The position numbers and the translations under genes are program-made. Below, in pieces: positions 1 through 64,000 of a stretch of DNA of 64,000 nucleotides. The notes below the pieces were generated by a model. The model was not told where the DNA came from. It made no database searches and saw nothing but the letters and a program-made list of their open reading frames with translations. The stretch lies in NCBI GenBank assembly GCA_013265495.1, contig MU057887.1, positions 3,871,668 to 3,935,667 of the forward strand, in the 5' to 3' direction. How positions within the stretch are numbered: position 1 is the stretch's first letter; each line of letters begins with the position of its first letter. The DNA comes from Vicugna vicugna (Eukaryota).

Positions 1-701
1 GCCGGCTGGACAGGACAGACGAGAGATCACTGGTGCTGGGCATCCAGAGCCCAGTGTGGGGCTGCATCCTGTCCAACCCACGCCCCCAACCACGGCACTG
101 CCCAGAGCACCCCCAAGACCGGATGCCCCAAACCAAGACGCACAAAAAAGAAGTTCCAAAAGCAAAAGCAGATAGCCACAAACACACCCCAGCACCCATC
201 CAGGAATAAAAACACACGGAGACAACAAGGTGTCACTTTTCACTGACCACGTGAAAGAGAATACGTGTCTAGAAGATCAAGCCGAACTTGGTGGGAAGAG
301 GGAGGAGACAGATGCCTCCAAGCTACCGGAGTGGAGCTCACAGACACCTGCTTGGGGCAAGAGCACAAGGAATTGCTTGCTCTTAGATCTGATGATTCAG
401 CTCCCGTCCACCTGTCTCAAGGAAGTACCAGAGGCGGCCCACAAACACCTGGCATGGCACGTCCCCGCCACACTGTTCTCAGCCCCGGGGCATGGGGCGC
501 AGTGAGGCAGTGTGAAGAGGGAAGGGTATGGCCGCGACTGCTGGCACTGAAAGAGGAAGGGTCTCAAATCAGTAGCCACACTGACATGTTAAGGAAGTAG
601 AACAAGAGCAGCTGGAGCGCAGAGCTGACGGAAGGAAAGGAAGGTCGCAGACCAGGAGCTGGTTCAAGTCTTTAGGAAAATAAAAGACTCAAATTACTAA
701 A

Positions 702-2397
702 TCAGTTGCATTTCTTTACACTAACGATAAATCAACAGAAAAAGAAAGTAAAGAAACAATCCCCTTTAAAATAGCACCCAAAGTAATAAAATATCTGGGA
801 ATAAACCTAACCAAGGAGGTGAAAGAATTATACACAGAAAACTATAAACCATTGATGAAGGAAATTAAAGAAGACTTTAAAAAATGGAAAGATATTCCAT
901 GCTCCTGGATTGGAAGAATCAATATTGTTAAAATGGTCACACTGCCCAAGGCAATCTACAGATTTAATGCAATCCCTATCCAATTACCCAGGACATATTT
1001 CACAGAACTAGAACAAATCATAATAAAATTTATATGGAACCATCAAAGACCTAGAATTGCCAAAGCATTACTGAAGAGAAAGAAAGAGGCTGGAGGAATA
1101 ACTCTCCCAGACTTCAGACAATACTATAGAGCTACAGTCATCAAGATAGCATGGTATTGGTACCAAAACAGACATATAGACCAATGGAACAGAACAGAGA
1201 ACCCAGAAACGAACCCACAAACCTTTGGTCAAATCATCTTCGACAAAGGAGGCAAGAATATACAATGGAATAAAGACAGTCTCTTCAGCAAATGGTGTTG
1301 GGAAAACTGGACAGCAGCATGTAAAACAATGAAGCTAGAACACACCCTTACACCATNNNNNNNNNNNNNNNNNNNNNNNNNNNNNNNNNNNNNNNNNNNN
1401 NNNNNNNNNNNNNNNNNNNNNNNNNNNNNNNNNNNNNNNNNNNNNNNNNNNNNNNNNNNNNNNNNNNNNNNNNNNNNNNNNNNNNNNNNNNNNNNNNNNN
1501 NNNNNNNNNNNNNNNNNNNNNNNNNNNNNNNNNNNNNNNNNNNNNNNNNNNNNNNNNNNNNNNNNNNNNNNNNNNNNNNNNNNNNNNNNNNNNNNNNNNN
1601 NNNNNNNNNNNNNNNNNNNNNNNNNNNNNNNNNNNNNNNNNNNNNNNNNNNNNNNNNNNNNNNNNNNNNNNNNNNNNNNNNNNNNNNNNNNNNNNNNNNN
1701 NNNNNNNNNNNNNNNNNNNNNNNNNNNNNNNNNNNNNNNNNNNNNNNNNNNNNNNNNNNNNNNNNNNNNNNNNNNNNNNNNNNNNNNNNNNNNNNNNNNN
1801 NNNNNNNNNNNNNNNNNNNNNNNNNNNNNNNNNNNNNNNNNNNNNNNNNNNNNNNNNNNNNNNNNNNNNNNNNNNNNNNNNNNNNNNNNNNNNNNNNNNN
1901 NNNNNNNNNNNNNNNNNNNNNNNNNNNNNNNNNNNNNNNNNNNNNNNNNNNNNNNNNNNNNNNNNNNNNNNNNNNNNNNNNNNNNNNNNNNNNNNNNNNN
2001 NNNNNNNNNNNNNNNNNNNNNNNNNNNNNNNNNNNNNNNNNNNNNNNNNNNNNNNNNNNNNNNNNNGTAAGCCAGAAAGAGAAAGAAAAATACCATATGA
2101 GATCGCTCATATGTGGAATCTAAAGACTCATGGACAGAGAATACAGACTTGTGGTTACCAGGGGGGTAGAGGGTGGGAAGGGATAGACTGGGATTTCAAA
2201 ATTGTAGAATAGATAAACAAGATTACACTGTATAGCACAGGGAAATATACACAAAATGTTATGATAAATCACAGAGAAAAAAATGTGACAATGAGTGTGT
2301 ATATGTCCATGAATGACTGAAAAATTGTGCTGAACAATGGAATTTGACACAACATTGTAAAATGATTATAAATCAATAAAAAATGTTAAAAAAAAAA
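702..2397 (+). mobile_element. Young 5'-truncated LINE-1 (3' part of ORF2, 3' UTR, AATAAA, poly-A tail)
   Basis: Open ORF2 frame 819-2123 ([18 protein letters not shown]...[14 protein letters not shown]...KYHMRSLICGI*), AATAAA near 2375 followed by an A-tail. Flanked by the direct repeat AAAAGACTCAAATTACTAAA at 682-701 and 2394-2413 (target-site duplication). Confidence 0.93.
1357..2066. other. Assembly gap (710 N) inside the young LINE-1
   Basis: Run of N. Confidence 1.
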
Positions 2398-2559
2398 GAC
2401 TCAAATTACTAAAGTCAGAAATGAAAGTGGGGACACTGCTACTGATTTTGCAGAAACAGAAAGGATTATAAGAGAACACGATGAATAATACACACCAGCA
2501 AATTAGATAACCTAGCTAGGACAGACAAAGCCAACTCAAGAAATAGAAAGTCTACACAA

Positions 2560-3024
2560 ACCAAAAACAAGCTTCCATTAGTCACCAAAGCCCCCCGTAG
2601 TGTGATTTCTGACGCTGCCAAGGCATCCATCTAAGGGACCACACAGCCCCCAGCAAAGCAAGAGAGAAGAAGCAAGGCCACTCAACCCGAGCCTCCTTTC
2701 CAGAACGCCCTGAGTGACCTGGACACCCGACCCCTTGAGTGACCCCACTTTTCCCTTCCCGTGCCTTAATTCCCACCCTTAAGTTTTAAATTCACCAATA
2801 AAGAGTGAGCCTGTGAAACCCGAGGTCCCCGCACTCGACCCCAATAACGTCGGAGTCCCGGTCTGTGTGTGCCCCATCCATGGCCTTGTCTGTGGCCCTG
2901 AGTGTGCCGTGTCTAACCCCCCAGGACCCATGCGCAGTACCCTTGTTCTTTAAAGGGCCTCATGGACGCTGGCTGAGGTGTCTCCTGCAACCCTAAGAAC
3001 CACGAGGGCCAATCCAAACACAAC
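2560..3024 (+). mobile_element. Possible ERV solo-LTR fragment nested in the old L1
   Basis: Abrupt non-L1, more GC-rich block with AATAAA (~2797), ending in ...acacaaca as LTRs do. Family not identified and 5' end uncertain. Confidence 0.4.
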
Positions 3025-4362
3025 AGGGCCTGGGGGTCTGTGGGACCGCCCCAATACCGCAGGCCCAGGGAGCGCCCGGGCCGTCTGGAGCCTCCAGCCC
3101 CGTGCCGCCAGGCTGGGACCAGCACAGCGCTGCCAGCAGGCTAAGGTGGCAAATGTTGATGTGCTGTGAATTTCACAATCTACAGAAAACAAAAACAACA
3201 ATAACCCGACAAAGAGAAGTCCAAGACCCAGTGGCCTCACTGGTAAATTCTACCAAACAATTCAAGCACTGACACCAAATATTCTTAAACTCTTCCAAAA
3301 ATTAAAGAGAAGGGTACACTCCCTAACTTTAAGAAGCCAATAGTGCACCAGTGGCAAAGCAAGACAAAGACATTACAAGGAAAAACCTGCAGGCCAATAT
3401 CCCTTATGAACACAGATGCAAAAAACCTCGATGCTAACAAAAAATACTAACAAACCAAATGCAGCAGCATGTGAAAGGATTGTATACAATGACCAAGTGG
3501 GTTTTATCTCAGGAATGCAAGGATAGTTCAACATATAAAAATCAATGTAATACATCACATTAATAGAATGGGGGGAACCATGATTATCTCAATTGATGCA
3601 AAAAAAAAAATCTGACAAAACTCAACAGCCTTTCATGATAAAAACACTCAATCAACTAGGAAAAAAAGGGAACTTCCTCAACAGGATAAAGGCCACGTAT
3701 GAAAAACCCACAGCTCACATCACACTCAGTGGTGAGACTGAAAGCTTTCCGCTTAGGATCAGGAACAAGGCAAGGATGCCTGCTCTCACCACTTCTGTTC
3801 AAAATAACACTGGAAGTCCTCGTCAGAGCAGTTAGGCAAGAAAAAGAAAATTTAAATGTATACAAATTGGAATACCCAAATTGGAAAGGAAGAAGTAAAA
3901 TTATCAATTTTCAGGTGACAATATTATATACAGAAAATGCTAGAGAATCCACAAAAAAGCCTCTTAGTTAATAAACAAATTCAGCAAAGTTCTAGGATAC
4001 AAAATCAACACACAAAAATCAGTTGTATTTCCATACAATTTCCATACTTGCAATGAACAATCCAAAAAAGTAAAATAAGAAAACAATTCCATTTACAACA
4101 GCAATCTAAGAATAAAATACTTAGAAATAAATTTAACCAAGGAGGCAAAAGTTTCACTTGTTACAGTGAAAACTAGAAGATATTGCTGAAAGAAATTAAA
4201 GAACTAAGTAAATGGGAAGATATCCCATGTTCATGGACTAGAATATCTAATACTGTTAGGATAATACACCAAAAATGATCTGTGGATTCCACGGATGAAT
4301 TTACCAAATTCATCCATCCTAAAATTCATATGGAATTGCAAAGGGCCCTGAATAACCACAAT

Positions 4363-4368
<6 letters not shown>

Positions 4369-4414
<46 letters not shown>
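4369..4414 (+). repeat. Poly(A)46 homopolymer within the old L1
   Basis: 46 consecutive A between ataatctt and gctggagaactcacacttcc. Confidence 0.95.
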
Positions 4415-4417
<3 letters not shown>

Positions 4418-6504
4418 GGAGAACTCACACTTCCCGAGTTCAAAATTTCTTACAAAGTTACAGTAATCAAAACAGTGTGGCATTCACATAAAGACAGACA
4501 TGAAGACCAATGGAACAGAGTCCAGAAATAAACTCATATACGGTCAGTTTCTTTTCAAGAAGGAAACCACGACCATTCAGTGGGGAAAGAACAGTCTTTC
4601 CAACAAACGGTGCTCAGTAAACGGAACAGCCACATGCAAAAGGATTAAGCTGGACCCTTCCTTTACACTCCATATACAAACATTAACTGAAAATAGATCA
4701 AACACCTAAACTTAAAAGCTAAAACTATGAAACTCTTAGAAGAAACAGAGGCAAACCTTCAAGGCCTTGGATTTGGCAATTTCATTAATATGACATCAAA
4801 AGCACAGGCAACAAAAGGAAAAAGATAAACTGGACTTCATCAAAATTTAAAATGTCTGTACATCAAAGGAAACTATCAAGTGAGGGGAAAGAACCTACAG
4901 AAAGGGAAAAAACACTTGCAAACATCTCACAAAGGATTAACATCTGGAATGTATAAAGAACTCCTGCAACTCAACAACCCAACTCAAAAATGAGGAAAGG
5001 ACTAGAACAGACATTTCTTTAAAAAAGATATACAAACAGAAAAATGATCAGCGTCATTTATGTCATGATGGAAATGCAAATCTACACTGCAATGAGATAC
5101 CACTTCACATCCATTGGGATAGCTATTATTTACCAAGGGGTGAGGGTGTGGATAACAAGTATTTACCAAGGGGTGAGGACGCAAAGAAACTGGGACCCTG
5201 GGACACTGCCGGAGGGAATGTAAAAGGGCGCAGACACTGTGGAAAAGAGTTTGTCCGTTCCTCAAAAAGTTACACATAGAATTATCATATGACCCAGTAA
5301 TTCCACTCCTAGGAATATACCCAAAGGAACTAAAAGCAGGGACTCAAACAGATTCTTGTGCACCAGTGTTCACCACAGCACTATTCACAACAGCCAGGAG
5401 TGTCCATCAATTGATGAATGGATAACAAAATGTGGTCTCTACATACAATATTATTCACCCTAAAAAAGGAAAGAAATTTTGACATGTGCTACATCTTGCA
5501 TGAAACGTGAGAACATTATGCTGAATGAAATAAGCCAGTCACTAAAGAATAAACTATATAGTTCTGTTTGTATGAGGAAAGTCGGAGACAAAAAGTGGGT
5601 GCTGGGTGCCATGGACTAGGGGAGGGGAAATGGGGCATTACTGTTTAATGAGGAGAGTTTCAGTCTGAGGTGATGAAAAATTTTGGAAGTAGACAGTGGG
5701 ATGGTTATACCACATTGTGAATTCATGCCACTGAATAGTACACTTAGAAGTGGTTAAGATGATAAATTTTAAGTTATGTTTATTTTACCACAATTTTAGG
5801 GGTGGGGGTAGTTGATTCCACTTCATAGAGTCAGGCCATTCACACTACAGAACACTATGAGGCCCTGAAAACGGTGCCCGGAACAGCGTCCCAGAGGGCA
5901 GTCCAGCCCAGCCCAGGACCAGCAAGGCCTCAGAAGTTTGCTAGATGTGCTTCTAGGGCACACCAAGTCTGAGAACAGCCACCAGGAAAGAGCAGGAAGA
6001 CACGAGACTGGACACTCAGGTGATGGCAGGCTGCAGAACAGCACGTATAAAAGGTGTCACTTTGCACACGTCTTCTTTTATTCAGTAAATGCCCAGCAAG
6101 AGGCAAAAGGCTGGATACAGTGCAGCAACTGCCCAGACGAGCCAGCCCTACCATGGCCAGGAGAGAGGCCCACAGAAGTGGGAAACATAGTGATGGTCAC
6201 CACACCTGCGCTCTGTCCCAGGATGGGCGTGGAAACGGGTACACTTCTCTTGTTCCATCGACGACAATAAACATCTTACTTTTGTTCAGTTTTTAAAAGG
6301 ATGTCAATGAATTAACACTTTTTAAAAGTGAAAGGAGAAAATTACCAGGACTCAGAGCCACCCTGCCCCTCAGGGGGTCTCGTCCAAGGCCACCCACTCA
6401 CTGCCCTGGGCCCCAGTCTCCCCTGTAAAGCGCTTGGACAGCGCCAGGCAGAGGGCGGCCATCAGCCCAGCATGGGGGCTGCCACCGCGTGAGTGCGTCC
6501 TTAC

Positions 6505-9500
6505 CTGGCACAGAGAAAACGTGGTGGACACAACCCCAATCAGGACGTTCAGGGCATCCTTCACCAGCTCGCGCTCCCTCACCAGGATGGGCTGCGGGGC
6601 CTGCAGGAGGCCCCCGCCCACCACCTGCAGCTCCCCATGGCGGAGCCTGCAGGACCTGTCGAAGGCGTCCCTGCCTGCCTCTGTGAGGTAGGGCTCCTCT
6701 CTGTGGCCGGGGGTGCTGAGGGAGACAAAGGGGGCAGTGAGTAGACAGAGCGACACACACCTTAGCTGTAGGAACTAAAGACAGGACAAAGAAGGGCTCA
6801 ACACAATAAAACACCTAAGAATACAGAGCAGGTGCCAACCCTAACCAACTGCCCTGCCTCTCCATCAGCGTCTGGCAGGCTCTGGCAGACAACTGTGCAG
6901 AAATGTGTCCAGAAGCAGCAGCAAACGTCCCCACCCGCCTGGTACCCATGGGGCACGTGGTGGTCCTCAAGCTGACAAGTCACTCAGTACCTTGATGCTG
7001 AAAACAAGCACAAAGTTTGCACACCCAGGCTCACAGCGGCACAGTCACAACAGCCAAAGCAGCCCAGGGTCCAGACCCAGATGATGGACAAAGAAGACGT
7101 GGTCCACCGCTACAAGGGAACTACTATCTAGCCTTAAAGAAGAAGGAAACTCTGACAGGTGTCAGATGTCACAGAGGAACCTTGAGGACATAACACAGCC
7201 CAGTCACCAGAGGACAACCACCACATGGTCCCACTCCTGTGGGGTCCCCAAAGGAGTCAGAATCAAAGACACAAAGTACAACGGTGGGTGCTGGGGCTGG
7301 GGAAGAGGGATGAGGAGTTAGTGTTTAATGGGGACAGAGTTTCAGTTTGAGAAGATGAGAAAGTTCTGGACACCGACCGATGGTGGTGGTGGTCACACAG
7401 CGTGAATGTCCTTACTGCCACGGAACTGTAACTTAAAAATGGTGAAGATGTTAAGCTTTACATTATGTGTATCTTAGCACCCTCCCCCTAAAAAGGAGGC
7501 ACACAGCAAAGATTCATGAATTCCTAGGAGAAACAGGCCCACTGGGTCTTGCGGAGGGTGGCTCTAGGCACACATCCGCCCCTGGGTCTTTGCCTCCGGA
7601 GGGTCCTGTGGGAAGTTCAGGAAGTGTCTACCTAGCTCAGTCACATTGTTCAAAAGAGGGCAAAGACACAGTATCACTTTTGAAATAGTCCTTTGAAAAC
7701 CAGCAACACCTACTAAAAGTAAGGAAGAACTCGGTTTTTTTTTAATCCACTGGAAAAAGTAATTTCTTAATAAAAGGAGCCCAGGATAAACTCAGAACTT
7801 GTTAAAAACAAAAATGCTTTTTAACTGACAACGCACCATACTGGGGCTCCCTCACTCACAAGGATCTGAGCGCGGGGCTGAGCAGCTGAGAGGACAGGCC
7901 CAGCCCTCACTGGGGTGGCAGGGGGAGGGTGCTGCAGACAGAAGCTCCAAGGAAGCACGGGGCTCCTAGAGGGACCGGCGATGCTGGTCAGGAAGGACCC
8001 GGGAGCATGGCCTAGCTGGCAGAACAGCACTCCTGGCAGGGGGAGCAGCCTGTGTGAAAGCCCAGAGACAGGAAAAGAAAGGGGCCAGGTGTGTGCGGCT
8101 CAGCAGGCATGTGGGGTGAGGTCAGGGGCGCTGGGCCTACAGTCCAGGCAGGGGTGGCCATGAAGCGGGGTCAGCAGAGCAGTGAGTGCCCTGATTTCCA
8201 TCCCTGGAAAGTGGCACTGGCCATGTGGAGGATGGGCCAGAGTGGGCAGGAGGAAGGGGAAGGCCAGTCCTGAGGTCCAGAGTCAGCAGGAGGGTGCAGC
8301 CTGCACTCCCGGGGCAAGAAGGGTGTAAGGAAAGGGAAACCCCCGCATCGGGGCCCTTCTGAACGGCGCTCCAGGGAAGAGCAGGTGAGCACACAGCTCC
8401 TGCCCACTCCTCCAGGGAGGGCCCCTGACTATTGTGGCAGCACGACCCCTCGGGCGACTCAGGGCTGAGGGAGGAGAGCCCGTGGAGGAAAACGCCGAAC
8501 TCGCACTCATCACAACTTGGCCCTTCCCCCGACGGAACCACCTCCTGCAGGGTGAGGATCGGGGGCAGACAGGTGCACAGAAAGAGCAGAGGACACCTGG
8601 CAGCAGGGGAGGCGGCCTTCAGACCAGTGCTGGCCCGCAGGGGGCGGCACCATGTAGGGTCCCCCAGGGCTCTCACAGCAAGGGCAGAGTTCACAGTCTG
8701 GGGCTGTCGGGGGATGGGGGGCCTTAACTGCCCGTTCCTCAGAGGTCCTGGCAGGAAACTAGCAGGCAGCTAGGATTCCAACTGTGACAAGTGCAAAAGA
8801 TTCTCCAAATGAACTCCAGTGAAAGGCCTCAGGGGCCAGGGGCCAGGAGCATCAGGTTATGACCAGACGGGCAGGAGGTGGAGGCAGCGAGCTTGGGGCG
8901 CGCCCAGCCGCAGGGGCCCAAGGTATCTCCTGCAGAGGTGGCAGCAGGGCACAGACACAGGCCCACGTGCAGCTGTGGTCCTCCCTACAGGAAGTGCCAC
9001 AGGGCAGTCCTCACTGCTGGGGTTCTGTGTCGGTTCCGCTCTCAGGGGACACGGAGATTAAGTATATTCAGAACAGGGGACTAGGATGCTGACTGACTGG
9101 GCAATCACGTCTCCTCCCTGGTGACCTGGAAAACCACGCCTGGAAAAGAGGGAGTTGATATATAAAACACCACTAGCAAATATTTACAAAAGGAAGTTCT
9201 AACTGCCTGTTACCCAGTGCTTAGACTCCAGAGGGTTAGCAGAGAACAGGGTGATAGAACTGCCCTGCACACAAGGCAGGATGAAGACCCAATGGGAAGC
9301 TACAGGGCGGAGAAGCCCTGAAGACAAGACAATCGCCCACACTGGCGGTGCTCAGGGAAGCAGGGAGCTGGCGGTGCCTGGAGGAATCCACGTGGGGGAA
9401 GGTAATCATGCCAGGAAGGCGACCCCATCAGGAGCGGGGCCCACACAACAGGTGCTGAACAGCTGTCTGCCCCAAGCATGTGCCACTCATCCTTAGGAGA

Positions 9501-11910
9501 CCCTGCAGGAGCCGCAGCTGCATCAGAGTTACTCAGCTCCCTGCGAGCCTCGATTCTTTCACTCAGTGCTCCCCACACTGGTGTCCCACAGAAATGCCAG
9601 CAGATGAGACATGACAAGAGGATCCCTTGACCAAACGTGTGTCCTCACTCCCCACTCTAGGAGGTTTTGAGACACCAGAATAACAGGTCCTGAGAGCAGA
9701 AGCCCTGGACCAGAAGAGCACCAATCAGGGAAGCACTGTGATGACCGGAACTTCTCATCACATCTCTTCTAAACGTGAAGAACAGGGACAGGAAGAAACT
9801 TCCTCATCAGCGCCCTGTGCCGGGCACTGACCACACTGCTGCCAGGCTGCCCTCAGACACCTCTGACTGGGAGCCCTCCTGGCAAGGATGTAACTCAGTT
9901 GCCAACTGACTGCTCTGACTGGAAAGTGTGATCTGCAGAAGTTACTGGCTCCATGGGGAACCTGTGCAGCCTAGAATCCTTTTCCATCTGCATTTCTATC
10001 AACTCTCAGCACACAGACAATTTGGGACACTAACTTGACTGGAACTTCTAAGTTCCTAATCCCAATCATCTGGGCCCTGAGTAAAGGTCACGGTTACCAG
10101 GGTAGGGGGTGGGGGGTGGGCACTGTATTTTAAGGCAAAGGCTCACGAACCATCCAACTTGCTCCCAGCACCTCCGCTTGCTGGCCTCGTAGGTGAGCAC
10201 AGCATCCCACAGGTCAACATCTGGGGTCATGCTCGGCTCAGACTGGGAATCAGGAGTCAGATTGGATGCTGACTGGAACCCTTCATCTTCCGATGGATCC
10301 ACACTCGGAGGGACCTGGAGACCGCAAGAAGCAGGAAACTTTACCTGTGACATGGTGTCTGGATTTCACCCCAGCGTGATGACAATTTCAGGGAACTCTT
10401 CCACACTTCCACTTACTCTACGAGAAAGGCCTAGCGGAAGGTTTCTTATATTTCTCCCAAGTAGGTAAATACTACACGGTGTTTTCGCCCCTAGTGAATC
10501 ATTCAAGGAACTAAGCCCATTAATCTATTAAGGTTACCAATTCCCATTTCACACAACAGAGGCTGATTGACGTTTCTGAGCCTCAATGTAACTTACAATG
10601 AAATTTCGTCCCAATCCAGAAGTTTCATTGTGGGGAACCCAGCACCAAAAAGTTACACAGACAGAAAAATTCACATAAGCCAGGATGTTTGCTACAGCAT
10701 TGTCTGTTTGGAAACAACTTCAAGACCTCACAGTAAGGCAATGACTGAGTGATGACGGTACATTCTTTCAGCAAAGCCTCAGAATGCAAAGGCACATGAC
10801 AATTTACTCAACATCGGAAAAACCCCACATGACCGGTGAAAGCAAGCATAGACGGACAACTGCATGTACAGTACGGACAAATGTCTGTTGCCACATATGG
10901 CTACTGAGCACTTGAAACTTGGCTTATGCGAGGATGAACTGGGCTTGCTGCATTTTAATTAACGTAAATGTAAACATCTACTCACTTGGGGGCAGAAGTG
11001 AGTGAACTGCACGTCCTGTCGGATACGAGATGAAAGCGGTACCCGGAGCGGGACCGGCGGTAAGGGACCGAGCCTGGCCCGGAGCCACCGAGTGGGCGGG
11101 ACCCGCGCGGTCCTCCTCCCACCATGGTCAAAGGAGCATCTGCAAAGCCTCGGAGCCACAGGCGGGAGGCCAACACCCTACCTTGATGGCCAGTCCCGCG
11201 AGGTCGGCGCTGTCCGGTACCGGGGGCAGGTCCAGCCGGACGTCCATGTCGTTTGTGCGGCTGTGCACGAGGGCTCCGAAGAGAGAGACGCGGGTGTCCC
11301 TCTCAAACCTGTCACCGCTAGGGTCGCCGTACGAGAAGAGTAGCCCGGTGCCCGGCGCCGCCTCCATCACCTGAAGCGTCCTCCGGATCAGGTCTTGACA
11401 CAGACTTTCCTCCCCGGAGATGAGAGCGCCCACGTCCGCCTCAAACGCGCGCAGGTCGCCGCAGTCGTAGCCGCCGTAGGTAACTCTCCTCCCGACCGGC
11501 CCGCGGGGAAGGAAGTAGTCCAGCCCGCGCCGTGGAGCTCGCGGGGGGCCGCTGCCCGACAGCTGCACCAGGAGGTCCAGAACCGAGCCCATCTCCGCCA
11601 GGGGCCGGCCGGGCGCCGCCTCCAGTCCCTCCACCAGCTCCTCCAGACGGTCGGCCTCGGCGCCCAGGCCGCCCACTCGCAAGTCAAAGGACAGCATGAG
11701 GATCTTGTTTTTCACCGGGAGTCTTGAGAAGTCAGGCTGCAGCCTGCGAGTCTCATCTTGAAAGAGGCTGGTGAACAGCGCGTTGTAGGCCACCCTCTTG
11801 AGGCTCTGCTTTGCCCTCTTCCGGCTCCCGCGGCGCTGGCCCAGGTGCACCTTCGCGGCCGGCAGCAGGGCCTCGCATAGGTCGTCCAACAGCTGCGGGA
11901 CGCTGGCCAT
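6505..11910 (-). CDS. TUBGCP6: Tubulin gamma complex component 6 (GCP6), coding exons 1-3; gene continues beyond the left edge of the window
   Basis: Exon 1 11182-11910 (729 nt, MASVPQLLDDLCEALLPAAK...DLAGLAIK, donor GTAGG), exon 2 10151-10314 (164 nt, VPPSVDPSEDEGFQSASNLTPDSQSEP...), exon 3 6505-6715 (211 nt, TPGHREEPYLTEAGRDAFD...TFSLCQ, donor GTAAG). Splice phases are consistent and the peptide is recognisable as the GCP6 N-terminus. Confidence 0.96.
7010..7480 (+). mobile_element. L1MB-like 3' end fragment in TUBGCP6 intron 2
   Basis: gtgtttaatggggacagagtttcagtttgagaagatgagaaagttctgg...aaaaatggtgaagatg; clearly similar to the 3' end at 5640-5795. Confidence 0.8.
10880..10990. mobile_element. 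MER3/MER33-like hAT-Charlie DNA transposon fragment
   Basis: gccacatatggctactgagcacttgaaacttggct resembles the MER3/MER33 core as I recall it. Confidence 0.5.
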
Positions 11911-12300
11911 GCCCCCTCTTCAAGCCGGGCCCTCGCCCCCGGCCCTGCACGCTTTCTCGGGGCCCTGGCAAGGGGATGGCCGGTTGAGGCGCCGCCCAGG
12001 ACGGAACGCGAGGCCGGGCCCGCGCGTCCGCCCGCAGACCAGGTCCCCTCACCCCGGAGAGAGCGCGAGGCCGAAATCCCGCCGCCGCCGCCGTCGCGTC
12101 ATCTACACGCGACGGGCCCAACGGCAGAGCCGGCGCCAAGGAATTGCGTCACGCGGGAGGCCAGCGGCCAAGGCGGAGGGGGCGGAGCCTGAGGCCGCGG
12201 TCCAAGGGCGCTTCCGGCCCGGAGCCCCGTTCAGGTTGGTGGGAAACTGAGGCGGGCGGCGGGCTCAATAAAGGAGGCGGAGTCAGATTTTCGCTGAGCT
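11000..12300 (-). promoter_or_regulatory. CpG island covering the TUBGCP6 promoter and exon 1
   Basis: Dense CpG; GC box GGGGCGGAG (~12179), CRE-like TGCGTCA (12144-12150), ETS-like CTTCCGG (12211-12217). Confidence 0.8.
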
Positions 12301-12571
12301 GACGTTTACTTATTGGGCTTGGAGGGAGCGAGGCAGGGGCTGTTCGGGAGAGGCGGGTCCCGGAGAGGGATTCCAGGCCGTTGCAGGGGGCATGGAGCCC
12401 CTGAGCCGGTGTCCTTGGCAGCCGGGTGGCCTGGCCCTCGGGACAGAAGCCTCAGGCAGAGGTGTGCTGGTGAACAGTTAACAACCGGCTCTTGGGGACC
12501 GGTCTGTAGTGACTTATCCAGCATGGAAATACGCCTTTCCTGGCGGATTTCAAGCTACCAGGTCACAGCAC

Positions 12572-15500
12572 TCAAGGAGACGCTGAGAAGAGGTGCACAA
12601 TCAGCTTCACAAGGCTATAAGCTCGTTCAGGGCAGCACCTCACTCACCAGGACAAGAGCCCCTCTCCCCAGAGCTCTAAGGCAGGACTGTCACCCAAGGC
12701 CCTAAGCACTCACCCTGAGCCTCACCACCCCCACCCCAGCCTCACCGGCCACCTGCAGCATCTTCCACTGTGGCTCCAGTGGCCCTCTCAGGTGCATCAG
12801 GGCCTGCATGTCCTCTGGGGAGGCCATGGAGAAGGGGCCCAGGCTAGGGGGTGCCTCTCCATGCAGCACCCCGGCCAGGACCCCCACAAGCTGGGGTGTG
12901 GATTCCTGGGCCAGGGGCAGAGATGGAAGCAGTGATCACTGGTTTCTCCCATATCCCACCCCATAGCATGTCCACCTGGCATAACTCACCTCATCTATGA
13001 GGGCCAAGACTCGGCCCCCTGCTGGGCCCCGCAGCAGTGCAGTCAGGAGCGCAGCTTGGGGATCCCTCAAGCCATGGGTGGGCCCCAGTGCCACCAGCAC
13101 CAAGTCAGGCTGGAAGCTGTAGGCCAGGGGCAGCACCAGGGCCAGGACACAGTTCAGGAAACCACCAGTAGTCTATGGGAGTGACAGCAGAATACCCCAG
13201 CCCCTCATCCACGGGACACACCTCCTGCCCGCATAGGTCACCCCACCTCCCAATCTCAGATGGGCAGATGCACCCACTGTTGCCCCAGGAGGGGCAGGTG
13301 AGGGCCAGGGGCCTGGCCCTCATGACACCACCACTCACCCCTGGCAGGGGCACACACACGTGGAATGTGGACGGGGCAGCTGCCTCCTTGCCCCCGATGT
13401 TCAGCCACAGAGTCCTCCTTCCAAGGGACAGCGAGCATGTATGTGAGACGCTGCCCACCCTCCAGAGCCCAGATAGCAGCAGGAGTGAGGCTCAGGGGCA
13501 AGACTGCTAAGACTGCTACCCCTTATGCTGGAGACCCCCCTGGCATTGCTCCCAGAGGCCCTTCTGCCAAACTCCAACCGTACAAGGCCCTGCCCACCTG
13601 TCACCCCTGGGGATCCAGGGTGATATGTCCGCCCACCCATATGCAGAACGGGACATACATATGACCCGAGAGTCATACCCATCATCAGTGAGATCTGGGG
13701 GCCGATCCAGCTGTCCCACAGCCACACAAAGCAGTCTGGAGGAAGAGTTGGCCCCTGGATAGTCTGCACTTACCCTGCCTTGAGTCCATCCCCAGAGCCC
13801 TCCCAATGTGGCCCTGCCCTTGGAGTCTCAGGCCAGCCAGATGAGGCTTACCTCTGGGCTCCATGGGACAGGCCACACCGAATGGCCACGTCCAGGGTGG
13901 CCGCTGTGGCAGGGGCTGGGGTGGCTGCAATCCCACTGCTCACCTGTGGGATAAATAACAGCCGTGGAGGGGAACTCCCCAATCAGGTAAATAGCCCTAT
14001 CTACTCCTTCTTTTGGTCCCTGTCTACATGGCTGTCACCTGTGCAATCTGACAGCAAATTGCTCCACTTCTGCAAATAAGATGCTTAAAATTGTACTTTA
14101 AGTCATCCCCTTTATCTCTTGGCCAAAGAGCATTTAATTGAGGGAACTGAGGGGGGTTGTTCCTGAACCCTGTACATGGGGGCTGTTCTGGGGAAGGTCC
14201 CAGGCACAAGGCAACACTCATGTCCACATGGTTCTGTACCACCCAGCCCTCCCCTGGACAAGCCACCTGTCATGGGCAGGTCCTGGGCTCTGCCCCTGGC
14301 TCCACAGCCACCCCCAACCCCTCCCAGGTGTCCCCACCTGTCCATCCAGGAGCCTGTCCAAGAGATACAGGACCTTCCCCAGTGCAGTGAGGGCCTTGTC
14401 CTGGGCCAGGGCCTTGTGTGGCCTGTGGTGGACAAACGAGAGGGACACAGGACCCAGAATGAGTCACAGACAGGCACACGTGCAGACAGGGCCCAGCCTT
14501 CTCCCCAGGCCCACCCTGCCCACCTGGCCCAGGCCTGCATCTCCTCCGGCAGGGCTGACCTCTCCTGACAGAGGACACCCGGGGGCAGGACCAGCGCAGC
14601 ATCTGGTGCAGTCAAGGCAACAGCTGTGCGGACAGGGGGCGTGGGGTTGAGGCACAGCTTGTCCAGGAGGGAGCTCAGGGCAGCCATGGTCTGGGTACCT
14701 GCTGCCTTGAATTCGGGCCCCCAGGGCAGCAGAGGCGAGGGCTTCCCCTCGGGGGAGCAGGTGCTGGGACTCAGTACAGGGGCTGCACCTAAGGGGTAAT
14801 TCAGAGTCAAAGCCACTGCGTGGGAGCCTGAGGCGCAATCCCGCCAGCGCAGTCCCGCCACGACCCAGGCCGTGCTGACCTTGCTGCCGGAGGCTCATCC
14901 AGTAAGGGGCCTGGGCTGCCCGGACACTCTGGATAGACTCCAGGGCGCTGTGGGGAGAGGCAAAATCAGTGAGGCCTGGTCCCCCGGCCCTAGCCCATCC
15001 CACCCTCCGCCCCTCGCACCTGCCGTGTGGCACCATGGGCCCTGACAGGGGTGGGGCAGGGTCGCCCAGCAGCGCTTGCACCATCATGCACACAGACTGG
15101 GAGAGTGACTCCAGGTGGTAGCCACCCTGGGAGAAGGGGGAGGGCAGAGACATGACAGGGCAGGGATGTCACTGTCCCAGGCAGGACACCCTGCCCCAAG
15201 TGGCAGGACCCCTCTGACTGCATTGCAGCCTCTGGCCCATGCACCCTCCCTGCTCGCCCCAGTCACCTCCAGCACAGCACAGACCCTGCCGTCAGCCAGC
15301 ACCTGCAGCAGCTGAGTGAGGTGGGCAAAGCACTCTGGCGTGGCCTGCATCTGCCCCTGGAAACCAGAGCAAGGTATGATGAGGGCCTGGCCCCAGGACC
15401 CCAGAAGCCCTCCTCAGCCAGACCCAGCCCTCACCTCAGGATCTCCGATTGCTGAGTCAAATCCTGCAGAGACTAGGACCAGCTCAGGGTTGAACTGCAG

Positions 15501-17512
15501 GCAGGGCCAGGTGGGGCGGGGCAGAAGTGGAGCTGGAGCAGCGGCGAAGGGGAGGGGGCCCTCCAGAGAGACCCTCCTCGCCCCCAAGGGCTCTGTTCCT
15601 CTCTGGTGGAATGAAGGGGGCCCCAAATCCCCTCCCACTCTCCTGCCATCAAGACCACTGCTACCCCACATGCAGTCACCTCAAAGGCCAGGGGCAGCAG
15701 CACGTGCAGGAAGGCAGCCATATAGTCAGCATTTCCCATCCCGACCTGCAGCCACGGGGCGTCAGTGTTGGCCCTGCCAGGGAGGACTGTGGGGTCTCCA
15801 CCCCTGGGGCTTGGACTCCAGGGGTGATCCTGGCACGGTGCCCTGGGCTACGCTCAGGGAGGGGAATGTGGGCTGGGTGAGGGGCTCTGGGTGGGGGCCT
15901 GGGGTGAGGGGCAAGCACCTGGTTCCAGGGGAGGTTGACAGTAAAGCCAAGGCCCTGCCCCTGCCCGACAGCATCTGCATCTGACTCTCGCAGATAAGGC
16001 CAGAAGCGCCTGTGCTCATAGCGGTGCCAGGAGAAGTAAAGGACGCTGCAACAGCCAGCCGGGGTCAGAGGTTAGCGGTCAGGACCCTCAGCCCCCTGGG
16101 CTCATCACAGAACCCTGACCCCCTGAGCACACAGCCATGTCTCCCCGCCTCAGACTTTCCCAGGCCAGGCTATGTGTCCTGGAAAGCGAGGACGCAGGGA
16201 AGAGTCCGGTCCCCACCTCCAGCTTACCTGGGGTCATCCTCAAAGATATACTGGGTGCCCTGGCCATGGTGAACATCCCAGTCAACGATGAGGACCCTGC
16301 AGACAGACAGCTCTGGGACCACCGAGGGGCAGGGCCTCCCCCCTCCAGGCCAGGAACAGGCCCAGGATGGGGGGGGACAGGGTCTCCCAGAGGCCCAGTC
16401 TGTCCCCTTCCTGTCTGGTCTGGACCCCCTCTGCAGCCAAACTGGCACAAACCTGTGCAGTCCGTGTTTCTGCTTGGCATGTCTGGCCGCTATGGCCACA
16501 TTGTTGAACACACAGAATCCATTGGCGGCAGCCCGCTGGCTGTGGTGCCCAGGAGGCCTGGGGGTGACAGTGGTCATCCTGTGTCCTCACAGGGCCACCC
16601 ACAGGCAGGGCAGCTGGGGAGGGGCAGCTCTCACCTCACCAGGGCAAGACCATTGCGCACAGCTCCCGTCATCACCGCGTCCACCAGCTGCAGCGCGGCA
16701 CCCACTGCCAGACGGGCACAGTGGAAGGTCCTCTGTGGGGACGGAGGTGCAGATAAGCCCCTGCCCACTTTCCCTCACAGGCTCTACCAAGACCTGTGCC
16801 AGGCTGCAGGTCACCAAGCATTGAGCACAACGGGCCAGGCCAGTCCCGGGTGCTAGAAGCCAGCAGGTCTCTGGCACCCAGAACATTGGCCGAGAACAGT
16901 TTCAAGTACTGGGATGTGAGACTGGGTGAGTGGGTGGGTGTGTCCCCAGAGCACCCACCGGATGGAAGTAGACGGCATCGTACTGTCCAGACAGGGCCTG
17001 GAGCTCCTGGGTGCCCAAGGCCTGGGTCCCCCGCAACAGGGCCACATACTCCGGGCTGCAGAGGGGCGGGCAGGCAGAGCAGGGTCACCAGGAGGAGCAA
17101 GTTTTGAAGAGAACGAGGGCCTGGACCCCCAGCGGGACTGCCCACCTCAATGCTCCCTCACCCACCCATCCAACCGTGAAACTGAGGCACGTGGGGGAGG
17201 CTCTGGCAGGTGCTGGCCAGCTGGGGCCTGACGCCCACCCAGGGTCTGACCTGTGCACCAGGCCCAGCTCTGCCTCTGAGGCTTCCCGGGCTACCAGCCG
17301 CAGACACCTCTGCTCCAGGCCACGCTGCTGCAGGCCCTCCAGAGCTGCAGTCAGGCGCTGGGGACACTCGATCTCGCATTCGGGGCTGAAGGGACAGAGA
17401 GCTCAGAGTCCAGAGCCCCTCCTCATCCCCCACCCCTGCCAGGTCACACTTACTCCTCCCAGAGCAGCCGGGCAGCTGTCATGTCCTCATGGTACACAAG
17501 TGCGGTCCCCAT
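12572..17512 (-). CDS. HDAC10: Histone deacetylase 10 / polyamine deacetylase, 20 coding exons, 670 aa
   Basis: Exons: 17454-17512, 17251-17385, 16959-17055, 16635-16732, 16453-16557, 16228-16296, 15919-16045, 15680-15745, 15435-15494, 15267-15356, 15020-15126, 14880-14947, 14524-14788, 14338-14422, 13852-13943, 13679-13735, 13339-13417, 12990-13172, 12746-12905, 12572-12582 (total 2013 nt, all GT-AG, open frame). Starts [24 protein letters not shown]. Catalytic motifs [29 protein letters not shown] and LEGGYH are intact. The 11-nt last exon (...QVAASP*) is the least certain. Confidence 0.96.
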
Positions 17513-17639
17513 GGCCCGACCGTGGTCACTGTGGGCCACCCAGGGTGGGCAGGACACAAACGCTCCCACTACAGGCTAATAAGTGCACTGCCCGCCCCAC
17601 TATGCAGCCCCGTGGAGCAGCTCAAGGCCTGGGGCACAG

Positions 17640-18260
17640 CAGGGAGCGTCGGCTCGGATCCTGGGCGGGAACACGCAGAGCCCGGGCAGGAAGGAGGCCC
17701 CAGGCCCAGCACGCGCCAGAGCCAGGCGGGAGTCGACAGGGTGGCTCCCGAAGCCTGGCTTCCGTCTTTCTCCTTGTCAGACGTGCCACTGACCCGCCTC
17801 CGGATGCCCCAAACCCCGCCCCGACACAGCAGGGCGGGAAGACGACTGGGCCCCTCGGGGCTGCGCCCGCGCGGCCCGTCCCTCCAGCTCCGCTCCACCT
17901 CCCCCCCCGCCCCGCCCCTGGCCGGGAGCAGGACGCGGGTCACCGACCTCGGCGTCCATCCGGAGGTGAGAGCGGACGGGCGTGAGGACCGAGGACCAGT
18001 GTGCCCAGGCTCCTGCGGACTGTCGCGGCGGCCCCACCTACGCGCTGAGCCGAGCCACGCGCGTCCGTGCCCCTCCGCCCCAAGGCCCACCCGACCGCGC
18101 AGACCACCGGTCAGACGTCAGCAGCCCATCGCGCCCAGCGCTGCCCCAGACCCGCCCCCCTGCAGCCAGAGTCAGGAAGGAGCTGCGCGGCAAGGAGGGC
18201 GAGACCGAGGTTCCGCAGGGTCAAGGTCACGAGGGGGAGAGAGCCCCACCCAGGGACTGT
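17640..18260 (-). promoter_or_regulatory. CpG island, HDAC10 promoter
   Basis: CpG-rich block immediately upstream of the HDAC10 ATG; GC boxes (~17905-17918) and CRE-like GACGTCA (18114-18120). Confidence 0.75.
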
Positions 18261-19797
18261 GGTCGTGGTTTAGCTTGGCCTGGGCGCTGACCCCAAGGCT
18301 CATGAAGGGAGTGACAGTGTCCGATCTGAAGCTCTAGGAGCTGAAGGAGCAAACGAGTCGGAGGGTCAGGGTAGTAGCAGAGAAGCTGGACCTGAGCGGA
18401 GCAACTTTGGGGAAAGCAGGGCGGGAGGCTGAACTGAGGGAAAGGCCAAAGGAGGAAGGGTGTGGAAGAGGGATGAATGAGTGAGTGAATGAATGAATAG
18501 GGCCAGCAAAGGAGGAGACACGGGCACAGCCAGTAACAAGGTGGCCAGAGAGTGGAGGAAACATGGGCCGCCGGCCTGAAACCGAGCGGCGCTGGGGACT
18601 GAGCTCTGGGGGCGGGTCCGTGGGCAGGGCCCAGGGGTTTGTAGGCGGGGAACTGGGCGGTTCTTTTACAGACAGGGCTTGGGCAGGGGTTCTGGATTCT
18701 GGGAGGCCGGGCATCTTGGAGACACAGCCCTGGAGGTGGGTCTCTTGGAACTGGGGCGTGGGCAGGGGTCCCGGCGTCTTGGAGGCTGGGCCCTGGGGCG
18801 AGGGTGCCCCTGACAGGGCCCTGCTGCCCGCCGCCTCGTGTGGACCACCAACGTCCTGGTTAGGGTACCGGCGGCACGGGTGGCTGGCGGCCCGCCGGGC
18901 TCGGGGAATCTGTGCTCGCCGCAGAGCCAGTCACGGAGGCTAGGGAACGGCGTGCTCTGATTGGTCAATCTGAGCGCGTGGTCACGAAGGCGGGGCTTGC
19001 TGCAGACAGTCCCGCTTGGATCGCTGGGAGCGGGGAGGGTCTGGGCCGGGCTCTGTCACAGAAGCGCGGGACGGGCCCCTGGACAGAGAAGGCCGGTATC
19101 CACTGTAACAACTCGTCTGACCAGCTGTACGTCTACCCGACCTCCAGGTCGGGAGAAGGGAGACAGCCTGGCCCCAACTTCGGCGCACCTACCAGGGGGA
19201 CAGGTGGGAGGAGCCAGGGTGGCCGCAAGAACCCAAGGTTGGCCCCTGACTCAGCTGCCGGCCCTCGGAGACGTCGAATGGCCAGCCGAGGGCTGCGCAG
19301 GCTCGTAAATGGCGCGGGGGCGTGGCCCAGGAAGGGGCAGGAAAAGCGCACAGAACCCATCCTTCCGTTGTGGGACAGCCGTCTGGAGGCGCCTAGCTTG
19401 ATTGACCCTGCCTCCCCAGGACCCCGGCCTTGAAGAGTGCAGGGAGGCCAAACATCGGAGACTGAGCCCCATGTTGGACCCTAACCTCCTACCCCCATCA
19501 GTCCCTGCCCTAGGCCTGGTGCCAGTGTCTAAGCCATTAGAGGTAGGCCGCTCCACAAGAGGGGACAGGCCAAGCCCTAATGCAGGGTCACCAGGCTTGG
19601 GGCTCACTGGCACAGGATGGAAGAGAGGTGGGCACCAGCTTTGTGACCTGGGAGGGAAGGCCCAGTGGGCCAGGACAGGCCTGAGGCTCCCAGGCCGGCC
19701 TCCTTACTCTATACAGAGCTGCAGTTCAGAAGCCTAAATTTTGAGATCCAGCCCAAAACTCAGGAACTGAGGCCAGAGTGGGAGCTCTACAAAAAGG

Positions 19798-19803
19798 TTT
19801 ATT
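19798..19803 (-). terminator. MAPK12 polyadenylation signal AATAAA
   Basis: tttatt on the + strand about 455 nt downstream of the MAPK12 stop codon. Confidence 0.75.
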
Positions 19804-20257
19804 TCCTTCAAGCCAGGTGGCCATTATCACGTGGCCAATTTACATTCCAGGCTGGGGTGCAGGAGCGTCCACACCAATGCCCCCAGGAGACACATCCCTG
19901 AGTCAGCACCCCACGCCCTCCCTGCCCAAGCTGGGCCTCAGCACAGTCCAGCACAGGCAGGGTCAGGGGCCTGGCCTTGACCCCAAAACCAATCCTGCCC
20001 CACAGGCTCTAGGCTTCTCGCTGCACCTGGGGAGGAACCACGACTCAGGGGTCAGAGCAGGCATCCTGTCCAGAAAACCCAGACACTCCTCCGCAGCAAG
20101 TTGAGATGGGGCCTGAGCAAGGTGGCAGGCTTGCAGAGGGGTTCCATGGAACCAAGAGGCTCCTGGGATGTAAGTTCCAACATGGTCATGGTCATGGTCA
20201 TGGTGGCAAACAGGATCTCCGTTCCAGGCGGAAGCCCCAGCCAGGGCCCAGGGGTCT

Positions 20258-23200
20258 TCAAAGGGCTGTCTCCTTGGAGACCTTGGCCCCCAGCTGCCGG
20301 GGAGGCTTGAAGCTGAGCACCTCTTTATACGTGTCACCTGGGGCCAGGAGAGAGGAGCAGAGACAGTCATGGGAGAGGGGTCCTTCCCTGTCACCCAGCT
20401 CCCACAGTGTACACCAGGCGTGGATGCAGTGACCAAGGCGAAGCACTGGGCCCAGCTCACCGGGTGCCACCCGGACCAGTGGTAAGTCCTGTGAGACCCC
20501 ACTCAGATAGGGGTGGGAAGAGCTCCCAGGCCCAGAGCATAGGCTGTTAGTCACTGACCTAGAGGCCCACCCCCCCAAAACAAGAGTCAGAGATCACTGC
20601 TGGGGCATAGGCACCAGATGGGCTCCTTTGTCCCACACGTGCAAGTCCATCCCAGGCCACGGCCACTCTCAACCCACCCGTGTCCATCCACAGGGACTGT
20701 CCACCTTGATGGGGCTCCTGTAACCCAAACCCACCACCCCTAGCATGCCCTTGGCCCTACCGCCCACCGCAGTGAACCAAGAACATCCTAGGAATGAAAA
20801 CTAATGTGCTCACTCAAGTGGAGCTGCTCAGGGTCCCACCAGGGCACACCCCAGCTTCCGGATCCAGAATTTCTATGAAGGCTCAAATGAGTGAGGAATT
20901 CCCACCAACTACCTGCAACATCCACCTTCCTCGCCTGCGGTCATGTTCCCTGAACTGTGTTCCCAGAGTGAGCCGTCCCACAGGAAGGGTGGGGAGCCTG
21001 CTCTGTCTCCCCTCTGAGTGGTCTGCAAAGGGACATTTCCGCTCAGCCTACCCCAATGCTCCCACACTCACCTGACCAGGGGAGCACCTGTTCTGGGGAC
21101 CACTGGTCCCCACAGGCCCAATGCAGGAAGGACTCTGCCTTCCGAGCCGGTGGTCTGTGTGGTTTGCCCAGCATGTTGACACAGGTCTATTCCCACCCCA
21201 TGGGGTGCCTCCCAGGCCCTTCGTCTAATCCTCACACAGGGGCCAGTCCACACGGAAGGTTTGTGTGAGGGGGCCATTGCTATAAAGATGGCTTTTCCCA
21301 GGGAAATGAGGTAATGGGTTTGCATTTCTGATCAGGGGCTCAGCCACAAGGAGGTCATGTTTCCTTTTTTGGTCCTACATGGTCTGTAGTAAAAGCAAAA
21401 GCTCTTACTACGGTCTGTGGTGGGAACCGCAGAGAAGATCCTGTGGCCCGTGGTTTTCACGTTATCTTTTTTAGCAACGGAAAACATAAACACAAAACAC
21501 AGCACAGATAAAGGCGGAGGCCCTGCTGGAGGCACCAAGAATCCAATGACCCTGAGGAACGTGGTTTGAGAACCACAGTCTTTCCAGCCCCATCCCTACC
21601 CCCATATGCAGGACCATGACCCTGGGTCTGAGGCAGAGCAAGGATGAGACTAGGACAATGGCAGCCATGTGCTATAGCGTCAATGGTGCTAAGCACTGCC
21701 CTTAGGCATCCCTGCACTCCCAGGCAGGCCCTGCAGCCACTGAGGGGAGACACCTGCTGTCCTGGAGTAGACATGGGTGAGGCCCATTCCAGCATGGTGT
21801 GTCAGGACCCAGTAGAAGGAGGCCTGGGACTGGCCAGGTGTCCCTGAGCCCAGCCAGAGGCCGAGCAGATGCTGGCAGCCCTCAGACGGGAGGAGAAGGG
21901 TCTGGGTCTAAGGGGATGGCCAGTGCGAAGCCGGGAGGTGCAGAGCACAAATGGAAGGGGGTCTGAACACCCAGTGGGGCTGGAGGGGTCAGGGATGGGT
22001 AGCAAGAAAGCATGAGGTTCTATGGGCTGCCTGGGGCAGACCTCATCCTGCTGGCAGGATGAGGGGTGTGCAGCTGTCCATGTCAGGGGGCAACCTGAAA
22101 GGGGCAAAGAGAGGCATGAAGATTCCAGAGGTATGAGGAGCGGCCCGGGGGAGTGGGTGCTGAGGGGCTCCACGGTAGCCCAGTCTGGCCTAGTCGGGGC
22201 AGGGAGTGCCGGCAGGCCTGGGGGCCCGGGGAGGCTAAGCGCTCACAGCTGCCCTGAGCTTGCAGCTGCCTCCCCAGTTTCCAGAATTCATCTCCCGTTT
22301 GTGCCAAGTCCTGGCCATGAATGCCCTCCTTTCCATCCTTCAGCTCTAGCCAGAGGTCACCTTGACCAAGAGACTCAGCTGCCCTCTGACCCCCTACTCT
22401 GTTCCTGGGGTTGAGGGACCCAGGATCCTGAGCCCTGCCAGAGCCCCTGACTCACGCTTCCACTCATCCAGTGTGCGGTCCACGTCATCAAAGGACTCAT
22501 CGTACTTCTGGGCCTTGGGCTCGTCCTCCGTGTCCTGCAGGGCCTCAAAGTAGGGGTGGGCCAGCGCCTCGGCTGCCGTCACCCTCCGCTCTGCATCTAG
22601 CACCAGCATTTTCTCCAGGAGGTTCACGGCTGGGGGGTTGGGCAGATCAGGCTGGGCCAAGGGGAGGCTCCTAGGCCCCAGGCCCCTGTCACTGACTGCA
22701 TGCCCACCCAGGCCCACCTACCCAGAGGGCTCGCATTGGTCAGGATGGAGGCAAAATCCTTCTTCTCCAGCTCAGGGAGGCCCTTCATATAATTCTTAGC
22801 CTGTGTGGGAACAAAGGGTGAGGGGCCAGCCCCCAGCCCTCCGGCCCACGCCCAGCTCCCAACTGACCTCATCGCTCTGCAGCCTCTGCACAAACTCAGC
22901 AGGGGGCGTCCCCGTCACCTTCATGATCTCCTTCAGCTGGTCCAGGTCTTTGCCAAGGTCAGGAGTACAAGGTGGGGCCAGAGAGCAGGGCTCACCTACC
23001 CCAGAGCTGGACAATGGGCCCAGCCTGCCCCCCACAGGTGCAGGGCAAACCCCGCCCCTGCCCCAGGTGTAGGATACGATCGTTGCCTTTGAAGAGTGTC
23101 TTCCCTGTGATCATCTCTGCCATGATGCAGCCCGCTGACCAGATGTCCACTGAGACAGAAGCCCCTGCATCAGGGCTATGGGGACTAGGGAGTGGGGCAC

Positions 23201-26200
23201 ACATGGACTGGGGTGGGGGAGATAGGCACAGGAGTGGGGGCAGTGGAGGGGGCATGGACAACAGGAGCCATCTAGCCTGCCACGCCCTGCCCAGCTCCCA
23301 GCCCAGCTCAGCAGCCTCCCCACAGAGCAGCCACCATGGGCTTCCCAGGAAGAAAGAGGGAGGCCGGTGGGCGCAGCCCAGGAGGCTGGTGCCAGTGTAG
23401 GCTGGGGCTCTGGGCAGCTTCTCACCCGTCTGTGTGTAGTGCATCCAATTCAAGATGACCTCGGGTGCCCTGTACCACCGGGTCACCACATATCCAGTCA
23501 TCTCGCTGTCTGCCTGCCTGGCCAAGCCGAAGTCCAGAATCTACAGCCAGAATCAGAAAAGTGGGCCAAAGGGGCCCCCGGGGAGTGGGTGGGCCAGCTT
23601 GTGGTCCAGGGACCCCCAAAGAGGCTGGGCACATCAGGGCCTCCTGCAAACCCTCCCGGAGGACAGTGCACACAGCCCAACCAAACCTGCCTGCCCACAA
23701 CCCTTAGGAACAGGCACCCTGGAGGCTCTCCTCCACCTTCTCCTCTATCCCCTCACCCCAGGAAATGGCCAGCACCTGTGGGGAGGCCACCTCAGCCCTG
23801 CCAGGCTCAGGCCTGGGGAACCAGGCACACTTCTCGCCCTTCACTTCAAGCAGGTCTGGGAGTGTGGCCCATGCCATGCCCATCAGGTGCCTCCCCAGAG
23901 CCCAGCGGCTGCTCAGCCACTGCCCAGATGGCTGGGGTCTGGTCCCTCTGCCTGGGTCTGGGCCAGCCCCCTTCCAGGTCTGAGCGCCAAGGGCGAGGCA
24001 GGCAGATGGCCAGGTGTGAGGTGAACCGAATCCCCAACCCCATACACACCTTCAGCTCACAGTCCTCATTCACTGCCAGGTTGCCAGGCTTCAGGTCCTG
24101 GGGACAGAAGGAAGATGGCTATGCAGGCCTGCCAACCAGGATTCGAGGGCAAGAGCCCAGGCCACACCTGCAGCCCTTCTGGAAGGGTGGAGGTGCCCGG
24201 CCCCCAGGGCTGAGTGCAGGCAAGTACCCCGTCAGGCTCCTCCCAGGTGAGGAAGGAGGCTCCTGAGGTTGAGCCCCTCCCAGGCCCACAGTCTGGGAAG
24301 CTCCCACCACAACCAGGACTCACCCTGTGGATGATGCCAGCATCGTGGATGTACTGTGGGGACAGCAGAGGGGCAGCAGTAGTCAGCTCATGGGGACCTC
24401 AGAGCCCTGGCCCAGTTTAGGGGCTCCACCCCTCCAGCAGCCCCATACATCCCACCTTCAGCCCCTTCAGCATCTGGTAGACAAGGAACTGGATCCGGTC
24501 CTCGCTCAGCTTCTCGTGCTTCATGAGCTTGCCCAGGTCGGTACCCATGAATGGCATCACCAGGTAACTGCGGGGACAGGGCAGGCATCCCCGAGGCAAC
24601 CCGAGTCCACCTCCCACAGTCTCCTTCCACCCCAGCAGCCCCATGATGTAGGGCAGATGGGGACTGTGCTCTGAGGATTCCCCAAGGATGGCAGGCCATG
24701 CTAGGGGCCGGGGCTCCCTGCAGGGGACGGTGGGAGAGGAAGAAAGGAGGGAAGTGGCTGCGGGTGGCGGTGGGGCAGCCGGACATCTGGGTCAGAAGGG
24801 CAGGCTGGGCAGGTGGATGCGGAGAGACAGGGGGAGAGACAGAGGGAGAGAGTCAGCACCCCACCAGGATAGGCCAGGGTGGGCCCTTGATCCCTGCAAG
24901 GTCAAGCAGCAAGGAGCCTGTCCTCCCCAGCCCTTCCCAGGCCCTTGGCCGACACCAGCGTGAGTCCAGGGGTGGCCGCCTGGGCAACCACAGGGCAGGC
25001 TGGCAGGGCAGGACCACCATGGGTCCCCGTCACCCCTCCCCTGCCCGCCAGCAAAGGTCAGCAGCTCCAGTTACAGGCCACACACTTAGTGCCACGGACC
25101 CGGAGTGCGGGGCCTGCTAACAAACACTCAGACCCAAGGCTCCGCACTAGAGGAGCAGGCCCAGGTCCACCCAGCTGGACCAGCCCCGTGAGTCCTTGGG
25201 GTACGTGGCAGGGGGAGGACTGTGGTGTGCTAAGGGGCAGGCAGTGTGCACCCTAACCCCCATCAAGCTGCAAGGAGAGGCCCGCCTCAGGCAGTGCCCC
25301 TGCCAACCCCAAACCTGAGGCTCACACCCAGGGGCCACCCAACACCGCCTGCCCTGCCGAGCCTGCCCCAGGCCGGCGCTTACAAGTCTGTGAAAGCATC
25401 CAGGGTCTCATCGGGCGTGAAGACATCCAGCAACCCAATCACCTGGGGAGGAGGCCAGAGCGCCAGGTGGGCTGGGGGCAGCCAGGGGCACAGGGCCGGG
25501 CACACCCTGGTTCGGGTAGGAAGGCCCCTGCAGCTGTCCTGGCCTCCCCCCGTCCACAGGGCCTGGCTCTGCCCGCTGGCAGCTCAACCCAGCCCTGGCA
25601 CACGTGCCCACAAAGACTATTTTTGGATGGTGACAGCCGGAGTTCTCTGGGGGAGGGGCAGCTCCCAGCCATCCAAGGAGCTCTAGACCCTTGGCCCTTC
25701 CTCCACCTCTTCCTGTCCCCATTGAAGACACAGGACCAGTGTGGTGACAGCCTACTAGGAGAGAGCTGACATCTGGCAGGTCTTTCCAGGGACCGTGCCT
25801 CTGCGAGGGGGGCCCAGGCCGGCAGCACTATGACCAAACCACAGGCAGACCTGGCCCCGCAGACCTCTGGTCAGGGGGGATGTACAGCAGACAATGTGAC
25901 GACTGGCAACCGGGGGTCCGGGTGACAGGGCCTCCGGGAAGCCCAGCAGGCCTGCACTTCAGAGTGGCTAGAGGGGCAGGTGGATGTACTGGCGGGGCAC
26001 ACCTGGCAGAGGCCATGCACGTGGTGGCCTGGAAGGAGGGAGAACACTTAGAGAGTTTGAGGAACACGGGGAGAGAGGCCAAGTGGCTGAGGACCAGGCC
26101 AGGGAGTAGCCAAGGAGAAGCCAAAGGGAACCCGAGAAGGCCCTCGAACACCAGGTGAAGGTTGGCTTTGACCCTAAGAGCCACCGAGGAAGGGCTTAAA

Positions 26201-28438
26201 TAGGCATGATGCTGAATGTGTCCCCTGGCTGCTGTGTGAGGACAAACCAGAGCAAGGTAAGCGTGGACATGAGGTGGAGGGTGAAGGGACAGCTAGGTGA
26301 CCAATGCAGCCACCAGGGCCAGAGACATGGGCAGGGGAGGGGAACAGAGTGGGGCATCCAGAGGGGGGCATGAAGGCAGGTGAGGCCTGGGGCATGAGGA
26401 GGATGTTTTAGCAAGAATCCCAGAGGTTAAGGGGAAGGTCCATGGGGTTGATGGAGACTTCTAAGCTTCTGGTGCAGATGGAGGCCTGGAGTAGGGGGAG
26501 GGGAGGGAGGAGGCCTAAGCTGGGGCAGAGGAGTAGGACCGGGGCAGATGGTAACTCCTCCACCTACAGCTGCGCTCAGCCTCTCAGAGCCCATTTCCTC
26601 CCAGGAGAATGGGTTTATGAAAAGCAGAGTGTCCCAGCTGTGGAGCGGGGCTGGAGGCAGGAGGGTAGGACCCACCAGCACAGTGGGGATGGCCCCAGCA
26701 CAGGTTGGGGAGTAAGCTCCCGGAGGAGGGGGCTGAGGCAGGTCAGGGATGGGAGGCGACTGAACAGAAGAACTAGTGACCTTGCTGGACTGGGGTGGGG
26801 TGGCAGAGAAGCCGTATGAAGCCTCTGGTAGAGGAATCTACCCTCATACGGACAAGTCCTGGGTGTGACCAGGTGTGACCCGGAGGTAGCAAGGCCCAGG
26901 CTGCGCTGGCGTCCACCATGACACCACAAATGGATTTCACCTGGGAAAGGTCAAGGTTGGAAAAATCAGAGAGAATGAAGGACCCATCAGAGGTGGTAAG
27001 AGGGTGGACACTGGACAGGGGCTGAGGGGACAAGCTTCATAGGGGACATGAGGACTCATTCTCCCAGGGGGAGACCAGTGGCTCTGATGACCCAGGAGGT
27101 GCCAGGCCATCTGTTGGGAGCACAATCGGCCATGGTCTGGGTGCCCCGATGAACAGCCCTCAGACTGGGCGACAGTGGCTCATGTGGGAGGGGGAGAGTT
27201 CAGGGCCACAGGAGGACCTACATGGAGGAACGAAGGAAACTCCCCTAGCAGAGAAAAGGGCCCTTTCCGGCAGCCACGTCCCCCAGAGAGGCCAGTGGGC
27301 TGTTCCGTGTCGTGTCCTGTGAGCAGGTCTGGAAACAACATAAGGCCTTTCCCTGGTAGGAGCCAGACCCGCTCCTCCCCCAGTCTGTGAAACCCACCCC
27401 TGTGGATGTGGAGGGTCTGTGTGCCGCCTACTGTGCCCAGTGCCCTCCAGCGCCCTAAATCCCTCCACTGCCAGAGACCCCAAGGCTCTGAGGCTGCCGA
27501 GCTGAGATGCAGACACCCAGTCCATGCCTCCCTCAGTGTTCCCAGGAGCCCCCAGCTCCTAGGGCTGGGGTTCAGGAGGTAGAGGGGCAGAGTAGGGTCA
27601 GGAGTGGGGCTGGAAGGGCTGGAGAAGGGGGACCAGGTGGGCCTGCAGGGGGATGCCCAGAAAGAGGGCTGAGGCTCAGTGCCCCTTCCAGGAAACTCAC
27701 TCCTCCCACCCGAGGTCCTCTCACCTCAGGGTTTGGAGTGGGACCTGGAAGATCCCCTCCGTCTGGGCAAGTGGCCATCCCCTGACCAGGACCTGGGCTG
27801 AGGAGCCAGATGTGGCCCCAGGAAGAAGCCAGAGAACTAAGTCCTCCGCAGGGACTGGCCTAAGAGAGGACTAGCCCCTGGGGAAGCTTCTCTCTCAGGA
27901 AGAGCGGGGGCTCTTCCTCCCTACTCTGACACCCCCCAACCCTGTTCACGGGGGACACAGCCCTGACTGCTCACCTCTGCCCCCATCACACAGGGGCGCA
28001 TTCTAGGGTCTGGGTAGTGGGGCCAGGTCTCCTAGGGCAGGCCTTTTGGGGAGGAGGGCGATAAGCAGAGCAATGGGCGCGGTGTCCCGGAGCCGAGGGC
28101 CCGCGCGACTCACATTCTCGTGGCGCATGTGCTTGAGCAGACGCAGCTCGCGGTAAGCGCGCTTGGCGAACAGCTCGGACTGGAAGGGCCGGTACAGCTT
28201 CTTGATGGCCACCTTGACGCCTGTGCGGCTGTCCACCGCCGAGCTGTGGGGCGCACCGCTTAGCAGGAGGACTGAGCCACCTCGCCCGGCCACCCCGCCC
28301 GGCCTGCGCTCACCATACGGCGCCATAGGCGCCCGAACCGACGGGCTGCAGGTCCTGGTACACGGCGCGCACCTCCCAGGCGGTCTTGGTCACCTCCTGG
28401 CGGTAAAAGCCGCGGCGGGAGGGCGGCTGAGAGCTCAT
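20258..28438 (-). CDS. MAPK12: Mitogen-activated protein kinase 12 (p38-gamma), 12 coding exons, 367 aa
   Basis: Exons: 28314-28438, 28114-28243, 25384-25442, 24456-24567, 24324-24353, 24050-24097, 23426-23540, 23078-23149, 22868-22947, 22722-22800, 22456-22629, 20258-20337 (1104 nt). Contains GSGAYG loop, [39 protein letters not shown] (TGY activation motif) and the C-terminal PDZ-binding KETAL*. Confidence 0.98.
21448..21578. mobile_element. Possible small hAT-Charlie (MER5/MER117-like) MITE in MAPK12 intron 11
   Basis: Imperfect terminal inverted repeats ccgtggttttca / tgagaaccacag (10/12 match) resembling CAGTGGTTCTCA around an A-rich core. Confidence 0.4.
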
Positions 28439-29050
28439 GGTTGGCCCGGCACCGCCCCCGCCGCAGACCCCACGCCTCGAGGACCCGGGACCTGAGATCC
28501 GCCGAACTCCCTGGCGCGCGCCCCGGGCCGCTTCGCGGGCAGAGCCAGCTCCGCGCCGCCCGCCGCCGGGGCGCCCCCGCTCCCGGCTCTTGCCTCCGGG
28601 CTCTCCGAAGCCGCAGACCCCAGCCCTACCCCAGCCCCGGCCCGCGTAGTGCTGGGCCCCTCCCCTACCGGCGGACCAACCGGCCCCCGGGCGGCGCGCA
28701 CGTGACGCCCCCGCCCGTCCTCTGGCCCCTCCGGAAACCCGAGGCGGCCGCCACCGGGGAGGCCGGAGACAGGGGGGAGGGGACGGAGTGGGGAAGGGAG
28801 CTGCGCCCGAAGCTCAGTCCCAGCCTAGACCCGGACGCACCCCCGCCTGCCTCCGCACTCGGGATGAACTCCCCCGACGGAGCCGAGGTGGGGTGTCTGA
28901 ACGGGGCCCCGTGGGGCTCGAGTCTCCTCCTTGCAACCATGCCCCTAGGGCGCTGGCTCATCCTGGGCCGCCTGAGCCTGTCGACTTCCACCCCCAGCCC
29001 CAAATCGCTGTCCACCCGCCCCGACAACTTCCACCCCGCGGCAAACCCCC
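28070..29050 (-). promoter_or_regulatory. CpG island, MAPK12 promoter and exons 1-2
   Basis: Very high CpG density; E-box CACGTG (28699-28704) and multiple GC boxes. Confidence 0.85.
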
Positions 29051-30575
29051 ACCCCTGAGGCACCTGAGCTGAGCGCCCCAACCCCCAGGATGCCCCTGAC
29101 GCTGGAGCTAACCGGTCCACCCCTCGGTGTGCGTTCCCCAGCACCTGTCTTGCCGCATCCCCCTTTCCAGACAGAGGTTAATTCTGTCTCCCAAAATCAG
29201 GTGGCCTCCCAGGCCAGGAGCAGAGAGGGCGGGTCCTGGAGGTCCCCCTTGTGGGCCTGGTGGATCCCTCCTCACCAGACCCCTTCTGCCTGGGGAGCCT
29301 GCTTCAGACACTTGCAAGACCCTCGCCTGTCCCACCCCTGCCCTGCCTGGGCCCTCTGGTTTGTTCCTCAAAGCCCAGCCCGAGCCACTCCACTCTCTTC
29401 AAGGTGTGCCTGACCCCAGGAGTGAAGGGGGGACCCTACTGGGGCTCTCCCTGCCCCCCTTACCCCTAGGTGGGGGCATCGTCCTTTCATGGGTCTGGCC
29501 CCATCCCAGACCAGACACTCCTGGAGGACACAGCCCCCAGCCCCCCACCACCGTGTCCTCCCCAGCCCAGGGACCAGGTCGGGGAGGGGGTGGGTAACAA
29601 GATCCCCAGGGCCCCTGCCCCGCCCTCTAAGCCCAGCCTGCCAGCCATGAATCAGCAGCTCAGCAGCAGGCCTGGCCAGAGCAGCTTTACACCTGGGCTG
29701 CCACAGCCACCCATGTGCTCAGGACCTGCAGGCTGGTCAGTGGGGACGGCCTGGGGTCACTGAGCCACAACTGCCTGTCTTCACGCCCTTCATGCCCTGG
29801 GCTGCTTGTGGCACTCCACCTGCCTCCTCCAGGAGGCCCCCAGCTGGCTCCTTACTCCCTGTGGTGGGACCCAGGGGTCCAGAAGGGTTTGGGTTCTGTA
29901 TCAGACTGGACCACTAGGTAGGGCATGTCCCAGTTGTGTGCCCACCCCCGACCCACCCCTGGCAGGACTTGGCCCAGCCTGGGCTCCAGGGGTTCTCCGG
30001 GACCTGAGGCCCAGTACTCACGCTGCCCTAGTGTCTGGAGGGCCGACTTCCAGGTGATCTCCACCCCTCAAAGGCCTAGGGCAAGGACAGCCAAACACCA
30101 CTACCCTGGGGATGCCCTGCCTGATCCCCTTTGGGGCCCAGGCCCTCCCGGCCTGAGCTGCAGTGAGCAGTAGGGGCTGGCAGCTCAGCGTGTGTCCCAA
30201 GGGCTGAAGCAGCCCTCTTCCCCTTAACCAGGAAGAAAAGGAAATCTCCCCTCACCATCCCTGATCCTGGGGAAGGGCAGTCCTTTGCTCCTAGACTTCC
30301 ATGTCCTCCCTGACCACTGAGAGGAGGGGGCAGGTGCAGATCTAGACCAGAGCCCGCCCAATGACCCCCAGCAGGGCAGCGGGGTTGCTTGTTGGAGTGA
30401 CATCACACTCTGTCCACCTTGGATCCAAGTGGCTCTCAGGGAGCAGGGAGGATACTGAAGATGGCTGGCTGTCAGACCAGGGACCCGAGGGACACAGCCA
30501 CCCCTCCAGGCAGTGGGGGGAGTAGGGCAGCAGGACCTGGAGCCTGAGACACAAGCTGAGTGAGAGGAAACCCCC

Positions 30576-30581
30576 TTTATT
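30576..30581 (-). terminator. MAPK11 polyadenylation signal AATAAA
   Basis: tttatt on the + strand about 1.2 kb downstream of the MAPK11 stop codon. Confidence 0.75.
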
Positions 30582-31765
30582 GCAAAACCCCGGTGCAGGC
30601 ACTTATCAGACCTCCCTGGTCCTGTGAGGTGAGAGGTCACCACCTCGGCTACCTGACAGAGAAGCCCCTAGAGGGAGGACCCACACCCCCAACACATCTC
30701 AAGGAGGGTCCTGTCCCAAAGCTGGCAAGGTCAGCTCCACTCTGGAAGGAGGGAAGACAAGAGCCGAACCACAGACCAGAGCACCCAGCTCTCGGCTGCA
30801 GGGCCAGAGGGTGGGCAGAGGTAGGGTAGACAGAGACTTCTTCATCAGCTTGGGGACAGGGGCCAGGATCCAAGTCCACGTGGGTGTGTGCGTCCTCAGG
30901 GCTGGATCCCCCCATGCCTGCCAGCCCTCTGGCTGGCACGGGACCATCATGTCTTAGAAACCTGCCGCTGCTCCCACACCCAAGGAGAAAGGGGTCTTTG
31001 TTCACACGGTTGCCCCTGGTGAGTTGCACGGCAGAATCTCAGCAGAGCCCTCCACCCTGGCCCACGTCAGGTACCGGGGGAGAAGAAGCAATAGTACAGC
31101 CACCCCAACTTTGGCCTCCTGCCCATCATGGCACTGACCCTCAGGTGCCCAAGATTCACATGCCTGCACCTGCCTTGACACATGAATTCCAGGAGTGCAC
31201 ATGTGTCACATGCAGCACAGGTGAACGCATGACTCCAGGTAGCTGTCCCAGCCCTGCCACCCACAGGGACGATCCTTTGAGTCCCAGCACTTTCCAGGGG
31301 AGCCCCTCACTTCTAGGCTGAGCAGCTGTGACCACCAAGACCCCTCCCTTTTTCTCCAGAAGGCTCTGGCCCCAATGCACCACCTGCCAGAGGCAGCCCT
31401 CTGGGGCTGAGGAGCTCTGAAAACTGACACAGTCCCAGGGGGAGCTCTCATGGCACCCAGGTCCGCCAGAGTGAGGTCCCAAAGGAGACCCAGGATGCTG
31501 GGAGGGGTAGGAGAACCAAGGGATCCAGGATGCTCTGCCCAGATTCCTACATCCATGGCTCACACACATGCAGGTGTTCACAGGCGTGCAGACTCCCCAT
31601 AAGGAGTGGGTGTGGAGACAGGGGGATCCCGGGAGAAGGGTCAGCGCTGCTGGCTGCAGAGGTGTTGGGAGGCACCCCTTGTGAGAACCAGGCAGCTGAG
31701 GAATGTGGGCAGGCAAGCTCAGGCCCCTCTTGGAGTTGGGAGTGTAGTGGGTGAGCAGCATCTCC

Positions 31766-34674
<2,909 letters not shown>

Positions 34675-36380
34675 CTGCAAGGCACGCGCGTGACGCTGCA
34701 GGCCTCGCTGCCTGTTGGCACCTGTGTTGCTTGGCGGGCGCCAGCCTGGTCTCCACACACAAGATCTCCAGCAAGGAAGCGCTCTGACAACAGTCACTCA
34801 AAGCCTCTCTTCTCCTCACCGGGGGTCCTGCTCCCCCCTCCACGCACCCCTTCACCCCCAGCCTGCCCAGCCCAGGAACCTGGCCCGCCCCACCTGGGAG
34901 CTCAGGGCAGGATGGGGACTTCTCTTGTCTCATGGCCCAATGGCTCTTGCCAGGGTGGAAATGACAGGGCAGGAGAACAGCCAAGCATGTTCCTTCAGCG
35001 CAGCCCTCCAACTCCCCCATGGGCTGGCGGGGCTGGGAGGCTCCCTGAGGGGTTCCAGGGCCACTGCCAAAGCCCCTGAGTATTCAAAATGTGGAGAGAA
35101 AACTGACCACAGGTGTTTACTGCATCATTTTTCACAGTGAGAAACTGGACATTGGAAAATGGCCAGCAGAGGGTGGCGTCTGGACCCTCAGACCATTTCC
35201 CCTTGCCTGACTCTGCTCCCCAGAGGTCCAGCCCCGCAACCTCCACACCCACCTACTCTTCACAGGAGAAGACTGGCGTTCTCCTCAAACGCAAATGGCC
35301 TGGTCACTCCCACTCTGGGAATGGGGTTTAGGCCCTGCAGAAAGCTTTCCCTCTGCTGCTGCTCATCCCCCCTTCCCTCCCACAGGTCTCCGACCTCCCC
35401 TCTGGGATCCAGCCCCCCTCAAGAGTGAGTGGAGCCTCAGGCCACACCCCAGGCCCATTCCGCCCAGGGAGCATTTCCTGCTGTGGGACCTGGGATGCTC
35501 TGGGGCCCAGACGGTGGTGGAGGAAGCCCCTCCCTCCAGCCCATGACCCGCTGGGGAAGGTCCAAGTCGCTGCTGGGGTGGGAAGCAGGGGAGTGGCCCC
35601 TCATGGGGGTGGGGGATGGGGAGCCAGATCCTTTGGTGTCTGCACAGTCAAACGACCAAGAATTAGCACTGGGTTGCCAGCTTCATCAGAGGAAGGAGGG
35701 CCATCACCTGGATGAGGTCCATGCCCAGCTAAATGCAGTGGGGAGGGACCCGGTCTCTCTTCGGGAGCTCGAACTCCCAGAAAGTGCTTCCAGCAAGGGC
35801 TCTGTCAAATCCCCTAGACCATTCACACATTGTCCCACACCCTTTTCCTGCCCTTTGAGGTCTCAGAGATGAAGACCAAGGCCTGTGGTTGGAATGGCTG
35901 AAATGGTCTACCTGAGGTTCCTGACAGCCAGCCAGTACAGTGTGAGATTTGTGAGATCTGAGGCCCCGGGGACCCCAAACCCCTGTTCCAGTCTCCAGTG
36001 CTGGGCTTTAGGAGGGGGGATAAGTACCACTCTTAACCTTCTGCCAGAGCCTGAAGCAAAGCCCCACCCCCAGGGTCGCTGCCTCCCCACACCCATGACC
36101 TCTGTAGTGAACAGCAGCCACCTGGCCCTTTCTCAGTAAGGATACCACTGGGTTCTGGGGTGGAGCACCTCGCAGCATCCCCACCCACAATCTGCCTCAT
36201 TGTCAACACTGCTAACTGCAACCGAGACTGTCTGCAAGCCCCTCACCCTAAGCCTCTCCAGCCTGCACCCCCTCCAGGTCGCAAAGGCCTCTTGGAACCC
36301 CACCCTCCCTCCTGCTTCCAGACTCCGCAGTCTGTCTGAGCCCCAGGGCTAACTACACGGCTGTGGTCCGAGCTGGCGCG

Positions 36381-36405
36381 CTCTCTCTCTCTCTCTCTCT
36401 CTCTC
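36381..36405. repeat. (CT)n microsatellite
   Basis: About 12 CT units. Confidence 0.9.
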
Positions 36406-36599
36406 CCCCTCTGTTGGGGCAAAAATGGATTGTAGGGGGATGGTACACGCCTCTGGTCAGGCCTGAGCCCCATGCGGAGTCCTAGACCCCCTGGAAAATG
36501 GGGGAGGGGAAGGACCCACGGGGACGCTTGAGGTCATTCTAAGGCAGGGGTCTTGCCCTCCCCCCAGCTGGACTCTTCTTTTTCAAACAAAACTACCCA

Positions 36600-37440
36600 C
36601 CCTAGGGCGGGGGCATCTGCCAGACCCCGGGGCCGCCTGACCCTTGACCCCGGGTACCCCAGATGCAAGCTCAGACATTTAGGAGCCCGGGAGACCTGCC
36701 CTTTGGCCGGCAGTGACGCCGCAGGATTCGGGCCTGGCGGGGACGCTCCGGGTTGGCGGGGACGTTGCGGGTTGGAAGGGCGGGAGGATGACCCCTCCCC
36801 CTGCCGGCGAGAGGCTCTCGTAGGAAAGTTTCCCCCAGACGCCCCTTGCCATTCATTCCTCGGATCCGCGTGAGGCCGGGGGAGGAGGCATGGAGAGCCC
36901 CTCCCCAGGCCGGGAACCCTGCGCCGGGCGGGGAGGGGGCGCGAGCTCAGTCCCCCCACCCCGGCCCCGCCCCGCCCCGCCCCTCCCCATCCAGCGCGTC
37001 CTCGCGCGCCCCCCAGCGGAGCCCGCCTGGCGCGGCGGCATTTCCACGTGCGGAGCGGCCGGAGGCGGGGCGGGGCGGGGCCGGGGAGGGGGTTCCCGCA
37101 GACGAGCGCGCGGCTTCCTGCCCCTCCGAGGCGGCGGCCGAGCGGAAACCAGCCTTCCCCGGGCGGTGCGGGCAAGGGGGGAGGCCAGGGAACGACTTAC
37201 CGCCCCTCCCGCTTCTACCTCCCGGGGTCCAGGCACTTCCCCAGTATCCGCCGCGTCTGTCCCCCGCGCGGCGCGACGCAGACCAGGCAGCCACCGCCTG
37301 TCAGGACTACGCGCCCCGCACCCTCTCGCAACGGCTCCCGCGCCTGCACCTCACCGCTCCCCACCTCCAGTCCCTGCACACGCCCTCCGCCTGTTCCGGA
37401 CCCGCGTTTAACCCCCCTTCGGCCTGCTCGGGTTCGTGCA
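36600..37440 (-). promoter_or_regulatory. CpG island, MAPK11 promoter region
   Basis: CpG-dense block about 2-2.7 kb upstream of MAPK11 exon 2, with tandem GC boxes on both strands (36964-36983, 37064-37080) and E-box CACGTG (37045-37050). Confidence 0.8.
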
Positions 37441-38284
37441 TCCCTCCTCTCCCAACACCTGCACCCCTCCCCCACCTGCACCCCCTCCCCCAGCATGGTC
37501 CCTCAGAAATGAGATAGAATCCTCTAAATGAAAGAAGCCAGGGGCGAACCATGGGGAATAGTTTTAATCAGGACTGAAAATGCCCCCTAATGAAAGCTGG
37601 CATTTGGTTGGATAGGAACCCCTCTGCGGTGGGCAGATGGCGGCGCCTTGGATCCTGGGCCAGCCTGGCTTCCCTCCCCGGTGGAGGCCTTCCGGTCTTG
37701 GTCGTGTGGTTCTCCTGATAAACCCTCTGTGGTCTGATGTCGGCCTCCTGCAGGGCTGGCTCCTGAGCTGGGCCCAGCCCTCAGGACCAGGGACAGCGGC
37801 GGCATCAGGGGCCGTTGGCGTGTTGTGCCCATAAGAAGCCCTCCCCAAATGGGTCCTCCTCAGTGCCTGGTACCTTTCCTCCTTCTGAAACAGCCCTTTC
37901 AGCTGTCACCCCTTCCAGGAAGCCCTGACTTTCCTAGGTACTGAGGAAGCTGCATAGTTCAAAACCACTCTTCCCCAGGGCGGTGAACTCCTCCCAGCAC
38001 TGCACATTTCCTCTCTCCACCTGTGAAGGTTCACCTCTCACAGGCAGCTTTAACTGTGAAGGGGAATGTTCCCCGTTTCAGCATCTGTCTAGAGCTCTGG
38101 GCCCCAGGGCATCTACTTCTGTTTCCGAGCTTAAAATGACAAGGGCTCAGAGAGCCCATTGCCCCGTAGGTAGCATAGAAATAGCCCCCTGACCCTCCAC
38201 CCTGGGGAAACCGTGGGGAGGGGCTGGGCTGCTTCCTCCCAGGAAAGTGGGAAGCCAGGCTGAGTGCCCTACCTTATTAGACCT

Positions 38285-38412
38285 TCGACTTTTTCAAAAC
38301 AAATGAAAACCTGACTTCTCATTTGAAATCTCCTGATTTTCAAATATTAGCAACCAAATTAAAATAAAACACGTCAACGCAGTACTAGGCAAATAGACAC
38401 ATCTGCCTGCGG
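38285..38412. mobile_element. Possible hAT-Charlie DNA transposon fragment
   Basis: AT-rich island tgaaatctcctgattttcaaatattagcaaccaaatt...; resemblance to MER102-type elements is from memory only. Confidence 0.35.
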
Positions 38413-41132
38413 AGGAAACCAGAAGGGGGAGGTGCGGGTGGCGGGTAGCCTAGAATAAGAAAGGAAGCAGGGTCCCAATCTCAGCCACTCGCATGAGTTC
38501 GGCCACGTCCTGAGCCACCCCCGATCTCAGTTTCCTCTCTGGGAGCCGGCGTTGGTCAGCAGTGCCGGATGTCCCCTCCCCCAGTAGTCGCCCCGCCCGG
38601 GCCTCCTCCAGGCTCGCGCTGGGAGCGCCTTTCCCGGCCGTGCGAAGCAGGCCGAGGTTTTGTGTGGAGTTAATGGAGCTTCAGCTAAAGCAGGGGGAAG
38701 AGGCGGGAGGGAGCGCCGGGCCGTGGGAACCGGCCGCGCGCCGGGGGAGGAGCGGCCTTTGTCTGCGCCTTGGCTGGGTGGGACTCGCTGCGTTTCCATG
38801 GCGACTGGCCGCCCTTTCCCCGCATGCCCGCTCCTCTCTCCCACACCGGGGCAGGGGTGTCTGTCTACCCAAGGGAGCCAGCCTCGGCAGGCCTTCCCCC
38901 ACGGCTCCCCTGAAATCCCAGCCGTGAGTGGTCAGAGCAGAGCAGAGAAGCGCGGCCTCCGTGCCAGGCACAACCTTCACAGTGTTGACCATTAAGCAAA
39001 CCTGCCCTGGGCACAGGGAAGCCCAGGCAGACAGGTCTCAGCCAGGTTGCCCTCTGGGGTTGAGTGGGTGTAATACTGCAGGGGAGTAACCGGGAGAGTC
39101 AGAGCCTGGCAGGTGGAGCCGGGCAGAGCTTCCAGACAGTCCTGACTTTAGAACGGAAAGGAGGGTGGTGGCCGTGGGTGCAGGGCTGCGGCTGGCTGGG
39201 CAGGGCCACCCATGGGATTTCAGATATTTGTTCTCACTGCGCTGCGCGTTCTCAGTGTCATCTTGCAGGGAGGTGAGGAAGACTGGGCCAGGAGCACGGG
39301 TGGCAGGCCCTGCAGGTGCGAGGATGGGGCACGGATGGCGGTGATGCAGAAGAGCTGCCTATGAGCCCTGAACCCTGGGCCCCGCCCCAGCCTCATCGTT
39401 TGCCACTCTCTACTGTGATTGCCTGCCATCCCTAAATACTAAGATCCCACCCTGACTCCATGTCCATTGTCCCTTCTTCAGAGGTCCAGGCCACCCCCTT
39501 TCTGGCCTTGCACTGGCCTCCTGCACTTCTGAGGTCAGAATGAATGCCCTAAAACGCTGTCTGGCTGTGTCACAGGGGCCACGTGACCGGGGGTGGTTCA
39601 TGCTCTTAGCAGGCAAGCAGGGTGTGGTCTTGCACTGTCTTCTGCAACCTGGAAGGAAAGGCCGTCAGGGCCGCCTGCCCCTCTGCCCCTGCCTTTCCCC
39701 AGTCCCACCACTTTGGGAGGAAAATGGGAAGTGGAAACAGAGGGACAGTCACCCCTTGGTTTCTCAGCATTCTGACCACTCAAGGCTGGCCTGTCCACCC
39801 TCTGCACCCAACATCCATGCCCAGTTTCACCCCTTCACTGGTCCTGTGGAAGGACAGCTCCCTGCCCCCATTCACAATCTTGTGCTCCAAAGGGGGAGGG
39901 GACCCCACCTGTTGGACCGGCACCAAGGGGCGGTCTCAGGTCTCACAGACTCTTCCCCATTTTCACGCCTGGCTGCCAGTGGGGAGGAGGCAGTAGTGGC
40001 CTACAGGGGTTCAGACTAGAAACCAGGCCTCCAGCTTCCCACTTATCTTGCCCGCCAGGGACAACACTCCCAGACTGCGCCACCCCGGTTCTGGTTTTGC
40101 AGTTCTTTGTTCAGATTTCCTGACTAGCTGGGCCTCTGTGAAGGGGGAAACCTAGTGTGGGCCATGGCACAGTCTTTTCAGGGGTCCCTGGGGTGCAGAT
40201 GTCAGTTGTTGGCCTTGTACCCCTTCCAGGTGTGAGATACTTACTCTTGTTCATTGTGGCTTGAAATTGGCTGCCCCCGTACAGGGTGACATATGACTGA
40301 GGCTGAGCCCACTGAGACAGCCACAGTGGCTTGCCCCAAGTAGAGGAGACACAGGCTGGGGTTGCCTGCCACCAGCAACTCCAATGCCTGAGAATAAAGC
40401 AGAACATGTTGGGAAGCAGGTCACATGAAACCCAGATATGTGAGCACCTGGATCCAGCCGTATCTGAAGCTGGGCCTTCACTTCCTTGTTATGGAGTCGC
40501 TAAATCCCTCTTCTGCTAGGGTCAGTATTCTTGGAGCACAAGAGCTCTCTCAGAGAAGGCCATTTCTGCGCCTTTACTGCTGTGTCCCCAGTGCCCAGGA
40601 CAAGACATGTTGAATGAACAAGTGACAAGCCCAACACACTCATGTTGCATGTGTGTATGCACATATGTGCTCATGGCACGTGTGCTTGATGGCCACAGGG
40701 TGGCACATCTCTCATGGCTCCTGCCTTGCGTGCAACTTGGGGATTGGGAGCAATCCCCCTCCCCTATTGCTTGACTCTGAGACAGCCCCCTCCCTCCCAC
40801 ATCACCAAACTTGCCCCTCGCCCTCAGGTACACAACCCTTGGATCCTACTTATGTCCTGAGTCATCCTGGGATGGTTCATGGGACCCAGGAGCCAACCCT
40901 AATGGCCCCACAGCCTTGAGCAGGGAGATACAGGGCCCTCTCACCAGGAGCCACCCATGCCCAGTGGGGGCTACACACAGTAGGGGCTTACTAAATGTGT
41001 GCTAGGTGGACCAAACCTGTGAGGTTCAGGAAGGTCCCTGAGAGCTCAAGTTCCAGAGAGCTCATGCCATGCCCACCCCTGCCACCAGGGGCTCCCAGCA
41101 GCCCAGCCCAAGAGGAAGGGAAGACAAGGATG

Positions 41133-41151
41133 CAGCCACCAGATGGCGCCC
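41133..41151 (+). promoter_or_regulatory. Candidate CTCF site between the PLXNB2 3' end and the MAPK11 promoter
   Basis: cagCCACCAGATGGCGCcc closely matches the CTCF core consensus. Confidence 0.55.
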
Positions 41152-42303
41152 AAGCTAGCCCAACCTGCCACCAGGCGGGACTGCCTCCCCGCCCCCTCCA
41201 GAACTACTATCTGCTCCAAGATCGCTTTCAGGCCTGGAGCGCCACCCAGCTCCTCCCCAAATCCCAGACCTCACCTCCCAGCCCTTGACACCACCCTGTT
41301 CTTCTGGGGCAGCAGGGCAGGTGTGGACTGAGCTGATGGCTATGAGCAGGCCTGGCCCAGGGAAGTGAGGGACTGTGAGGTGTGGGATACAAGGCACACA
41401 GGCCCCGAGGGTGAGCTTGTAGGGCAGACAGTGAACAGGAAGGGAGGCCATGAGGACAGGCCCAGGAATGGGGACAAGAGAACAGGGACAGCAGATCCAT
41501 AGCCCTAGGAGGAACCCAGCCAACCAGCAGAGTGAAAAAGACAGCTGTATTTGATTTACAATTAACACGATTTACAAAAAGGGCTGGGGGCTGTCCTGGC
41601 GGAGCTGGTCCTGGCCACCCCAGACCTAGGCAGGGCCTCCAGGTCAGCCTGTCTGACAGGCTGAGACCAGGACCCCAGTCTGCTGGGCCTCTTCTGGCCG
41701 CCTGGGCCTCGACGTCTGACGTCCAGCTTGACCTTTGAGGTGGGGCCTGCAGCACAGAGTCTACTCAGAGTGCCAGCGCCCCGCGGGGCAGGCCAGCGAG
41801 GTCAGGAAGGCATCGTACCGCTTTTCTGCCCCCCATCCTGGCAAGGCAGACAGACACAGTCTGGGCACTAGGTCCTGGGGGCCGCAGGCACTCAGACCCC
41901 GTCCAAAGAGGCCAAACCCAGGTATCTGAGGCGGCTGCTGGTGCTCGAGGAGGGGGGCTGAGGCCCGACTGCCCCCAGCAACCCAGCAGGTCGCCGGGGG
42001 CGTAAGGCACGTTTTCAAAATCACTCAGGAAACTTGACTGGAGACACCTGATGCTGGTTCTGCAGGAGGGAGCTGGTGCTGGTGGGCGCCCGGCACTATT
42101 GCTCAGAAAGATGCTGTGTGGCTAGAAACACTGAGGTTGGGGCTCCCCCGCCGCACACACACTTGGAAGCCCAGGGGCTCTTCCTCTGCTGGAGAGAGAA
42201 GGGCTGAGCTGCTGACTAAGCCTCACTCCCCAGGGGCTGCCCAACACCTGGCACTGGGCAGCACACACCTGTGCCTGAAGACCGTGATGGTGGAGGTTGG
42301 AGA

Positions 42304-45300
42304 TCAGAGGTCGGTGACCTTGTTCTCAAGTGCAGCTGCAATCTGCTGGAGGCGGAAGGCCAGCTGCATCTTCTGGGCGGTGGGATCCTCCTCCAGGGCG
42401 TTGATGATCTTGGGGGCAGGGGGCATCGTGTCAAACCACGGCCGGGGAAGGGGCTGCCTGAGCACTGCCATCCCCGGAGGACCAGACCCCTACCTCATCG
42501 TAGTACTTCTGCGTGTACTGGCAGAGCTGGTGCAGGGCCACGAGGGTGTTCAGGGAGTCCGTGTGTGCCTGGGAGGATGGGGAGGGCTATGTGACCCCAC
42601 GGGCAGGAGGCCGTTCCCCACGGGAGCAGGGAGCTGTGACAGTGGCACACTATCAGAGCACTCAGGCACACAGGGTGCCGTGGACAGACAGACTGCCATC
42701 CACGTAGACACACGGCAAACAGGGCTGGTCCAGAGCAGCTCACAACCTCCCCACCACCCAACCCAGCACACCTGGTCAGACACAGGTGCCAGCCCCTCTG
42801 GTCCCAGCTCTGTTCTCTCTCCTGTAGGCACAGCCTCACCCGGCCCCGCAGTGTGGTCTCCTGCCCCACTCAGAGGAGGCCTTCAGGGCCGGGTGGAGGG
42901 TAACCCCAGGGGTTAGTATGCCCTGTGCCCCCTTACCCGGGAAATCTCTGCCAAGTGTGTGTTCATGTCCTGGTCGCTGACCTGCACCATCTGTCTGATC
43001 CCCTTGTAGTAGCTGTGGAGGAGGGGGAGTTACAAGGAGGGGAGGGTCAGTGGTTCCCAGAAGCAGGACCTGAAGCTACCCCTGGGGCCCTCCTTCTGAT
43101 CACAGCCTGCACCACCCCGGTCCCCTCTGGGTGGGGGTTGAGGGTGGGCAGCCAGGGTCTGGCCAGCGAGGTAGGGGTCACTCACTCCTCCACCATCTTC
43201 TTGTAGGTGGAGATCTCCTTGGCGTAGAGTAGCTTGTTGCTGGGAGAGTCCTGTGGGGGTTGGAGCCAAGTGATGCCTAGGCCAAGATGGCTGGTGCCCC
43301 TACCCTCGGGCCCTCACCTGCTCAGGACACCGAGAGGAAGGGGGGGTGCAAGGGGCAGGGTCCAACTGGGTAGGTGCCCCAGCCCGGCCATAGACCTGAG
43401 AGGAACTCCTTGTGCTTTTGTCATTTTGTAATCTGTAGTAAAACTCACTTTTTCTTTCCCACGGGAGGGGAAGGAGAACAGGGTCCGAGGCTGCCAGATG
43501 GGCCACTCCCCAGGGGACCTCCCAAGCTTTGCCTCCCATAGCCCAGGTACCCCACACCCGCCTCCCTTGTTCCAGCCCCAAATGTGCAGATCCACATCCC
43601 AAACCTCCTGGCATGTCCCAAACTGCCTTCCTCACCCCCATCACAACCATGTTCCCTGCCCCCTCCCGACACTTCCCAGTCCAGCCCTGTTCCCACCACC
43701 CCGTCTAAAGCGCGCACTCACGCGGCTCAGCTTGTGCTCTGTGCGTGTGCAGGCGTCCATGAAGGTCTGCGCGATGACTGACAGGGAGGCATCCACCACC
43801 TCGTGGACATGGACGTCAAAGATGAAATGGGGGTTCTTGAGGATGTTCACCCAGAACCGGAGGGGTAAACTGAGGCAGGACGACAGGACAACAGGGAGTG
43901 AGGGGCCGCTGAGACCCTGGAGCAGGGCGGGCAGTGGGACGGAGCCCCCACCTGTTGGTCTTCCAGATGTGGATGGTGTCCTCATCCTTGATGTCATGCT
44001 TCTCCGCCTGCTCGTCCAAGAAGTCGAAGAAATACTTGACAGCGGGCGGCACGGCGAGCCCAGGCGCTAGCACGCTCTGGAAGAAGTTGTCCACGAACTG
44101 CTGCAGCGTGCCCTGTGGGGCAGGAAGGGGGCTCAGCACGCAGGCCGGTGCCTCCCGGGGCTGCCGCCCACACCCTCCACACCCACCTTGACCGAAAGCA
44201 GGCGCGTCAGGTAGATCTCGGTGATGGCCTTGGTGCGTTCCTTCTCCTTCATGCTGCCACGCTTGGACTTGCCTTCATCCACCTCGTCCGCTGGCCGCAC
44301 GAGGTGCCACACTCGGTTCTCCTCCTCCAGGAGCGCATGGCCTGTGGGGAGCGGGCGGTGGAGGATGAGGGCTGGAGCCCAGGTCCGGGGTCCTGTGCTA
44401 GGCTCAGCAGCTCCCCCCAGATGGCAACCAGGTGGACACTGGCTCACAATGGCCTCCAGAAGCCAGAAAAGTAGGGACAAGAAGAAGGGACTCACGCTCC
44501 CCAGGGAGGTCCTGCTGGCTGTCCTCAGGTTGCTGGGAGACCCCCACCTTGGACAGGATGAGCGTGGCTCCATCCCGGACCTGGGGAACACAGTCATGAG
44601 GGCAGGCCTCCTGCCGCGATCTCAGCAGGAAACCCGGCCCCCCACGCCCGCACTCACGTTGTAGTGCATCAGCGTGTTGATGCGCCTCCAGCGGCCCTCC
44701 CGCTGAGAGGTCAGGTCCAGGTCTGACAGGATCTGGGCTGTGGACCCAGGACGCCACTCTGTGGGAGGACATGGCCCAGCTCCGGGAACCCGGCCACAGA
44801 CTGTCCCACCCGGACTCCCTCTTGCTGACCTCCCACTCAACCCGGCCGACCAGGGTTCCAAAGGCAGCACCCTTCCAGGGCACAGGCACACAGGAACTGC
44901 TCACCGAGGACCACACTGTCAGCCTTGGGCCAGCGGGAGCAAGGCTGCGTGCGGTACACCTGGTCGATGATCTTCTCCTTGACCTGGGAGATGGTGTCAC
45001 AGTTGAGGACCTTGACGGGGATGGGATCGACCCCTTCATCCTGGATGATCACGTTCACTGTCTGCCAGGGGTGACAATGACAGGCCAGTTGGGGACGGCC
45101 CCTTGCCCTCACTTGCCACAGACGCAGGAGCAGCCTTGGGCCTCCTCTGATGGCTACACCCTCAGGTTGGCAAGGCAGGGGAGGGGGTATAGGTCCTGAG
45201 CCCTCCCAGCACCCAGGGCCTGACCCTGTGCTGCCTGGCCTGGCTCAGCAGGACAGATGGCAGAGGAACAGCTCAGGGGACTGCTCGCTCCCAGGTATCA

Positions 45301-48300
45301 CATGATACACAGTTATCACGGGAGCGCACGCACAGACCACATGGCCCAGACAGCCCGGCCTCCCCCGGAACCCAGTGCTCTGGTGTCTCGTGGCCCCGCC
45401 CTGTGCCCAGTGAGCATGCGCTCACCACCACACACTTGGTGTGCCCAGGTCCCACACATGCTGCAGCAGGCCAGGCACCCAGGAGGCAGATGGCTTGGGG
45501 TCATGACACTTACAGCCTCTCTAAGGACCAAGCCTGCTGAGGTGCCAGGACCCGGACCCCCCTGGACACGACTGGGCCCAGCACAAGGAAATATGTTCTC
45601 ATGCAAGTCCATGAAGGAGGTGAAACGAGCACAGCTTCTGGTCGGGAGGCTGGCCTGGAGCCTGGCCCTGAGGTCTCCCAGCAGCCCACCTGGCCCCAGG
45701 CGCTCACCAGGGGTGCGTACTCCACGTCGTCCCCTAGCAGCCCCGTGTCATTGAGGGTGTACTTGGCTTTCTTCTGCACGGCGTCCACTGGCCCCTTCTC
45801 CACCTGATGCTTGATGGCCTTGAAGAGCTTGTAAAGCGGCTCGCCAGCGCTGTCCTGGAGCAACGCAGGGTAGCGGAGCCTTGGACGGGACTGACCCATG
45901 CCAGGGCAGGGAGCAAACCCATCCAGGTGGACACAGGGGGTGGACTTTGTGGGCTACAGTGCCACCTCACCCCACCCCACCCCACAGCTAGGCCTGTGAA
46001 ACCCACCTTGAGATACTGGTACAGGCAGATAGACATCCAGTTAGACAGCATCCTCTCCACCACCGTCTCAGACCTGGAGGTGCAGACGCCTTGAACTGAG
46101 CAACCCTTCAGTGCCCCTAGGACCAGCCTGCTCTTCCAAGTACCCAGACCACTTCCATTTGCAGCCCAGCCTCCACCCAGGCCCTGGGCCTCCACTGGGA
46201 TGTACACTACAGCCTGCAGTGACCAAACTCCCAGGTCCCCGAGGGTGGCCATTTCATCCTTCTCCCCATCCTACAGAGGGCCGATGACAATGGAGCTAGT
46301 GACCAGCAAGGACCACCTGCTAGAAGGGACGCTACTCCTGCCTCCCCCCTCCCCACTCACTTGCACTGGCGGCACCAGCCCGCAAACCAGGTACACAGAC
46401 AAGCCCGTGTCACCTCACTGCCACCCCCGCGGCCTCTGCCCTTCCCCACACACCTGCGCAGCATCAGCTTAGGGTTCTTGGCCACCACGTACTGCTCCAT
46501 GAGCTCCAGGAAGAGCGTGCGCATGATGTCCGTGTAGTACTCCAGCTTCCCGTGCAGAGCCACAGTCAGCAGCGACGCAAAGTAGACCTTGGCACGGGCT
46601 GAGAACTCACGCTGGTTCTCCAGGGTGTGGATGAACTACAGGGGCGCGGGTCGGAGCCCATCAGGCACAGAGGGCAGCGTCCCCAAGCTGCGAGCTCCGC
46701 TCAGCTCTGCTTGCCCCAGACACCTCGCCCTCTTGTAGCCCTGCTCCGCGATCCCCGCCCCGCCATGGAGCCCCGCCCCCCGTGACATCACAGTCCCGCC
46801 CCGCTCACGTTGATGAGGAAGCATTTGCTGTTGAGCAGATTGGAGAACTGGTAGAGCGCCTGCTCCACGACCTGCCGCCGTGACTCAGGGATGTCCAGCT
46901 TGCCCGTGATCATCACATCCTTGTCGCCGTCCTTCGAGGGCAGGAAGAAGACGCGGTCGGTGTAGGTCTTGTAGTCCAGCACGGGGATGCCCGCCTCGTG
47001 CACGTCGTTCGTCTGGTCCTCCATCTCGATCATCAGGTCTGGGGGGAGGCCGGGGTGAGGCGTCTGGGCCCCGCCCTCCTCCGCCCCTCCCGGCCCTCCT
47101 CCAGCGCTCCAGCCCGAGCCCACTGGACCCCCACCCGTGAACTCCTTCTTGCAGCGGTCTCGCACGCTCTCCTCCAAGCCCTCCAGCTGGGACTTGATCT
47201 TCTCGTACTCGCGCTCCGCCTGCTGGCTCTTCCTCCTGGGGGCACAGGGAAGCTCCTGGGACCTGGCCTGGGTTGTGCCCGCTGGTGGGTGTGGCCAGAG
47301 GGGCTGAGGCTACGGGGGAGGGGCTCACCAGTAGCAGTAGACAGACACAGCGATGACAGCCACCATGGGCACGATGACCAGTGGCAGGATGAGGCTGAGT
47401 GGCACATCACTCACACGCGTGTCATACTCCACGCGGCCCAGCACCCACTCCCTGGAGCCAAACTTCACCTGCATTGAGAGGTGGACTGAGCAAGGGCAGA
47501 TGTGTGGCTAGGACCAGGAAAACCCAGAGCCACCACTAACACACCTCCAATGCTCCCCACGCCCTCCTCCCTGGCCGGGCTCAGCCCTGGCGCCTCCCCT
47601 ACCCGACACGCACAATGAACTCAGGCAGGTTGTGGGTCGTGTCCCGCTTCTGCCGCCGCTTGGGGGGAGGCTGCACCTCCGGGGGCTCACAGTACAGATC
47701 CGTCTCTGTCAGCGTCTTCATGATGCAGCGCTCGGCACCCACGAAGGCCTCAGCCTCGTGAAGAGTCATTGCCTTGTTCAGATTAGTGCCCTGTGGGAGA
47801 GGGGGGTCACAGTGACCAGGGGCAGGCAGGGCTGCCTGGACGAGCTCAGCCCAGACCCCGAGCTGCTCCCCTACACATGCCCGCTCAGGGCCTGACCCCG
47901 GGGGGCTGCGCTGGTCCTCACCCGGGCGTGGATGAGCTTGTTGACCTGCTTCTTGACGCCCCCAGTGAAGTTCTCGAAGGTGGGGTCGGCGACGTACTCA
48001 AAGGCACCAGCCTCGGTCCTGAGCAGGGCGCGGTGCCCATCCATCTGAACAAGTGCTGTGAGGTTGTAGGCCTCGGGCTCCTCGGGGACGGCCGGGGACA
48101 GGAACACAACCCTGGAGTCGTTGTAGAGCACATACTCCGTGCCCACCACCTAGGAGCCGAGGCAGGGCGGTGAGGCTCCTGGCACAGGCCGCACCCCTCT
48201 GACACGCTCCCCGCAGCCAGCACCGGGACTGACCGTCACGGGCTGCAGGGGCCCGGCCTCCCGCCGCCGCTGCCAGGACGGCAGGGGCTCGGCTATGACC

Positions 48301-51300
48301 ACCATGGCGAACCGCTGGATCAGGCTGAAGCCTTGCCCGGTGACGTTGATGCTCCGGCCACCACTGGGGGACAGGGAGGGGCACCTGAGTGGGCATGACT
48401 GGGCCAAGGAGGTGCCCAGCCAGCTTCAGAGCAGGTGCCCTGCAAGGCGCTGTCTCATCAGCTCCCCAACTCAACTCTGGCCACGTGGTGGCTTGCAGAG
48501 CACGGGGCATGGAGTCCCCAACCCCACCCTGCTTTGGGGCACACATGCAGGTCTGTGTGAGCCCAGCCTGCTGCAGGGTTTGGATGTGCTCAGAGCTGGT
48601 GACAGGACAGCCGCCGTGGACTGTCAGAAGCTGAACAAAGGGGTTTCTAGGGGGCAGTTGATTTGGGGGTACACTGGGGACTTTTGGAGGCCTCCTGCCA
48701 CCCAGACCAGCTGCACCACATTTTCTTTCACAAGCCCAGTGGGCAAAGGGTGCCCCAGAAGTAGCTGGATGGGGCGGGTGTAGCAGGCAGTGTGGGAGTG
48801 GGGGCGCCTGCCGGGGGGGAGGGAGCGGCCACACCTGACAAAGCTCCGCAGCGGCTCGAAGGCCCGCAGCACGGGGTTCTCACGGTAGGTGAAGGTGACG
48901 CCAGCGCTTTCCACCTCGGAGCCCCCGTAGGAAATCTTCAGGGACAGCTCTCCCGGGACCAGCTGGGGGCCGGTGACACACTGGAGCTGCACCCCAAACT
49001 GCGTCCTGTGGGTGGGGATTGCCAGTCAACATCTACCCAACCCTGGGACCAACCAGTCCCAGGCCGGGGGTCTGTTCAGGACAGAGGAGCATTTGAGGTG
49101 TGTGCCATGGCCAGAGGGCCCCCACCCGGTCCCCAGGACCAGGGCAGATGAGGGATTCACCAGCCTGTGGGCGACACCCACACTTTACAAGGGACGTCGT
49201 TGAGGGTCACCCGCACATCTTCCTCAGAGCCTGTGTCCAGATGGGTACCGTTGATGGTCAGAGTGGTGCCGCCCGCCTGTGGCCCCTGCTTTGGCTCCAC
49301 ACTGAGGGGCTGGGGCTGCTAGAAGGGCGACAGGTGTGTTTGGCTTAGGGTAGGGGCAGCAGGGCTGCTGCCCTTCCTCCCTCCCAGGCCTTGACAGGCA
49401 ACAAATGTGGTCAGAAGGAGGCAGGGGCACAGCCTGGCCATCCCACAAGTCAGCCTGGGGCCCTCCAAGGCCAGATCCCATCCACATCTCCCACCAACCT
49501 GTGAGGCCCACCTGGGCCCCCAGACCAGGTACTTACCTGGTAGGTGAACTGGACGTGGGGAGGCGAGTGGCCGAGCTTCCCGCTGACGTCCACTTCGATG
49601 CCCCCTGTGCAGGGCTCCTTTGCAGCCTCAATGGCACACACAATCCTAGGCAGGGGGCGGGCAAGCGGCTCACTCTAGGGCCTCCCCAGGCCCTAGCGGA
49701 CTGGCACATCAGCAGGTGTGCAAACCCTGGGCACCCATACACCTGGACCACGTCCTTCCTCTCCACCCCCGGTCACCTGGCCCCCCCGGGGTACAGACTG
49801 GCCTAGCCACTGGGGCCTGGCTGTGGGCTGTCCACTCACCGGGTGGACACAGAGTACCGTTCCGGCTCAAAGGCGCAGGTGCGGCCAGCCACAGTGACCC
49901 TCTTCACGTCGTCCGCTCTGACCCCCAAATTTGACCCAAGGATAGTGATGCGGATGCCCCCGCCCAGCGGGCCGGTCTCAGGCTGGATCTGAAATTGGCA
50001 GAGCCCAGCTGACCGGGGGCCTGGTGGGCTGGGATGTGCGGGTAGGCTGGAGCCCTGGAGTCCCTCCCCGCAGGGGCAGGGAGGGCGGCTCACCCTGGTG
50101 ATGACGGGCGGTGGGCACTCGGAGGTGACGCTGCTGCACAGGGCCTCATACACGCACCTGCCCTGCCCGCCACACCACACACACTTGTAGGCAGGGTCGG
50201 CGGCCAGGCACAGGCTGCAGTCGCTGCGGCCGAAGGAGCAGTTGTACAGCGTGACTGTCGGGGGAGAAGCTGGCAGTCGGCAGGGCCGCCCTGCTCCCCA
50301 CACCCCACAGCCCGGCTGCCTCCCTACCCACCTTGGAGCTTGCTGTCGATATTCTTGCCGTGGGACTTGACATACAGATGCAGGGGCAGTGTCTCGTTGG
50401 CGTCATAGGACAGCTGGGGGACACATGGGGACATGCTGCACTCCCTGCTCCCACCCAACCCCCAGAGGGTGACCACCACACCCACAATGGCCAGTGCTGT
50501 CCTCTAACGGCCAAGGGGCAGCGAGGGGAGGACTCCAGGAAGCTGGAAGCTGGACTCTCAGAGCTACAAAGGATTATGTTGATTCGAGGGAGATGGGAGG
50601 ACACAGGGCTGCTCTGAGGTCACACCTGCTTGGCTGGCTGCCACTGCTTCCTCGGCAGGGCGGCATGGTGAGCCTCCCCCTGGCCCGACCCTTGGGGTCC
50701 AGCAGCCTGGCCTGCCCACCCTGAAAGCCATACCTTTGGGGTCTGAAAGTAGAAGGTTCCTGGCTCCTGAATGATGACTGGCTCCTCAAACTTGAGCAGG
50801 TCACTGCCTACATGCAGGGAGGAGCCCTGCCAGACAGGCTGGTCAGGATATCCTGGACAGGCCAGCCCGTCCCACATGCCCACCCCAGGCCCCACACAGC
50901 TCCCAGGTCAGCTCAGGCACTCTCATCCCAGCTGACTGCTCGGCCACTCCCGGACAGGCCACAGCATGGTCAACCCCAAGCTCACAGCCCTGCTCTGTCC
51001 CCTCCTAATCTCTCTGTCTCCTTTCTGCCTATGTTCTCGAGGCCCGTCCGAATGCCCTAGTGCCCTCCCAGACCTCCCTGACTCCTCCATGTGCTGGGTC
51101 CTGAGCCAGGGGAAGCCTGGGTGGGGCCCCAGCATGCAGCTCCTGGTTGCAGGAGGATGCTCTGAACTAGCCCCACAGCTCTCCATCAGCCAGGCAGCAC
51201 GGCCCCTGCTGGGACCCCCATGCCTGCCTGCACCGGTCAGTCCCTGTCCCCAGGCTGGGGTCCCACAGACTGCCCACCTTCACTGTGTCCAGGTTCTTGC

Positions 51301-54300
51301 CCTCAAATGTCACGTCCGTCTCGTGGTTCATGGGGATGACCAGTGGGCTGGGGTTCAGGAAGTGGGGACAGTTGTCCTCCTGGAGAGGGTGGGGCAAGGC
51401 TGGTCAGGCGCTGCCTGGCCGTGGCTGAGCAGTGTGGCTCCCGCACGGCCCGCACGGCACCCCCTCACCATGTGGGCACTGACGACGCTGTCCTCGGGGC
51501 TGGGCGAGGCCTTCTGACACTCGTGGTGGTGCAGGTCCCACTGGCAGGTCCAGCGGCTGCTGGTGCAGGAGATGCACCTGGAGGAGAGGGTGGTGAGGAG
51601 CGAGGTGGGAGGTCAGGAAGATGTTGCCGCGTCTGAAGAGCAGCTGGATGTTCACAGCCACGTAATCTGTAGACAGCAGGTGGGGACAGTGTCAGGCAGG
51701 GCCACAGGGTGCAGGGTAAGGCTGGCACCACAGGGACAGGAAGGCGGGAATCAGGCCTCCTCTGGCCACAACTGCTCTTTCCACTGGAGCTACCAATGGG
51801 CTCTCGAGCAGAGAACCAGAAGCCACGTATGCAGACCACAGTGTGAGTGGGGCTCTGCGGGCTGCCCACCAACTGGCACTTGGGCTCAGCCTGGCCAGCA
51901 ACGGATTTCAGATCTCAGCTCAGGCGTCGGTGCCGGGATGGGTTCATGTCGCTCCCCAGGGTCTGTGCTGTCGGGCCCTTTCTGTCCCTTGGCGTCTGGG
52001 GCAGAGCACCTGCCAGGTCTCTGCTACGTCACTGCATGGCCCCCGCCTTCACCAGTGCACCATCCTCCTCTGGCACCAAATGCTCAGCGCCTGCCCTGGC
52101 CTCTGGGCACTGCCCCACCTGTCTCAAGCTGGGACCCAGGTCGTGCTAAGAATGCATAACAGAAGCAGGATCAAAGGGCTCAGGAGTCAGCCTCAGGATG
52201 GGGGCCAGGAACTGACCGTGTGCACCCTACACAGCGCAGGGAGCCCAGGATCGGAGCTGGGGGTGGGCCTCCACCCTGACCACCCGTCCTCCGCCCCAGC
52301 CTGCACCCTGCGGACCAGGCTTGATAAGTGGGTGCATGTGGCCCCAGGTGAAGAGAAAGGAAGTGCCCCTCCAGTAGCCAAAGGACAGGGGCCTCACCCT
52401 GGCCAGGCGGCGTGCTAGGAATGCTGCTTGGGGACTTGCAGACCACGGCGCCCCCCTCCACACGGGCAGGATGAGGCGGAGAGTCTCCGAAGAGGCAGAG
52501 CAGCTCATCCTCCTTGCTCAGGGCCGGGAGGGGACTGACGGTCAGCTGCACCTGGGGAAGGGCCATGTGGCTCACACCAGGAGCCCTCCGCCCAGCCTTG
52601 GGGTGCAGGGGAACCTCCTGCCCCACCCAGAGCCCCTGCCATCTGGCTGTTCTCCTGCAGCACCCCTCCTCCCTAGAGAAGCCTCTAGAACCTGACTCCA
52701 TTTCATTTGAAACAGGTCCCTATGTGGTCACCGGAGCAACTCCTGGACTAGGGTCTGGGTCTGCTCTGGATACTCAGGAGACCCCAGGTCAAAGGGGCCA
52801 GGGGACCCAAAAAGGATGGGGTCCCTGTCCCCCAGCTTAGCACCCAGAGCCCAAGCCAGGAGCAAGGAGGTGGACTGTGGGGGTCTCCCACTGCCCCAAC
52901 AGCCCCTGGCCAACAGCAGCCCTGCCTCTACCCGGCCCCGCCTCACCACACACCTCCCCCTGGGCCGGGCGACTCATATTCTGTGGCTGGGCCCCGGTGA
53001 TGGCCACGCAGAACTCATCCCGGCTCCACAGCCAGTGGCCACTCTCTTCAGCCCGTGGGCACTCAGCTCTCCTGGTGCACCTGCGGGAACGGGGGGCAGC
53101 TTCAGTCCTGGTACCTGTCAGCCCCCAGGATGGGGCTGCACCCCCTAGATCCCTGGGTGCTCACCGTCCCTCGACGACACACCAGCCGCAGTAGGGGTCC
53201 TGTGAGCTGCGGCACTGTGTGCAGGTCGGAAAGCTCAGACACTCCTGCACAGGGAGCCGAAACACCTGAGGGCACCAGGGCAGTGAGTGGGACCAAGACC
53301 GCCAGAGGTGACAGGCCAGCAGCCCAAAGAACATCCCTCAGACCTCAGACTTCTCTGGGATCACCAGACTCACCCCACCTTTATTCCCAAGCCTTAACAG
53401 CCTCGACACCAACTCAAGGCTCACTAGCAAGGGCTCCAAGCAGCAGCTTCCAGCCAGGCTTTTGTGGCCCCAGCAGAAAGGCTGGGCCTGACCCCGGATC
53501 TGACGGTGCAGGATCCCAGGGGACCAGTGGAGTCCTTGGCCGTGATGCCCCTGGTGCCAGCATAGGCCCTTTTGAAGGGTTCTTACACCTGTCCCCCAAT
53601 AAGCAGCAGGGCTTAACCCATGTTCCCCACTATCTGCACTTCCAGAAGCAGCTTGGGGTCCCTCGATGCCCTGTTCACCTTTGGGGGGAGGCACACTCAG
53701 AGCACTGACCCACCCTCCAAGCAGGATGGGGCCAAGGCAGAGACACCGAATAGACAGAAACTGTTTCAAAGACAAGACAGGTGCTCGAGAGACACAGGCT
53801 GGAGACACTGCCAGGACCCAACGAGAAGAGGCTTGGCCCCTTCCCATCCTGCTCTGCACCCTTCCAGGCCTCTCACAAAGGCCTGGACCTCCTCCAGGCC
53901 CACAGGCCCACCTTGTCCTGGGTCATGGCATACAGACTGGCCAGGTCCGCAGCCAGCACCAGGTCCTGCTTGATTCTCTTGTTGATCTCCACAGGGACAG
54001 AGCCATACTCCGTGGAGCTACCGTCTGGAGCCAGATACACCTGTGGACGCGAAGGCAGGTGTGTGGTGAGGGCGGAGACAGCCTCTCCAGGAGCCACCCT
54101 GCCCCAGCCCCGAGCCTCACCTTGAGGATCTGGCCGTCTGAGGTGCCCAGGAAGGCAATGGTGTGGCCGTTCTCAGCAGTCACTGTCACGGCTGTCAGGT
54201 TCAGGCCTCCACGCTGTAGCACGGCTGTGGCTGTGAGTCCATCGTGGCTGCCCAGGGGGTAGGGCAGGTGCTCCGAGCCACACTGGAAGCTCTCGCTGGC

Positions 54301-55708
54301 GCCCTATGGACCATGGTGTCAACGGTGGGCATAGAACCTCGCCCCAAGGCCTCTCCCCCAATGTCTCCCAGCACTTGTGGACCCACACACGTCCCCAAGA
54401 ACCAGCTCATGCAGGCAGGGTCCCCACCCGCACGCTCACTGCTCCAAGCCCCCAGTGCCCAGTGGGAGCAACACCCAGGAGAAGTGGTAGCCACGTGACC
54501 ACTCACGCTGACCTGACCACAGTGACACCCCATGCATGGGCCCCCACCAGGAGGCGGAACGTGGACAGGCAGCAACAGGCAGACCCACATGTGTGTGGTC
54601 CGAGCCCATGGGAGGGTGTGCTGAGGCCACGTACCGGCCCGTGGCCGCCACACTGGATCTCGCCGTGGAAGGGCTTGTAGAAGGTGTCTCGGCTTGCCTC
54701 CCGGGTACCCGTGTAGCAGGCGTTGCGGTTGGCCTCCATCTTGTTGTGGACCTGGTCCAGCGGGAACAGGCAGAGGCCTGCGCGGGGCCCCCTGCTGCTC
54801 CGGCCATCCTTGCTGAAGACGGTGTAGAGCACCCTGCTGGCGTCTGGCCCGGCCACGGAGGCCGCCAGACAGGTGCCGAAGGCAGGGGCCTGGGTGTGGC
54901 CAGGGTCCAGGCAGTGCAGGTCCACCTCCACGTAGGAGTAGTAGAATGGGTCGTGCTTGCACATGCGCGCCAGCAGCGTGCGGTTCCGGGGCGGGTGCTT
55001 GTCTTGCTGGTTGAAGACAAAGAAGACGTAGGGGCCATCCTCGAAGGCAGCCACAAACTGCTGTGTGTTGGTGGACAGGTAGCCGGCCTTGTAGGTGGCA
55101 TGGTCTGTGTAGGCCTCGAAGGCCTCCCTGCCATCAGCGCGGTCCAGCAGCCGGGTGCTCACGACGATGCCGTTGTCCTGGGGCCCATTGCCTTTGCCCA
55201 CAAACAGCACCCGCTCGCCGCCTGGGTCCGCGGTGCTCACCAGCCCCACTGTGGCCACACTCTCATCATTGCTGGCCACGAAGGACTTCTCACCGCTGCC
55301 ATCCTCGTAGAAGAGACGCGTGGACACGTTGCTCAGGGCACGCAGGGCGCAAATGCCCTTGAAGAGGCTGCCGCACTCGACAAGGCGATTCTTGGGCGGG
55401 TCGAGCAGCAGCAGCTGATTGACGTTGTCAGTCAGCACGGCCTCGTGGCACTGGCTCGCCTCGATGGGCGGCGTACACTTCTTGTTGTCCAGGGCCGGGC
55501 CTGTGGCCGCCTGCTGCTCCAGCTGCAGGTCCGCACTCAGCTGGTAGAGCGCGTTCACTGCCCCCACATACACCACGCCTGACGCCTCATCCACGACCAG
55601 GTGGTTCAGCTCTGTCTCGCTGCGGAAGAAGTCCAGCTTGTGGGACCGCAGGCTCACACTCGTGCCCACCAGGCCCAAGAGGGCCAGGGCCCAGAGCTGC
55701 AGTGCCAT
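42304..55708 (-). CDS. PLXNB2: Plexin-B2 (semaphorin-4 receptor), 35 coding exons; coding exon 7 truncated as assembled
   Basis: Exons: 54635-55708, 54121-54303, 53912-54040, 53165-53265, 52954-53080, 52398-52551, [~51604-51666 truncated], 51469-51577, 51278-51379, 50734-50826, 50332-50413, 50094-50254, 49840-49988, 49537-49645, 49182-49318, 48835-49005, 48234-48363, 47922-48149, 47614-47790, 47329-47468, 47135-47235, 46809-47038, 46454-46635, 46007-46073, 45708-45854, 44905-45061, 44658-44758, 44496-44580, 44187-44341, 43952-44112, 43722-43869, 43186-43250, 42937-43012, 42494-42568, 42304-42408. Signal peptide [13 protein letters not shown], Sema/PSI/IPT domains, furin site RQKR, TM segment [25 protein letters not shown] motif [14 protein letters not shown]-terminal PDZ ligand VTDL*. 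Confidence 0.97.
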
Positions 55709-58129
55709 TGCCCCTGGCACCTGTGGGAAGAGAGCAGGGTCAGGGAAGCGCCAGCTGGAAGCACCCCACACACACACACAGGAACCCCCTCCGCGTTCCT
55801 CACCCTGCCTGAATGACCAGAACACAAGCTGGGGCAGTTGTGGCTGCCCAGCGTGCCTGGGCACCCTGTCTTTTCCCTGCCCATCGGGCCAGACACACCC
55901 ACTCTCATCACCAAGGAGACCATCTCCCAATCCTCCTCCAGAAGTTCAACCTGTAGCCTAACCTATGACTGGGGCAGGCCATCACCACTGCATGCTTCAG
56001 GCACAAGTTTGGCTGCCCCCAGAGAACTGCGCCCCGGCCTCCACCTCCAGATTCTCAAAGCATCTGCAGGCCCACCTCCAAGTCAACAGAGCACCTCTTC
56101 CAGGAAGCCTCCCAGGCATTCATGCACGTGCCCATCCCCACATCTCATGACCCCAAGAGCTCCAGGTGATCTGGGTGAGGCACTGCCCCCACATCACAGT
56201 CTCCAGAGCATAGGCTCAAGCTGACCAACAGGCCCTGAACATGCAAACAGGTGGATCACACACCTGTTCTATGCCTGACTCTCAGCACACAGTCCAATCT
56301 GACAGGAAAGAGAAGAAACCAGTACCGCAACAGAAAGGGAGCTGGGCCAACTGCGAAGATCAGTGAGGGCACCCCATGTGCACCTGCCCAGCAGAGCCTG
56401 CCTCCCCATCCACCTCCCCAACCCTCCAATCCTCCCTCCATCCCCCCTGCCCCTGCAGAACCAGCAAAAGGGGCAGCAACAATCTACCTTCCTGCCTGAG
56501 CCCTGCACAGGGCAGAGCCTCAGATGGAGGCACATGGGAAGCCAACCCTTGGAGAGCGTTCTGGAGCCCACCAGGTCTCTGAGGAGGGTACCTCGGAGCC
56601 TGCAGAGGGTGCTGCCTCCACATCAGCGTGCATGTCCACATGTGTGTCCATGTGCTAAGGTCAAGGCTGGGCTAAGGGTCCCCAAACTGGAGAAAGGACC
56701 AAAGGCCCCACAAGTGGACCCAGAACATGCAAGGTTCTCTCCCCAGCTCAGGGACACAGGGTCTTGGGGAAACGGGCAGGGCCACTCTGCCTCTAGGCCT
56801 CTTTTACCTTGGGGTAGTCTCATACCCCTTTTACCCCCGAGACCCTGCTCTGTCCTGGTCAGAATCCTGTACCGGCCTCTGCCACCCCCCCTACAGGCTG
56901 CCCTTTCAGTGTGTGCCTGAGGCCTTATTCCTGGACCCAGTGAAACCTCCCCGAGAGATGCCCACGCCTGGCATGACACTGAGGGCAACCCTGTCCACGC
57001 CGCAGGCCCAGGTGGACAGACCCCGATGGCAGAGGGTACTGAGGGACCCAGGCCCTGGCCCCCCAGACTCCCCCACAGCCTGCTGCAGCTCTAGAGGAGC
57101 TGGCATGCACCTGTGGCCACCTTAAACACCACCTCCCTGGATACCCTCTTATTCCCTCAAGAAACAACTACTTTTCTCTTCCTCCTTCAACAGCCTGCCC
57201 TGTGTCCATTTCCTCCAGGAAGGCAGAAAGCGGGGTCTGCTCTGCTCTGTGACTGAGGGGAACGTTTCTTTGGGGCACTGGCTCTGGGCAAATCTGTGTT
57301 TACTGGAATGGGCTGGCTTTTTCTCATGGGCCCTGTGACTTTCACGTCCAGCCAGCTTCCTCCTTTGCTTGGGCACGAGGAAGCGCCCTGCCAGGTGTGG
57401 CTGTTCTCCACCACTTCCCGCCCCATGGCATGGCTCTGTTCTGAGTGTCCACAAGCTTCGTCAAACCCCTGGAGAAAGTGTAACCAAGAAGAAAGGTGGC
57501 CCCTTCTTGGTTACAGACAAAGCCCTCTGCACCCCAGAACCCCTGCAGGACTCTGGCAGGGGCAAGTCACAGGGCTGTGGAAGATGGCCCTCAGCTGGAC
57601 AGCTCCTGCCTCTGCACAGAAGCCCCTTACCCTGGAGTGCTCACTTCTGGTCTGGCCCCTGGGGACTCCACATGCCCTCCTCACAAGCCTCTAGGAGAGG
57701 AGCCACCCACAGGCTATCTGGAGGGTGTCCAGGAGGAGAGACAGCAGGGACCTAGCAAGGAGGTGATGGTGGCCTGAGAGGGCTGTGGGAGGAGAAACCA
57801 GCTCACCAAGACGCAGTGATCAGTTTGGGGAGAAGATGGTGCCTGTGGTCAGAGACAGGAAGATTTCACAGGAATGTGCGGCAGGATGGGCAGATCCTGG
57901 GGGGGGTGCGTGGGGAGGGGTGTCCCCTACCATCGCAGACTCCTCTCCAGGCTGAGCTGCCTGTTTAGGGGAGAGGAGGACGCGGTTCCGGAGACCCCCA
58001 GACATGGAGCTGGGATGCCCGTGACTCTAAAACTCTGCGCAGAACGAGGGCGCCAGGAGAGGCCCTGGGCCCTCGGCACCCGCTGGCACTGTCATTCAGG
58101 GCCCTCCTGGGGAAGGAAACGGCACCGGC

Positions 58130-58610
58130 CTGAGGACCCGCCCCCTCGGCGCCCCTGCCCCGCCGCCCGAGCGTCCCGGGGGCGGCCCCGCAGGGCCGGC
58201 CGCCCCGCCCCCCGCGCCCGCGCGCTCGCCTGGGCCCAAAGTCCGCTCGGTGGCGGCGGCGCCTCCGGGGCGGGGGGCGCCCAGCCCCTCAGCCTGGCGC
58301 CCGGGCTAGCCCTCCCCGCCCGGCCCCGCTCACCCGAGTCCCCGCGTCGCCGCCGCGACCCCGGCCCCGCTTGGCTTTGGCTTTGGCTTTGGCTTTGGCT
58401 GTGGCTGCGGCTCCGGCTCCGGCCAAGGCCGGCCGCGGCGAGCGGGGAATGAATGGAATGTTCCCGGGCCCAGGGAGGGAGCGGGCGGGCGGGGGCGGGC
58501 GGGGGCGGAGCCGGGGCAGCCTGGGCCCAGTCACCCCTAGGAGCCGTCCCGACCGTCTTAGAGGGACCCGTGCCCAGGCTCCTCTGCCGGAACGCAAGAG
58601 CGGGGCCAGG
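58130..58610 (-). promoter_or_regulatory. Intronic CpG island, candidate alternative PLXNB2 promoter/first exon
   Basis: Dense CpG and GC boxes; minus-strand donor CGG|gtgagc with the exon ending at 58334. Confidence 0.55.
58369..58424. repeat. Hexamer repeat (GGCTTT)n grading into GGCTGT/GGCTGC/GGCTCC
   Basis: ttggctttggctttggctttggctttggctgtggctgcggctccggctccggcc. Confidence 0.85.
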
Positions 58611-59692
58611 ACTTGAACCCAGAACCGACCAAGTGGGGAACTCTTGGGGCGCCCCCTCTTCTGAGAAAGCTCTGTTGTGACCCTGAGCCCTCCTTCGGCC
58701 TTGCTAGCTCCAGGAGGTGGCAGCGTCCGGGACACAAAAAGAATGCTCTGATCTTCCTCTGGTTAATGCCCACTTGACTGAGCCCCTAGGGCAAGAGCCC
58801 CAGCCGTGTCCTCTGCCCCCAGGGCCCCCAGGTCTGGTACAGCCTAAGTGCTCAATGTTAATGTGTGCACAAAGAGAGCTGGACCAGATCGTGAAGCTGA
58901 CAATAAAACTGGCCCAGATACGTGCTCTGCCCCATTCCTGCCCACCCCCACCCCAAACAGGCCAGGGCCAGACCTGGGCTCCCTGCCCCCGGAGCCCTCT
59001 CAGTGGCAGGCAGAGTGAGGCTCACATCCCAGTGCTCCAGGGTCCCCCAGTGCTGAGCCCAAACAGCGTGGCAGGAGGGACCAGGTGACAATCTACAAGC
59101 AGCAGCTCCCTTCACTTCCTGGACAAACAAAACCTTCAGTGATCTGCCTGGCTAGGTCTCCGAGCAAAGGGCGACCCACCTGACCAGAGGCATAGCTCAG
59201 GCTGGCGGTGCAGGAGGCGCCAGGCACAGCCAGCAAAGCTTCCTGCCGCTGGTGTTCCTGGAACAGGCGCTTCCTGTTTTGAAGGCTGGCCCAGGACCCC
59301 CACTTGCTTACGGGGCCGGAGGGGATTTCCTCAGGGGCATCAGACGCCTTCTTCCTCCTGGCTCAAGTCCGGAGGTGCACTTCCAAGAAGTCACACAAAC
59401 TCCAGCCTGCTGCTGGCCCGGAAGGCGTCTGGACTGGCACCCCCTCCCCTCAAGCCCAAATTCCCAGCCCTAATATTCCAGAACCCAGAGCTGTAGTGCC
59501 CAAACCCTGGCCCAGTGTCTCTGCAGAGCCCACCCCTGCCAAGCACGTCCTGGCCTCAGAGATCTGGGGGGCCTGGCACCCGGGTCTGGGTAGATGTGGG
59601 TTCAGTGGGACACCTGAAGGACACCACACACTATCACTGTCTGTGTGACTCAGTCCCCACTGTCCTCCCCGGGGGGCTCAGCCCCCACTCAC

Positions 59693-59743
59693 CGAGACTC
59701 CCGCAGTCCAGCTCAGCCTCCGCTTCAGGCGGGCATCAAGAGT
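59693..59743 (-). other. PLXNB2: Probable upstream (5' UTR) exon of PLXNB2, 51 nt
   Basis: Strong acceptor (cctttgtttcctacag) and consensus donor (CG|gtgagt) flank a 51-nt segment about 4 kb upstream of the first coding exon, whose acceptor is at 55720. Confidence 0.6.
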
Positions 59744-60139
59744 CTGTAGGAAACAAAGGAGACACGGAGGTCTCACCACAAGCCTGGCCCCTGCCTCCAG
59801 GTCCCTCCTAAGCTCCATGTCCGGGGGCCAAGGCGCAGCCCACGGAACCCCAGCTGGGAAGCAGGAGCCCCTCAACCTGCCTCCTCCACCCAGCCCTCAG
59901 CACTGCCCCTCCCTCAGACACCAGACTCCCAGTCCCAGCCCAGCACTCCAGTGCAAACATACCCACTTTATCTTTCCAGAATACAAGCCTGACACGCCCC
60001 CCCTCCTCTGTTCCAAAACAGCAGAGGCAAAAAAGGGCATTTTATGTCTACTGGTATAGTCTGCTTATTAAGCTAGGTACATATATTACTTTGAGTAAAA
60101 TAAAAGTTGCTTCCTGGAAAGCAAACATACACACGACAC

Positions 60140-60330
60140 CGCAGTTCTACTTACTAGCTGTGTGACCTTGGGCAAGTTACTTAACTTCTCTGTGCCTCAT
60201 TTCCCCATCTGTGAAAGGGAGACAGTCACAGTGAGCTCCTCCAGGGGTTTGTAAGAACTAAAGGATTCATGCAGGAAAAGCTTCAGAGAGCCTGTTATAT
60301 TGTAGCACTCAGCAATGCCTGCTACTGTAT
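60140..60330. mobile_element. MIR SINE
   Basis: Canonical core acttactagctgtgtgaccttgggcaagttacttaacttctctgtgcctcatttccccatctgtgaaa. Confidence 0.88.
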
Positions 60331-61824
60331 CCTCTCCTACACAGACACCTATGTGAACCCCCAGGGAGGGTCTGTCCAAGGATAATTCTCAGCATGGTTT
60401 ATGAGAGGGGAATTGGGCACTCAGCATGCAACCAGAGGACACTGAAAAACCATGGGCCAGTGAAAGTAGGTGCTCCATGCTGACCCAATGGAGCCAGACC
60501 CTTTGGGGAGAGTTGTGCAGAATTCCAGGTATCTCCACCCCAGGGTGACTATATGACACACACCAGTTTAATTTTGGAGACGTTCTAGAAGCCTTCATCC
60601 AAATGGAAAGTCGTGGTGGAGAGGGGGCTGGGAGGGCCAAGGAACTTCATTTGCCAATTTTTGAAAAAACAGTTTACGAGGATCTATTTACATGCTGCTC
60701 GTATAAATAAAGAAGTGTGTGCAAAAACAACCGCATGCCCTCCAGCTCCACTCTCAGAGCCTTGGGACAGGCTCTCCAGACCCTCAGTGACCACCCCCAA
60801 CCCCAACCACCTCTCCCGGCCTGTCCCAGCCCCTCCCTCCCCACATTCAGTTCAGCCCCTGAATCCCGCTTCCTCCCAGCCAGGCTGCCCCACCCAGCAT
60901 CGTGCCTCCAACACCTCGCCCACCAGGGTCAGGCCCTGCTCCCCCAGCACCCCAACGGGTACACCTTGTGCAGGTGCAAGGCACTCCTCTAACACGGGCA
61001 CCATTTTAGAGTAGGGCCCAGGGCTGGAAGGACCTACAGCGGGTCCAAAGGAGACCAGCAGGGGTGGACACGCAGGAGGTGGGGCACACTTGTCACACAG
61101 ACAGCACTTCCTTGTGGCAGAAGTCCCTCTGGTGTCCTCTGCCCGGGCTGAGCAGGGAAGGGTTAACCTGAACAAGGGACGAGGGGCTCCAGGTCAGGGA
61201 GCGGGGTGTCCTTTTGCCAGAGGCACTCAAGGCAGCCTTTGCGAAAGGGGCAAAGGCCCAACTGAAGGCAAACTCAGAGGCCAAACCACAGGGTGTCAGG
61301 ATGGTGCAGCTGGTCCAGGTCAGGGCTGAGCTCAGGGTCACAGTGCGTGCACACTCCCCACCTCCAAGGGATGGCATGCTGGCCTCCGTGTGCCCCATGC
61401 CTGCTCCCTCAGCTGCCTCCACCCCCATGGCATGTCCCCAGCCCCCCCAGTTCCGGTCCCTAGTGTGTGTGTCTGCTGCAGGCAAGGCCAAGGGAGGCTG
61501 GCCTCTTTCAAGGGACACCTTCTTCCCCAGCCCACATGCCCAGCCCCCACAGCCACCACCTCATCCCTGAGGACACCTGCCCTGAGGGACCCAGTGACCA
61601 GGCTGGGCCCACACCGCAGACCCTCCCCTTCTCAACACCAGGCTCCTGCAGCCAACACTTCCTCCAGAATGAACCCTGGACTCCTCCCCTTCCCCCTTCC
61701 TAACTCAAAGGTGCCTCCTCTCTCAACCAGCCTGCCTAGCCCCTAGATCTCCCACCTTGTCCACCCTGCTTCCCACAATCACACACACCCGATGCTGCTG
61801 CAGAGGGGCCTCGAGGGCTGAGGT

Positions 61825-61920
61825 CTGGAGCCAGACTATTGGGTTCAAACCCCAGGTCTATCGCTTTTCAGTTGGATTGTGTGGATTTACAAACTTACTC
61901 TGTGCCTCAGTTTCCAGGTG
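61825..61920. mobile_element. MIR SINE fragment
   Basis: ctggagccagact...gggttcaaaccccagg...ctctgtgcctcagtttcc. Confidence 0.65.
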
Positions 61921-62844
61921 GGGGAGGTACTCAGGATGACATCAGGATGTCACCATGTCTCTGCTTTTGCAGTTCCTGCTCAGAAACTCTTACCCATCCG
62001 TCAGAACTCTGGGACACCCATCCTGCCCTGGCCCTGCAGGACTGTCAGTCATCCTCTCTGGTCTGTGGCCTTGATGGATGGGACTGCTGTGAGCAAGGTC
62101 CGAACACAGGATCTGGCCGAGTGGGCACCCATGGGTCTCAGCCCAGGGACCCAGGAAGGGGTACACGAGGCAGAGAGACCTGAAAGCACGTGTCCCTGCA
62201 GCTGGTCTCTGAGCCTCCCGTAGGGTGGTGTCTCCGCCCCGGCCAGAAAGCTGCCGGGGACTGCGACAGGCTGCTAGGGGTCCAGGCCTTTCCTCTCACC
62301 CCACAAGCGTGGAAGCAGGGGGAGCCCCAGCCAGTGGCCCCCATGGCTCCCTCCGCAGGTCTGGGCACAGGGGGATGTTGCTCCCCCCTCCCCCCACCAG
62401 GAAAAGGCAACCAGGAAGTACCTAAGGGGGAGGGCAGTGTCCTCACTCCAGATCGGACTTGGGGGCTGGGGGACATCAGTGTCCCCCTCCCATATCCCCC
62501 CAGAAGGGGGATCTAGGGTGTGGGGTGTGGGCTGGACTTCCATGGCACTATTTTCAAGCAAACACAAATTGAGCAATTTCTTACAGCGAAAATCAAAACA
62601 GTGCAAAGCAGCCAAGTCCATGGAGGAGGGACTCAACCAGGAGGCTGCCCGTGGCCAGGCCAGCCAGCGTGTGGGCTCAGGAAGGGGACCAAGATGGGAC
62701 TGGGACAGGACTGGGGGACAGACAGGCACCCAGAGACCTGCATGGGGCCTCAGTCTTGGGCAGACACGGAGAAAGGGACGATTCAGGCAAAGACTCTGGC
62801 CCAGGTAGGGACAGGTACAGCACCCCGATACACACACACCCCTG

Positions 62845-63500
62845 AGACGGGGCGGGGATCGCCCCTCCCCCTCCCGGCCTCCGCTCGGCTCTCGCGTCGA
62901 AAATGCAAATCTGCAATTAGCCAGAGCGTTAAACAAACCAGGGGAAACAAAACATACGAGACGCCGGCAAAATCCGAGCCTCCGCTGTTTTCAAAACAAG
63001 TGCGAGCGAGGGGCGCGAATCGGGGTGGGCTTCAGTCCAGCCCCGCGGTCCCACCCCCACCCTGGGGACCTGGGTCAGAGTTCAGCCCCGGAGGCGGGCC
63101 GGTCCCCCAACCGTGAGGGCCGCCCTGGCCTGGTTACCCCCGGGCGGCCGGGTGGCAGCGCCGCTCCTGCGGACGACCCCTGCGGGAAACCCCCGCCTGC
63201 ACCTCGCTCCCCCGGGGACGGGGCGGAGCGTGTGGGCATCGGACGAGTCTCCCCGGGGACCTAGGGCGCCCCGTAGGCAGAAGCCTGACCTCCAGTCACC
63301 ATGACGGCGGCGGCGGCCACGTGGGCCCAGGAACCAGTCCCCAAGGAGCCTAACAGGGCGCGTGTCAAAGGCGCGGAGCCCTCGGCCCTTGGCCTCAGGG
63401 CCACGGCCCCACTCTGCCGCCGGCCAATCACCCCCTGTGGCCCCAGAGGCGGCCAGAAGGACTCCCCGTATCCCCATCCCAGGACCAGACTCACCGGGCA
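62845..63500 (-). promoter_or_regulatory. CpG island upstream of the PLXNB2 UTR exon; candidate alternative promoter or enhancer
   Basis: CpG-rich; octamer ATGCAAAT (62903-62910), GC box (~63220), E-box CACGTG (63318-63323), CCAAT (63424-63428); candidate minus-strand donors after 63300 and 63495. Confidence 0.55.
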
Positions 63501-64000
63501 AAGGCCAGCTGGCTGCACAGCCACCTAGGAGCAGGGGTGGGGCAAGGCGGGGCTCTAGGGACACACTGACGTCTGGCCTGAGCCTTGTCTAGTCTGAGCC
63601 TTGCGTCAGCACCGGGAGAGGCTCCCACAGGACCCCTCCCAGGTAGAGGATGTCACCTCCTCCTCCCCACCAGCCCTGGCTCCTGGGGCTGGGTTCCTCC
63701 CTGCACCAGCATAGACTGTGGGCCAGAATGCCCACCCCCAGCCCTCCCTCTGCAGTCTGCTGGGTTCTGGGTCTCAGACCTGAAAAGTCACCCCTGGTGA
63801 CTGAATGAGAAGTGGCAGTAAGAAGGTCAAAGGCCTGAGACCCAAGGCCAAGGGGAGTATGCCCAGAGAAACCCCAGGACTTTCCTGCCACCAGTCTTGG
63901 GGGGCTCGGTCCCACCTCCCCCATCCTGTGGCCTCCCACTGCTTCCATCTCAGTGCATCCAGGCCACCTCTCAGCCCTCTTCTGAGGCCTGCAGTCACCA

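Follow-up and report, generated by a model that had tools for sequence, protein, structure and literature searches.

A 99-base gap in exon 7 of vicuña PLXNB2 is probably an error of the assembly

PLXNB2 in the window and its damaged exon 7

The window, a stretch of 64,000 nucleotides from a Vicugna vicugna assembly, carries PLXNB2 on its minus strand. The gene is the plexin-B2 orthologue: its best matches are plexin-B2 along the full length, and its first coding exon is 99% identical to camelid plexin-B2. As references we used two alpaca proteins of 1841 aa each, P0126 (XP_072829878.1) and P0132 (XP_015101887.1). The window differs from them by four and two substitutions, respectively, and only residues 612-628 are absent. 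Wild Bactrian camel plexin-B2 has 15 differences from P0126, which places the gene of the window with the South American camelids. The Sema, PSI, TIG/IPT and RasGAP cytoplasmic domains were mapped on the alpaca protein. The features that matter here are as follows.

42304..55708, minus strand: PLXNB2 coding span of 35 exons, with GT-AG joins at every junction but 7-8 and exon 7 alone damaged
52398..52551, minus strand: coding exon 6, which exits in phase 1 (splice joins reconstructed against the alpaca protein)
51603..51666, minus strand: what remains of coding exon 7, its 5′ 64 nt out of a normal 115 nt (codons 590-610 plus bases 1 and 2 of the Leu611 codon)
51602..51603, no strand assigned: junction lacking 99 bases, of which 51 nt belong to exon 7 (residues 612-628) and 48 nt to the intron, including the donor
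51578..51602, minus strand: remnant of intron 7, the last 25 nt of a 73-nt intron, with the pyrimidine tract and the AG acceptor
51469..51577, minus strand: coding exon 8, which requires phase 2
51303..51305, minus strand: TGA in exon 9 met by the read-through frame, after residue 680

The 35 coding exons correspond to those of alpaca plexin-B2 (P0126, P0132); missing from the window are residues 612-628 and the donor of exon 7. A scripted search for GT-AG or GC-AG joins that reproduce the alpaca protein solved 32 of the 34 junctions and failed at 25-26 and 7-8. The former is a normal GT-AG join, where the script failed from substitutions only; at junction 7-8 the search found no GT-AG or GC-AG join that gives the alpaca protein. 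Outside exon 7, neither the coding exons nor their splice sites carry a further lesion, which agrees with the view of the initial annotation that the other 34 exons are intact; they have GT-AG joins and few substitutions relative to the alpaca proteins. In exon 26 (44906-45061, minus strand), V1472I and A1479P are common to P0132 and P0133, not P0126; 64 of 70 mammalian plexin-B2 proteins have Ala1479, and the pair is probably a segregating alpaca-type haplotype. P0133, also an alpaca model, skips exon 10 in frame.

Exon 7 opens at 51666 with ag|AT in phase 1 and runs for 64 nt down to 51603, where it passes straight into the intron remnant, whose acceptor AG occupies 51579-51578; exon 8 begins at 51577 in phase 2. 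The sequence at 51666-51578 is as first described, an exon fused to the tail of the next intron with its 3′ half and donor missing. The joint is clean, with no N, and GC content around it is 56-74%. No shared letters are listed at its two sides, and no repeat pair spanning the junction was found in the window.

Five camelid DNA or unlabelled sequencing runs were tried, and in two of them, X1 and X8, which come from different organisms and different studies, contigs bridge the site. No contig was placed from X5 or X13, nor from X1 in a second comparison; since contigs pass a filter, this is evidence neither way. Compared over 50700-52600, both hold 99 letters between 51602 and 51603 that are absent from the window, and are otherwise only 3 and 5 letters off it in 1901; contig depth across the site is 14 in X1 and 23 in X8. 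The junction of the window, without the 99 bases, was seen in none of the runs compared, of which only these two bridge the site. The frame of the 1841-residue protein is recovered if exon 7 is 115 nt long, so that 51 of the 99 bases belong to the exon and 48 to the intron, a division made by arithmetic. With the 25 nt that remain, the intact intron 7 is then 73 nt long, close to the smallest other introns of the gene (74-77 nt). The comparison with other camelids, proposed at the outset as a check, thus bears out the estimate that roughly 50 nt of exon and most of a short intron are gone, in that 48 of 73 intron nucleotides are lost. The missing piece was not found elsewhere in the source assembly, where an exact pattern gave zero hits and a protein search weak matches only (E 0.11 or worse). 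Judged from the protein it starts with GT, and it might end in AG, as an excised intron would.

Two further lines from the runs were set aside. The X10 contig stops at 51585, still 17 bases away from the junction; a carrier contig should reach 51602 or slightly beyond, so this contig is no sign of the deletion. The share of window words found in the runs reached at most 0.94, while a fully covered source run is expected to give about 0.98 or more, so that reads of the source animal itself appear to be absent from these runs. These shares were unable to tell carriers from non-carriers: for X1 the expected values are 0.934 or 0.950 and 0.94 was seen, and for X8 they are 0.901 or 0.917 and 0.92 was seen.

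Coding consequence of the gap

Reading through the 89 nt as written leads to the TGA at 51305-51303, in exon 9 of 35, after 680 residues of which 611 are native and 69 foreign. Skipping exon 7, skipping exons 7 and 8, and using either of the cryptic GT donors all end in exon 9 too, in agreement with the initial claim that both read-through and exon 7 skipping shift the frame. The smallest in-frame skip tested costs 126 aa, and none of the GT-AG routes tested restores the frame. GC donors need a good consensus, which the two GC sites in the exon 7 remnant do not have; although their use would keep the frame, with proteins of 1810 and 1811 aa, neither resembles a donor, and we rejected them as a splice rescue. 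If real, the allele is predicted to be null through nonsense-mediated decay of the message, and any protein made from it would be without the membrane anchor and the GAP domain. The open reading frame at 51404-51661 is a by-product of the junction and not a gene; its garbled peptide is what the junction encodes, as had been noted. A protein search with it gave no candidate among proteins of 46-149 aa, and a pattern scan of metagenome contigs gave no match.

The lost residues include the end of the TIG_plexin domain, which Pfam places at 527-615 in the alpaca protein. The next PSI match begins at C629, at model position 8, and from these two bounds we infer that C617 is the first cysteine of that PSI domain. 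The initial annotation had placed a PSI-domain cysteine in the lost part, which would hold for C617 by this reasoning, although the PSI match itself starts only at C629. It had also given the lost residues as about QYPFYDC; YPFYDC is right, but the preceding camelid residue is Leu rather than Gln, and the first two bases of its codon are still present. Of 134 plexin-B2 proteins, 123 retain F614, Y615 and C617; the other 11 are P0134, a truncated model from a primate and nine models from birds or reptiles that are unaligned here. Residues 612-628 are kept in 14 of the 15 camelid proteins of the cluster, and all alpaca models are intact. For the plexin-B2 ectodomain we found no solved structure, only structures of cytoplasmic parts.

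Origin of the gap

We consider the 99-base gap to be an error of this assembly and not a lesion in the animal, with a probability of about 0.8. Both bridging contigs carry the 99 bases and the junction of the window appears in no run compared; the retention of the segment in nearly all camelid proteins and the intact state of the rest of the gene also speak for an error. Older assemblies often contain false losses of exons and false frameshifts, which touch about 26-60% of genes (PMC9516821). The cases described there likewise combine a partly missing exon, a disrupted splice junction, a frameshift and a GC-rich gene that is intact in other assemblies; those errors were proved by reads or in the same individuals, however, whereas the present case rests on contigs of other animals and has no N at the site.

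Intron 7 also disturbs other camelid gene models. P0134 (Camelus bactrianus, marked LOW QUALITY) has intron sequence directly after Leu611, the same residue at which the window breaks, and P0128 (dromedary) has 11 intron-coded residues inserted at intron 7; the tails of both odd peptides match the frame of the remnant at 51578..51602. The trouble in P0134 and P0128 may stem from the assemblies behind them or from the gene models only. Two dromedary proteins, P0001 and P0128, have Ala at residue 628, after which P0128 continues from an acceptor of different phase; this would fit an assembly with an irregularity of one base at the donor of exon 7.

Back-translation of the odd P0134 peptide can yield three perfect copies of a C-rich unit of 7 nt. 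No control stretch (0/1500) reached 21 nt and 119/1500 reached three copies of any unit, where the stricter 21-nt measure of repeat length was picked after seeing the copy-count result. On the other strand the back-translated repeat has three runs of five G. Judging from this Camelus peptide, the missing part of the intron probably holds a C5/G5 tandem repeat. A canonical G-quadruplex (G4) requires four G-runs, and the putative repeat shows three. At G4 motifs, Illumina depth is reduced to 0.81-fold (PMC10519405). If the vicuña intron has the same C-rich repeat, reads would have thinned out or degraded there, the two flanks would then have been joined without Ns, and the animal would make a normal plexin-B2 of 1841 residues. 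With no shared letters and no repeat pair at the junction, a mis-join or a wrongly closed gap fits better than a collapsed repeat. Of the assembly collapse suggested by the initial annotation, the artefact is the likeliest reading, but a collapse in the strict sense is less probable.

Possible signs of error are also seen in the neighbouring TUBGCP6, where the consensus sequence has private changes at three near-invariant residues (G422F, L423F and R130L). Codons 422-423, Phe-Phe on the minus strand about 150 bases left of window base 1, correspond to Gly and Leu in 118 of 120 homologues, the other two being unaligned; codon 130 (window 11521-11523, minus strand) encodes Leu, and Arg is found in 119 of 120 homologues. 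The clustered changes at 422-423, in one conserved spot, are likely a consensus error, and the private changes together count for an assembly error at PLXNB2 as well. Against it, the assembly is locally good, with two N gaps in 144 kb around the locus and no exon-size gap found in TUBGCP6. The X1 and X8 contigs cross the site, which is thus not always hard to assemble, and no flanking repeat explains a collapse. The repeat itself comes from a Camelus peptide and has three G-runs only, and two informative individuals are too few to rule out a rare allele. On balance the indirect evidence leans towards an error rather than a private allele.

The stronger of the alternatives, though unlikely in our estimate, is a rare real germline deletion of 99 bp, heterozygous in the sequenced animal and picked up by the haploid assembly as a null allele. 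The clean junction without N and the few gaps in the surrounding assembly are compatible with it, but it is in neither of the bridging runs. Real end-joining deletions often show microhomology, and none is listed at this joint, which speaks for an error. Human PLXNB2 is under strong constraint (pLI 0.99, o/e 0.19; PMC11228227), and it is only from these two values that null alleles are taken to be rare. The initial annotation had argued from the severity of Plxnb2 loss in mouse, and this argument was overstated. Plxnb2-null mice die on inbred backgrounds, yet about 30% are viable and fertile on the outbred CD1 background, heterozygotes look normal, human carriers are generally unaffected, and one person had two frameshift alleles (PMC11228227). 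A healthy animal could therefore carry a heterozygous null allele.

Deletions induced by G-rich motifs can extend to a far end some 50-300 bp off (PMC4654259), and a G-rich motif is probably inside the missing piece, which offers a possible route to a real deletion. In that system, G-quadruplex deletions are repaired by polymerase theta, and the present gap is alike in size (50-300 bp) and in the probable location of G-runs within the missing piece. The system consists of helicase-deficient worms, however, in which the nearer of the two junctions is found 3′ of the G-motif (PMC4654259). The putative G-runs here number three; on the G-rich strand, about 10 nt separate them from the 5′ junction and about 68 nt from the 3′ junction, and no microhomology is listed. 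By our own reading of the convention, applied to the inferred repeat, the polarity appears opposite to that of the worm model. We hold it to be improbable that South American camelids carry a segregating null allele of PLXNB2 that arose by deletion across a G-rich repeat in the intron.

It is very improbable that PLXNB2 is lost in homozygous or lineage-fixed form, or that alternative splicing rescues the lesion: null mice that live on an outbred background and the person with two frameshift alleles (PMC11228227) make loss conceivable, and the two GC sites would allow in-frame products, but two near-identical genomes (X1 and X8) and all alpaca protein models are intact, frame and splice sites show no decay elsewhere in the gene, and the other splice routes either end in exon 9 or remove at least 126 aa. 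A lineage-fixed unitary pseudogene was rejected, as the lesion is not common to other individuals (2/2 bridging runs and 14/15 proteins intact).

Either way the finding is ordinary. If the gap is an assembly error, it is a warning only, against inferring gene loss from a single lesion when a constrained gene of this assembly is affected; intron 7 also seems troublesome for several gene models of camelids. A real deletion would be a mutation of an ordinary kind, which gives a null allele of a gene linked in 2024 to a recessive human syndrome. That syndrome comprises amelogenesis imperfecta, hearing loss and intellectual disability, and among its alleles are an exon-spanning deletion and frameshifts for which nonsense-mediated decay is predicted (PMC11228227); the allele of the window would, if real, be of that kind, though it is known here from assembled sequence alone. 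In that case, homozygous animals would offer a natural model of the human syndrome of enamel and hearing in a large animal, and carriers in this livestock group could be identified by PCR across exons 7-8. We found no report of a camelid PLXNB2 allele in the literature searched, which left out most subscription journals.

RNA coverage and other features of the window

Two RNA runs, X15 and X17, cover 50734-51306 only, which includes the joint of exons 9 and 10 and none of exons 7-8. Each has the spliced joint and also a contig with the whole 451-nt intron (window 50799-51306), which represents either a retained intron, pre-mRNA or DNA. The intron-retaining contig is off the window at 22 of 508 letters and, by this divergence, probably comes from a more distant camelid.

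The only N gap of the window, 710 N at 1357-2066, interrupts what we take to be a LINE-1 ORF2-like fragment (684-2123) in a TUBGCP6 intron. The ORF lists also show exons of two p38-type MAP kinase genes on the minus strand, at about 22900-28900 and 31800-37300, presumably MAPK12 and MAPK11 by synteny.
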